Shown: piece by piece, positions 1 through 64,000 of the stretch
Layout of the letters: every line of letters begins with the position of its first letter
How positions within the stretch are numbered: position 1 is the first letter of the stretch
DNA from: Botryllus schlosseri
Lineage: Eukaryota
Direction: 5' to 3'
DNA: 64,000 bases
NCBI GenBank assembly: GCA_051294905.1
Contig: CM119371.1
Span: forward strand, 37,140,001-37,204,000
Translations under genes and position numbers: made by a program
The notes under the pieces: generated by a model
The model's database searches: none
Told to the model about the DNA's origin: nothing
Seen by the model: only the letters and a program-made list of their open reading frames with translations

Positions 1-216
1 CATATGGAGATGCACGCTGGCGTCAAAAATCATGAATGTACTATATGTGAAAAAACATTTACTCATAAGGGTAACCTCGAGCATCATATGGTGATGCATG
101 TTGGCGTCAAAAATCATGTATATGATGTGTGTGGAAAAGCATTTACTCAGAATACAACCCTTACCGGACATATGCGGATACATGCTTGCTTGAAAAATCA
201 TAAATGTGGTGTATGA
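1..216 (+). CDS. 3' end of C2H2 zinc-finger gene, copy A (runs in from the left edge)
   Basis: ORF ...MHAGVKNHECTICEKTFTHKGNLEHHMVMH...; same 28-aa unit and linker as the arrays at 30566 and 40801. Stop TGA at 214-216 falls inside a degenerate last finger. Confidence 0.85.
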   Translation, partial: HMEMHAGVKNHECTICEKTFTHKGNLEHHMVMHVGVKNHVYDVCGKAFTQNTTLTGHMRIHACLKNHKCGV

Positions 217-1720
217 GGGACGACATTTGCTCAGAAGAGTCACTTTGAACTCCATATGACTATCCTTGCCGGCATCAAACATCTTGTCTGCAATATTAAC
301 AATAAAGTTCGAACATCCCCCAGACGTGGCGTCCGAGTGGCATTACAGTCCAAATCTACCCCATACGTAATGCCGTCCGGCCGCTGGCATGCAATATCTG
401 TTTACGAAGCGACTAGCAATCGTTAGCGGCAACTGGGTACTCATCCGTTAATCACGTGTTGCGCATCTATCCGTAGATTAGTTATCCATAGTCAAACGCT
501 TCGTAGACACTCGGCCTCGTCTGGCGTCTGAGCCGGTTCAACTTCTGTTGCATTCATGGGCATAGTCGTATTGAACTTACTGGAAGCCAAACACCCATGT
601 TTAAAGTCCATTTCTGGTGAACTCCCGATTAATCAATTGTTTTCATATCACCTTACTGTGTGCACCGAAATCGGGAGTGGTCTTGTTATGAACAGTTACT
701 GGGAGTCAAGATGATCGCTTGAATTCACTAATGAATTTCGCCATTGATATTAGTAGTTTCACATATTACTATCGAATATTTGAATGATGAAGGGTGTGTT
801 TTCAAAGATCTAGGGCAAGTTATGAATGCTAATGCATCTTAGGACTTCGTTGCATGCCGTTTTTTCTTGAGATTACGTCAGGATTGTCGGTATAGTGGTA
901 AGATGTTGGAATCCCCCAAACGTACCAGAAACAAATTTCTTTCATAAAGAGCACATGGTTACAAATTGGTATTCATATCTTTTTCCTCTGCTGTTCACAT
1001 CTGTCCTGTGGGGCTTGCAAAGGGCGCGGCACTATATTAAAATCGAAAATTTAATGAAGTCACAATGAATCGCGCATAGCGCAAAGAAAATCTCAAGCGT
1101 AATTAAAATTCCTAAAAAATTCGAGAGTCAAATCATAAATTCAATTTGCATGTAGACGGCCGCCGACACATACTAAGTGAATTACATGTTGACAGCCGCT
1201 CAAAATTCTTTCTACGGCCTCAGGCTGCAGGGTTGTAACCTTGTCACAAGTCAATTGACGAAATGTGTATCAATAATATGGTAATTTTACTATTCTTCGA
1301 CGTTACAATGAAATGTCTGTCCTGGCCGCCCTAGTGTCGAGTCATATGACTTGGTTCGAGTAATGCACAATGACTCGAGTCACTAAAATATCTCGAGTCG
1401 AGTCATTACAACCCTGGCAGGTTGGCCAGCCATGAGCGAGAGTATCGATTTCCAGTGCATTACAACAAGTGTTTCACATGGCATGCTGTTGTGTTTCAAA
1501 TTGCCATAAATATTGTGTTACTATTGTTACAGATAAGTTTTAGTCCCCGAAAATTCAAAAGTTCTGTATACAGGATAACGTGACTATGACTGGTAATTGG
1601 CTATGCTGCTGCCACAAGATTAAAAGAAATGTAAGGTCGGAAGGAAAGGAAGTAAAAACGACCTAGTACTTTTCAACGAAACACCCACCTTGGAATAGAA
1701 CATATATATAAGAGGAATGC
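217..1720 (+). repeat. Duplicated zinc-finger 3' flank (segmental duplication)
   Basis: Colinear with 31920-33170 and with 42600-44105 plus 50420-50760 (e.g. cccatacgtaatgccgtcc..., gcatagtcgtattgaacttact...). Confidence 0.9.
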
Positions 1721-1724
1721 ACGC

Positions 1725-1930
1725 TTAATTGATAGTATAACATACTAGAATCTGTATGTATAATGACTTGAACGTTGTCATCAAATGCTCAACCCTCTGC
1801 TTGAGTGAATGAAGATTGAGGAAATCGTTAGATTTTACCGGGCAGTAATCGCAGGGGAACTTATGCATTGATTTATCAATCTCTAGCTTACTCATATCTT
1901 CTATGTTTAGAACTCCAAAACTTTGGAGTA
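1725..1930 (-). mobile_element. Old LINE (CR1/L2-group-like) ORF2 C-terminal remnant
   Basis: Translation FGVLNIEDMSKLEIDKSMHKF matches the younger copy near 14480-14550 (FGVLNIEDMRKLEIAKFMYQF). Paralogous remnants near 51420 and 56400. Confidence 0.7.
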
Positions 1931-2968
1931 GGGTAATTATTTGGTAATGTAATATTATTGTGCTGAAATGTTGCAATATTTTAAATTTTTTGCTGTAATA
2001 TGTGAAGAAATCCTCTGTTTATATAGCTAAATAATCTGTCAATGTTGCGGTGGTAAATAACTACGACATGTAACTAGTGCACATTATTTGTTTGTTACTT
2101 TTTGTCTCTGGCTGTGTTCTTTATTTTGTATTTCATGATAAATTATGGATACCAAGCCTCGATGACAGTGACAGTCGTTCTCTCGTTCTGCTGTCCTGTA
2201 ACAGTATTTATCTACTATATGTTGCATTCATTTGATTTCCAAACTAAACTCTTCCGTGAAAAAACATAGCCTGTTTCGCATTTTGTATTTCGAACTTCAA
2301 ACATTTTGAGTTTCCTCATATATGTTCAAGCGTAGTAAGTAACGCTGCGACGATATCAGTAAGCTAACATGAATCCAAATTTTGGCAAATTCACATTTCA
2401 TGTATAATTTGGCTCTTGGCGTAACGACCTAAGACAGGGGTTCTTGAACCCTTTTGATCGCGGAACTCGTCAAGTTTTTTGGACGGTTTGCCCGTAACCG
2501 TAACCTTCAAATTTCAGAGGCCAAAGACTGGAAGGTCATCACCACAAACTCTCTTTAGGCTATTTCACTTCTAAATAACATGACAAATGCCAAGATAAAG
2601 TAGTTACAGTCCGACTCACGGCGTCATTTTCAGAGTAAAATCTGCTTTTGTAGTATCTTGATGACGTAATGCCCTTTCACGTCCCTCTGAACTAGCTCGC
2701 GGATTCCTAAGGGGTCCGTGAATCCCAGTTTAAGAATGCCTGACCTAAGATTTCGGTATGTTTTCGTATGATTATTTGTCACTCTCTGATCTGATAAAGA
2801 ACTGAAGTTGATTTTTGTTGCATTTCTTTGTAATGTGGAATATAATTCAATCATCAAGTTGTTGAGGCTTCAGTGATTCTTATTGTTATCTCATTTTGAA
2901 TAAATATGTGTAGCTAAATGATATTAATTCTGAGATCATTTGTTAAGCTGCCCAACTCTCCTTGACAG

Positions 2969-5900
2969 CTTGCGGGATGCGCCATTCAACAAGAGATTTA
3001 AACTTTCATCCAGGCAGGCGGGCTGATGGAGACGCAAGACGTAAATCCTGTGAAAATAACGGAAGACTTCCCGCTTTCGGTCATAGAAGATATCAAGGTT
3101 TGTGCGGATCAGTGCCTTATAAAATTGGTCCACTGCGACGACACACTACGTTCTGATTTTCCGAAATCGATTTGCACTTTCCGGGACATGTATCACGTTG
3201 TCGCCAGCCCAGTTATGCCCAGATTTTGTGAAAGTAGTCGCAGCTGCTTCTCTGGGGAAAATAAATATCAATTCACTACACTATTCAATAGTACATAGTG
3301 AGTATCAGAACTGGACACAGGACAAATATCAGTATCTGTAGAAACACCGATATTGGCCGGCTCCAGCCGACATTTCTCGTGAAATTCTACCGTTTTGTGT
3401 CAGGTCAAGTCCTGTTTTGTTGCAGAACACCGGTGGGTCAAAGAAATCCAGGCTCACAAGCTAGCCCAGTGGGAGGCCGCGCTGAAATGAAATGGCAAGC
3501 CCGATTTCTGCGCGTCGACCCACACCACTCCTTGACATGGTGTATCCGATGGCCGGCCAGGGACGGTTGATGATCCCGGGGCTGGTTCGGGAGGAGGCCG
3601 CAGAGATTTTGTTCGAACAGGTTTGATTTTGTTAGTTTTCAAATTTGTGCTCTGAGGCCAGTTGTTCCCAAGTGCTGCTTTGCCAAATATGTAGCAATTA
3701 TATATCTCAATTGTGAGATGCCGGGAAGTTTAACGATTTCCCATTAATTAGAGAAGTGAAACAACCCATTTTATATTGGTTGAGAAGTTTGGAATGTATT
3801 CTATTGATTCTATACTAGAAACCGAACCGAGTAGTAATTCTGATGATTCTTGCGAGTACTGAAGTTAGCTACCAGTTGTTGGAGTACCAGTTGTTGGTTA
3901 CGGAATCAGAAATAAGAAATATCGGCGTGGCGTAAATGACCATTGCAGTCGACAAACACCGCGATAACCACAAACAACATTAGGGTTAAGTACATAGTAA
4001 ATGCTGACAATGCAAGTCTTCTCGCTTCGACGAACTTACCCGTAAGCTCCACTCTCGCACGCTGGGCAGTGCGCACACACGGATACATAAACATACAGTC
4101 ACTAAAATTTGACGTAGTAAGCAAGTAGTGGGGAATCGCGGCAGACTGATCTGCCGCGGGCTACATTATCATGTAAGACGGGAAGCTGCCCGCGGGCCGG
4201 ACAAAATGCCGTCGCGGGCCTGATCCGGCCCGCGGGCCGTATGTTGCCCGGCCCTGGGGTAGAGGGTCGAGTCCGAGTCATTGTGCTTTGACTCGAGTCC
4301 AAGTCATTGTGTTCGCTGTTCAGTTTTGAGTTATTGTAGTTAAAGACGAAAGACGAAATAGTGGCTCTTTTCACTTTAAAGCCTTTTGAATCACAGTTCA
4401 GAATTCAATCCGGCTCAAACCACGTTTTTAACTCAGCTCGAGTGATGTAGAATGGCTCGCATTAATAATATCGTAATTTTCCTCAATCCTAACATTTTCT
4501 GGCCCTATTTTTCAAGTATCAGGACTGATAGACGAAATACCTATCATGTGGTGACTTTACTATTCCTCGAAGTTACAATGAAATGTCTGTATTGGCTGTC
4601 CTTGTTTCGAGTCATATAACTTGGTACAAGTCGAGTCAGTATGCAAATTGGCTCAAGTCGAGACATTTCATGCATTTGAAAAAATGACTCGAGTCAAGTC
4701 GAGTCACCAAAAAATCACGAGAACCCGGGTGGAGAACCACTGTGTTGAATTGTGAGTTCTAGTTCGCTAAATCGAATCTATTTTCTAATATTTCAGGACA
4801 ACGATCGGTTATCGCTGCCAACTTTGGTTCTGGATTCCATATTAAAATGTCCAGTCGACTCGAGAAAGACTCTCGCCTCGAATCTGGTTCTGTCAGGTAA
4901 ACTGTTTTATGGCTGTGTAATGTTAGAAGAAATTCTACATGTGCAATATGTTGTGTTTGGCATTTTATTACGTTTCGTAGAGGTGGATTTCAAGCAGGAA
5001 TAGTTGAGTAACTGTTTAAATAACCAGTTAGGACTTGGAAGTACTTCCGTTTGGAATAGTTTTGGGCTGTTTTAAAATTAGCCGCTTGTAACCAATGTAA
5101 AGTAGCGATTTCTAAGACGTGTCAAAACTATCTCAAGTGCAAGTAGAAAATGATGATTAGAAAAGAACTGCTATTGAAATATAAAACGAATGCCCTTTGT
5201 GTCTTTAATGTGGCTAAATATATTTGTTGCAGGTGGAACATTCATGCTTCCCGACTTTTCGCACAGATTGTTGTCTGAGCTCGAAGATTTGGTCGCGATC
5301 GAGGAACGCTACAAGCCTGTGAGTTATGTTTTTGTAGTCTTCAATTACTTGTAATTACAAAGAGAGTTGAACGACTAGAAAATTTTAAGCTATTCCAAAT
5401 CAGATTATGAAATTAGGCATATAGCTGCATATTTGTTCAAATTAGATTTGAAATAGAATTACTGAATTTACATGAACTCGAAATTGATCGGTTTTGCATT
5501 CTCAGTGGTCCGAGTGTCGGTTTGGCGTTCATAACACACCGGTCCGCGGGAATATAGTGTCGTGGTTGGGAGGTTCTATATACGCCTCACTGGAGACCTT
5601 TCCTCACAGATTCATAACGAAATAATATTTTATCGAGGTGAGGGGAACTGTCCGTTATGGGTTACGTTCGAAATGGCTAGTGTCATAGCACGTCTGTGGA
5701 GCCGGTTTACTGCATATCAGACTCAGACATTTACAATATGCCTGTTTAATTCTGTCGCTGGAATCCGACTCCTAATATATTCTTCACTGAACTCAGACTC
5801 CAACATTCCTGCAAATCCTCTCAGATAATTTTACGTATGGCACATTTGTAATTATTATTATTGAATAGACTCTTGGAGGTACAAAACTTGAATATACAAA

Positions 5901-6999
5901 TCATATATTCATATTGAAATAATCCGTAATGTTTTCAGCTGATACTCATCATGAGTAATCGTCAGCAACTAATGGAGAATTGGAAAGAACATTGTATGTC
6001 AACAATCGTATCACAAATGTTCTTTCAAATTTTCTACTAGTTGCTGACGATTGCCGCTGACGAGTGTCATCAGCCTAAAATATTCGGGTTCGCTTCGATA
6101 TGAATATACTATTCAATTGCATATTGAAGTTTTGTACCTCCAAGAAGCTCTGCAAATAGTGAAGAATTGAAAGAACTTGTATGCCAACTATCGTATCACC
6201 AAATATGACGTGACATTCACAAAAATTAAATATTCGAGGAGAACAGATGGCTTGAGCTAAATGTACTACCGGTATTCTCATAGTATATAGCAGGATTGTA
6301 ACCAAGTCACAAGTCAATATCACTGTAATAGTTTTGACTCGGGTCGAGTCGACTTGTTATTAATTCGTCATCGAGTCAATTCAAAGTCAGTTAGTAGATG
6401 GCCGAGTCAGAGTCGTAGTGTTTTGACTCTAGTCCAAGTCATTATGTTCACTGTTCAGTTTTCAGTACAATCCGGTTCAACCCACTTTTTCAACTCTGCT
6501 CGAGTGATATCGAATGGATCGTATTCATAATATCGTAATTTTCCTCAGTCCGAACAGTTTCTGGCATATTTTTCAAGTATCAGGACTGATAGACGAAACG
6601 AAATACCAACAATGTGGTGACTTTACTATTCTTACAATGAAGAAACTGTCTTGGCTGCCTTGGTCTCGAGTGAGGTCGTTTTACGGAATTGAAAAAATGA
6701 CCCGAGTCACCAAAAATCGTGACTCGAATCTGTGTCAAATCGAGTCAACGCCTGCGATGATATAGTCTTTCCTTATTTCAGAACAGACATCGACTTCCGG
6801 ATTGCGTATTGGATCTGCAACCTCCCGAATTTCAGCCAGAAAAACCAGCTGCGATTAAGTCCAGCCATAAAGCCTGCCTTATCTCGGCTCGTCAGGTCTG
6901 AGCACGTCGTTGAGGTCCAGTGTCGGATCGGTACCAAGAAATTCCGCAGCCGTATCGGCCCTGGCTGCGTTGGGACTGGCACAAGCCGAGAAGAAGTAG
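2969..6999 (+). pseudogene. ACTR10: ACTR10 / Arp11 (dynactin actin-related protein) 3'-half pseudogene, copy 1, six exons
   Basis: GT-AG exons: 2969-3097 (LAGCAIQQEI*...SVIEDIK), 3404-3620 (VKSCFV...MVYPMAGQGRLMIPGLVREEAAEILFEQ, +1 frameshift), 4797-4896 (DNDRLSLPTLVLDSILKCPVDSRKTLASNLVLS), 5233-5318 (GGTFMLPDFSHRLLSELEDLV), 5506-5637 (VSWLGGSIYASL...ITK*YFIE), 6782-~6999 (RLPDC...AEKK). These match recalled ACTR10 motifs LEDIK/ARTCFV, EILFEQDN, CPIDTRKQLAENL, GGTSMLPGFLHRLL, AWLGGAIF, RIPDW. Two TAA stops and a frameshift; no 5' exons found. Confidence 0.88.
5872..6146. mobile_element. Old palindromic MITE-like element in an ACTR10 intron
   Basis: Arms cttggaggtacaaaactt...aatcgtcagcaacta...aaagaacatt and aatgttcttt...tagttgctgacgatt...aagttttgtacctccaag. 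Paralogous copy starts near 63826 and runs off the window. Confidence 0.6.
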
Positions 7000-7589
7000 C
7001 TCGGTTTTGTTCAAGATAGGATTGTCGGTTGCTTGTTCTGTGGAAATATTGCTGTCTGCTGATATACAGGCCGCACCGGGGATGTTCCTGTGTCGGCCAA
7101 TTGGTTCTGCAACTAGGGTTGGGCAATGGGCAATATTGATGGGCAATATTTTATGCGACCACTATGATAGGGTTGCGATATTTTGGGTTCGAGAAAGGAG
7201 GACACTTTTCAACTTACAAAATTCACAATACTGAATCCAAAAAGTGCTGATGCTACTATTTTTACGGGAAATAATGTTCCGTTAACTTGAAAAGTCAACT
7301 TTTCGACCCAGTTCATTAAAATGCTGCTGTGTTGTTGACTAAAAAATAAAAGGTAATATTTCCAGTCCTACTTTTGAGAGCCCCGCCCGAACCAGTGGCG
7401 TAGCAGCCACTTGGCGGTTCTGGCTCTGCGGCAGGGTCCGAGGAGGCGGCAAAATGTGGCTGCACAGTGAGAGAGAGAGATGGTATTCTTTTTCGCCTGC
7501 ACCATCGAGATGCGATACGGACCTTTTTTTATAATAAGGTCATCTAGTCTGCACCCCCGTTTTTTCCCTCTGTGATTTCTGAGCACCTA

Positions 7590-7705
7590 GCAAGATAGCC
7601 GCAGATACCAGTTTTCGAGTCTTTGGTCTGACCCGGCCGGGGATCGAACCCACGACCTACTGATCAAGAAGCCGGACGCATCACCATGACACTATCTCAC
7701 TCGGC
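7590..7705. mobile_element. SINE-like fragment with tRNA-like motif
   Basis: gagtctttggtctgacccggccggggatcgaacccacgacctac...; reverse complement contains B-box-like GGTTCGATCCC. Confidence 0.5.
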
Positions 7706-7869
7706 ACAGTGTACACAGCCGGCTAAAAGAAGCGTTAATTGGTAGTGCTATAGCTGGCGTCCCGTGAGGTCTCGATCGGAAGCTAGTGCAGCGCTGATTC
7801 CGAAAACACGAAATAATATGCTAACATGGCGATGGAACCACTCCGAAACAGCCGTCAATGCCGATTGTT

Positions 7870-8152
7870 CGGAGAGTTCGCAGAAAAAGGAGAATGCCTG
7901 GCGAACAATCGGAAGATGCTGGCCTCAGTGTTGTTGAAGAAGTTAGATGAGATACATCTTTCAAGCTTTGGACGGATTTAAACTTGAAGCTGAACTTGGA
8001 TTACCGGCATACACCACTTAAAAGATATGTTTTGATTTTTGAATTCCCGCGTGCTGCTGCAAAGCGAAAGTCACAATTTATTCACCAGCGCTTTTAGAAG
8101 CACTTATGGCAACGAGGTGGACTTTTTGGAGTTGGCTGCGAAAATTGTCATG
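7870..8152 (+). pseudogene. hAT transposase remnant (central/C-terminal region)
   Basis: Frameshifted VRRKRRMPGEQSEDAGLSVVEEVR...FLNSRVLLQ...TYGNEVDFLELAA, resembling Tip100/ZMYM1-like hAT transposases. Confidence 0.65.
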
Positions 8153-8283
8153 CCTTATACCAGGGGTGGGCAACATACGGCGCGCGGACAGTTTCCCGTC
8201 TTACATGACAATGTGGCCCACGGCCCCAGTCTGCCGAGATTCCGCACTACTTTCTTGAACGTCAACTTTTAGTGACCGTATGT

Positions 8284-8775
8284 TAGGGTTACCATACGTC
8301 CTCTTTTAAGAGGATTTGTCCTCTTTTTTGAATTTTTTGAAAGTGTCCTCGGAGGACGCCCTTTTGTCCTCATTTTTGAAAATTTAGGTCAGATGTAGAG
8401 GAAATTGCGAGTGATATGCCGTAAATTAGCACATAAGTGACGCTCCGGCGGGTATTTCGGAGCGAAATATGGTGATTTTAGGTCTGAGCGAAAAGAAGAG
8501 CTTTTTTTTTAGTCATCCACCTAGCAATGCGGAGAGAAAAACGGTATTCTGAGCTCTGAGCAAAAAGATGACCTTTTTTTTCTGTCATCCACCTAGCAAT
8601 GCGGAGAGAAAAACGGTATTCTGAGCTCTGAGCGAGTAGATGACCTTTTTTTTTAGTCAACCGATCACAAAGTGGGAAAAATTCACCGGTTTTTGAGAAT
8701 TCTGCTCCGGTTTTGCAAGTCTCAAATTTCTAAAAAAGTGTCCTCTTCTTACATTTCTGAAATATGGTAAGCCTA
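8284..8775. mobile_element. hAT MITE with an internal ~72-bp tandem repeat
   Basis: TIR tagggttaccata / tatggtaagccta; TSD CCGTATGT at 8276-8283 and 8776-8783; tandem units at ~8480-8660. Confidence 0.85.
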
Positions 8776-8876
8776 CCGTATGTTATTATATTCGTGTGTG
8801 CGCAGCGTGCGAGTGCGGAGTTTACGCATAAGTTCGTCGAAGCGAGAAGACTTGCATCATCGGCATTTACCATGTA

Positions 8877-9432
8877 CTCATTATTGGTTTATTAGCAATT
8901 TTATCAGTTCAATACACCACAAAAAATGCGATACAATGAATAGACAGGAAGATGTCGAAGCGACTTGGATTTGTCAATGGAATCGGACACCCACCTTGGC
9001 CTAGGCGTAGTAAAGAGGAGGCATGCACACTGAATGAAAGTAAAGAATACAGTATAGAAAAAGAAAGCGACAAGAAATAGGGCGGCATGTCATGGGAAGC
9101 GAGATCGATAGGTCAGTCGTGGTCCGGTAATCTTGAGGATGGACTGTATTTATTTAGTAGTAATTGCTTGTATTTCGACTTGAATGTGGACATGCTCGTC
9201 GACTGTCGGATGGCCGGCGGGATACTGTTCCACACATCAGGTCCGGCATATTTGATGGAGCGATGATCTTTTCGGTCGATCATATGATATTTGGACGACG
9301 TGGACGCGCGTGTGTTGTACTTGTGCGCTTTTGATTCAGAGGTAAAGAAGTCATTGAAATATTCGGGGCAACGACCGCAGTGAAACTGATACATAAACTT
9401 GGCGATTTCTAGTTTCCGCATATCTTCTATCT
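8877..9432 (-). mobile_element. 5'-truncated LINE (CR1/L2-group-like): ORF2 C-terminus plus 3' UTR
   Basis: ORF 9113-9421 ...AKFMYQF...HKYNTRAS...RSIKYAGPDVWNSIPPAIRQSTSMSTFKSKYKQLLL, a typical end of this ORF2 class; near-identical to the copy at 12825-14560. Confidence 0.85.
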
Positions 9433-9776
9433 CAACACTAATGAATTGATATCTTGGTCAATTTGATGTACCGGGCTCATCGAACGCCTTGAAATCTTAA
9501 CCAAGGATTGCACCATAGTGTCCTATATGATGTGGACACAAGCAAATATCACGGCTCAGTGAGATTTGTATGCGTCACACTTTCCATTTGGCTAAAGGCG
9601 ATTTGACGGGAATTTTGAGGAGCTTGCCGAGCAATTAATTTGATAAACTGGTATCAATCGAAAGCTACCGCGGTACTGATTGCGAAAATCAGCCTCGAAT
9701 GTTGCATTGTAACGGAGTTTGGTGCTGTGACTCAACCATGTCGTCTGAGCAGCTCAAGAGCAAGTGCGCACTAGAG

Positions 9777-12058
9777 CAGTGGTTCTCAACCTTTTTGAGC
9801 TCGCGGACCGGTAAAATTTCAAAAAATAGTCGGCGGACCGGTGGACCTTCAAAAATTGAATAAACTCGAAATGAAATTGCGATAAAAGCATGCAACCATT
9901 TTTGCAAGAATGCTACTAGAGAGTGACATTTTGAGAATTTTATTTGTGTTCATGACGACATTCATGAAATTATGTGGTAGTGTTGCGAAGGCCGAAGGCC
10001 TTGAATTAACCGATTACAGCAAGAGTTCCCAACCTTTTTATGGTTCGCGACCTCAAGACACCTAATTCCAATTTGAAAATGTTCCGCGACCCCACCTCTC
10101 AATTGGGCGTGCTGACTACAAATAAATGGTGAGCACCCCGCCCAAGCGTACTCCTGGTCTATATGGGAAACTGACGACCATGTGCGCAGTAATAGCAATT
10201 ATGCAATTTTTGAAGTGTCAATCTTGTTCTCCGTCCCAGACTATATACCAATATATCGTTGTTTTGGAACGATTTCTCTCTATATCGAATTAAAGAAGTC
10301 GAGTACTGCTACGTGAAATTCTGCGCCGCGCGAAATGCAGACAACAATCTATATGTTGTTTGGCCGCGCTCAGCGTGTTTGTTTGTTCCGTTAACTCCGT
10401 GGTTCTCAAACTTTTAGGAAAACTTCACGAAACGGTCGCTTTGCAATCTTTTGCATGACTCAAGACTCCTTACCAAATTAACGCAAAACACCCAAAAACG
10501 GTGGTCTTGGTCGTCAAAGGGCGATCAACTTAATTTCTGGGGAAAGAATTCTTCAGACCCCTCTCACCGCTTCCGGTGATTTCAACACTACCCTTTCGTG
10601 AAGTTTTTTATGGAGTAAATTTTGTCGATATTACAGTAATTGATTTGTTGAAGCATGTTGTTATTTCGTGAACCCAGGTCATGATTGTGACTGATCGAAT
10701 AATATAGGAGTCGCTAACACGGAACAGACTAAAATAAAGAAAAATCATTTTGCAATTCGCATTTCAACTCTGGGAGAATATTATTTTCCTCCGCGGATCG
10801 CATTTGTTCCGCGCGCGGCTTAGACTAGGACTATTCCGTGACGACTATTTCGGTGCCTGAACATATCAATATCGAAGGTTCCGGCCAACATGCCGCCAGT
10901 GATCTTTTTTCCAGCGCAGTTCTCGTGAAGTCGCCTGTTGGCCAAACCGCGTTTAGAGCCGAAATGCCGATATAGCACAGCCGCTCTTCACGCGCTCCTA
11001 GATTGAAGTATTTAACGGCCTTAAGCGATGCTCGCGTAATTGCAAATGCAGGAATATTCTTTAGATTTAAATTTTGTAAGTTTATGCGTATTTTGTTCCT
11101 CGGTGGGAATACGCACAATAAAAGGAGAAGAAATTCATAGTGAAACTAAAGCGCGCGAGGTGAGACTCAAATTTAAAATTGGATAATTTAGCACTAAAAT
11201 ATTCTACTTTTTGTTAATTAATGATATTATTTCGGCCATCATCGAGTTTGATTTAACAATAAGTTGCCTGAATTTTTTATATTCCAAAATTTTGTTTTTT
11301 CTGGATGGTTTGAATTTTTCGGAACATGTTTTGCAGACCCCCAACGAACCTTGGAACCCAGTTTGAGAACCACTATGTTAACACATAGCACTATCGGCCA
11401 CTTGCAGTTTTCCGGGAAGGAAAATTACCATGCCGTTGATTTCTAGGCTCACGATATTTTAATTTTAATAGAGGTGGCCTGACACCAACCTTACGTTATA
11501 GTGGTGGCGCTTTAGTATGACCCTTCGACTAATCTGATACCTTGTTTGCCGAATTCGCATTTTTCAGAGGTCGTTTATTTCTATTTTGTAAAATGAACGA
11601 AAACATTCAGATATGAACTGCCGATAGCACCCGGTTCAATGGCATTCTTGTAATGGTCTTTGGTATTCAATTTATGTCCCCGCGACTCCGAAGAATAGGT
11701 AAACGGCCCGGTTGGGGTCGTGACCCCTAGGTTGGGAACCCCTGGAATACCCCAACTTGAATATTTTTCTTCGGTTCGATAATGTCGAGAGGAGAAGCGT
11801 TTCGAAGTCGGGACGAACACCTTTGCTCATTTGTCACTACCACCAGACCTATACGAAATGTGTAGTAGCCTACGAATAAAATGGGGATGTTTTCATTCAG
11901 TTTTAAATGTGATGTGTTGCTTTTTTTTTATCAATTAAGAAGCCTTCAACTCATTTTATTTTGCAATTGAAGTATAAAATTACAGAATGTCTGGCGGACC
12001 GGCAGAATAGTCGTCGCGGACCGGCACCGGTCCGCGGACCGGCGGTTGAGAACCACTG
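9777..12058. mobile_element. hAT (Charlie-like) non-autonomous element (nest level 4)
   Basis: Perfect TIR cagtggttctcaacc / ggttgagaaccactg; TSD CACTAGAG at 9769-9776 and 12059-12066. Confidence 0.9.
10397..11375. mobile_element. Innermost degenerate hAT MITE, itself inside a further hAT-like element at ~10020-11745
   Basis: Ends gtggttctcaaac / gtttgagaaccac; degenerate TSD cgttaact/tgttaaca; enclosing ends gttcccaacc / ggttgggaac. Confidence 0.55.
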
Positions 12059-12824
12059 CACTAGAGTGAGAGTGTGAATGCTCAAGCTCAATCGGTTGCG
12101 CAAAAATGGCCAATGTGCTTGCGGTTTGCGCTGCTCTCACTCGCTCCCAGACGGAATCGTTGCGACACATTACCAAACTCTGTTCCAATGCAACATTCGA
12201 GGCTGATTTTCTGGGGTTCCGGGGCCACGAGCAGAATAAATTTTATATTTTCGCAATCAGTAGCGCGGTAGCTTTCGAATAATACCCGTTTGATCAAATT
12301 TAGCGCTCGGCAAGCAGGTCACTATAGGACACTATGATTGCACCGTGTGTTAATTGATCAGAGAGAAGCAGACATGGCGGCGCCTGTATGACAATGCTGT
12401 TCTCAAATCCACTTCGTCTTCTTCTTCGTCATTATCTGCGAAAAATGGCTTCGAAGTGACATTGCTGTTGTTAAAATACATTCGTTAAATACGATTTATT
12501 CCGTGTAGTCTTTATGTGTAATTGTGTATAAATGGGCGAATAATGTATCGATTCAGCAATCCGGCCCGCCAAGTACTTAATTTTCCTATATCCGGCCCGG
12601 CGATTGGAGAAGTTGCCCGCCGCTGCCTTATACCTTCGAATTAAGGATCATATAAATCAGAAGATTGCTAGCTTTTCGTACAAACCAATATGAGACCTCT
12701 AGGACGAACACAAATTAAGATATGATCATATGAAGTTGTTCAACTTGAGATTTTAAAAGGGTTAAGAGGCTGGTGCGGAGCAGTAAAACCACACGTTTGA
12801 TCGCAGTGCAACAGCGTTTGATGT

Positions 12825-14560
12825 TCATCATCATCATCATCATTGGTTTATTAGCAATTTTATCAGTTCAATACACCACAAAAATGCGATACAATGAAAA
12901 GACAGGAAGATGTCGAAGCGACAAGGAGTAGTCTATGGAATCTGACACCCCCATTGGCCTAGGCCAGAGGTCTCAAACTCAAATGTGCTCGCGGGCCAAT
13001 TTCCTATTTTTGATGGCGTCGCGGGCCGCACCACCAATAATAGGGGGATTCAATGTATTTCAAAGTAGGCCTTATTTCCGGGTTTCGAGCATAGGTCTAC
13101 TCCTGATAACTAGGCTATATATCAAAGGCAATTTGACGGTAATTTTTGATCAATGGAAAGCTATCACGGTACTGATTACGAAAATATAAATTTTATTCTG
13201 TTCGTGACCCTGGAACTCGCCAAAATTAGCCTCAAATGTTGCATTGTTAGTGAGTTTGGTATTGTGACGCAACCATGCCGTCTGAGCAGCTCAGGAGCAA
13301 ATGCGCACGAGAGTGAGAGTGCTCACTGCTCAATCGCCTGCGTAACAATGGCCAATACGCTTGCAGGTTGCGGTGCTCCTCGCCTGCTCCCAGACGTCAT
13401 TGCTGCATCACAATACCAAACTGTCATGCAATGCAACATTCGAGGCTTATTTTGGGGAGTTCCAGGACCACGAACAGAATAAATTTATATTTTCACAATC
13501 AGTACCGCGGTAGCTTTCGATTGATACCCGTTTTATAAAATCTAGGCTAATACAGGATAAGCCGTACAAAAATTACCGTCAAATTGCCTTCGACCAAATG
13601 GAAAGTGTGACGTACACCAATTTCACTGAGCCGTGAGATTTGCTTGTGTCCACACCATATATGACACCATGGTTTGTTGCGTGCGTGGTTGTACCAAGTC
13701 ACGGCATTCCGAATCTCAAAAGTCCTCTGATTGTAACGTTTGACGTGACGAGTACGAGTAATTCTACAGAGGGTCGCCTCAAGTCCAAATCACAATTTTT
13801 CAGTCACGAATCATCAACGGGTCATGTTTCACCAAAATTAAACAAGTAATGCCACGTAATAGTTGATATTCCACTGAGTGGTAACTTTTGAAAGTGATGT
13901 ATTAGTGAAGTTTGATGAGTAGTTTCAGGCTTCCGGAGTAGTTTTAGAGCAAATTTTATGTTCTCAAAAATTGGTAGTAAAATATTGTCGAATACTTCGA
14001 AATCCAAAATGTCGTCGCGGGCCGCACAAAATGGTCTCGCGGGCCGCATGCGGCCCGCGGGCCGCGTGTTTGAGACCTCTGGCCTAGGCGATGTAAAGAG
14101 GAGGCATGCACACTGAATGAAAGTAAAGAAGATAGTATAGAAAAAGAATGCGACAAGAAATCGGGCGGCATGTCATGGGAAGCGAGATCGATAGGTCAGT
14201 CGTGGTCCGGTAATCTTGAGGATGGACTGTATTTATTTAGTAGTAATTGCTTGTATTTCGACTTGAATGTGGACATGCTCGTCGACTGTCGGATGGCCGG
14301 CGGGATACTGTTCCACACATCAGGTCCGGCATATTTGATGGAGCGATGATCTTTTCGGTCGATCATATGATATTTGGACGACGTGGACGCGCGTGTGTTG
14401 TACTTGTGCGCTTTTGATTCAGAGGTAAAGAAGTCATTGAAATATTCGGGGAAACGATCGACCGCAGTGAAACTGGTACATAAACTTGGCGATTTCTAGT
14501 TTCCGCATATCTTCTATGTTTAGGACGCCGAATCTCTTCAGCAGCGACTTATTGGATGGG
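12825..14560 (-). mobile_element. 5'-truncated LINE copy with (TGA)n tail, interrupted by a hAT MITE
   Basis: (tca)n at 12825-12843 next to tttatt (AATAAA on minus); 14082-14515 is nearly identical to 8999-9430. Confidence 0.85.
12965..14081. mobile_element. hAT (Charlie-like) non-autonomous element
   Basis: TIR cagaggtctcaaac / gtttgagacctctg; TSD GCCTAGGC at 12957-12964 and 14082-14089; empty site in the LINE copy at ~8999. Confidence 0.92.
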
Positions 14561-14564
14561 CAGC

Positions 14565-14800
14565 CAGTGGTTAGTTAATGCAAAGCTACTTGATTCGACA
14601 CCATATTTATGCTCGTGTCTTAAACTTTATCTGACTATTGGTGTTTCAATTGCGAGCTGTGCGAGGCGAGATTCTCAAAGCTCAAACTGATTAAGTCTTA
14701 TTTAAATAATCGATCGGCTATCAGCTCTATCCATTCTGTCTAAGAGACTACGTTCAAAACTTGAATTTGAGGATACTATCGCTGATCTTGCTTTGAGGCG
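14565..14800 (+). pseudogene. hAT transposase C-terminal dimerisation domain remnant
   Basis: LKLYLTIGVSIASC~RRFSKLKLIKSYL~DRLSALSILS~FEDTIADLA with frameshifts; resembles the hATC consensus. Confidence 0.8.
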
Positions 14801-16799
14801 GCTATTGATTTTCTATTTGCACAATACATTCGATCGCTATTTCTTGTCTTTATGATTTTTGACCTTATTAACGTTAAGACGGTGAGGCTGAGACGCGGCA
14901 TATTGTTTTTATTGACAAGGTTGCTTGAACATGAATCTATGTCGGAATTTGCTGCGGTCTACGGGGAAGGGGGCGGCATTTTAGGCGAGAGCCAGGGGCG
15001 GCAGCACCTGCTGCTACGCCAGTGGCCCGAACATCCACGGTAGCGACAATTTGTGTATATATTTATTGAATCCAGCCACTGGGAACATTGGTTGATTTGT
15101 TGTCTGAAATTTTATCCCAATAAAGTGCTATATTTTATAGTGCTGGTATTTTTTGCTGACTGTGTGCGCAGGAGTGGCTCAACATTGTTACTTCAGTAGA
15201 AGTAATACCATAAATTCCTACCTATTTGCAAGTAAAAGTATCTATAGTGTGGTGCCAGTAGCGTGTTGACTTTTGTCCGCAATATTTTGCTGTCATCTGG
15301 GTGGATAGATCGGATGATCAAAGTGTTCAATCAAAACATTCTACGCATTCTTAAGACAGAATACAGCAATTATTGGATCAATCCCTTTGCTTATTTTGAT
15401 AAATCACTTACAACAGCAATTTACTGTTTCTGTATTTTGAGATTGTATGACAGACGACTTAATTTACTGACGTTCGTTCCTGATGAAAGTCAGCCGAATA
15501 GCTCAGAGTGGCATACATTTAGCGATATGATTTTGAGCGTATTGTTGTTGGCATAAAATTTGGCAGTTTAAATCTGTTAACGTAGGAGTACTTAGCTGAC
15601 ATAATCTCTCAAGTAAGCAGTACAGGTGGACTAAAATCATATACCAGCATGCTCCAAAAAAGCAGCACTTCGATACTTGCTACCTCTGATGCTACCCAAG
15701 TAGACGCCATAATAGTGAAGTAGATCAAAGCTACTGCACGTAGTAGCAGAATAGAACGTAGTTGAAAAGTCCTAGAAGTAAATCTGAACTAGACGATAGG
15801 GCTACCTGACTTGAGAATGAGTTTAAAAATGATGCGCGAACTTTAAAGATTATTGAAGTGAAAGTAGTCTAAGACCACTAGCGGAAGGATGGTCCGCTGT
15901 TGTGATTGTGGGATTTTGTGATATCATCAATGGACCACAGCTTTGCCATTTAAGGCGCGTTCCGCCGTTTAGACTCAAGCCACTCAAGGGATTTTATCGT
16001 AATCCGTCCGGTCCGCCGTTTAGTACTGGCCGTGATGTGATCACAATGACACCACTGTGATTCTGCCAGAAAATGCTTACGTCACATTTCCGAAATCGCC
16101 GAGTAATTGTTGTCGCAATGATTCACTTGTGCTAAAATCAAATATTATAACCGGAAAAACAATTTCGCGACAGTTTTGGAGTGCAAACGAACTGAAACAC
16201 ACGAGTTTTATCACTAAATGGCGCAAACGGTATGATCAATACAATATGTCATCGAAACTTGGAAGGAGTGCTTCATTTTACAACCGCCAGGTAGTACTTA
16301 TGGCATCTAAGTTTTCAGCCGTTACGTAATCTACGCAGGCTCTATTCTCGCCTGTAGCCGAAGCATCAGAGGTTAATTTGTGTTCCTTCCCCCATGTTTG
16401 ACTAGTTCTTACGTCAAGACGCCCGAAGTAAGACTCCACAAAAGATTATATGTGATATCGAACAGAAAAAAAACAAATAATAACGTTTAACGAAGACAGC
16501 CTATCCCACACTGTTACATCGGCCAATTGGCTTTAGTCGTTGTTTGATTAAAATACCATAATATGTAAATGCAACATCTTCTTGCCGGTTAACTACATCT
16601 CATTGCACACTATGTGTCTTGAGCACATCAGAATATAAATGATTACGATTATTGCGATCAACGTCATGTTCGTGTTCGTGTTCGTCGCAATTTATAAGTT
16701 ATTCAATAAACAATAAAAACAAAAAAAATGCAATAGCGTTGCTTCTGCTTCGGGCATTTTATATATTCGCAAAATTATTTCATCGTATGGTTTTACGTA

Positions 16800-18932
16800 G
16801 CCTACTTTTTGAAGATCAAAACGCACGATTTTGCGTCAAATACGACTTTTCGTCAAATTCGATTTTCGGTCAAATCCATTTTTGGTAAGTTTCAATTGAC
16901 AATTAGGACACTCGAATTGTAATGTCGTGCCCTCTGCTTCGGATATGTTACATATTAGGATAAGTATTAGATCATCATGTTAATGACATTATCAAAAAGT
17001 TGAGAAATTGCGTACTTTTTTAAGATCAAAATGCATGATTTTGCGTCAAATACGACTTTTTGTCCAATTCGATTTTCGGTCTATTTCAATCAACGATTTG
17101 GACACCCTAAATGTAACGGCGTGCCCTCTGCTTCGGATATGTTATATATTTCGTTAAGTATTAGATCATGATATTAACGATAATATCAAAAAGTTGAGAA
17201 ATTGTGTACTTTTTTAAGATCAAAATGCATGATTTTGCATCAAATACGAATTTTCGTCCAATTCGATTTTCGGTCAGTTTCAATCGACAATTAGGACACC
17301 CTAAATGTAACGGCGTGCCCTCTGCTTCGGATATGTTATATATTTCGTTAAGTATTAGATCATGATATTAACGATAATATCAAAAAGTTGAGAAATTGTG
17401 TACTTTTTCAAGATCAAAATGCATAATTTTGCGTCAAATACGACTTTTCGTCAAATTCGATTTTTGGTCAGATTCAATCGACAATTAGGACACCCAAAAT
17501 GTAACGGCGTGCCCTCTGCTTCGGATATGGTATATATTTCGATAAGTATTACATCATGATATTAACGATAATATCAAAACGTTGAGAAATTGTGTACTTT
17601 TTGAGGATCAAAATGCATGGTTTTGCGTCAAATACGAATTTTCGTCCAATTCGATTTTCGGTCAGATTCAATCGACAATTAGAACACCCGAAATGTAACG
17701 GCGTGCCCTCTACTTCGGATATGCTATATATCTGGACAGGTATTACATCATGATATTACCAATAATATCAAAAAGTTGAGAAATTGCGTACTTTTTTAAG
17801 ATCAAAATGCACGATTTTGCGTCAAATACGACTTTTCGTCAAATTCGATTTTTGGTCAGTTTCAATCGACAATTAGAACACCCAAAATGTAACGGCGTGC
17901 CCTCTGCTTCGGATATGTTATATATTCGGATAAGTATTAAATCATGATATTAACGACAATATCAAAAAGTTGAGAAATTGCGTACTTTTTGAGAATCAAA
18001 ACGCATGATTTTGTGTAAAATACGACTTTTCGTCCTGTTCGATTTTCCGTCAGTTTCAATGGACAATCAGGACACCTAAAATGTAACGGCGTGCCCTCTG
18101 CCTCGGATATGCTATATATTGGGATAAGTATTACATCATAATATTAACGATATTATCAAAAAGTTGAGAAATTGCGTACTTTTTTAAGATCAAAATGCAT
18201 GATTTTGCGTCAAATACGACTTTTTGTCCAATTCGATTTTCGGTCTATTTCAATCAACGATTTGGACACCCTAAATGTAACGGCGTGCCCTCTGCTTCGG
18301 ATATGTTATATATTTCGTTAAGTATTAGATCATGATATTAACGATAATATCAAAAAGTTGAAAAATTGCGTACTTTTTGAGGATCAAAATGCATGATTTT
18401 GCGTCAAATACGAATTTTCGTCCAATTCGATTTTCGGTCAGTTTCAATGGACAATCAGGACACCTAAAATGTAACGGCGTGCCCTCTGCTTCGGATATGT
18501 TATATATTCGGATAAGTATTACATCATAATATTAACGATAATATCAAAAAGTTGAAAAATTGCGTACTTTTTTAAGATCAAAATGCATGATTTTGCGTCA
18601 AATACGACTTTTCGTCAAATTCGATTTTTGGTCAGTTTCAATCGACAATTAGAACACCCAAAATGTAACGGCGTGCCCTCTGCTTCGGATATGTTATATA
18701 TTCGGATAAGTATTAAATCATGATATTAACGACAATATCAAAAAGTTGAGAAATTGCGTACTTTTTTAAGAATAAAATGCACGATTTTGCGTCAAATACG
18801 ACTTGTCGTCCAATTCGATATTCGGTCAGTTTCAATCGACAATTAGGACACCCAAAATGTAACGGCGTGCCCTCTGCTTCGGATATGTTATACATTTGGA
18901 TAAGTATTACATCATGGTATTAACGATGATAT
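16800..18932 (+). repeat. Left-arm tandem array, 11 x 194 bp
   Basis: Anchor gtgccctct at 16927, 17121, 17315, 17509, 17703, 17897, 18091, 18285, 18479, 18673, 18867 (period exactly 194). Confidence 0.97.
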
Positions 18933-19643
18933 CTGTTATAACATCATAATATAACAATTTCTGTTTTACCATGCTATGTCCTGTCCTGCTTGGTCATCTT
19001 CGTCCCTGATTTTTGTCAGCAACTCCCCTCGAATCAATGAGTTTCAGACGGATTAATATGCAAATTGAAAATGTAATTTCGAAACGTGTATTTTGTAAAG
19101 AATACTCGATGTAGATATAGGATTGTAGAAATGGACGTATTTAGAGAAAAAACGAAATATTCGAATTCATGCGGCATATCATTCTAATTAATCCAATGAA
19201 AACCCAAAGTCTTTAGATATTGAATTGTAGTCCTGATTTTTTAGTGCCATTGCGAAAAATATCATTCCTTCAAAATGCAGCACTTCGTTTACATATTCTC
19301 GTAAATTTCGTTTTTTGTCTTTAAAACTATGAAACAAAGCGTTCCCAAACATCTCAGGATTCGGATAAACGACTAAACTGTCTTTTGAGCTGTATAGGGA
19401 CAATTCCCCGCTCATGTGCTTGAAAAATTTAACGGTTCTGGTTCTAAGGCAAAATTTCGATTTAATGAATTCCAATAAATATTCCAGATGCGTTTCCGTA
19501 GTTTCGCTCTCGGCATATTTCAGAGTCGAATTGAATTTTTTCAGGGATTTTAGTTGTCCTTTCACGAACAGAGATTGTCGATACCATTCTGCTTTCGCAT
19601 AGTGGATCAGTCATAAAATCTGAACTTGATTCATATTGAAATC

Positions 19644-21761
19644 TTACTTGCAATTTGTAACGATGATGAAACTTTTTACAATCGAGTCCAATTCTTCAAT
19701 GGTTTTCGCTCGAAACATTTTGGAAATCCAACACATGGCATGTGTTTTGAGGCGCTTTTTATAATGTTTGACGATCATGACTTTTGCAGCTTTCATGGCA
19801 TGTGCCAAGCAATTCTGAATAAATGGCAGTTAAAGGTCATTCGCATTCGGCATTCCAGATACTACGCGATAGCAGCGGACGTAATATTGCAGTCTTGTTT
19901 CGTTGCAAAACGATCTTAAAATTGCATTCCACATTGCAGGCGATCCATCGATAATAATCCTTAGCGGAGCTGATTGAGCTCCGGTCAGGCGAAATCGTTC
20001 AGATAGAAAAAAATTCAGGAACTGTGAGATAGATATAGAGTCGTGACTTTTTGTAATGTAGGAAGCGATAGGAAGAGAAACTTCTCCTTTGATAGGATTC
20101 CGCACCAACAACGTATAAATTTGGAAGTCTTCGCCTCTTTTCAGGCTCCCACTGGCGTCGCAATAAATCATGTCTATCTTACATAAGGTATTAAACGCTT
20201 TGATCCCGAAAATTGTAAATATAATGATTTGCGGGGGAGATGTTTGAATGGATCTAATAAATCTTGTGGAATCCGCCTCTTCATCCTTCATTTTCTCTAA
20301 GTTGACGTACCATTCGCGTTTGACATCAATTAAAGTCTGTTCGCACTAGAGTTTTCGAAGTACGTTGGAGCTTGGCACGTCTGTATGGGAGCCGAGGATC
20401 CTCTGCTCAGCGGTCAGAGTATCGTACAACTCGTTGTGGAGCGATGCCGGCTTTCGGTGCTCCAGTTTACTTCTGATCATTTTCCGCTCGCTTCCGCGAA
20501 CTGGACGTGATCGTACGCATTCTCCTGTGTGACAACGAGTTCCGTCGATAATAATTCTCCCTTCAACATCTGGACAATTTTGACGCTGCATAAAGGTTAC
20601 ACGATACGTAACGTAACATGTTTTGTGCGAGCAATACAGATTTGCATTACCGACTTCATAACAGTCACTCCCTCTTTCGTTGACGACATGTCGCAAATAA
20701 TGATTGAGAAAGGCCGGAACGCATTCGTCGTACAAAGATTTTATAGGGTCCAGAATAACATTCCTGTACTCGTCCTTATCGAATCTGTTATTATCAACAC
20801 CGACGATGTATTTCCATTTACTTCCCTCAATATTAAAGTGACCTTCGATTTCAATTGTTTTAGATGTAATAAGGTCGAATTTGCTGCTGGTCATTAATGA
20901 GCCAAGTCCGATTTCCCCTTCGTTATCCGACAGTTCATCAGAGAATGATTTGTGGATCTGCGCAATGCCATCATTACACGATGGAATCTCTTGTACATCA
21001 TGAATGCTATCGGTTTGAGTCCCTTTTGTCAATAGCTCCACCGATGAGGTACAGGTACCGGCATCTTGAAGAATCTTTGATTGCATATTTCCATCAACAC
21101 GGTGGAATATTCCTGATCCTGATTTGGTATGTACGGCTACAGTGGCGTGTTGGCACAGTAATGGTACTTTTTCCCACTTTCCCTTTACAAATTTACGCAG
21201 ATCAGTGCCTTTGAAAATACAGATATCATGAAACCACGACTCACACGTGTCACATTGAACTAGCTCCTCCCCGCGCCACTCTTTGCGACACACACAGTAC
21301 CTCTGACCAGCAAAATTTGTCAACTCATCAACTTGTTTGGAGTTGTGTTTTTCAACAATACAGCGGACATCGACGTCATCACTGGTTGCCACATCATCTG
21401 TTTCGAAACGAGACATTCCTTTGAGAGCATTCTTTATCTCCACGTCTTGAAGTTTACAGAAACTACGCAGAAGTGTTTTCCGCTGCGTCGTGCTTTTCCC
21501 TTTACAATAACTGCAGCTATCCAGAAAATCATTTTGGAGTTTATCAGTTCTTAGTGATTCTACTCCATTACGATGCAGAAAATTAGCTATAGTCCTCACT
21601 AGATATTTCTTTTTGGTACTTAGCTGCTTGATACTTGACTGCTTGGTAGTTGACTGCTTGGTACTTGGCTGATGGGTACTTGACTGATGGGTACTTGAAT
21701 GCTTGGTACGGGTAGAAGCCCGACCCATGACCCTTGATAGAACAACGCTTGCAACATACAA
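19644..21761 (-). pseudogene. PHD-finger + NOF/MULE-type DDE transposase, one frame with two in-frame stops
   Basis: ORFs 21761-20346 and 20291-19830 and the continuation to 19644 share one frame, broken only by TAG (20346-48) and TAA (19830-32). Motifs: PHD YCVC...CDTCESWFHDIC...CQH (21147-21302); C-x4-C...H zinc-binding region; IYCDASGS (D1); RIIIDGSPAMWNAILRSF (D2); CLAH (MULE CxxH). Catalytic E not found. Confidence 0.82.
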
Positions 21762-22182
21762 TTCTTAACACTGCACCGTATTGGTTTTGCCAAGTGACAA
21801 CATTTCTTCTTCATATAGTTCACAAGTTCAAATGACATGACGAGCTGGTTCATCAACTAACGTAATTGTGGCGCGGGGGCCCTTAATAATCTTCGTGTCT
21901 ACGCCGCAAAATACCAATTATTGATCGTGAACTCAATTGACAGCCATTATAGTCGTTAGCTACCGAGGTCGACTCAAGAATTCCAGCCTTAGTGTTGGAT
22001 GTTCATCAAGACAAGTCGGCAGCTACGGATTAAAATGAACAAATGGCCTTGTGTAAATGACCATAGTAGTTGACAAACACCATGAACACCCTAAGTAAAC
22101 AAAGACAAACCATATTGAAGATCAACCTATTACCAACGCCGAAAAGGCCTAATATCTCGAAGCTTTGCGTTTCATTTCGAGC

Positions 22183-24232
22183 GTCCTAATTGTCGATTGA
22201 AACCGACCGAAAATCGGATTAGACGAAAAGTGGTATTTGACGCAAAATCGTGCATTTTGATCTTAAAAAAGTACGCAATTTCTCAACTTTTTGATAATAT
22301 CGTTAATATTATGATGTAATACTTATCCGAATATATAACATATCCGAAGCAGAGGGCACGCCGTTACATTTTAGGTGTCCTGATTGTCCATTGAAACTGA
22401 CCGAAAATCGAATTGGACGAAAATTCGTATTTGACGCAAAATCATGCATTTTGATCCTCAAAAAGTACGCAATTTTTCAACTTTTTGATATTATCGTTAA
22501 TATCATGATCTAATACTTAACGAAATATATAACATATCCGAAGCAGAGGGCACGCCGTTACATTTAGGGTGTCCAAATCGTTGATTGAAATAGACCGAAA
22601 ATCGAATTGGACAAAAAGTCGTATTTGACGCAAAATCATGCATTTTGATCTTAAAAAAGTACGCAATTTCTCAACTTTTTGATAATATCGTTAATATTAT
22701 GATGTAATACTTATCCCAATATATAACATATCCGAGGCAGAGGGCACGCCGTTACATTTTAGGTGTCCTGATTGTCCATTGAAACTGACGGAAAATCGAA
22801 CAGGACGAAAAGTCGTATTTTACACAAAATCATGCGTTTTGATTCTCAAAAAGTACGCAATTTCTCAACTTTTTGATATTATTGGTAATATCATGATGTA
22901 ATACCTGTTCAGATATATAGCATATCCGAAGTAGAGGGCACGCCGTTACATTTCGGGTGTTCTAATTGTCGATTGAATCTGACCGAAAATCGAATTGGAC
23001 GAAAATTCGTATTTGACGCAAAACCATGCATTTTGATCCTCAAAAAGTACACAATTTCTCAACTTTTTGATATTATCGTTAATATCATGATGTAATACTT
23101 ATCGAAATATATACCATATCTGAAGCAGAGGGCACGCCGTTACATTTTGGGTGTCCTAATTGTCGATTGAATCTGACCGAAAATCGAATTGGACGAAAAT
23201 TCGTATTTGACGCAAAACCATGCATTTTGATCCTCAAAAAGTACACAATTTCTCAACTTTTTGATATTATCGTTAATATCATGATGTAATACTTATCGAA
23301 ATATATACCATATCTGAAGCAGAGGGCACGCCGTTACATTTTGGGTGTCCTAATTGTCGATTGAATCTGACCAAAAATCGAATTTGACGAAAAGTCGTAT
23401 TTGACGCAAAATCGTGCATTTTGATCTTAAAAAAGTACGCAATTTCTCAACTTTTTGATATTATCGTTAATATCATGATGTAATACCTGTCCAGATATAT
23501 AGCATATCCGAAGTAGAGGGCACGCCGTTACATTTCGGGTGTTCTAATTGTCGATTGAATCTGACCGAAAATCGAATTGGACGAAAATTCGTATTTGACG
23601 CAAAATTATGCATTTTGATCTTGAAAAAGTACACAATTTCTCAACTTTTTGATATTATCGTTAATATCATGATGTAATACCTGTCCAGATATATAGCATA
23701 TCCGAAGTAGAGGGCACGCCGTTACATTTCGGGTGTTCTAATTGTCGATTGAATCTGACCGAAAATCGAATTGGACGAAAATTCGTATTTGACGCAAAAT
23801 CATGCAATTTGATCTTAAAAAAGTACACAATTTCTCAACTTTTTGATATTATCGTTAATATCATGATCTAATACTTAACGAAATATATAACATATCCGAA
23901 GCAGAGGGCACGCCGTTACATTTAGGGTGTCCAAATCGTTGATTGAAATAGACCGAAAATCGAATTGGACAAAAAGTCGTATTTGACGCAAAATCATGCA
24001 TTTTGATCTTAAAAAAGTACGCAATTTCTCAACTTTTTGATAATGTCATTAACATGATGATTTAATACTTATCCCAATATGTAACATATCCGAAGCAGAG
24101 GGCACGACATTACAATTCGAGTGTCCTAATTGTCAATTGAAACTTACCAAAAATGGATTTGACCGAAAATCGAATTTGACGAAAAGTCGTATTTGATGCA
24201 AAATCGTGCGTTTTGATCTTCAAAAAGTAGGC
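22183..24232 (-). repeat. Right-arm tandem array, 10 x 194 bp plus a partial unit, inverted relative to the left arm
   Basis: Anchor agagggcac at 22351, 22545, 22739, 22933, 23127, 23321, 23515, 23709, 23903, 24097. Confidence 0.97.
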
Positions 24233-25594
24233 GACGTAAAACCATACGATGAAATAATTTTGCGAATATATAAAATGCCCGAAGCAGAAGCAACGCTATT
24301 GCATTTTTTTTTGTTTTTATTGTTTATTGAATAACTTATAAATTGCGGCATTACAGTCGACCTATACCAAACACGAACATGACGTTGATCGCAATAATCG
24401 TAATCATTTATATTCTGATGTGCTCAAGACACATAGTGTGCAATGCGATGTAGTTAACCGGCAAGAAGATGTTGCATTTACATATTATGGTATTTTAATC
24501 AAACAACGACTAAAGCCAATTGGCCGATGTAACAGTGTGGGATATGCTGTCTTCGTTAAACGTTATTATTTGTGTTTTTTTTTCTGCTCGATATCACATA
24601 TAATCTTTTGTGGAGTCTTACTTCGGGCGTCTTGACGTAAGAACTAGTCAAACATGGGGGAAGGAACACAAATTAACCTCTGATGCTTCGGCTACAGGCG
24701 AGAATAGAAGTAGGTCCGTCTGCGTAGATTACGTAACGGCTGAAAATTTAGATGCCATAAGTACTACCTGGCGGTTGTAAAATGAAGCACTCCTTCCAAG
24801 TTTCGATGACATATTGTATTGATCATACCGTTTGCGCCATTTAGTGATAAAACTCGTGTGTTTCAGTTCGTTTGCACTCCAAAACTGTCGCGAAATTGTT
24901 TTTCCGGTTATAATATTTGATTTCAGCACAAGTGAATCATTGCGACAACAATTACTCGGCGATTTCGGAAATGTAACGTAAGCATTTTCTGGCAGAATCA
25001 CAGTGGTACAATGACAACAATATAATGAATATTAATTGTCAAGTCAGTGCTCAGTTCAGTACGAATCACGAGTAGTGTTGCTGTGATTATGTTCAGAATA
25101 AGTCAGTCTTTACGTTCAATGTAGGATCAGTATGTTGACAATAAGGTCATTCCACGGTTGAGGGTTCATGGCATTTAGGAAGGGCTGGGGACGAGGGTCC
25201 TATCCAGGGTCGGGCTCGCTCACCACTATACACGCTATCTCTCCCACTACTAATGATAGTAACTTCTGTTCAAAATTTTTCCAAATTTCACTGGATACGT
25301 TATAAAATAGTTATGTTGGCTAAAAAAATGTTGCACACCAAATTTGGCGGAATTCCAACCAGTAGATGCAGAGTTCTTGGATTGCATCAAAAAGTTTTGA
25401 ATTTAATATTTAAAAAATAGTAATTGAAATTTCATGCCCAACCTGTAAAATTGTTAGGCTGTCAGTAGAGACGATGCAAGCCAAATTGGGCTCAATTTCA
25501 ACCAGTAGAAGCGATGTTGTTGCAGTAGAAAAATTTGAAATTGAATAAAATACTTCATGAATGATGTGGAAGGTTCGAGTATCAACCTTTTATG

Positions 25595-27945
25595 CGATCA
25601 CCATGATAGGGTTGCGATATTTTGGGATCCAAGAAGGAGGACACTTTTTACCAGTTACAAGATTCACAATACTGAACCCCAAAAGTGCCGATGCTATAAT
25701 TTTAGCGGGAAATTATGTTGCTTTAACTAAAAAAGTCAACTTTCCGAGTCGCAAAAAAAGAAAAGGTCATATTTCCAGTCCTACTTCCGAAAGACCCACC
25801 CGAATATCCACGGGAGTGTATTGGTGTATATATTTCTTGAATCCAGCCACTGGGAACAGTGGTTGCGTTTGTTGTATAAAATTGCATCCCAATAAAGTGC
25901 TATATTTGACAGTGCTGGTATTTTTTGCTGATTGTGTGCGCTGGAGTGGGTTGAATTCCTACTCATATACAAGTAAATTATTAATTTCGAAGACACGCCC
26001 AAACTACTCGGAGTAGAAAGCCTGTACTCCAGTAAGTAGTTTTGGAAGTTGATTTATAGTTTGGTGCCAGTAGCGTGCTGACTTTGGTCTGCGATACTTA
26101 GCTGTCATCTGGGTGGATAGTATTAAAAAGCGTCTCTTCAGTTGAGCAAAGTGTCCTTTAATTGCCTCTTATCTAAACATTCTATGCGTTCTCAGTACGG
26201 TACAGGATACGAAAATTCATGACCAATCTCTTTGTTTGGTTTGTTACGATCACGTTAGAACAACGAAATTGTTTCCGTATTTCGAGATTGTAATGTATAA
26301 CCGTATTTACTGACGTTCGCTCCTGATGAGAGTCGGTCAAATAGCTCATAGTGGAATTAATAAGACAATATGATTTTGATACTTAGCTGTCGTCTGGATG
26401 GATAGTGATAAAAAGCGGTTCTTCGGTTGAGCAAAGTGTCCTTGCCTCTTATCTAAGCATTCTATGCGCTGTCAGGATAGGAAAATTCATGACCAATCTC
26501 TTCGTTTGGTTTGTTATGATCACGTTACAACTAGGGCTGGGCAAAATCGAGTACTTGAGTGATTCGATTCTGAATCACGCAATATGCTTCGAGTCGAGTC
26601 GAGTAATCGAGTATCACTCATTATGACGTCATAACAGAATGTAATACGTCAAAGTTCAAATATGTACCGTTTATGCCACCAAAAAGAATATGATGACTGT
26701 TATCCATCTCATAAACGATAATTTGGTATTTTTTCAACCATACCGATTTCATTCCACTTGGTGACAATGTTGTGGGATAATCATGACTTCGGACATGTGC
26801 TACGTCCGGTAACCTTCGTAGCTTTGTACTATATGTTTCGTATGCTACGATACCACCAATCACGGTTTCATGGCTTCAACGGTCAAAATTAGTATCAAAA
26901 CTATAATTCTCGTTGATAAATTAACTTTCAAGTAGTGAGAAGCTTATAATTTCAGTACTCGAAAAAATCGTCTTTTACTACTCGACTCGAATCATTAAAA
27001 TTATTACTCGATTCAGATTCGAGTACTCGAATCATTGTGCCCGGCCCTAGTTACAACAACGAAATTGTTTCCGTATTTCGAGATTGTAATGTATAACCGT
27101 ATTTTACTGACGTTCGCTCCTGATGAAAGTCGGTCAAATAGCTCATAGTGGAATTAATAAGACATTTGATTTTGAATATATTTTGTTTTTTGACGTAAAA
27201 GTTGACCAGCAGTTGGAATCTGTAGATGTGAAAATATTTTGCTGGCAATCCTGGCATAATATCAAGTAAGCAGTACAGCTACACTAAAATATACTAGCAT
27301 GCTGCGAAAACGCAGTATTTCGCTACTGGTTACCTCTGAGTAAAATTTCTGATTCTAAACCATCCTCAGAATTTTACTCAAGTGGACGCGATAATATTGA
27401 AGTATATCAAAACTACCTCACGTAGTAGCAGAATAGAACGTTGTTGAAAAGTCTAAAAAGTAAATTGGAACTGGACGATAGGGCTACATGACTTGATAAT
27501 GAGTTTAAAAGTGAAATACGAACTTTAGAGATTCTTAAAGTGGAAGTAGTCCAAGACCACTTGCGGGGGGACGGTCCGCTGTTGTGATTGTGGGAGTTTG
27601 TGATATCATCGATAGACCACAGCTTTGCCGTTTAGTATTGCGCGTTCCGCCGTTTAGACCTCACTCGAGGGATTTTGTCATTGTCTGTCCGATCCGCCGT
27701 TTAGTCTTGGCCGTGATGTGATTACAATAACAATAATATAATGAATATTATAGTCAGTCTGTAACTCAATACGGTATTTAGTTCAGTTCGTCGAGTACGA
27801 ATCACGAGTAGTGTTGTTGTGACTATGTTCAGAAGAAGGTCAGTCTCTACGTTGAGGGTTTATGGCATTATTAGGAAGGGTTGGGGCCGAGGGTCCTATC
27901 CAGGGCTCGCTCACCACTATACATGCTATCTCTCCCTAATGATAG
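25595..27945 (+). repeat. Segmental duplicate of 7150-7392 + 15025-16050 + 25008-25260, lacking the hAT nest and the foldback insertion
   Basis: Colinear similarity across both insertion points; includes an internal ~290-bp tandem duplication at 26095-26390. Confidence 0.85.
26532..27049. mobile_element. hAT MITE (TAGGG ends)
   Basis: TIR tagggctgggca / tgcccggcccta; TSD GTTACAAC at 26524-26531 and 27050-27057; empty site near 26254. Confidence 0.9.
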
Positions 27946-28207
27946 TAGCCCCTAACCTAATGACCCCAGCCCCCTACCTAAGGACCCTCACCCCCAAACC
28001 TAATGACACTAGCCCTTAACCGTGGGCTGAAATTATTGTGAGCATATAGCAACTTTACGGTACGGTATACTTACGGTACGTAACCACACCAACCCCGTAG
28101 AAAGGTTTCTTGCATAGAACAATTAAGTTATTAAAGAGAAAATTGTGTGCGAGATTACCACTTATTCCACTCTAGCACCCACCCACTGACCCTCTTTTGC
28201 CTAGAAG

Positions 28208-29009
28208 CAGGGTTGCCATACCGTCCTTATTTCTAAGATTTGTCCTTATTTTTAAGGGCAGGTCTTAGAAAACTCAACTGTCCTTATTTTTCAGAAATGT
28301 CCTTATTTTCGACTTGTGTCCTTATTTTGTCTTAGTTCCGAGAACTACAGATCTTCGATCGTTTTCCTCTGGTATCCGTGTTGAAAATATTCTAAAATTA
28401 TGCTTTTGCGTCGTGATTTTATGACATCATGAATAAAAGGGACACCCGTGGTGTAGGCCTACACACCACAGGATTTAGCTTGTAAGTGGTGAGATAGCTA
28501 GGGCGCGGCAGCGAGTGGTACAGCAGTTTCGGATTTACCAAGGTATCGCAGCAGACGTCATTTTAGCAGTAAACAGCAGTACCGTACCAGGTTTCTGCTG
28601 TTTAGTCTACAGCAGAATAAGCTGTGGTAAGGCAGCTTTTATTGTGTAGCGAAAAAGAGAGCAATGCAGTCGACACTTGGGTTAAGAAGTAGTAAAGCTA
28701 TAAATCATTGATAAATTTATCTAAATTATGTCGCACATATAGTTCTAGCTACTAATAACGTTAAATATGATTAGTTAAAATAAGCAACCGTAAAAACGTT
28801 ATTTGTGACGATTATGGGAGAGAATTCAAAGGTATCAAACGAAGCTTGAAGGGCGAATGTTTCGCACATTGCAATATCTGCAATTGTGAAATTAACCTGG
28901 AGGTTATATGAAAGAACGCTATTTGAATTCACACAGAGTTGCACAAAACTAATGCTGATCTAAATTTTTGGCTGTCCTTATTTTTGGGTCCATTTCGATG
29001 GAAACCCTG
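28208..29009 (+). mobile_element. hAT deletion derivative retaining a BED-like finger remnant
   Basis: TIR cagggttgccat / atggaaaccctg; TSD CCTAGAAG at 28200-28207 and 29010-29017; 28814-28950 reads EFKGIKRSLKGECFAHCNICNCEINL...IH...H. Confidence 0.85.
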
Positions 29010-29092
29010 CCTAGAAGCTAGGACAGGGTGTCCAACCTTTTTGACCAAAGAGCCATATTCTGTTAACGAAATATTACATGGGCCACTTGATT

Positions 29093-29525
29093 CACTGGTC
29101 AACACATATTTTTAGGCAGTCAAAGTAAGAGTGGTTTTGAGGGGTTCTGAAGGGCACTGATTCCGAATATGACCATAGTTTTTTCAAATTGGCTCTTGTT
29201 GTGGAGATAACCCATAGTGCTATCTTGACCAAAATCTCCTAGATATAAAATCGGCTCAGTCGTACTTCGAAGTTCAGAAATTCAATACTTGTTATTGTTA
29301 CACACAGAAGGCTCTTTTATATCAAAATACAGCAACAGCATTATATTTAGGGTTAATCGATTTATTTTAGTTGGAGACTTTCACGGATAGGCTATCATGT
29401 ACAAGTACATGAATAAACTCCAGTCGTGTATAATGTATATAAGTATTTACCTAGATACTCAAATACCGTGGCATTAATTTAATCAGTTTTACGTCAACCA
29501 CCTAATGCAAATTTGAAATAATCAA
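29093..29525. mobile_element. One-ended fragment of the Chapaev3-like element
   Basis: Starts cactggtcaacacatat; colinear with 35895-36328. Confidence 0.65.
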
Positions 29526-30531
29526 TCAAAAAACTTTTTCCCGATCCTGGGCAGTCACGGATTGAATTGATAGGTTGCCTAAAAAGACGCTACTCACCAA
29601 ATCTGGCTCAATTCCAACGAGTGTACGTCGACACAGGGCTAATTGCAATTTTGACTTTAATATGAAAAATACAAATTCAAATTTTACCGTCGACTCCATG
29701 ACATTGTGTAGCTGTGTATAAAAACGATGCAAAACAAATTCTACGCAATCCCGAACCGAAGAAGCCAAGTTATTTGAGTTTTTCATTCATAATTCTGGGA
29801 TTTTCCACCATCCATGCTATTTTCCAAATCCGACACTTTCAGCTGCAATAACTTCGCTGCGTGTTGGACTTGCGTCAAATTTGTTTTGCATCGTTTTTGG
29901 AGACAGCTAAACAATGCCATGGGGTTGATGGTAATAAAATTGGCCCGAGTCCGCGTATAGTGGTTGAAATTGAGCCAAATTTGGTGTGCAGCGTTTTTTA
30001 GGCATCCTAACAATTTAATCAGTGAATACCCGCCTCCTGGGTCCAAGAAAAAACGTTATTTTTGAACAACTCTAGTGCACAGCTGTGTACTATACTATAC
30101 TATACTATGCGCATCTGTATACTACAATACGACCAATCCAGGTTTAAAGGCATCCACGGAAAATAGTATTGGAACTATAGAGCGAGTCTTTATTTGTTTT
30201 ATTCATCCAAAATACCTAACAAGCAGACGATATGATCAATCGAGATTGACAGCCGTACACAGTGTGAAAATTGCATCAATATTGTAATTGAATATCTTAA
30301 CTTTCAGCGACAAGAAGGATCATACAATTTCAGTGCTCAAAAATCATCTCACACAATTTGACTCTAATCGTAGAAGTAACACTTGATCCAGATTCAAGTA
30401 CGGGTCTTGAATCATTGTGCCGGGCCAGAGTAATGAGTTGATTATCTGTTGGTGATTTGTGATAGATAGTACATTCAGTAGCGATCATTTCTAAATTCTA
30501 ACTATTCATCATGACTTGAAATGTCGTTTAG

Positions 30532-31957
30532 GTGATACTTAGAGAGTAGTGGAAGATTAGAGGACATGCATTCCGGTGTCAAAAATCATGAGTGTGATGT
30601 ATGTGGGAAAATATTTACTCAAAAGTGTAACCTGACGCGTCATATGGAGATGCATGTTGGCATGAAAAACCATGAATGTGATGTGTGTGGAAAAGCTTTC
30701 ACCCAGAAGGGAGACCTGATGTTTCATGTGGACATACATGCTGGCGTCAAAAATCATGAATGTGCTGTGTGTGGAAAAGCATTTACTCGGAAGGGTAACC
30801 TCAAACTCCATATGGAGATGCATGCTGGCGTCAAAAACCATGAATGTGCTGTGTGTGGAAAAGCATTTACTCGGAAGGGTAACCTCAAACTCCATATGGA
30901 GATGCATGCTGGCGGCAAAAACCATGAATGTGCTGTGTGTGGAAAAGCATTTACTAGGAAGGGTGACCTGAAGCTTCATATAAAGATGCATGTTGGCGTC
31001 AAAAATCATGAATGTTGTGTTTGTGGAAAAGCATTTACTCAGAATGGTCACCTGAAGCTTCATGTGGAGATGCATGCTGGCGTAAAAAATCATGAATGTG
31101 GTGTTTGTGGGAAAGCATTTACTCAGAATGGTCATCTGAAGCTTCATATGAAGATGCATGCTGGCGTCAAAAATCATGAATGTGCTGTGTGTGCGAAAGC
31201 ATTTATTCGGAAGCGTGACCTGAAGCTTCATATAAAGATGCATGCTGGCGTCAAAAATCATGAATGTGGTGTTTGTGGAAAAGCATTTACTCAGAATGGT
31301 CACCTGAAGCTTCATATGGAGATGCATGGTGGCGTCAAAAATCATGAATGTGGTGTTTGTGGGAAAGCATTTACTCAGAATGGTCATCTGAAGCTTCATA
31401 TGAAGATGCATGCTGGCGTCAAAAATCATGAATGTGCTGTGTGTGCGAAAGCATTTACTCAGAAGGGTGAGCTGAAGCGTCATATGAAGATACATGCTGG
31501 CGTCAAAAATCATTAATGTACTGTGCGTGGAAAATCATTTCCTCACCAGAGTAACCTCAATCTTCATATGAAGATGCATGCTGGCGTCAAAAATCATGAA
31601 TGTGCTGTATGTGGAAAAGCATTTACTCAGAAGGAAGACCTCAAGCTTCATATGAAGATCCATGCTGGCGTCAAAAATCATGAATGTGCTGTGTGTGAAA
31701 AAGCATTTACTCAGAAGGGTAACCTTGAGCGTCATGTAGAGATGCATGCTGGTGTCAAAAATCACGAATGTGCTGTGTGTGGGAAAGCGTTTACTCAGAA
31801 GGGTCACCTGAAGCTTCATATGCGGATGCATGATGGCATCAAAAATCATCATGTGATGTGTGTGAGAAAGCATTTACTGAGAAGACAACCCGGACATATG
31901 CGGATGTATGCTTGCATGAAAAATCATCTTGTCTGCAATATTGGCAACAAAGCTTGA
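30532..31957 (+). pseudogene. C2H2 zinc-finger array exon, copy B (14 intact fingers plus 1 broken; probably disabled)
   Basis: Acceptor tttAG at 30530-31; 1-nt deletion versus copy C just after the acceptor; 11 fingers in ORF 30566-31516; TAA at 31514-16 where other units have GAA, followed by a finger lacking its second Cys; 3 further fingers; frameshifted tail. An 11-finger product from ATG 30566 is not excluded. Confidence 0.8.
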
Positions 31958-33174
31958 ACATGCCCCAGGTCTAGTGGCATTACAGTCCAAATATACCCTA
32001 TACGTAATGCTGTCCGGTCGCTGGCATGCAATGTAACAATCGCTAGGTACAACTATGTACTCATCCGTTAATCATGTGTTTCGCATCTATCCGTATGTTA
32101 TTTATCCATAGTCGAACGCTTCCCTAGACACTCGGCCGCGTCTGGCGTCTGAACGGGCTCAGCTTCTGCTGCACTCGTGTGCATAGTCGTATTGAACTTA
32201 CTGTACGCCAAATACCCATGTTCAAAGTCCATGGTGAACTTCCGATTAATCTGTTTTTTTTTCATATCAGCTTACTATGTGCACCGAAATCGCGAGAGGT
32301 CTTGTTATGAACAGTTACTGGGAGTCCAAATAATCGCTTGAATTCGCTAATGAATCATTGATATTAGTAGTTTCACATATTACTATCAAATATTTAAACT
32401 ATTCTTCGAAGTTACAATGAAATGTCTGTCCTGACTGCCCTAGTGTGGAGTCATATGACTTTGTCTGAGTCGTGCACTAAAATATTGTGACTCGAATCGA
32501 GTCATCACAACCCTGGCAGGTTGGTCAGCCCTGAGCGAGAGTATCGATTTCCAGTGCTTTACAACAAGTGTTTCACATGACATGCTGCTGTGTTTCAAAT
32601 TGCCATAAATATTGTGTTGCTATTGTTGCAGATTGGTTGTAGTCGTCGAAAATTCAAAAGTCTGTATACATGATAACGTGACGATGACTGGTAATTGGCT
32701 ATGCTGCCGCATCTGCCCTTTACTGCGGTGTTGTTTCACATACGGCACGGCAAGCATATATGAAAGTTGGGATTGCGTCATACTCGACGGCCCACTGTTC
32801 TGAAAATCCATGGTGAGTTGATGAACACTGAGTTGTGTTATACTATTACTCAAAAGTATTCTAGTTGGACATTTTCTGATTCATAATTAGCGGTTTTTAT
32901 AATTTTCATCAGTTCTAACCAGGCAATCCAATGTACAATGCGAAATGTAATGTACTGATGTAATAAACACAAATAGCTGGATTTCTAAACGCAACGATCA
33001 AGTCAGTATAGTTCAATTTAATAATAATTTCATCCTTTCAAAACCACAAGATTATGTTAAAGGTAAGGTAGGAAGGAAGGGAAGTCGAAACGACCGAGTA
33101 GTTTTCAACGAAACAACCACCTTCGAATAGAACATTTATATAAGAGGAATGCACGCTGAATTTATGGCATAGAC

Positions 33175-35845
33175 CAGTGGTTCCCAACCTTTTTATCCTA
33201 ATTCCCCATTTCCGATGTATTCCGTGCCTTCAATCCCCACCTAAAATCTCTATATCCATACCCCCCCTTTAAAGTGCTACCTCCAATAAAATTTTGCAAG
33301 ACTTTGCTTAGTAAATCGTTAAGATCCCCTGAATTGATCAGTACACAATCAAATTAACGCAGCGGTGAACTGGTAGCCGTAAACGCAGCACCGTAACTGC
33401 CGCACCCCAAACCCCCCAATTGGGGGGGGGCCGAGCTCAAAGGGGGCCCAAAATTATTTTGTGAATTAGCATAAATCATAGAGTATTTTTTGAAAATTTA
33501 TGCAATATTTTCAAAATTTGTTCGCTCCGCGCGCGAATTCGAGTTGTCATTTATCTTTATTATTGGGTATTGGGCCCTTATCGCGCCACGACCCACCAAG
33601 ACATAGAATCAAGTTTTAGGCCATATAACATGTGACTCCAAGAAATGTGCCAGAACGATCGGCAGCGAGAAAACCTTGGCCGAAAAGGTCTATGCTCTTA
33701 TGCTGACCGAAGACTTCGTTATATATACAAAATACATAAAGGTTTAATTGTCCATAGGTGCCTAAATGACTGGCGCCGTATGTTCCTGTCTTTGCAATCT
33801 GAACCTCACAAGACAAATGCCACCCCGCTGGTAAAAATTTTATGAGAGTGAAGAAATACCAATTTGAAATCGTGTGCGTCTCTTAGTTTAGAAGCCTACG
33901 TTTGGGCGATTCTACATTTTTTGATATAGCAGACTGGAAGTCACGAAATAACATTATGTAAGAAGTCATATCGACGGGTCTGCCCGCCCGAAGATGTTTA
34001 ATTATTATTTACGAGCCCTCCCGTTTTCCAAGACACTTCACTCAGCTCTACCAGTGAATCTAATTACGTGAGTAGAGAGGACAATATATTGATAGCATAA
34101 TATATATGCAATCGCCGATCTGATTGACCGATTTTATCATAAATTATTGAAAATTTTCGCGCCTCGCGCTGGCTCACAATACAGTACAGATGATTTCGTG
34201 ACAAACGCGAACAACGTGATGGAGGGGTCGTTTCATCACCCTATGGGAGCACAAGACCCACGTTTTTTGGGCCTGATGAGGTGCTGCTTCGTTCCAGCCA
34301 ACGGGTATACGCTTGAAGATGTTTAATTATTATTGAGTGGTCCTACCTTTTCCAACACACCTCACTCAGCTCTATCGGCAAATCTGATTACGTGAGCGGA
34401 GAGTATAGATAAAAATTGATAACAATATATATGCAATTCCCGATCATACTAACCGATTCAGTCAAGAATTCCGCGCGCTTAGGCGACAAAAGCTGATTCA
34501 GTAAACAGGCTATCGTCGGAGGGGGGTCTGGGGTGAAAGCCCCCCAGAAGTTCGGTCTATAACCCTATGGGGGGCCCAAGACCAAAGTTTGGGGGGGGGG
34601 GCTGACGAAGTGCTGTTAAGACCCTGGTAAACCGACCTCCATAAATGTATGTATCTACCCCGGCGCGCAGCCAACAGAAAAATAGGAGGGGTTTGAAAAT
34701 TTTCCAGATGTTGCGGAGTATCATCAATTTAAATACGTAAATGCCGAATAATACATGGGTCAGGTAAACTTCCTGATGTTGACGAACTCATGCGTGCGAT
34801 ATATATATATAAGCTGCGTAAACTACACTTTCTCACAGCACTAAAAGAACTGGAAATAACATAAATATGTACCGTAATTTTCCGAATATAGTGCGCCCCC
34901 ATGTATAATACGCACCCTTACAATGGCGTGCAAATTCCGGGAAAAAGCCTGTACCCATGCATAGTACGCACCCTGCATTCGCATTACATGAATAGTTGTG
35001 TTTCAGTACACGATGTTGTTCTGTTTTGCGAAGTCACTGTCGAACAATCATGACATAACCATGCGATTGTTAAGGCCTGTCGTTGACGCGATGAATCGGC
35101 AAGGATTGCCGCGGACGCTTGTAGCAACCAAGCGACCTGATTTCGCTCGCGTACAAACGGCTAACTAACTCAGCAGGCGCTGTGCAGACGACTCTCGTTC
35201 ATTAGAAACACGCTTTTCGTTAATTGGTAACACCCTTCTCTATTTGGCTGCGTTGTTACACTCTATAATACGGATTACGAGGGCCCAATGGCTAGAGGTG
35301 ATGCGCGATTTAAACAAACATGAAGAAAGGTGTGATTTCAAGTTTTTGATCGAGGGATTTTTTTCAAGGCTTGCTGTACCCATGTATAATACGCACCCCC
35401 TATTTTAGGGCAAAAAATCGGTAAACTTTTGCGCATTATACATGGAAAATTACGGTAATTTCATTTGTAACGGGGCCGGATGTGCTATCAATTATCGAAT
35501 CTACGATATCCTTTGAATATATATTCAGCAATATGAGCTCTTATTACAACGAATCAGAATTTTTCTATCACTAGGTTTCGTGACCGATGATGGTGTACAA
35601 ATGAATAAAAACATTTCTGGATATCGCGTGTCGCTATGCAGGCGATTCTCGCTAATTATGGAGGCACTGATAATATAAATCGCAGAATTGCTAATGAGCT
35701 ATGAAATATTGGGTCGGCATTTCAACACGACGTTTAATAAAGGAGAATATTACTGTAAAGAATTTTTCAAAAGGGAGTCTATTTCCCACCAGAAATCCTG
35801 AAATTCTCCACCAGTGGGGAATTCCCCACCGTTTGGGAACCACTG
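33175..35845. mobile_element. hAT (Charlie-like) element with nested insertions
   Basis: TIR cagtggttcccaa / ttgggaaccactg; TSD GCATAGAC at 33167-33174 and 35846-35853; contains a further element at ~33386-34626 and a TA-flanked element. Confidence 0.9.
34872..35455. mobile_element. Tc1/mariner-pogo (Tigger-like) MITE
   Basis: TA-ccgtaattttcc ... ggaaaattacgg-TA; same family as 39621-40505 (inverted) and a fragment at ~60520-60781. Confidence 0.85.
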
Positions 35846-35894
35846 GCATAGACAGGACAACCTCTAGATTTCATTTTCAAAAATTTTTATATAA

Positions 35895-37332
35895 CACTCG
35901 TCAACACATATTTTTAGGCAGACAAAGTAAGAGTGGTTTTGGCGGTTCTCAGGGGCACTGATTCCGAATATGACCCAAGTTTTTCCAAATTGGCTCTTGT
36001 TGTGGAAATAACCCATGGGGCTATTTTGACCAAAATCCTCCATTTTTGCGGTACTGACTAGATATAAAATCGGCTCAATCGTACTATAAAGTTTAGAAAA
36101 TCAATATTCTAGTTATTTTTACACGCAGAAGACCCTTTTAAATCAAAATACCGCAACAGCACTATATTTAGGGGTAATAGATTGATCATAGTTACAGATT
36201 TTCACGGATATCATGTACTTAAATAAACTCCAGTCATGTACATAAGTATTTACCTAGATGCTCAAATAACGTGGCAATAATTCAATCAGTTTTAAGTCAA
36301 CCACTTATTGTAAATTTGAAATAATCAGTTGGAATATAATATTATTGATATATTTTAATTCAGAATTGTTTTTTTTGTAAGATTTTTGCCTGTAAGCTAT
36401 TTAGTGCAGTTTCTTGAAAGGTTCCGGCAATGGTCTGACATAATATGTTCAATTGTTCATCTCATCTGCCCTGATTTCTTTCTTTCGTTGTTCTGATGTC
36501 TTTGTAGAACCTCTCCCCTTGCTTATCAACAAGATGATCAGGAAGTATATCCAGATTTCTGAACAGGAAGTGAACTTTTATGCTCATGTTTGTGCTCAAG
36601 TGTTCGATATGCAGATACGAATTTTCGGACCAACTGTTTGTGGTTGGGTGCTTTATGATCATCAGAAAAGTTTTAGTTACTAAATCTTGGCAGAAATTTC
36701 AGGCAGTGAACTCCTTCCTAATGTGAAATTGGAATCTTTCATCGGTATTCGAATATGCCAGATACCAGACTTGAGCTTCTCGTTTGATAGGGTTACTACT
36801 TACTAGGTATACCCATTCACGTTGTTGACTCAGCGAAAAATTATCCATTTACCAGTCAAAAAAAAGGAGACGCATATGAGTATTGTAGTTAGCCTTCCAT
36901 GGACAAATTTTATAGTTTGATACTCCTCTTTAATCTTGGTAGAATAACCAATTGATACAGGAGAATATGAATTTCTGTTGTGCAAAAGTACAATTTTCAT
37001 GCTTGACAAATTGCATTTTTGACAAACAAATCTTTCGCATCATGTCATGTTAATATTGATAGAATGACTGAGAATGACATGAGGGTTCTTCATAGTCAAT
37101 TAGTTATTTATGCGCAGTATAAAATTTGAAAAAGCTACGATTTTCTTCCTATCAAGTGAAATATTTGAGGGTAAATACAATATTTTGGGCTTTTTTAGGG
37201 GTATATATATCTTCTGACAAAGAGCCAATCTGACAAAACTAATGTGATATTCCTAATCAGCAACCTCAAAAACCCCAGAAACGGCTCTCAGATGTTCTGC
37301 CTAAAAAAAAATTTTAATTTTGTTGACCAGTG
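35895..37332 (-). mobile_element. Chapaev3-like (CMC superfamily) deletion derivative with transposase remnant
   Basis: Ends cactcgtcaac / gttgaccagtg flanked by taa/tta; minus-strand NMSIKVHFLFRNLDILPDHLVDKQGERFYKDIRTTKERNQGR resembles the recalled MSxKxHFL...EQGERFHQD motif. Confidence 0.75.
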
Positions 37333-37669
37333 TTATAAATCCAATTTTTTCTATCGTAGGAATGTCGCTTCTACCGGTTGGAATCAAGCCAAATTTGGTG
37401 TGCAGTGTTTTGTTAGCCAACCTAACAATTTTGTCATGTAGCCAGTGAAATTTGAAGAAAAATGATTCTTGTTGTTGAACTCCCTGACGCACAAATTAGT
37501 ATTTCAGCATTCATAGACTTTGAAATAGATATAGTATATGAAACATACTACTTGATCAAGTGAAACTAGTAAATAAATCCACCCGAGTACTACGGAAAAG
37601 CAGAATTACTAACTAATGACCTCTTCTAGTGGGACAATAGATGTGTCAAGCGTGATAAGGGGTGATAAG

Positions 37670-38559
37670 TAGGGCAATTTTTTTTTTGACATGTTAAAAA
37701 AAGTCAAAATTAGGTCAAAATTGTAGCGTTAAGTCAAAATTAGGTCAAAATTGTTTAAAAAGTTGAAACTTTTTTGCAACCTGCATTTCGTTTGTATAGT
37801 AGATTTTGCACTGTCGGTGAACTTATTATTTGACATTTTACAGCTTGTAGCCTACTTTATAGGCCTACTGTTGTAGACGGCCCATGGTCTGCTCATTGTG
37901 AATCATAAACATTCAAATGAAACAAATAGGCTGATGTGGTGTTTGGTCAATGTGCCTCAATATCCTAACTGAAGCAAGACTGCGTGGGCATTGCATGGTT
38001 CTTATATCAAGAAACGCATGATGAAAAATTGTGATGTAGATAGCATTTTCAAAATGAAGCAACATGGTGTGTCACCAGCAGTGTACGCACAACTTCAGTG
38101 CTGTCAGCCAAAAAGGCAACAACTGCTGCTGTTGATCGTTCTTTCTCCATTTTTGGCAAGCTACTTAGTAAGGACAGACACTTTCTACCCGAGAATGTAG
38201 GAAAGTTTTTTTCGTTGTACTACAACAAATTTTAATTATTTCTACCATAATTCGTGATGTAACTACTGGAATTCTTCATTGGGCCAGATTTCGTCGAAAT
38301 ACTAGTTTTTTCATCTAAAAATATGTCAGTTTTCAAGCCAAAAAAGTGTTTTAGGCCTAAATACTTCATAAGGACAGACAGTTCCAACCAGAAATGAAGA
38401 TAAGTAGTACAATTTTCACAATAGGTGCGAAAACACCTAATTTGCATACGTGAGGTCAAAATTTGGTCAAAATTCAGTTTTTTTAGGGCAAAAAATGTCA
38501 AAATTTTGTTTTGTTAGGTCAAAATCTTCCGTTTTTTAGGTCAAAAAAAAATTGCCCTA
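37670..38559 (+). mobile_element. hAT deletion derivative with C-terminal transposase remnant
   Basis: TIR tagggcaattttttttt / aaaaaaaaattgcccta; TSD GTGATAAG at 37662-37669 and 38560-38567; remnant SPAVYAQLQCCQP~AAVDRSFSIFGKLLSKDRHFLPENVGKFFSLYYN. Confidence 0.88.
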
Positions 38560-39620
38560 GTGATAAGTGTTAGGTTTCAACTCGAGTCGAGTATTCGATT
38601 ATCACTCATTATGGCCTTTTATGCCACCACAATGACTATAATGCCAATTCTAGATCACATTCAAGATTTGGTATTTTTCAACCATACCGATGTGATTGCA
38701 CTTTGTGACGAAGCTGTGAGTGATCACGAATTCACAGATATGTCATTTCCACTAATGTGTGCAGCATAGTTGCTTAAGAATAACTTTTTTCGGATCCTGG
38801 GCAATCACAGATTAAATTGTTAGGTTGCCTAAAAAGACGCTGCTCACCAAATCTGGCTCAATTCCAACCAGTATACGTCGGCGCACGGCCAATTGAAATT
38901 TTTGACTCTATTATGAAAAATATAAATTCAAATTTTACTGTCGACTTCATGGAACTGTTTAGCTGTCTACAAAAACAAAACAAATTCTACGTAATCCCAG
39001 CTCATAGAAGCGAAATTATATTAGTTTTTCATTCATAAATCTGGGAGTATCCACCATCTATGCTATTTTCCAAATCCGAAATTTTCAGCTGCAATAACTT
39101 TGCTTCTACGGGTTGGACTAGCGTCAAATTTGTTTTGCATCGTTTCTGGAGACAGCTAATCAATTTCCTGCGGTTGATAAAATTTACTTGTTATAGTAAA
39201 TTCGAAAATTCAAATTGACTCTGCGTCAGCGTATACTGGTTGAAATTGAGCCAAATTTGGTATGAAGCGTATTTTAAGCAGTCTAATAACAGGATCAGTA
39301 AATCCTCGACATCCGAAAAAAAAGTTTTTTTTTAACAACCCTAGTGTACGGCGGTTTCATATACTACAATACGACTAATCCAGGTTTAAAGGCCTCCACG
39401 GAGGAAAATCGTATCGGAACTATAGAACGAGTCTGTATTTGTTTTTTCCAGCGAAAATACCAAATAAACAGGCGATATGATCAGTCGAGATTCACAGCCG
39501 TATGCAGTGTGAAAATTGCATTGCATGTAATTGGATATCTCAAATTTTAGCGACAAGATCATATAATTTCAGTGCTCGAAAATATCATATCTCACTATTC
39601 GACTCTAATCGTTAGAATTA

Positions 39621-40505
39621 CCGTAATTTTCCATGTATAATGCGCAAAATTTTACCGATTTTTTGCCCTAAAATAGGGGGGTGCTTATTATACATGGGTA
39701 CAGCAAGCCTTGAAAAAAAAATCCCTCGATCAAAATCTTGAAATCACGCCTCTCTTCATGTTTGTTTAGATCGCGGATCACCTCTAGCCATTGAGCCCCG
39801 TAATTCGTATTATCGAGTGTAACGCGCTGCCAAATAGAGAGTCATGTTGCCAATTAACGAAAAGCGTGTTTCTAATTAACGAGTGTCGTCTGCAAAGCAC
39901 GCGATCTCTTGCTGAGTTGATTTGCCGTTTGTACACGAGTGAAATTAGGTCGCTGAATGCTACTGGCGTGCGCGGCAATCCTTGTTGATTCATCGCGTCC
40001 TTGTTGATGCATCGCGTCAACGACAGGCCGTAACAATCTCATACACAAAAGGCCATGTACGCAAGATATAATCGCTTGGGTAATCAGTCGCATCTCCAAC
40101 TGGACTGGTGCGCCCGACATAACCGTTGGCCTAAGCAATCGCATCTGTAATTGTAATAGGCCACGTGCGCAAGATGTCGTGTGTCGCTAGCCTGGGCTAT
40201 CGCGTCGCCAACCTCAAAGGCTTTGGCTACTATCTACTCTCGTTTAGAGACAATGCCGTTAATTGTAATATGATTACTAATCACTGATACTAATCGTTGT
40301 TTGGCGATCATTATGTCATGATTGTTCGACAGTGACATCGCAAAACAGAACAACATCGAATACTAAACCGCAACTATTCATGTACTCATGTACTGCAAAT
40401 GCAGGGTACGTACTATACATGGGCACAGGCTTTTTCCCAGAATATACACGTCATTTTAAGGGTGCGTTTTATGCATGGGGGCGCACTATATTCGGAAAAT
40501 TACGG
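39621..40505. mobile_element. Tc1/mariner-pogo (Tigger-like) MITE upstream of ZF copy C
   Basis: TA-ccgtaattttcc ... ggaaaattacgg-TA; absent from the paralogous site upstream of copy B (~30378). Confidence 0.88.
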
Positions 40506-40765
40506 TAATACTCGATCCAGATTCGAGTACGGTTCTCGAGTCATTGTTCCCGGCCATAGTGATATAGTTGATTAGAGTTAACAGTCTTTGTTACAAACTC
40601 TGTTGGTAATTTGTGCCCAACATTTTGAGCCTAAAGGACTTCACGTAGGATGTTATCTCAATTGCTATATATACACAGTTCATTTAGTAGTGATCATATC
40701 AACAAGTGAGAGACACACAGACTCTAATATTCTAACGATTCATCATACCTTGAAATGACGTTTAG

Positions 40766-42180
40766 GTGATATTTACGAGAGTAGTGGAGGATTAGAGGAT
40801 ATGCATACTGTTGTCAAAAATCATGAATGTGTTGTGTGTGGGAAAGCATTTACTCAGAAATGGAACCTGAAGCTTCATATAGAGATGCATGCTGGCGTCA
40901 AGAACCATGAATGTAATGTTTGTGGAAAAGCTTTTACTCAGAAAGGAGGCCTGAAGCTTCATATGGAGATGCATGCTGGCGTCAAAAATCATGAATGTGC
41001 TGTGTGTGGAAAATCATTTACGCAGAAGGGTGACCTCAAGAATCATATGAAGATGCATGGTGGAGTCAAAGATCATGAATGTGCTGTGTGTGGGAAAGCA
41101 TTTACTCGGAAGGGAGACCAGAAGCTTCATATGGAGATGCATGCTGGCGTCAAAAATCATGAATGTGCTTTATGTGGAAAATCATTTACTCAGATGGGTA
41201 ACCTCAAATTTCATTTGGACATGCATGCTGGCGTCAAGAACCATGAATGTGATGTGTGTGGCAAAGCTTTTACTCTGAAGCAAGTCCTCAAGTGTCATAT
41301 GGACATGCATGCTGGCGTCAAAGTTCATGCATGTGCTGTCTGTGGAAAATCATTTACCCAGAAGGGTCACCTCAAGCGTCATATGGAGCTTCATGCTGGC
41401 ATCAAAAATCATGAATGTGATGTCTGTGGAAAAGCATTTACTCACAAGGTTAGCCTCAAGCTTCATATGGAGATACATGCTGGCATCAAAAATCATGAAT
41501 GCGCTGTATGTGGAAAAGCATTTATTCTGAAGGGTAGCCTCAAGCGTCATAAGGAGATGCATGTTGGCGTAAAATATCATGAATGTGCAGTGTGTGGAAA
41601 ATCATTTACTCTACAGAGTAGCCTTAAGCGTCATATGAAGTTGCATGCTGGCGTCAAAAATCATGGATGTGCTGTGTGTGGGAAGGCATTTACTGAGAAG
41701 GGTCACCTGAAGCTTCATATGAAGATGCATGTTGGCGTCAAGAATCATGGATGTAGTGTGTGTGGCAAAGCTTTTACTCAGAAGGGAGGCCTCAAGCTTC
41801 ATATGGACATGCATTCTGGCATCAAAAATCATGAATGTACTGTATGTGGAAAAGCTTTTATTCTGAAGGGTAGCCTCGAGCGTCATAAGGAGATGCATGT
41901 TGGCGTAAAATATCATGAATGTGCAGTGTGTGGAAAATCATTTACTCTACAGAGTAGCCTTAAGCGTCATATGAAGTTGCATGTTGGCGTCAAAAACCAT
42001 GAATGTAGTGTGTGTGGCAAAGCTTTTACTCGGAAGGGAGGCCTCAAGCTTCATATGGACATGCATTCTGGCATCAAAAATCATGAATGTGCTGTGTGTG
42101 GGAAAGCATTTACCCATAAAGGTAACCTCAAGCCTCATATCAAGATGCATGTTGGCATCAAAAATCATGAATGTGACTGA
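40766..42180 (+). CDS. C2H2 zinc-finger array exon, copy C (16 intact tandem fingers)
   Basis: Acceptor tttAG at 40764-65; frame open from the acceptor (GT GAT ATT TAC GAG...: DIYESSGGLEDMH); ORF 40801-42180 contains 16 CxxC-x12-HxxxH units; a ~20-nt deletion in finger 17 creates the stop. Confidence 0.9.
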
Positions 42181-42210
42181 GAAGACAACCCTTACCGGAC
42201 ATATGTGCAT

Positions 42211-42578
42211 CAGGGATCAAACTTCAATCTTATTGTGTAAAGTGCTTTTGATTGTTTTGCAAAGAATCACCTCATGCGTTTGAATAGCAAACCGATGCTT
42301 GAGGAGGCACGGAAGAAAAATTTTCGCAAGATCCGTAAACTGACCTCGAAGGCTTCTGCTCAATGCTAGGCCAGTGTTCGATTTCCCATTTTGACGTCAC
42401 CATCACAACTGTGACATCCTGGTCATTATTTTTATGTTGTTTCCTAATAAACATGAACAAAACACATGTCCTGGATGTTTTCTCAGTACTCTTTCTAGGT
42501 ACATGGTTGCATCGACATCGGCCTGCTATCGGTCGCTCCTTAAAACCGTGTCCCATCCCGAAGTTCTAGATATCCCTG
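42211..42578. mobile_element. Short DNA element (hAT-like) inserted in the decayed last finger of copy C
   Basis: Ends cagggat / atccctg; TSD ATGTGCAT at 42203-42210 and 42579-42586; absent from copies A and B. Confidence 0.8.
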
Positions 42579-45169
42579 ATGTGCATGCATGCTTGCATGA
42601 AAAATCGTAAATGTGGTATATGAGGGAAGGCATTTACTCAGAAGAGTCACTTCGAACTCCGTATGATTATCCTTGCTGACATCAAAAATCTTGTCTGCAA
42701 TATTGACAATAAAGCTCGAACATGCCACAGACAAGATGGCCGTGGCCTAGTGGCGTTACAGTCCAAATATAACTCATACGTAATGCCGTCCAGTCGCTGG
42801 CATGCATTATCTGTTTACGAAAGCGACCAGCAATCGCTGGCTGCAACTGCGCACTCATCCGTTAATCACGTGTTGCGCATCTATCTGTAGGTTTGTTATC
42901 TGAAGTCGAACGCTTCGAAGACACTCACCCGCGTCTGGCGTCTGAGCGGGTTCAACTTCTGTTGCACTCACGGGCATAGTCGTATTGAACTTACTGGACG
43001 CCAAATACCCATGTTCAAAGTCCATTTCTGGTGAACTCCCGACTAATCTATTTTCGACATACCGGTATCAGCTTACTATGTGCACCGAAATCACGAGGAG
43101 TTTTGTTATGAACAGGTACTGGGAGTCAACATGATCGCTTGAACTCACTAATGAATTTCGTCATTAATATCAGTAGTTTCATATAATACATCGAATTTTA
43201 AATGTTGAAGGGGGTGTTTTCAAAAATATAGGGCAAGTTATGAATGGTGATACATCTTCGGACTTTTTGCATGCTGTATTTTCTTGATCTCCCATTTTTC
43301 TCTGCTGTTTGCATCTGTCCTGTGGAAACAGGCGCGTAGACGGGGGTGCGGGGGAATCGGTGACCAATATCCGCCGCTCCCAAGCTCAGATATCCCTCCT
43401 CTTGAATCCAAAATCTAGCTACTATATTAAAATCGAAAATTTAACGAAGTCGTAATTAATCGCGCATAGCCCGAACGAAATCTCTTTTTCAATTAAAATC
43501 TCTCAAAAATTCGGGAGCAAATTCACAAATTCAATTTGCATGCTGACGGCCGCCAACACATACTAAGTGAATTATGTGTTGACGGCCGCTGGAAATTCTG
43601 TCTACGGCCGCAGATTGCAGGCTTGTAACAAAGTCACAAGGTTCCGAATCGCATGATAATAGACGAGATACCAATATTGTGTTAACTTTACTATTCTTCG
43701 AAGTTACAATGAAATATCTGTCCTTGCCGTCCTAGTGACGAGTCAGTCACTAAAATATTTGGACTCAAGTCGAGTCATTACAACCCTGGCAGGCTTCTCA
43801 GCCCTGATCGAGAGTATTGATTTACAGTGCTTTACAACAAGAGTTTCACATGACATGCTGTTGTGTTTCAAATTGCCATATATATTGTGTTGCCGTTGTT
43901 GCAGATTAGTTATAGTCGTCGAGAATTCAAAAGTTCTGCATACAGAATAACGTGACAATGACTGGCTATGCTGCTGCATCAGCCCTTTATAGCGGTAGTG
44001 TTTCACATAGGGCAAGCATATACGAAAGTTGGGATTGCTGCAGACTCGACGCCCCACTGTTCTGAAAATCCATGGTGAGTTGATGAATGCCGAGTTGCGC
44101 TATACCAGTGCTTTTCAACCTTTTTGAGCTTCATTCGCACTTTTTTTGTAAAATAAATTTCATTTGCACAAACTAACCGAATATTATTATACAAAAGAAG
44201 AGGAAAATACAACATTTATTTTTACAGATGTGCAACAAATTGGTTCCAATCTATCTTAAGCTATCAAGTATGTCATTAAATAGGCTACTATTTTCGCTTG
44301 TTTTGATTTCAACTATTTCACTAAAACCCTTTTACTATAGTGTTTGGATGACCAGGTCTTGAAGTCTGTTCTGCACTCCTATCCAACATACAGCGTATTT
44401 TTCAAGAGTGAAAAATGCTTGCTGGACAAAATCGATTTTCAGATCTGAAAAAGAAGTCTAGGAGGCTCCTGTATGTCGGAAGTGTGAATAACTCGACTGT
44501 TTGTGTTGAGGCTAAAGCCTTATGTCTTGGAATATAAGGTCAAAATGATCAAGGAGAGTAGGCACATTTGAGCTCACTACCTTATGACACGCTGCTACAA
44601 CTTGTTTATCGCTTTCCCATTTTATGTCACGCGAGAATGTGGTAATAGCAAATAAACTCACGATACTGGGTGTTCTGCACTTTAGCTCAATCTAGCTTGA
44701 GATTTCATTACTGTTTAATAACGTTATAGCAGTTATTTAGGGTGGAGGCCAAAAAGCTGAGTAAAAACATCCTGGATTTTCGCTTAATCTGCGAGTTCCA
44801 AGATCTCCCGATTTAGAAGTAGACTATCCGCACGCCAAAATATTGGATGTTCGTGCGAAGTTAGTAGATCTACAAATCCAGGATGTAGGACGCTATTGCG
44901 TCAAAATGACGCAAAATGTAGTGATCCGTGGAAGGTTGCCATGTCAATCAATCGACTTCGTAGTAAATATTGCTTCAATGGCAATGCTGATTGGAAATGT
45001 TGTCGATTTTGGTCATGTGCTATGAATGCCGTCGTTTCCTAGGTAGACTTATGGAATTGATTTGAAGCCACTTTGCAGCTTTAATGCATATTACTCAGTA
45101 GTTTATTCACAGTTATAAGTTCTAAAGACGGCATTGCAAACTGGTACTGTTGTTATTACTGTCTGTAGT

Positions 45170-46115
45170 ATGGATATTTTGGACATCGTAGATGTCAGTT
45201 CGGACAACGAGAATACAATTGTTATGCCCAGGCATTACTTGGCAGACATATCGGACTCATTTGTAAAATACCAAGAAAATGAATTCGACGATGACCGCTA
45301 CAGATTTTACAAGGGAGCTACGGTAATTCTATTGGACATGATTAAAGACAGCCCATGGTTGGATGTACGGTGCCAAGCTTTGCACCCCATGATGCAATTA
45401 CTCTGTGCTCTCCGATTTTTTGCTTCGTCGTTTTCAACAAACAGATGCTGATTTGATTGGTGTGTAAGCCGGACAACTGCACGCCGAATAATCCACTGCA
45501 TTTCTCGGGCATTATCAGAGAATAGAGAAAATTTATCCCACGATTGGATGATTCGTTACCAACAAAGAGTGATTTCTTTGACATACTGGAGTTCCAAATG
45601 TCATCGGTTGCATTGATGGTACCCATATCCCAATAAAGTCCCCAGGTGGCTCTGTACCAGAAAATTTATCGTTGCAGGAAGGAATATTTTTCTTCGAACT
45701 GTCAAATGGACTGCAATGCCAAGAGAATACCGGTAGTGACTATTGCTGTTGTGCTGGGAGACAAAGGCTCTATGCTCTAAAAATGTACCTGATGACTCCA
45801 TTAACAAATCCACAGCTTGCACAAGAAAAAAAATACAGCTATATGTACTCAAAGACATGCATGCTGATCGAGCAATGCTTTTGCGTTCTGAAACAGCGTT
45901 TCCAGATGTTGCTAAATCCTATGCGAATGCAAATCGAAAACACTGTCCTGGCAATAATTGCAACCATATGTTTGCACAATTTTGCTACAAAAACCAATGA
46001 GCCAGTTCCTGATATTGCAGTTACTCCCGAGGAAGCTACGGATATAACATCTGAAGTTATATACACTAACGCAATAGCCTATCTTGAAAATAAGATCAAC
46101 ACATATTTCTACTAA
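45170..46115 (+). pseudogene. Harbinger transposase (HARBI1-like DDE nuclease), frameshifted and internally deleted
   Basis: RYRF...QLLCALRFFAS, VIGCIDGTHIPIKSP, LMTPLTNP...LIEQCFCVLKQRFQML...ICLHNF, spread over several frames. Confidence 0.88.
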
Positions 46116-46754
46116 TTATGTTTATTTTAAAATTTTAACGAACACAGTAAACCGTGCTGGTGTAAAAATAATAAAGAGAATGAAATGTGCATGACTTCGT
46201 GGAATGAAAGATTTAACTAAAATTGCACTGTAGGTAATAAACAAAGAGCAGTGTCCCATTATTTGTATTCAAATTGACAAATATGAATTGAAAAAATGTA
46301 CCAAAATATTTGCGCCATCGACAATACCTATAAGGCGAGGAACACTTGGCAGGCGGGCACAATGAAATATTATAAAGAAATGTTGCATTTCAAAAATGTG
46401 CACCGTCAATAATACCTATAGCAATATTCCCTCTAAGATACTCAAATGTGCAGTGCTGACATGGTCTCTGCGCACAGAAAATCCAAGTTGCGCACGAAAA
46501 AATCCGAAGTGATGACTTTTTTTACAGACGTTTACGCACTGTTGTCCAAGGGTCTGTAGTGAGTTGCTGAGTGTGCGCAAACTCGTCGAAAATTAGAGGG
46601 GACGGGCAGGCAGGCACAATGCAGGCAGGCAGGGACAATGAAATATTATAAAGAAATGCAGCTTTTCAGAAAATGAGTATTCGGCTATTTACATAACTTG
46701 ACAGGAAGGCACAAAGAAATAATTGAACACAGAAATATTGCATTACAGATGTCA

Positions 46755-48720
46755 CTAATTCCTCAATTGTCCAAGTTCTAATCTATATTTTTCCATTTTT
46801 ATCGCATGTTCTTCGATACGCATTTCGAATTCTTGCTTTCTGAAATATCTTTCTTCGTCTCTCATGTCTTTTCTTTCTTTGAGCTCCTCAATCTTTGACA
46901 CCACCAGTTTAATTCTCAGCTCATTGTTTTTCTGAATTAAAAGAAGTTCATAGTGACTCTGCGATGAGGTAGTAACCTATGATTAAACTAAAACTTGTAT
47001 TAGGAAGCTAATCACAAAGAAATCATTTGGAAATTCTCCCTGCCTTGTTGGCTGATATTTTTTCCTCTAATGGCTGATATCAATATCTGTTTCCAAGTGG
47101 GGTATCCATTCGATATGAGCGGTGAACCAATAATCGGTCAGTCTCTAGTCATTAAAAGCTTGTAATTCTGCAACCAGCTGATCATAAAGTGCAGAATTGG
47201 TAGTTTTCATTGTATTGTATATGTATACTAGAGGCCGACTGATATTGGAGTTTTGGGCCGATACCGATAAAACCAATATCTAACCCCTTCACCGATAACG
47301 ATAACCACTATAGCCTATATTCAAATTGTGTGGAATACCTTAAAATGCGCATTTGAAAACCTTCAGGGCATCTCTTTGAACAGCTTTACAGCCAATGCTA
47401 TACTTGGACAGGAAATAAACTAGAAAGGGTGTATCAGGACACCTGTAAAGTGTAATATATGTGAAATATATCAATATTCTCAGTCTAGTGGTCAAAGATT
47501 ATAGTTTATGGACTTCCTATCACCATGCTGTGACCTCACGAAAACTGCCCATATATATTTATTTCCAATGGCCGATACCAATAATTCTTCCAAAGAGTGA
47601 TATCGAGTCTATATTATCGGCAAAGCGATATAATCGGTCAGGCTCCATTGTATACCATCTTATATCAATTGTTACAGGATTGTAACTATGTGTATTGCAC
47701 TGGTAATCAGCAATCTTTCGAGCAGTCAAACACCATTTCCAAACTCTATCGTTCGCAGATACACTTCACTAGCAAACTCAGTACAATGTGGGAATTCTTT
47801 ACATAACAATAGTTGGGGCAGTGGAGCAAAAGTTTGCCAAACTGCAAGATTGTATATTTTGAAATATCAACCCGACATGAAATTCAAATGAGTTTAAGCT
47901 ACATACCAGGTGGCAGATCGGCAGATCACTTGTCTTGACTGCGATTCCATGTAGCTTGTTTCTGGAAAACATGTGAATGTTTCAGAAGGATTTGAGGCTA
48001 TACGTATATTTACATATGCACAATGCAAATGCATATTTGCTTCAGTATGGTGGAAAATACTGAAACCGATCATTTGGCGACCAGCAAAAAATCTCATTTT
48101 AAAATCGCTGAATGTTATGACAAGAACGTTTGATATCGTGAATGCATTCCCTTGAATCACTGGATAAGAATTCGATATAATATACATCTACACTCATACA
48201 ACTGATATGTTAGCAAAAAGTAGTGATGAAAATAACAAGAGTTGCCTCAGACACGAACCGATCATCATCATGGGGAACACTTCTCGATGCGGTCAATATA
48301 TCGAACAAGTTCTCATTACTCTCTCGCAATATAACTTACATGATTGATTTTCTGCAGTAACTACAGACAATACGGTGGAATCACTTTTAAAATGATGTTC
48401 AAGTGGCTGATCCTATGCTGGTATGACATCTCTATAAAATTTACTGATATGCGCCACATTATGGATATAATCAATGTCTACAAATTTACCTTGAAATAAA
48501 TAGCACCATCACCGGGTCAGATACCATATCTTCAGTCACTCTTCCAATTGAATGTTCTGTCTTCAGTCACTCTTCCAATTGAATGTTCTGAAGGCCATAA
48601 CAGGCATTTTCAGTTTGGGCACTTTCTGTTGTTTTGAAGCAACCTTCAATTACTGTTCTGTTCTTTTGCCATGTTTGGCGATGTAGCATTTCACGGCTTG
48701 GTTGATTGTATCCAATGCAA
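46755..48720 (-). pseudogene. Harbinger second gene remnant (Myb/SANT-like N-terminus, coiled-coil last exon)
   Basis: Open terminal exon 46976-46755 after an AG acceptor (VTTSSQSHYELLLIQKNNELRIKLVVSKIEELKERK...LELGQLRN*); frameshifted DTINQAV~NATSPNMA~KRTEQ*LKVA near 48640-48715; convergent with the nuclease gene. Confidence 0.55.
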
Positions 48721-50786
48721 GAGATCGGCGGAACTCATTTATTACATAATTTGTATGCAATTATCATTATCATTAAACATTCTGTAATAACATGATCATC
48801 AGTCAATAAGCACAATTGAGTACCGGTAACAAAATATCGTCAACATGCAATCTTCACTATCTTTATAACGAACCTCAGATAAGCAATTCCAATCTACAAT
48901 GTCCTAACTATTACAAACCTCGCCAAATTTATATGCTTGTGTACATTAATCGAGACTTTAATCCTGGTGGCGACCAGGATCAAGAAGCAGCTATCTATAC
49001 TCAGTTGGTTGTGGCAGAATCTTACTAATCTACCTTTCTAGTCCGCAGAAAATCCAGCAACGTGCAAAATCGCCATATCTATTATTTGATCTATATTTTT
49101 GGCCTCCACCCTTAGACAACCACCAAAATCTGAGTTTTTTTTCGTGGCATCTCGTGACCCGAGCCTCACCCATGAAAAGAAATTCATTTTTATTATTACA
49201 GTAGTATGCTATGATGTGATGTACATGCATGACATACAGAATGCGCGCACACACTATTCTATCCAACACAGCCCTACAAAATATGTCCGACGGACGTGAT
49301 TTCAAATTAGGGTGAATTAAATCCCTTAGCGTGTCACAGTTGTATTACGGTTTACCTACTCAGATTGCAAGAACGGGACTATTCCGTGCTGACAACGGAG
49401 CATATGCATATCGAATGAATTGGCCATCCAGTATCGGTCATCTTTGACCAAGGTTTTGTCGACGCTTATGTTTTTGCACCGCAGACCCGACCCGACACAG
49501 AAAGGGTTGGCCTCGAAACGAATGAGTCTTATATACGTGAACTCGCTCGTTGCAGATCCCTATTAGCTACAGTAGTTCATCCCAACGGTCATCGCCATGT
49601 TTTCGAGAAAAACTAGTCGGACAAATATTCACAAATATTCTCATGAATTCTCATTATAAAGCTTATTCGCTCAAGTACCCAACACCATGACCTTAGATTT
49701 GTGAAATCTATCGCAGGATTTTTGCAATAAATTTAACAAATATCACATACTTATTAACGCATAGCTCTGGCACAGTGTCGACCCAAAATCATATCTTTTG
49801 CAGTCCATACTTTAATAATCCTTGAAGGGGTAAGATTTGCGATACAGTAACCTGCAAATTGGAGTCTGTGATGATATAATTTACTGTTATCCTCGTGCCT
49901 CGCACCAATCGAACATGTATTACATAATTATGATGATTGTTTAGCGAAAAGTAAGCAGAAAGTCAATTTAACGTCATTTTCCCGGCCTGTCGCATGTTCA
50001 GAAGGGCTGATATAGGCCTACTGTATGTCTGCCACTACACCAGCTTCCAAACCAAGCTTTTGGTTAAGTAATAATTGAAGAGCGAAAATGTTAATCCACT
50101 ACGGCTTGTGAGAGCAACGACTAGTGTTGCGTCGTAACTTAACAAGTTTTTACAATTGCGTCGCAACAACAATAGTTGCACTGCCGCTAATTTCCTATAA
50201 GGTATATTTGAATTATTCCAGGCCAGAAAAATTGACAAATAATATTCACGATTTTCCTTCGCACTCATATGGGATTTTCATTCGCACTGTTCGCACCACC
50301 TTCGTCGTTCCCACTCATCCGGATTTTTCATTCGCACCGTTCGCACCATGCTCGTCATTCGCACTGCAATTTTTTTCATTCGCACAGGTGCGAACCGTCA
50401 CACAGGTTGAAAAGCACTGCGCTATACTATTACTCGAAGTATTTCAGTTGGACACTTTCTGATTCAACATTAGTGGTTTTATAATTTTCGTCAGCCCTAA
50501 CCAACCAGGCAATCCAATGTACAATGTGAATAGTGATGTAATAAACACATATAGCTGGATTTCTAAAAGAAACAATCAAGTCAGTCCACTTCAATTTAAT
50601 AATGATTTCATCATTTTAAAAACATCACACAATTACGATAAATGTAAGGTAGAAAGGAAAGGAAGTCGAAACGACCGAGTAGTTTTCAACAAAACACCCA
50701 CCTTCGAATAGAACATATATATATATATATATAAGAGGAATGCACACAGAATTGATGGTGTACCAGACTAGAATATGTATGTATAA

Positions 50787-51405
50787 TAGGGCGGTTCAAA
50801 AATAACATTTTTTCCTTAATCTTGCGGGCTACATGATTAAATCGTCAGGTTACCTTAAAAAACGACGCACACCAAATTTGAATTCATTCCGACCAATATT
50901 CGCGGTTTACGTAGAGTTTGAAAATTTTGAATTTGCCCAGAAACGCAAAAAATTTTTTTTTACAAATTTTTCTGCTAACCCCATGAAATTGTTGGGCTGT
51001 CTTCAAAGACTATGCAAAACAAATTTTATTCAATTCCAAGCCGTAAGAGCGGAGTTATTCCAGTTTTTCGATGAAAATTCTTGGATTATCCACCAATCAA
51101 GGATAATCCCAGAATTATCAAAGAAAAACTGATATAACTCCACTTCTACTGCTTAGAATTGAGTCAAATTTGTTTTGCATAGTCTTTGAAGACAGCCCAA
51201 CAATTTCATGGGGTTAGCAGAAAAATTTGTAAAAAAAAAATTTTTGCGTTTCTGGGCAAATTCAAAATTTTCAAACTCTACGTAAACCGCGAATATTGGT
51301 TGGAATGAATTCAAATTTGGTATGCGTCGTTTTTTAAGGTAACCTGACGATTTAATCATGTAGCCCGCAAGATTAAGGAAAAAATGTTATTTTTGAACCG
51401 CCCTA
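50787..51405. mobile_element. 619-bp near-palindromic MITE (TAGGG ends, hAT-like)
   Basis: Arms of roughly 250-290 bp, almost perfectly complementary; TSD ATGTATAA at 50779-50786 and 51406-51413; empty site near 1756. Confidence 0.93.
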
Positions 51406-52952
51406 ATGTATAATGACTTGAACGTTGTCATCACATGCACAACGCTCTTCTAGGTGAAGATTGAAGAAGCCGTTTTCGCAGTGGAACTGATGCGTTAATT
51501 TATCATCCATAGATTGCTAATATCTTTAATGTTTAGGACACCAAAACCTTGGAGTACCGGTATGTTATTTATTTGGTATTGTAATATTATTGTGCTGAGA
51601 TACTTAAATGTCTAGTTTTCTGCTGTAATATGTGACAAAATCCTCTGTTGATATGGCTAAATAATCTGTCCATGTTATGATAGTAACGAACTACTAGATG
51701 TAACTAGTGCACTTTATTTGTTTCTTATTTTTTTTCTCTGGTTGTGTTCAGCATTTTGTATTTCAAACTTCAAACGTTATGAGTTTCCTCATTCGTGTTT
51801 GAGCGTAGTAAGTAACGCTGCGACGATAGCAGTAAGCTAACATGAGTCCACATTTTGGTAAAATCACATTTCATGCATAATTTGGCTGTTAGCGTAACAA
51901 CCTAAAACAGGGGTTCTTAAACCTTTTTGATCGCAGATCCCGTCAAGTTTTCTGGACGTTTGCGCTTAACCCCCAAATTTCTGAGGCCAAAGAGTGGAAG
52001 GTCATCACCTCAAACTGTATTTTGGCCATTTCACTTCTGAAATAACATAGCGAATGACCAGATGAAGAAGTTACAGTCCGACTCACGACATTATTATCAG
52101 AGGAAAATCTGGTTTTGTAGTTTCTTGATGACATAATGCCCTTTCACGCCCCCCTAAAACTCGCTCGCAGATTCCTAGGGGTTCCGTGGACCCCAGTTTG
52201 AGAGCCTTGACCTAAGATTTCAATATATGTTTTAATACGATTATTTGCCATTCTCACACTTATTTGAATTTAATCTGATCTGATAAAGAACCGAACTTGA
52301 TTTTTGTTCTATTTCTTCTTAATGCGTTATATAATGAAGAGCTAATGTTTGTAGATGTTGTACTTGTGTAATCTGAAGCCAGAAGGTTATCGCAGCATTC
52401 CTTGCGTATTTATTCCCTTCGACGCACCGCAGGGGTTCGTTGGCTGACGTACCACGAAGCCTGTCTAGTGCACACGTATTTCGAAGGTCACGCGGACAAC
52501 TCTTTTTGTTTCTGTCTCCACGACGTGTAAATTTATTGAATCAACGTACGACGACGTAATATCTCTTCGATCATAAATTGAATTGAATGTATGAATACGC
52601 TGTATCACATTCGTATATATATCATAGCCACGAGAGATTACATGCACAAAACATCGTACCACTTATTACAGCTTATCTCTACTTAACGCGGCGTATAGAT
52701 TACCATGTAGCACAAATGTTCTTATCGGGAATTTCACTTCATGGAATTAAGCATTGTTGGCAAGACTCCTCATTGATTAAATCTTAAATAGCGTTAACAT
52801 TATATCCGGTTATACGTAATATAATTCCATCACCAAGTTGTTGAGAATTCAGTGATTCTTATTGTTATCTAATTTTGAAAAATCTGTGTAGCTACCGTAC
52901 ATGATAATAATTATAATATCTTTTGTAAAAGCTGTCCAACTTCCCTTGACAG

Positions 52953-53081
52953 CTTGCAGTACGCGCCATTCATCAACAGATTCAAACTTTCATCCGGGCA
53001 GGCGGGCTGATGCATACGCTGGTGGGAAATCCTGTGAAAATAACGGAAGACCTTCCTCTTTCAGTCATAGAAGATATCAAG
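52953..53081 (+). pseudogene. ACTR10: Orphan duplicated ACTR10 exon
   Basis: 129-nt AG/GT-bounded open exon LAVRAIHQQIQTFIRAGGLMHTLVGNPVKITEDLPLSVIEDIK, paralogous to 2969-3097 and 57550-57674. Confidence 0.8.
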
Positions 53082-54679
53082 GTTTGTGCAGATCAGTGCC
53101 TCGTGAAATGTACCCACTGCGACCACACCCTACGTTCTGATTTTCCGATATTGTTTTGAACTTTCCGGGAGCTAGATCACGTTGTCGGCAGCCCCAGTTA
53201 TGCCCATATTTAGTCAAAGTAGTCACAGTTGCTACTGTAGTGAAAATAAAAGTAACGTTATAAATCTCTACTCGAGTACAAGAAAGGATTTATACCAGTG
53301 GTTGTCAACCTTTTTCACCTCGCGGACCGGTAAAATTTCAAAAAATATTGGGCGTACCTGTGGATTTTCAAAAATTGAAATCAACCAAAAATGTAAAGTA
53401 TGCAACCGATATTTTCGTAAGTATATGGTGCTAGAGAGTGACATTTAAAGGGTTTCTATTGTAACTAATTATGTTCATGAAGGCATCCATGTCATGTTAC
53501 GGTAGTGAGTCTGCTGAGTCGAGGTAGCATTACCTTGCCTAGATAACCGCGCCAACGCCGAGACTCGTGTTCATTCGTTTTGCGCCGAAGGCCATGGATT
53601 TAACTGAACACGCCAACTCGAATAATATTCTTCCCCTGGACAATATCGAGAGGAAGCGGTTTGGAGTCGAACCAACAACCTTGTCGTGCTACATTGCCCA
53701 CTACCACCAGAGGTAGGATACTCTGGCTAGTATATCAATACGACGCGCCGTACGAAAACACCTGACAACAGCTATAGGCATAACTTGCCATCCACAAAAT
53801 CAGGGCCAAAAAAAGCACTTCATGAGCCCACCCCAAAAAATCGTTGGTCTTGGGGCCCCCCACAGTTGGATGGATGTTTTCACCAGTACTTGTGAGCACA
53901 TTCTTTCTACTCAGTGTATATACAGAGAGGTTATGTAGCCTAATCGCTCCAAGCGCGAACATTTTCTCTAATTCATGTCCGAATCGGTTGATAATATTGG
54001 CAATTGCGTATAGGCCTACATTGCTATAATTTTTTTTAACATCTCGAAATTATCAGATTTTCGTGTAGAACTGGGTGAGGTGTCCTCTTGAAAAATTGAT
54101 GGCACGTAATCAATAATTCAATATTCGGGCGGACCTGTTGGAATTATTACTTCGCTGCATGTTATTATTTCTGTTATATTGTGAATAGATAATGAAATGC
54201 CCTAGCGTACTAAACTAAAAGACACACACCATGCCAAATTTGTATTTCTTCACTGACAAATAACTTTTCACTGCGGGATGGCATTTGTTCTGCTGTGTAC
54301 AGATTGTCAGGACAGCCAAATTCGGTGCCAACCATTTAGACGCCTATGGGCAATTTGACATAGGCCTATATCGAAGTTTTCGGTCAACAGAGGGCAGTCC
54401 TTTTTGGCCAAGGTTTTCTCGCTGCTAAATTTTTTGGCACACCTTTCGAAGTCGCATGTTGGTGAGTCGTGGCGCGGTAATCGTTGACACCGAAAAATGG
54501 CTCACACCAAAATACAGGCTGTCGTCGAAATCGCTATTCCTATGGCTATAAATCATGTGTAGTTCGTGGGCGAATGGCACCAAACAATCAATGCATTTAG
54601 TGAACTTGAATCGCGCAACGTGCGAAAAAATTGAAACAGTAGGATGAAGTTTGAAAATATACTCGTAATTTATGTTCAT

Positions 54680-56392
54680 TAGGGCTGTTCGAAAATAACT
54701 TTTTTTCCTGAATCTTGCTGGTTACGTGATTAAATCGTTATGTTGCCTTGAAAAAACGACGCACACCAAATTTCAATTCATTCCAACCAATAATCGCCGA
54801 TTTCGTAGAGTTTGAAAATTTTGAAGTTACCCAAAGATGCAAAAAAACTTTTTCGTCATATTTTTCTGTTAACCCCATGAAATCGTTGCGCTTTCTTCAA
54901 AGACGATGCAAAACAAATTTGACTCAATTCCAACCAGTAGAAGCGGAGCTATTTGAGTTTTTCGATGATAATTCTTGGATTATCCACCCATCTAGGATGA
55001 TCCCCGAATTATCATCCACTGGTTGGAATTGAGTCAAGTCAAGTCAAGACCGAGCACAGCTGCACACCATGACAAAGTCACTCACACTTTCAATACTGGA
55101 AGGTTAACCAGGCAAAACTGCAATCACAACAGCGGACTCACACTTTCGATACTGGAAGGTTAACCAGGCAAAACTGCAATCACAACAGCGGACTGTCCTT
55201 CCACAAGTGGTCTTGGATCACTTCCACTTCAAGAATCTTTAAAGTTCGCGCTTCAATTTTAAACTCATTATCAAGTTGGTTGTCTGATTCCATAGACTAC
55301 GTCAAGTCGCTTCGACATCTTCTAGTCTATTCATTGTATCGCATTTTTTGTGGTGTATTGAACTGATAAAATTGCTAATAAATCAATGATGATGAAGTTA
55401 TGTAGCCCTATATCGCCCAATTCCGATTTACCTGAAACCACTTTCTATTCTGCTACTACGTGAAGTAGTTTTGATCTACTTCAATATTATGGCGTCTGCT
55501 AGGGACTCTATAAAACGTATGTATTGGTGTTGGTGTGTTTGGTGTGCAGCCTCTTTTTAGCCAACCTAACAATTTTGTCACATAGCCAGTGAAATTTGAA
55601 GAAAAAGGGTAGTATTTCAGCATTCATAAACTTTGAAAGAGAAGTAGCATATGAAACAGGCTACTTGAGCAAGTGGAGCTAGTAGATAAATCCTAAATAC
55701 CACGGAAAAGCAGAAATACTTCCTAACTGATGACCTCTTTTGGGGGGAAAATAGTAGTGATGGTGTGAACGTGTGAGGTTCACGTTCGCGTTCTGTGTGT
55801 GAACCTCAGAAATTTAGATGTTCCGGTTAACAAACGAACTTTGGTAGGTTCTGCACTGTGAACCTTTTTCATATATTACAATTTTCAATTCATCATAACA
55901 TCTTTGGTTAAAATGTATTGCTTCTCAACTGCAGGCCACTCTATGCATGGCGCTGACAGCATAGAAAATCAACACTAAACGAGCATCCCCCTTGATAATC
56001 TCAGAAATTTTACTTGCTTTGTTACAAAATTTGGATTATGAAAAAATAGTACTTTCCCAGACCTTTTATAGTAGTGCTCACCGTAAATACTATTTTATTC
56101 AAATCCAAATTTTTCAACGGCAATAACTCCGCTTCTACTGGTTGGAATTGAACCAAATTTGGTGAACATCGTTCTATAGACAACCCAACATTTCCATGGG
56201 GTAAACAGAAAATTTTCAAATTTTTCGTTAGTTATTTTTATATAATAACTAGAAACTTTCTTCACCTGTAGCAATGCGGAAACTGGTTGGAATTTAACCA
56301 AATTTGGTGTGTAGGCTTGAATTAGGTAACCTAACAATTTTATCAAGTAGCCAGTTCGATCTGTGAAAAAAAGTCATTTTTGAAGAGCCCTA
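54680..56392. mobile_element. Composite region bounded by TAGGG-family MITE ends
   Basis: tagggctgttcgaaaataac ... gtcatttttgaagagcccta; flanks atgttcat/atgctcaa only partly match; interior holds an inverted copy of the 27400-27600-type sequence and a LINE 3' tip. Confidence 0.55.
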
Positions 56393-57874
56393 ATGCTCAA
56401 CCCCCTTGTAGAGAGAAGATTGAAGAAGTCGTTTAATTTTACCGGTAGTGAACGCAGTGGAGCTAGTGCATTAATTTATCAATCTCTAGATTACTCATAT
56501 CTTCAATGTTTAGAACACCAAAACTTTGGAGTACGGTAATTATTTGTAAATGTAATTTTAATGTGCTGAAATAAGCTGTAATATGTGAAGAAATCTTCTG
56601 TTTATATAGCTAAATAATCTGTCGATGTTACGGTAGTAAAGAACATACTAGTAGTAGATGTAGCTAGTGCACTTTATTTCTTTGCAATTTTTTTCTCTAG
56701 TTGTGTTCTGCATTTTGTATTTTATGATAAATTATGGGCACCAAGCCTCGATGACAGTGACAGTCGTCCATTCGTTCTGCTTTCCTGTAACAGTATTTAT
56801 TTACTATATGTTGCATTTATTTGATTTCCAAACTCAACTCTTCTGTGAAAAAATGTAGTCTATTTCGCATTTTGTATTTCAAACTTCAAACATTAGGAGT
56901 TTCCTCATTTATAATTAAGCGTAGTAAGTAATACTGCGATGATAGCTTTAAGCTAACATGAATCCACATTTTGGCAAATTCACATTTCCTGCATAATTTG
57001 GCTTTTGGCGTAACGGCCTTAGACGGTAGTTATTGAACCTTTTTGATCGCGGATCCCATCAAGGTTTCCGGACGATTGCGCATAACCCCCCAAAGACTGG
57101 AAGGTCATCACCTCAAACTCTGGGCTACTTCACTTCTAAAATAACATAACAAAGCCCGGATAAAGTAGTCACAGTCCGACTCACGACGTCAATCTTGGAG
57201 GATACTCTGGTTTTGTAGTTTCTTGATGACGTAATATCATTTTCTGTCCCACTAAAACTAGCTCGCGGATCCCTAAGGGGTCCGTTGACCCCAGTTGGAG
57301 AACCCTGACCTTTGATTTCGGTATGTTTTGATACGAATATTTGCCATCTCATACTTATTTGAATTAAATCTGATCTGATAAAGAACTGAACTTTATTTTT
57401 GCTGCATTTCTTTCTAATTCGGAATATATTTCAACCACCAAGTTGTTGAGAATTCAGTGGTTCTTATTATCTAATTTTGAAAAATCTCTGTAGCTACATG
57501 ATATTATTTCTAATATCATTTGTAAAAGCTGTCCAACTCTCCTTGACAGCTTGCGGGAGGCGCCATTCACCAACGGATTCAAACTTTCATTCGGGCCGGC
57601 TGATGCAGACGCAAGACGGTAATCCCGTGAAAATAACGGAAGACCTCCCGCTTCCGGTCATAGAAGATAAAAAGGTTGGTACAGGTCAGTGCCTTATAAA
57701 ATGGGTCCACTGCGACGACAGGGTGCGTTCTGATTTTCCGAGATCGTTTTGAACTTTCCAGTAGCTGGATCATGTTGTCGCCAGCCCAATTACGCCCATA
57801 TTTTGTCAAAGTAGTCACAGCTGCTACTCTAGGGAAAATATAAGTAACGTTGTAAATCTCTACTCAAGTACAAG

Positions 57875-59000
57875 CAGGCGCGTAGCCAGCCAAAAAATAA
57901 GGGGGTGGTTTGAAATAAAAGGGGGGGTTTCGATTTTTCCCGAATTTAGTAACATACCAATGACTCATTAGGGTTAAGTACATGTGATGCGTAAATAACG
58001 ATTATACAACATCCCCGTGTTGGTGATTATAGGCGTATGATAATCTTGCCGACGAGTTCGGAAGTGCTGTTAATTAGCGACTCCCTGATCTGTCGTGAAC
58101 AATGAAATACGCACTCGTCGAACATTTGAATACACGCGCTTATCAACGCGCTGAACAATTAAATTCGCGCGCTCATCAAAGCATCCAACAATTAAATACG
58201 CCCGCTCATCAATGCGTCTTGCGTCTTACGTACAGCCTCGGCGACGATTTGCGCAAGTATAAATGTACGAGTTTTTATGGAATACGTGCTATAATGACGC
58301 TGATTTCAGGTGGTGCAAACCTTTACCTCTTATAACCCAAGCCTACTGGACTATAACTGAAGACTAGTGGAAATGAATTACGCATGTACGCACGCGTCGA
58401 ACATGATTGCGGACATTCGATGTCATTCAGTTACGAGATGTCACTCATTAATCACAATCGCTAATCAGCATATACTTAATAGCATTTTATCTAAGCCATC
58501 GAGAAATAGGAACCAAAGCATGGTAGGTCCAAGACGCGGTAGTTAGGCTAGCGATATCTTTAGTACTAGGCATATTCCAGATGCGATTGTGTAGGCCAGC
58601 GAAGATACCAAGCCAATGCAGATGTGATTGTGAAGGCCAGTGACGATATCGTGCGCCGCAGGCCTATTGCAGATGTGATTATTCAAGCCAGCGGAGTTAG
58701 GCTTGTTGGAGACGTGGTAAATCAGGCTAGTAATGATTGCCAAACGCGCGACAATGAATGACCTGATTTCGCCAATCATCTCAGCGGGAGATCGTGTCGT
58801 GTCGCGTTACATTGTGCAGTGCACAGACGAATATTGCTAATTAGCAACACGTCTTTCGTTAATTGGCCGCGCGCAATACTGATAATATGACTTATTGAAT
58901 TGCAACCGAGTATTAGCGTCAGAGCGGTCATTTAAAAAGAGCAAGGTTTCGCGTTAAAGGAGGGGTTTCGACCTCGAAACCCCCCCTGGCTACGCGCCTG
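57875..59000. mobile_element. hAT non-autonomous element
   Basis: TIR caggcgcgtagccag / ctggctacgcgcctg; TSD AGTACAAG at 57867-57874 and 59001-59008; empty site near 53275. Confidence 0.92.
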
Positions 59001-59785
59001 AGTACAAGAAAGGATTTATACGATTGATTAGTGGTATTATATTCATATTGAAATTAACTCGAATATTTATGGCTGATATGGTAATAATAGTCAGCAAGTA
59101 CCGTAGTAGCGAATTGTTAAGAACATTGTATATCAACGCACAACTCAATAAAATTATTTGCTTTATACAGAATCAAGATTCCGATTAAGTTGAACATGTA
59201 GTTGAGAAATATAATCATTGTATATCAACAATCGTATCACAAAATATGACGTCACCAACATGAAATTTCAAATTGTGGCGAACAGAGTGCTTAAGCTCAA
59301 TGTTCTATTTTTAGATGGTAGGCTACACGAATTCCGTCTGTTGGCACAAACTGAGTTAGCGCATTTCGATCAAAGTTGACTCCAAGGCACCCAACCAAGT
59401 CTGTGCCTACGGAAGAAATTTGTGTACCATCTGAAATAGTACATTGAGTCGGGGTTGTAACCAAGTCACAAGCAATGTTCCCTCTAGGCTGTGCAGTGTG
59501 CACGTGCGCAAATGCGCAGTGCTGACACGGTCTCTGCGCACAGAAAATCTGAGCTGCGCAAGAAAAATCATTTTCAATTCAAGTCCGAGTCGATATCAGC
59601 TAATAGAGGGTTGAGTCCAAGTCATTATCTTAACTGTTCAGTGTACAGTTCAATCCGACTCAACCCCCTTCCAACTACGCTCAAGTGATATAGAATGGCT
59701 CACAATCATAATATAAACGTAAGACCTTAGTAGCTTTCACACTCTATTTAACGTCCACTTGCGAATGAATATAATTTTATTAGTT

Positions 59786-59822
59786 ACACGAGCTTTCGGA
59801 GCGCTGCTCCTTCGTCAGGTGT
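59786..59822 (-). ncRNA. Minimal type-I hammerhead ribozyme motif in a Penelope-like terminal fragment
   Basis: Minus strand ACAC-CTGACGA-A-GGAGC-AGC-GCTCC-GAAA-GC-TC-GTGT: CUGANGA and GAAA cores, 5-bp stem II, ACAC/GTGT stem I, UC cleavage site, AATAAA just downstream. Confidence 0.75.
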
Positions 59823-61239
59823 CAAAGCGACGACACTATAGTTTTGACCTGAGTCCTTTTCAATTCACAACCAAGTCACCACTATAACATTATGACTCGA
59901 TTCGAGTCACTACAAACCTCAATTGCGTTTAAGCGCTCACTTTGCTTCTATTATTTAAAATTTAATGCCGATGACCTCATTTTTTGGGATACCATACCAT
60001 TGCTGATATACATAATTCTTTCCAACGACGATTACCCCTGGCGAGTGCCAGCCAAAAATATTCGGGGTCGTTTCAATATCAATTCACTACTCAATAGTAC
60101 ATACTGGGTATCAGAACTGGACTCAGGACAAATATCAGTGTCTGTAGAAACAGCGATATTGGCCGGCTCCAGCCGACATTTCTCGTGAAATTGTATCGTT
60201 TCGTGTCAGGTCAAGTCCCGTTTTGTTACGGAGCACCGGCGAGTCAAAGAAATCCAGGCTCATAAGCTAGCCTAGCCCACTGAAACTAGAAAAAGGCGTG
60301 GAACGCCCGATTTCTGCACATCGACCCATGCCGCCACCTGACATGCCGCCACACCCGACATGGTGTAGTATCCGATGGGCGGCCAGGGACGGTTGATGAT
60401 TCCGGGGCTGGTTCGGAAGGAAGCCGTGGAGACTTTATTCGAACAGGTTTGATTTTGTTAGTTTTCAAATTTGTGCTAGGCCAGTAGTTCTCAAGTGATG
60501 CTTTGCCAAATAGGCCTACTTAGCCTCGCAAGCTTTGGCTGCTATCTACTATCGTTTAGAGACAATGCCGTTAAGTGTATAATGATTAGCGATGGCCATG
60601 TCATAATCGTTCAACAGTGACATCGCAAAACAGAATGACATCAAATACTAAAATATAACTATTCATGTACTGCAAATGCAGGGTGCGTACCGTACATGGG
60701 TACATGCTTTTTCTCAGAATTTACACGCCATTTTAAGGGTGCGTATTATACATGGGGCGTACTAATTTTGGGAAATTACGGTAGTACAAAGCTATGGGCG
60801 ATACTGACATCAGTGAAGTTATGATCAACTCACAGCGTTGCCACGAAGGGCAATGAAATAAGCATGGTTGAAAAAACGACCAAATTATGTTTAATGCGAT
60901 GTAGAACTGGCATGGTATTTTTTTGATGGCTTTAAAGGGTCATTTTCTCTAACTTTTCACTAATTAACTTGAATACTCGACACAAATCTAAGCCTAATAT
61001 GTGATTCAGAATCGAATTACTCAGACACTCGGTTTTTGTTCAGCCCATGTCATAATATATGCGTACGCAGCAATGCTGTGAGTGTAGTACAACACAACTT
61101 GAAAGCAGCCTGGGCCTTGTTGAAGACTTGTTATCTGCGAAGTCTAAGGAGACTCTGTAAATAATAAATAATTAAAATTCATTGACTTTGGACGGTACCA
61201 ATTTAACAATATTTGGCAGTATGGACCTGATCTTGTCTC

Positions 61240-61323
61240 GCTTCGCGGTGTAGTTGGTTAGGCGTTGACATTTTGAATCCAACGATATATTACTCGTTGG
61301 TTTCGCATCCCGTTAAGGTCGCG
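61240..61323 (+). mobile_element. Possible tRNA-derived SINE head (degenerate)
   Basis: A-box-like ggtgtagttggttagg and degenerate B-box-like ggtttcgcatcccg; no convincing cloverleaf. Confidence 0.35.
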
Positions 61324-64000
61324 CTTTACAGTTTTGAAAAGTGAAGCAAAATATTTCGGGAAACCCACCGCCGGTGCCGGCCGGTTAATACCTCTATCTG
61401 TGAAATCTGGGAGACTTTAAAAACTAAATGATTGAAATTCATTGGATTTGGACAGTCTATGATTTAGCTAAATATAATAAAGGCTTGCAAACAGCTTAGT
61501 CGTAATCTTACGAAAAATACTACACTGAAGTTGATGATTTTGAACAGGACTTCGCCTTACAGAGACTTTCATAGAACCATGCATGGTTGTAACCAAGTGA
61601 CAAGACTCCGAGTCAAAAGTCAATTTCATTTTTATAATTTTGACTCGAGTCAAGTCGAGTCATTTTCAATTCGCCACTGAGTCAAGTCCGAGTCATGGTA
61701 TTGTGACTCGAGTCCATGTCGTTGTGTCGACTGCCAAGTTTCCCGTTGAAGACTTGTTGAACAAACTTTGTATAACTCTGTTTGATGATATCGAAAAATT
61801 CGCATTTATATTATACTAATTTTCCTTACTTCTAGCAGCTTCTGGTCGCATTTTCAAGTACCCTACCAGTACCAATAGATGAAATCCCAATAGTATGGTT
61901 ACTTTACTATTCTTCTAAATTACGATGAAATTTTGGTCTTGGACGTCTGTGTCTCGAGTCCAAATCGAGTCAATACACAGATTGGCTCGAGTCGAGTCAT
62001 TTCCGTAATTTGAGAAGTCGAGTAAACAGAAAATCGTGACTCGAGTCATTACAACCCTTTGGAACCCTGTATGAAATGTGTGATGTCACAAATGTGGCAG
62101 CAATTGAAATTTGGAATATTTACCATCCAGTTGCATACATTTCTTGTAATTACCTGTTTGGTAAATTTTGATATCGGAATTTCTCAAAATTTGTTTTAAA
62201 ATTTTACTACTTACCACGCTAAGATGGTTGAGAACCACTGTGTTAGGTTGTGATTTCCAGTTGACAATCAAATGTATTTTATATTATTTCAGGACAACGA
62301 TCGGTTATCGCTGCCAACTCTGGTGCTGGACTCCATATTAAAATGCCCAGTCAACTCGAGAAAGGCTCTCGCCTCAAATCTGGATCTGTCAGGTAAACTA
62401 TTTTATAGCTGTGTAATGTTAGAAGAAATTCTGTTCGGGTAACAAACTGACTTTACAACTTGACAGCATCCGCAAAATCTTTCTTTATCTTACTCAAGTC
62501 ACGATTTTTTTGGTGACTCGACTTGACTCGGGTCATTGTGCATGACTCTAACCAAGTCATATAACTCAAGACTATGACAGCCAAGACAGAAATTACATTG
62601 TAACTTCGAAGAATAGTAAAGTTACCACATGATTGCTATCAATCTATCAGTCCTGATACTTGACAAAACAGGGCCTGAAACTGTTATGACTGAGGAAATT
62701 GACGATATTATGAATGCGAGCCATTCTATATCACTCGAGCAGAGTTGAGAAAAGGGGGTTGAACCGGAGTGAACTGAAAACTTGAACAGTGAACATTGTG
62801 ACTTGGACTCGACCCTCTACTAGCTGACTTGGACTCCATAGTGAGACTCGAGGCAATATCGTAAAAGTTCAATTGACTTATAACTCGGATCATTGTGACT
62901 TGGTTACGATCCTGGTTTTAACTAGTCGTTATGACAATTTCAATTTCTTGTTTCAAAAGCACTATCTACGTTACAAAATCCAAAAGTACAAGTGAAAGTA
63001 GTCAAAACACACTACCTCTTTGGTAATTATTGCGAGTACACAATGTACAAGTCGAAATACTTTGTTACTGACAACCTCTATATGAGGTATATTTCTTGAA
63101 TTATTAAACGAATTGACCTCAGTGCCTTTATTGCGTCCAAATGCATCTGTTGCAGGTAGAACATCCATGCTTGCCGGCTTTTCGCACAGATTGTTGTCAG
63201 ACCTCGAAGATCTGGTCGCGATCGGGGAACGATACAAGCCTGTGAGTTATGTTTTTGTTATCTGCAATTACTTCTAATTACAAAGAGAGTTTGACGAATA
63301 ATAAATTTTAAACTATTCCAAATTGTATCATAAATTACACTTATAGCTACACAGTTTTTCAAATTAAATTAGTATTAGAATTAATTACTGAATTCGCATA
63401 AACTTGAAATTGAATTAAGTCCCTAATTCTATAGATGTATTTCGAATTCTCGGTTTTCCGAGTGTCTGTTTCGCGTTCAGAACACGCCGGTCCGCGGAAA
63501 TATCGTGTTGTGGTTGGGAGCCTCAATTTACGCCTCGCTGGAAACTTTTCCTCACAGATCCATAACGAAAGAATATTTTATCGAGGTGAGGGTAATGGTC
63601 TGTTATGGCTTGCGTTCGAAATAGCTGAGTGTCATAATATCAAGGCATTCAAAATAGTGACCGTACTGGCTGGGCAGGACAAGCAGGGCTGTGGAGTCGG
63701 TTCACTGTATCTCTAACTGAGAATTTTTGAATATGCCGATTAATATTTTTTTCACCGAACTCAGACTCAAGCACTCCTGTAAATCCTCTCCGATAATATT
63801 ACATTTAGTTATCATTATTGACACTCTTGAAGGTACAAAGCTGAACGTACAAATCATGTATTCATATTGAAATAACCCGTAATATTTTCAGCTGATACTC
63901 ATCAGGACTGATCGTCAGCAGGTAGTGGAGAATTGGAAAGAACATTGTATGTCAACAATCGTATCACAAATGTTATTTCAAATTACCTACTAGTTGCCGA

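What the first reader, a model, noticed from the sequence alone, without database searches (positions are those of the whole stretch)
16051..25007. A 9-kb foldback transposon: giant satellite-bearing inverted arms around a PHD-NOF/MULE transposase
Seen: exact inverted termini, 8-bp TSD, near-identical ~750-bp outer arms, 194-bp arrays in opposite orientation, and a ~3.2-kb core with a single minus-strand reading frame. About two thirds of the element is inverted repeat. Known: Drosophila FB-NOF has modular tandem-repeat arms around a Mutator-related NOF gene and promotes rearrangements. Inference: this is an FB-NOF-like family in a different lineage with an unusual combination (long fixed-length unit, N-terminal PHD, 8-bp TSD) that may be undescribed. 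It is the best candidate in the window for a new system.
Basis: partly seen in the sequence, partly recalled or inferred. Interest (0 to 1): 0.85.

Follow-up and report, generated by a model that had tools for sequence, protein, structure and literature searches.

The report
Deleted Rehavkus-like foldback DNA transposon
This is a real 9-kb jumping gene with long, repeat-filled mirror-image ends and a broken Mutator-type cutting-enzyme gene, likely in a sea squirt and likely unable to move without help from intact relatives; its layout matches an already described group (Rehavkus/NOF), so it is a new member, not a new system.

Summary
The element is real (16051-25007). It has ~800-bp outer arms about 98-99% alike and 194-bp arrays of 10.8 and 10.4 copies in opposite orientation. 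A target duplication flanks it, and a paralogous empty site at ~27725 holds the target once. The duplication reads equally as 8 or 9 bp.

The core encodes a PHD finger and a Mutator/IS256-type DDE transposase whose nearest named relative is from the ascidian Styela clava. This copy is dead: two stops are read as sense codons in other copies, and an internal deletion at ~19600 removed the third catalytic residue. The 'single frame' is therefore a join.

None of the three 'unusual' traits is new. Rehavkus-1_TC is 9.5 kb with 164-bp units in its inverted termini; Rehavkus carry a PHD finger; Tetris has ~220-bp units and 8-9-bp duplications. Sequence membership in Rehavkus/NOF could not be tested directly.

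The scan noted similar Rehavkus-like foldbacks at five other places in this genome (unchecked notes). Verdict: new member of a known kind. Open points: a probable chordate host, and the parent's unknown C-terminal half (protease domains in relatives, plus an unassigned 140-codon tail).

The parts
16043..16050 (+). Left target-site duplication ACAATGAC (or 16043-16051 if 9 bp)
   Evidence: paralogous empty site holds one copy
16051..16846 (+). Left outer (non-repetitive) inverted arm
16847..18933 (+). Left array of 194-bp units, 10.8 copies, each with 2-3 short 17-bp sub-repeats
19188..19600 (-). Tail open frame (140 codons from 19610). Likely the 3' end of the parent gene; no domain assigned; shared with other copies
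19600..19647 (-). Internal deletion junction (~19600/19601), preceded by a likely intron donor GTAAG at 19647
   Evidence: homology ends at 19647; contigs of other copies continue 241-303 unlike letters beyond 19600; junction sequence
19648..21728 (-). Transposase gene, 5' part: probable ATG 21728; D at 20159, D at 19949, CxxH at 19811-19800; stops at 20348 and 19832 that other copies read as sense
21150..21299 (-). PHD finger (Pfam PF00628, E 1.5e-6, 28.6 bits against cut-off 24)
21960..22110 (+). Decayed piece of a very high-copy repeat, likely a tRNA-derived SINE, carried upstream of the gene
   Evidence: depth about 1000-fold above the core; loose ends with a B-box-like motif and AAC-rich tails
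22168..24185 (-). Right array of 194-bp units, 10.4 copies, inverted; unit order differs from the left array
24186..25007 (-). Right outer inverted arm
25008..25015 (+). Right target-site duplication (25008-25016 if 9 bp)
27051..27947 (+). Paralogous copy of the flanks without the element (empty site at about 27724-27732)

Best explanation
This is an internally deleted, stop-broken copy of a foldback DNA transposon whose transposase is of the Mutator/IS256 type and likely belongs to the Rehavkus/NOF branch; it likely inserted by cut-and-paste and would now move only with enzyme supplied by intact family members. Shown here: inverted ends, arrays, target duplication with an empty paralogous site, PHD finger, two catalytic Asp and the CxxH motif, loss of the region with the catalytic Glu, and other sequence variants of the core in several samples. 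Inferred from Muta1 biochemistry (PMC5499845): the transposase binds the terminal motif and, in multiple copies, the subterminal repeats, pairs the two ends, excises through flank hairpins and joins to a target with an 8-9-bp stagger; more repeats raise binding and excision. Inferred from the unit pattern: the arrays turn over by unequal exchange and conversion between arms and copies. Inferred and untested: the PHD finger reads histone H3 marks and biases insertion or protects the element; the deleted part held a Ulp1-like and/or ubiquitin protease, as in its closest relatives.
For: Structure and TSD. Empty paralogous site. phmmer: 463 hits at E<=1e-3, best 37% identity, E 4e-98, from Styela clava. 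A profile of 71 relatives (838 positions) matches the window only at positions 49-476, while the catalytic Glu motif lies near position 590-596. All 63 alignments with at least 60 residues left and ending below 19800 (of 148 rows) stop between 19623 and 19791, 16 of them at 19647. Contigs of runs X1 and X5 leave the window at 19600 with 241 and 303 further letters; contigs of X1, X5 and X9 read sense codons at 20348 and 19832. Relative P0005 (48% identical over 209 aa): model pLDDT 89; best PDB match ISCth4, IS256 family (Foldseek E 3.7e-5; Z 11.8, rmsd 5.1, 233 aligned, next 9.2); nearest Atlas structure cluster auto-named 'NOF-FB', with Ulp1 in 45% and PHD in 34% of members (same for insect relative P0144). 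Published Rehavkus traits match.
Against: No named Rehavkus or NOF sequence was available, so the branch assignment rests on architecture and an automatic cluster name that the Atlas itself scores under its naming bar. Pfam MULE does not hit the window's 4 frame pieces and hits only 1 of 29 relatives, below cut-off. The fold was predicted for a relative, not for the window's own protein. Published Rehavkus have 9-bp TSDs, while the symmetric reading here gives 8. The tail frame matches none of 21 long relatives (best z 2.2), so protease domains in this family's parent are not shown. No intact parent was seen in one piece, and contig depth gives no copy number.
Confidence: 0.85

Rival explanations
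1. A distinct, unnamed marine branch of Mutator-like foldback elements, sister to rather than inside Rehavkus/NOF, defined by an N-terminal PHD, an 8-bp TSD and a C-terminal Ulp1-like plus ubiquitin-protease cargo.
For: The window groups with Styela clava P0152 and two unnamed proteins at SH-aLRT 95-98, far from the other rows (quick tree, 73 rows). Both full-length members of that group carry an N-terminal PHD and a C-terminal UCH. No Pfam MULE hit. Rehavkus is reported only from arthropods and an annelid.
Against: PHD position varies among relatives (4 upstream and 4 downstream of the first Asp among 11 of 150 hits with the motif). Insect and fish relatives share the same core and point to the same NOF-named cluster. 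The TSD may be 9 bp.
Confidence: 0.1
2. An assembly artefact: an inverted duplication or collapsed satellite around a transposase fragment.
For: Long near-identical inverted repeats are hard to assemble. No record spans the element: only the core was laid, and no listed piece spans even that.
Against: Exact TSD with an empty paralogous site. The arms differ by substitutions and indels and by unit order: L5=R7, L7=R8, L8=R9, L9=R10 at 0-2 differences, while L6/L10 and R3/R4 have no close partner in the other arm. The core is held by 20 of 24 listed runs.
Confidence: 0.03
3. The stops are not damage: the gene is intact through splicing or recoding, and this copy is autonomous.
For: All pieces lie in one frame with no frameshift. 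There is a GTAAG donor-like site at 19647 that other copies share. The tail frame is open over 140 codons (chance about 1e-4).
Against: The two upstream stops fall in collinear conserved alignment, and other copies read sense codons there. The catalytic Glu region is absent from all six frames of the window, so no splice can supply it.
Confidence: 0.02

Closest known systems
Rehavkus DNA transposons (Repbase; Rehavkus-1_TC, -3_TC, -2_Nvi, -1_DY, -1_HR, 1_AP), placed in or beside the MULE superfamily
   Same: Inverted termini made of a TIR plus subterminal tandem repeats (PMC12581902, passages). [quoted passage not shown] PHD finger in the transposase, one ORF (PMC6446971, passages).
   Different: Listed hosts are insects and a leech, against a probable ascidian here. 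TSD is 9 bp in 5 of 6 listed families, against 8 or 9 here. Longer outer arm (~800 bp) and unit (194 bp). This copy is deleted. Sequence identity to Rehavkus was not testable.
Drosophila FB-NOF / RepeatMasker class MULE-NOF
   Same: Modular tandem-repeat arms around a Mutator-related gene (recalled). The nearest Atlas cluster for two relatives is auto-named after the NOF protein. MULE-NOF is already counted in a teleost genome (PMC4746887, table passage).
   Different: FB arms use short units of about 10-31 bp (recalled) rather than 194 bp. FB-NOF is described as non-autonomous and limited to the melanogaster group (title of Badal 2013, seen only in reference lists). No direct alignment to NOF was made.
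Tetris (Drosophila virilis foldback)
   Same: Outer flanking domain up to 866 bp, ~220-bp tandem units, TIRs up to 1,735 bp, TSD 8-9 bp (PMC4079207, passages).
   Different: Tetris has no known transposase; this element carries most of one. No sequence comparison was made.
Muta1 of Aedes aegypti (active MULE, foldback type)
   Same: 8- or 9-bp TSDs from one enzyme; subterminal repeats bind transposase and raise excision (PMC5225508, PMC5499845, passages). It supplies the mechanism.
   Different: 3.2 kb, 145-bp TIR, 12-bp units, 504-aa transposase with a zinc finger; a canonical MULE.
ISCth4 (IS256 family) transposase, PDB 6xg8/6xgx
   Same: Best fold match for the catalytic core of a close relative.
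   Different: Bacterial, 11-12% identity, no foldback arms or PHD.

Membership tests
MULE/Mutator superfamily (broad sense) | TIRs with an 8-11-bp TSD | tested here: met
   range from PMC6446971
MULE/Mutator superfamily (broad sense) | RNase H-like DDE core with C/D(2)H motif, IS256-like fold | tested here: met
   Two Asp and CxxH present in the window and nearly invariant in 71 relatives. The Glu is present in relatives (28 of 156 by motif) and deleted in this copy. Fold tested on relative P0005.
Canonical MULE clades (MuDR, Phantom, Spectre, Ghost) | Pfam MULE (PF10551) domain with FLYWCH/SWIM finger | tested here: not met
   No hit on the 4 frame pieces; 1 of 29 relatives hits weakly, below cut-off; 1 of 26
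Rehavkus | Inverted termini with subterminal tandem repeats | tested here: met
   definition in PMC12581902
Rehavkus | PHD finger in the transposase | tested here: met
   PF00628 E 1.5e-6; definition in PMC6446971
Rehavkus | 9-bp TSD | tested here: inconclusive
   8 and 9 bp both fit the one insertion; no second copy with flanks was found
Rehavkus | Transposase clusters with Repbase Rehavkus proteins | not testable with these tools
   Repbase/Dfam are not held; the paper's FASTA supplements cannot be read; the tree has no reference
FB-NOF / MULE-NOF | Homology to the Drosophila NOF protein | tested here: inconclusive
   Only an automatic cluster name, under the Atlas naming bar; no NOF-named hit
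FB-NOF / MULE-NOF | Arms of short modular repeats as in FB (recalled) | tested here: not met
   Unit is 194 bp with 17-bp sub-repeats; it works like FB but is not the FB family
Autonomous transposon | Intact transposase with complete catalytic triad | tested here: not met

The most novel reading that the evidence does not exclude
The intact parent is a giant foldback element of a little-sampled tunicate/marine branch whose single protein joins a histone-reading PHD finger, a NOF-type transposase, SUMO- and ubiquitin-cleaving proteases and a C-terminal domain of no known family (the 140-codon tail). It picks insertion sites by chromatin mark, strips silencing marks from itself, and seeds 194-bp satellite arrays across a chordate genome.
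Probability: 0.2. Interest if true: 0.55.

Novelty: new member of a known kind. Interest (0 to 1): 0.3.

Why it matters
As it stands, it extends a poorly described transposon group (Rehavkus, known mainly from Repbase entries for insects and a leech) to a probable tunicate. It also gives a clean example of array turnover inside the arms of one insertion, a known route from transposon to satellite DNA. If an intact parent with PHD and protease domains is recovered, it would allow a direct test of why DDE transposases repeatedly acquire chromatin readers and ubiquitin/SUMO proteases, a question raised in PMC2836005 and not tested there.

Tried and rejected
No whole genome is held, so copy number and family-wide TSD length could not be counted.

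Searches that found nothing: the terminal 22-mer in metagenome contigs (0); a relative's protein in metagenome contigs (32 pattern matches, none confirmed); word-index protein searches (0 of 3,916 candidates; 0 of 511 with an ill-chosen length range; 7 of 7,997, none named NOF); Rfam on 15000-26000 (0); tRNAs (0). A PDB sequence search with a profile found protease domains but no transposase. The 194-bp unit has no special fold (z -1.7). The bacterial promoter scan was uninformative.

The tail frame had no Pfam hit, no match in 156 relatives by tblastn and none in 21 long relatives by local alignment. No RNA holder was listed in the index. The one RNA run laid (X23, about 3% read) gave only 1-3 reads per position near the 3' end, too few to weigh.

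Rejected: a non-standard genetic code (other copies have sense codons at two stops; three different stop codons would be needed); an assembly artefact; an intact gene by splicing. Look-ups of earlier scan notes by sequence found no look-alike for the arm, unit or core, so whether those notes concern the same family is untested.

Literature: nine searches found no paper on a Rehavkus/NOF foldback in a tunicate, nor on a PHD-DDE-Ulp1-USP fusion. Repbase, Dfam, most subscription journals, Yuan and Wessler 2011 (not held) and two FASTA supplements of PMC6446971 were not seen and may hold such a description. I also recall, unchecked, a foldback element reported from Ciona in 2000.
Full report
OBSERVATION. 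The element spans 16051-25007 (8,957 bp). Its ends are inverted, exact for 32 bp and 99% complementary over 288 bp. The outer arms align at 807 matches and 13 mismatches with several short indels. Inside them lie arrays of a 194-bp unit, 10.8 copies on the left and 10.4 inverted on the right; arms make up 63% of the length. The flanks repeat ACAATGAC directly. Because the next base is A on both sides, the duplication reads equally as 8 bp with symmetric ends or as 9 bp with the left end one base shorter. One insertion cannot decide this, and no genome is held to count others.

THE INSERTION IS REAL. The flanks have a 75%-identical paralogue at 27051-27947. There the left and right flanks run on without the element and the target occurs once, as expected for an insertion. 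The arms are not mirror copies. The two outermost units match between arms (3 and 0 differences); inner units match with a shift (L5=R7, L7=R8, L8=R9, L9=R10, 0-2 differences); L2 recurs as L8 and L6 as L10; R3 and R4 have no close partner in the left arm. This pattern points to unequal exchange and conversion (inference) and argues against a mis-assembled inverted duplication. The core is held by 20 of 24 listed runs, from three coded organisms. No spanning long read was seen.

THE GENE. One minus-strand frame runs 21764-19191 with four internal stops. It holds a PHD finger (E 1.5e-6). A search of 1.84 billion proteins gave 463 hits at E<=1e-3. The best is from the ascidian Styela clava (37%); other named hits are from Phallusia, fish, a sea cucumber, a mussel and an insect (30 proteins looked up, most unnamed). 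In a quick tree of 73 rows (79 relatives covering at least 300 aa, 7 redundant ones dropped, plus the window) the window groups with the Styela protein and two unnamed ones at SH-aLRT 95-98. A tunicate host is thus likely; an earlier unchecked scan note also calls this genome a sea squirt.

Relatives conserve D, D, CxxH and E; the window has the first three elements. The window's own protein was not folded. A relative 48% identical over the core (P0005) was modelled at pLDDT 89. It matches best the IS256-family transposase ISCth4 (E 3.7e-5; Z 11.8, rmsd 5.1, 233 aligned), then P, Hermes, RAG and integrases. Its nearest Atlas structure cluster is auto-named '120.7 kDa protein in NOF-FB transposable element', as for an insect relative; both rows are under the Atlas's bar for naming a family. 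Against a canonical MULE: Pfam MULE does not hit the window and hits 1 of 29 scanned relatives weakly.

THIS COPY IS DEAD AND DELETED. Of 148 alignment rows in the element, the 63 that end below 19800 with at least 60 residues left all stop between 19623 and 19791, 16 of them at 19647. A profile of 71 relatives matches the window over positions 49-476 of 838 and nowhere else significantly in six frames; the Glu motif lies near position 590-596. Contigs from runs X1 and X5 match 19250-19600 and 19420-19600, then continue with 241 and 303 letters unlike the window, so other copies hold more sequence there. A contig of X5 covers 19640-19819 with a single difference elsewhere, so the stop at 19646 is shared; it lies in a GTAAG and is likely an intron donor. 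The stops at 20348 and 19832 are read as sense codons in contigs of X1, X5 and X9 (in X1 only a low-depth divergent contig covers 19832). Of 35 listed coding differences (40 of 230 rows were shown), 17 are silent, which suggests selection on the family's frame.

The 140-codon tail is unlikely to be open by chance (about 1e-4) and is shared by other copies, but it resembles nothing tested. Among 29 relatives scanned (chosen as best or long hits from 157 held), 11 carry a ubiquitin hydrolase (UCH), 9 a Ulp1 protease, 10 a PHD, and 2 all three. The two full-length members of the window's own group carry PHD and UCH. The deleted part may therefore have held proteases, but this is not shown. A few single-cell RNA reads (1-3 per position) near the 3' end carry other copies' letters; this is too thin to weigh.

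MECHANISM. By analogy with Muta1 (PMC5499845 and PMC5225508, passages read), the enzyme binds a terminal motif and the subterminal repeats, cuts through flank hairpins and inserts with 8- or 9-bp duplications, and more repeats raise binding and excision. I infer the same here, with the 17-bp sub-repeats as candidate binding sites. The copy keeps both ends, so it would be mobile in trans. Its arms differ by about 1-2% and its TSD is exact, which suggests a recent insertion. A role of the PHD in reading H3 marks is inference from the domain's known function (recalled).

COMPARISON. Rehavkus elements have 9-bp TSDs, TIRs of 26-412 bp and a PHD finger, are listed from insects and a leech, and are described in Repbase only (PMC6446971: outline, two parts of the main text, passages and six supplement rows). 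In Tribolium their inverted termini hold variable numbers of subterminal tandem repeats (PMC12581902, passages). [quoted passage not shown] Tetris has an outer domain up to 866 bp, ~220-bp units and 8-9-bp TSDs (PMC4079207, passages). Tm1 shows a MULE transposase in foldback arms with slightly asymmetric ends (PMC3169594, passages). Ulp1, PHD and peptidase C19 add-ons to transposases are each reported (PMC2836005, passages). MULE-NOF is an existing annotation class with counts in a fish genome (PMC4746887, passage). PMC13359780, PMC8277862, PMC12694884 and bioRxiv 2021.09.26.461848 were seen in passages only and added little. So the element works like Rehavkus/FB-NOF and meets every Rehavkus trait I could test except TSD length, which is inconclusive; membership by sequence remains untested. 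My searches found no tunicate report, but Repbase, Dfam and unreadable supplements may hold one.

EARLIER SCAN NOTES. Five notes describe Rehavkus-like foldbacks elsewhere in this genome, several of them deleted, one with PHD-DDE-Ulp1-USP. I had reached the same reading before seeing them; they are unchecked and are not counted as support. Sequence look-ups found no look-alike.

VERDICT. A real, well-preserved but non-autonomous foldback transposon; new member of a known kind; interest 0.3.

Noticed in passing
window 21960-22110: A decayed very high-copy repeat (depth about 1000 times the core; B-box-like head and AAC-rich tail in loose ends) sits upstream of the transposase gene and seems fixed in the family; likely an old tRNA-derived SINE.
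   Followed up: partly
window 19188-19600 (-): A 140-codon open frame shared by other copies, with no Pfam or relative match; possibly an unknown C-terminal domain of the parent transposase.
   Followed up: partly
window 1-309, 30536-31884, 40759-42180: Tandem C2H2 zinc-finger genes with very uniform 84-bp repeats (about 16 fingers in each of the two long arrays), a local cluster of paralogues; the one at 30536 loses its frame near 31516.
   Followed up: no
window 15026-16050 + 25008-25260 versus 25799-27947: The element inserted into one copy of an old local duplication (69-82% identity), which supplies the empty site.
   Followed up: yes
window 50782-51410 (related pieces near 29600, 38800, 54700, 56100): A palindromic MITE-like element with 310-bp arms and a 9-bp spacer, with several dispersed relatives in the window.
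   Followed up: no
window 45582-46115 (+): Fragment of a Harbinger-type DDE_Tnp_4 transposase (E 3.7e-8).
   Followed up: no
protein P0152 (Styela clava), residues 60-192: The gene model of the nearest named relative starts with a weak GDSL/SGNH-like domain (E 2.7e-5, below cut-off) ahead of PHD, DDE and UCH.
   Followed up: no
protein P0126: A relative is filed under a bacterial metagenome-assembled genome (Sedimenticola sp.) although the family is otherwise animal; likely host contamination of the bin.
   Followed up: no
window 16051-18933: The arms are CpG-rich (observed/expected 1.6-1.9 against about 1.0 in the flanks), with no sign of methylation-driven decay.
   Followed up: no

What the first reader, a model, noticed from the sequence alone, without database searches (positions are those of the whole stretch)
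30566..42180. Minisatellite-like zinc-finger arrays with a non-canonical linker and variation focused on the recognition helix
Seen: 84-bp units are highly homogeneous with linker (A/V)G(V/I)KNHE instead of the canonical TGEKP(Y/F). Differences cluster in the helix (QKCNLTR, RKGNLKL, RKGDLKL, QNGHLKL, LQSSLKR, HKVSLKL, EKGHLKL). Block duplications are visible (B fingers 5-7 vs 8-10; C fingers 9,10,12 vs 13,14,15), and B and C have largely different fingerprints despite alignable flanks. Known: this pattern typifies fast-evolving arrays such as PRDM9 and TE-targeting KRAB-ZFP clusters. Inference: a lineage-specific, birth-and-death ZF family, plausibly a TE-recognition system, embedded in a TE-dense locus.
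Basis: partly seen in the sequence, partly recalled or inferred. Interest (0 to 1): 0.7.

Follow-up and report, generated by a model that had tools for sequence, protein, structure and literature searches.

The report
Tandem zinc-finger cluster with unusual linker
This is an ordinary kind of fast-turnover animal zinc-finger gene cluster, with one working copy, one decaying copy and dead pieces of a neighbouring gene copied along; its only odd feature is a finger-to-finger linker that has lost the usual site for being switched off during cell division.

Summary
Two 84-bp C2H2 arrays (B, 15 units; C, 16) and a third cut by the window start share an xG(V/I)KNHE-type linker; the quoted helices and block duplications are exact. 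The duplicated unit also carries a dead 3' half of ACTR10. The 194-bp unit is the subterminal repeat of a MULE transposon. Contact residues evolve faster than the rest (C: omega about 2 against 0.5), but omega above 1 loses significance with local synonymous rates. The share of diversity at contact sites (0.29-0.34) is ordinary, about half that of human PRDM9 (0.687). No effector domain was found and a crude test for binding to the 194-bp unit was null. Verdict: a lineage-specific birth-and-death zinc-finger cluster, not PRDM9-like; transposon targeting is plausible by analogy only. Earlier notes of this scan report similar zinc-finger clusters with dead PLK1 pieces and contact-site bias elsewhere in this genome.

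The parts
1..205 (+). Array A: last fingers of a third paralog, cut by the window start; degenerate fingers run on to about 290
2969..6901 (+). Dead 3' half of an ACTR10 (Arp10/Arp11) gene, copy 1, co-duplicated with the arrays. Exon-like pieces about 2969-3097, to 3620, 4797-4896, 5233-5318, to 5637, 6782-6901; in-frame stops at 2999-3001 and 5623-5625
   Evidence: Best PDB hits are ACTR10 for three pieces of this copy (E 0.0066, 3.7e-8, 0.035) and for the paralog of a fourth; splice sites and stops. The first piece gave no PDB hit (its paralog) and the last was not searched; both are assigned by position and recalled similarity
16051..25007 (-). MULE-type DNA transposon: 2.8-kb inverted arms (93% identical) that hold the 194-bp arrays (16847-18933, 22168-24185), 8-bp target duplication, broken transposase with a PHD finger
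30532..30565 (+). Putative splice acceptor (TTTAG|GT) and 34-nt leader of exon B; one base shorter than in C and closed by stops in all three frames before the ATG
   Evidence: not confirmed by RNA
30566..31516 (+). Gene B reading frame: ATG, 11 C2H2 fingers, premature TAA (316 aa)
31517..31957 (+). Decayed tail of B: unit 12 with Cys-to-Arg, three further fingers, then frameshifted remnants
33175..35848 (.). hAT-type insertion (8-bp target duplication; family label from recalled hallmarks) with nested elements; just beyond it (about 35890) B's 3' flank is joined to C's upstream repeats, so the B-to-C spacer lacks the ACTR10 piece
40766..40800 (+). Putative splice acceptor and 35-nt leader of exon C; open in the finger frame (phase 1), so either 5' UTR or coding
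40801..42180 (+). Gene C reading frame: ATG, 16 intact C2H2 fingers, TGA (459 aa); only zinc-finger families among the strong Pfam hits
42181..44105 (+). 3' flank of C: degenerate 17th and 18th fingers, a 20-bp deletion, a small hAT-type insertion (about 42211-42578, 8-bp target duplication), AATAAA at 42708; homologous to the flanks of A and B
52946..63592 (+). Dead 3' half of ACTR10, copy 2, downstream of C (first piece present twice, 52946 and 57543); suggests a further unit beyond the window

Best explanation
A tandem birth-and-death cluster of finger-only C2H2 genes in an invertebrate animal. Segmental duplication copied a unit made of one zinc-finger exon, its 3' flank and the dead 3' half of ACTR10 (shown). 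Inside each exon, unequal crossing-over duplicates and deletes blocks of 84-bp fingers, which spread one variant linker through the family and erased finger-to-finger correspondence between B and C (block duplications shown; mechanism inferred). C encodes a working 16-finger protein (purifying selection shown); B is truncated to 11 fingers and decaying (lesions shown). The protein most likely binds DNA sequence-specifically through helix positions -1, 2, 3, 6 (established knowledge of C2H2 fingers), with relaxed-to-positive selection on those residues changing its targets (suggestive). With no effector domain in the exon it would act by occupying sites or recruiting partners through the fingers (inferred). 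The likeliest targets are repeats or transposons (about 40%, by analogy to other metazoan ZNF expansions only).
For: Pfam zf-C2H2 E 1.7e-86 and only zinc-finger families among the strong hits. A, B and C share flanks at 84-88% identity. ACTR10 pieces follow both A and C. Neutral decay of C over half the B-C flank divergence would give on average 3.3 stops, 8.6 frameshifts and 10.8 of 64 zinc-ligand changes; 0 of 5000 simulations stayed open without frameshift and 0 of 5000 kept all ligands, while C has none of these lesions. Codon model for C: omega 2.09 at contact sites, 0.54 elsewhere, 0.035 at structural sites; contact versus other p < 0.0001; omega = 1 rejected at p = 0.008. Neutral-contact simulations with crossing-over and conversion reached the observed ratio in 29 of 1753 retained replicates (of 4200) and the observed LRT in 0 of 47. 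Low, strand-biased single-cell RNA depth over C and its 3' flank (0.33-1.94 on the sense side, 0 on the other). Wells et al. 2023 (PMC10547256, passages) report contact-site variability and predicted TE binding for ZNFs across metazoans.
Against: With helix codons alone, omega for C falls to 1.6-1.84 and is not significant (p 0.08-0.20); B is never significant. In the seven youngest finger pairs only 2 of 13 replacement changes hit the four contact positions, as expected by chance (13% of sites). The first simulation run was poorly calibrated and in its few retained turnover replicates 5 of 27 reached the observed ratio. Leu sits at +6 in 18 of 31 fingers, C4 has Gln for the core Leu and C16 has Pro at +6, so some fingers may not read bases. 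No splice joint or leader was seen at either acceptor among the 15 of 826 joints and 24 of 4645 loose ends shown, and reads may come from paralogs. The crude motif test on the 194-bp unit was null. An effector exon outside the window is not excluded.
Confidence: 0.62

Rival explanations
1. The arrays are terminal exons of longer genes whose effector domain lies in an unseen upstream exon (KRAB- or FiNZ-like layout), possibly with B and C as alternative last exons of one promoter.
For: Both exons open with a conserved TTTAG|GT acceptor and C's leader is open in phase 1. FiNZ-ZNFs and KRAB-ZFPs have a domain exon upstream of one finger exon (PMC10547256, passage). The B-to-C spacer lacks the low-copy region found upstream of B.
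Against: B's leader is closed in all three frames, and both copies keep an ATG 34-35 nt after the acceptor. None of 12 non-finger ORFs scanned hit a repressor or SET family (14 of 37 ORFs of 100 aa or more were scanned). About half of Ciona genes are trans-spliced (PMC4691747, passage), which would give an acceptor with no upstream exon if this is a tunicate.
Confidence: 0.2
2. Both arrays are dead or dying minisatellites; helix variation is relaxed constraint plus drift and C is an orphan exon that lost its promoter.
For: B carries several lesions and the co-duplicated ACTR10 pieces are dead. Omega above 1 is not robust. Youngest pairs show no contact bias. RNA depth is very low.
Against: C kept 64 of 64 zinc ligands and an open frame across about 14% flank divergence (0 of 5000 neutral runs); structural omega is 0.03-0.05 in both arrays. 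It may describe B now, and C only if the loss is very recent.
Confidence: 0.1
3. A PRDM9-like system: a minisatellite finger array that marks recombination hotspots.
For: Single-exon 84-bp arrays with recent block duplications; raised omega at contact sites in C.
Against: Contact-site share of diversity 0.26-0.34 against 0.331-1.000 for the complete PRDM9 orthologs in the part of Table 1 that I read; no SET, KRAB or SSXRD hit in the scanned ORFs; multi-copy cluster with a decaying member.
Confidence: 0.03
4. The fingers mainly bind RNA or protein, or DNA without sequence preference, so helix variation does not encode DNA targets.
For: Loss of the Thr, Glu and Pro of the linker, whose role in locking fingers on DNA is described in PMC4359306 (passage); Leu at +6 in 18 of 31 fingers.
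Against: Linker length, Gly and Lys are kept in 31 of 31; rate excess is at -1, 2, 3, 6 and not at -2, +1, +5 (omega 0.28-0.29 in C), the pattern expected of base reading.
Confidence: 0.05

Closest known systems
Lineage-specific tandem C2H2 ZNF expansions of metazoans, e.g. cyprinid FiNZ-ZNFs (Wells et al. 2023, PMC10547256; passages read)
   Same: Clustered paralogs, one finger exon, variable base-contacting residues with some positive selection, repeat-rich surroundings.
   Different: No N-terminal domain found here; linker lacks Thr and Pro throughout; TE repression shown for FiNZ-ZNFs, not here.
KRAB zinc-finger protein clusters of tetrapods (best PDB sequence match: ZNF568, E 1.7e-68)
   Same: Birth-and-death clusters, 28-residue spacing, pseudogenes beside intact genes, phase-1 acceptor at the finger exon (the last point recalled for KRAB-ZFPs).
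   Different: No KRAB hit; no TGEKP linker; the PDB match reflects generic finger repeats, not orthology.
PRDM9 zinc-finger minisatellite (Baker et al. 2017, PMC5519329; passages and part of Table 1 read)
   Same: Single-exon array that turns over by duplication and conversion of 84-bp units.
   Different: Contact-site share of diversity is 0.29-0.34 against 0.687 (human) and 0.910 (mouse); no SET, KRAB or SSXRD found; multi-gene cluster.
Unprocessed gene fragments carried in segmental duplications
   Same: Intron-containing dead 3' half of a housekeeping gene repeated with each unit.
   Different: The passenger here is ACTR10.

Membership tests
Tandem C2H2 (Kruppel-type) zinc-finger proteins | C-x2-C-x12-H-x3-H repeats at 28-residue spacing with Phe and Leu core | tested here: met
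   30 of 31 units keep the four ligands; Phe 31 of 31, Leu 30 of 31; Pfam zf-C2H2 E 1.7e-86
Tandem C2H2 (Kruppel-type) zinc-finger proteins | TGEKP-like linker (typical, not strictly required) | tested here: not met
   0 of 31 with Thr first or Pro fifth; Gly and Lys kept in 31 of 31; background 70% Thr, 80% Pro in 4735 linkers
Tandem C2H2 (Kruppel-type) zinc-finger proteins | Sequence-specific DNA binding | not testable with these tools
   Needs SELEX or ChIP; only an indirect rate pattern
PRDM9 | KRAB, SSXRD and SET domains upstream of the array | tested here: inconclusive
   No hit in 14 ORFs scanned of 37 listed; short exons and exons outside the window were not covered
PRDM9 | Array in one exon evolving as a minisatellite | tested here: met
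PRDM9 | [quoted passage not shown] | tested here: not met
   0.29 and 0.34; equalled or exceeded by 36 and 15 of 118 arrays from other species; within-species ranking impossible, no genome held
PRDM9 | Meiotic expression and hotspot specification | not testable with these tools
   No tissue-resolved data
KRAB-ZFP / FiNZ-ZNF (TE-targeting ZNFs) | N-terminal repressor domain on an upstream exon | tested here: inconclusive
   None found; 5' end not resolved by RNA
KRAB-ZFP / FiNZ-ZNF (TE-targeting ZNFs) | Clustered birth-and-death paralogs | tested here: met
   Three paralogs in 42 kb, one decaying
KRAB-ZFP / FiNZ-ZNF (TE-targeting ZNFs) | Positive selection on base-contacting residues | tested here: inconclusive
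   C: p = 0.008 with whole-unit rates, p 0.08-0.20 with helix-only rates; B not significant
KRAB-ZFP / FiNZ-ZNF (TE-targeting ZNFs) | Binding and repression of transposable elements | tested here: inconclusive
   Crude recalled code against the 194-bp unit: 3 of 38 overlapping sub-arrays at p < 0.05, about chance; low power, one repeat tested

The most novel reading that the evidence does not exclude
A family of finger-only proteins whose linker has lost the mitotic phospho-acceptor (no Ser or Thr in 29 of 31 linkers; only 2 of 263 comparison proteins have 15% or less) stays bound to transposon or satellite DNA through mitosis, and so acts as an effector-free, self-diversifying repeat reader or mitotic bookmark in an invertebrate chordate.
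Probability: 0.08. Interest if true: 0.65.

Novelty: new member of a known kind. Interest (0 to 1): 0.28.

Why it matters
As it stands it adds one more lineage-specific zinc-finger expansion, a pattern already described across animals. It gives a compact natural series (intact C, decaying B, shared flanks as a clock) for measuring how fast arrays turn over. If the proteins do bind transposons without a repressor domain, they would address how animals without KRAB use ZNF expansions. The family-wide loss of the linker threonine offers a direct test of whether linker phosphorylation is needed to clear zinc-finger proteins from mitotic chromatin.

Tried and rejected
No genome is held, so family size, allelic finger number and within-species ranking could not be computed. 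Relatives: three protein searches listed nothing above 48%, 53% and 46% identity (best 120 of 5207, 120 of 1051, 150 of 168,903); proteins over 809 aa were covered only. ESM Atlas returned generic C2H2 clusters at a low recognition value. Run search: no RNA holder listed, which is no evidence either way. Read laying was swamped by repeats: 2023 of 2031 bulk reads aligned only in part, 3-6% of the two RNA runs were read, and no joint at the acceptors was among those shown; summed contig depth over the arrays is not a copy number and was not used. Allelic variation could not be read from contigs. First selection simulation retained only 2-13 of 300 replicates in four of five settings and was redone. 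One ACTR10 piece was first searched in a non-coding frame with no hit (corrected); the first piece gave no hit in frame. An in-frame ACTR10-finger chimera by alternative exon use was rejected: the next ACTR10 piece starts in phase 0 and exon C in phase 1 (boundaries read by eye). The 194-bp unit as a target: null at low power. Literature: five searches listed no paper on this family or linker in tunicates; listings only, and the library lacks most subscription journals. No supplements were opened; Baker et al. Supplementary file 3B would give per-species backgrounds. No structure prediction was run, as the fold is not in doubt.
Full report
Observation. The window is repeat-rich animal DNA with three paralogous 84-bp arrays on the + strand: A (1-205, cut off), B (30566-31884) and C (40797-42175). 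They translate to C2H2 fingers at exact 28-residue spacing, 14 of 15 units in B and 16 of 16 in C (Pfam zf-C2H2 E 1.7e-86). The linker is as described: 18 of 31 match (A/V)G(V/I)KNHE exactly, Gly, Lys and His are invariant, and no linker has the first Thr or the Pro of TGEKP. In 390 fetched comparison proteins, 3 of 4735 linkers were of this type. The quoted helices and both block duplications are exact (6, 4, 0 and 4, 3, 1 differences). B and C share 1 fingerprint among 10 and 13.

B has an in-frame TAA at 31514-31516 after finger 11, a Cys-to-Arg change in unit 12, frameshifts in its tail and a one-base deletion in its leader relative to C. From its ATG it gives 316 aa. C gives 459 aa with 16 fingers and essentially nothing else. 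B-C flanks differ at 13.6% of 1557 aligned sites. Neutral change over half that distance would give C about 3 stops, 9 frameshifts and 11 ligand losses; 0 of 5000 runs stayed intact. So C has been under purifying selection, and B is truncated and decaying. The flanks are partly transposon-derived, so the clock is rough.

The duplicated unit. Self-comparison shows that A, B and C share 3' flanks, and that the spacer after A matches the spacer after C over many kilobases. That spacer holds intron-separated pieces whose best PDB matches are ACTR10 residues 239-273, 274-305, 307-328 and 340-378, with stops or frameshifts in both copies. No 5' half was seen. The simplest history is tandem duplication of a segment running from mid-ACTR10 through the finger gene. 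The B-to-C spacer lacks this part: B's flank joins C's upstream repeats near 35890. The 194-bp unit is not a free satellite but the subterminal repeat in the 2.8-kb inverted arms of a 9-kb element (16051-25007) with an 8-bp target duplication, a PHD finger (E 1.5e-6) and a MULE-like transposase piece (Atlas 0.96).

5' end and expression. Each exon begins with a conserved acceptor-like TTTAG|GT 34-35 nt before an ATG. No upstream coding exon was found (14 of 37 long ORFs scanned). Earlier AI notes call this genome a sea squirt; I did not test that. If so, trans-splicing, which affects about half of Ciona genes (PMC4691747, passages), would explain an acceptor with no upstream exon. Laid reads show low sense-strand single-cell depth over C and its flank (0.33-1.94 against 0) and over B (about 0.6 against 0-0.16), but paralogs can contribute at 92% likeness and no joint at the acceptors was among those shown. 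Expression is therefore likely but not shown for these copies.

Is variation focused on the helix? Yes, but to an ordinary degree. Positions -1, 2, 3, 6 hold 0.34 (C) and 0.29 (B) of amino-acid diversity against 0.14 if uniform; with the positions as I read them from the legend of Baker et al. (-2, -1, 3, 6) the values are 0.30 and 0.26. Human PRDM9 scores 0.687 and mouse 0.910 (PMC5519329, Table 1 in part). Of 118 arrays among the 120 search hits, 15 equal or exceed C and 36 equal or exceed B (mean 0.27); this background is from other species and biased to similar sequences. Position +9, a boundary residue that shapes finger geometry (PMC7293014, passages), and the residue after the first Cys vary as much as -1.

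Selection. A fixed-site codon model gives C omega 2.09 at contact sites, 0.54 elsewhere and 0.035 at structural sites, rejecting omega = 1 at p = 0.008; B gives 1.70, p = 0.14. Conversion violates the single-tree assumption, as Baker et al. note, so I simulated neutral contact sites with crossing-over and conversion: 29 of 1753 retained replicates reached the observed pairwise ratio (0-3.9% per setting) and 0 of 47 reached the observed LRT. Against this, synonymous divergence is uneven along the finger (C: 0.60, 0.48, 0.22 for the N-part, helix and C-part), and with helix codons alone omega is 1.6-1.84, p 0.08-0.20. In the seven youngest pairs 2 of 13 replacements hit contact sites, as by chance. 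What is firm: contact residues change several times faster than neighbouring helix residues. Positive selection in C is suggestive only.

How it works. Established C2H2 biology says the protein wraps the major groove and reads bases with -1, 2, 3, 6. Unequal crossing-over reshuffles fingers and, by concerted evolution, fixed one variant linker in the family; such linkers occur singly in unrelated proteins. With no effector in the exon, C would act by occupancy or through partners. Wells et al. 2023 (passages) tie ZNF expansions to retroelements across animals and predict TE binding, so TE targets are a fair guess, about 40%. A crude recalled code found no match to the 194-bp unit beyond chance (3 of 38), at low power.

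Novelty. This is a new member of a known kind. It works like other ZNF expansions, is not shown to be a KRAB-ZFP or FiNZ-ZNF, and fails the PRDM9 diversity test. No close relative was listed in three searches, and five literature searches listed no account of the family. The one unusual trait is the linker: its first residue is the mitotic phospho-acceptor that releases C2H2 proteins from chromatin (PMC4359306, abstract and passages), and it is Ser or Thr in only 2 of 31 linkers here against 82% in the comparison set. Mitotic retention on repeats is an untested possibility (8%). Interest 0.28.

Noticed in passing
window 16051-25007: MULE-type transposon with 2.8-kb inverted arms built on about 10.5 copies of a 194-bp unit, an 8-bp target duplication and a broken transposase carrying a PHD finger.
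   Followed up: partly
window 2969-6901 and 52946-63592: Two intron-containing dead 3' halves of ACTR10, co-duplicated with the finger exons; the first piece is present twice in the second copy.
   Followed up: yes
window 7149-7391, 15026-16051, 25007-25261 versus 25588-27947: A low-copy segment downstream of the ACTR10 piece is present twice, the first copy split by insertions; single-cell reads show depth 8.9 on one strand only at 25728-26391. It may be a 3' UTR or the missing first exon of the finger gene.
   Followed up: partly
window 45119-46115 (+): Broken Harbinger-type transposase pieces (DDE_Tnp_4, E 3.8e-8) inside an insertion in C's 3' flank.
   Followed up: no
window 26532-27049, 33175-35848, 42211-42578: Several insertions with 8-bp target duplications and short terminal inverted repeats (hAT-like by recalled hallmarks); the first is very high-copy in laid reads and old copies of it lie upstream of both finger exons.
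   Followed up: partly
window 29549-30081, 38769-39339, 50787-51405: Palindromic MITE-like elements of one family; 50787-51405 is 94% self-complementary over 619 bp.
   Followed up: no
window 42147-42617 (run X5, record 15): A contig from another sample covers C's 3' end with 18 gap positions; it may be an allele that differs at the 20-bp deletion or in the insertion. Not resolved.
   Followed up: no
P0217: An unnamed protein with decayed fingers and linkers of similar type (DIKNHE, SGIKNHG); possibly a distant relative of the family.
   Followed up: no
window 8993-9430 and 14075-14517: A 440-bp direct repeat at 97% identity, overlapping a minus-strand ORF (9113-9457) that resembles the tail of a non-LTR retrotransposon by eye; no Pfam hit.
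   Followed up: no
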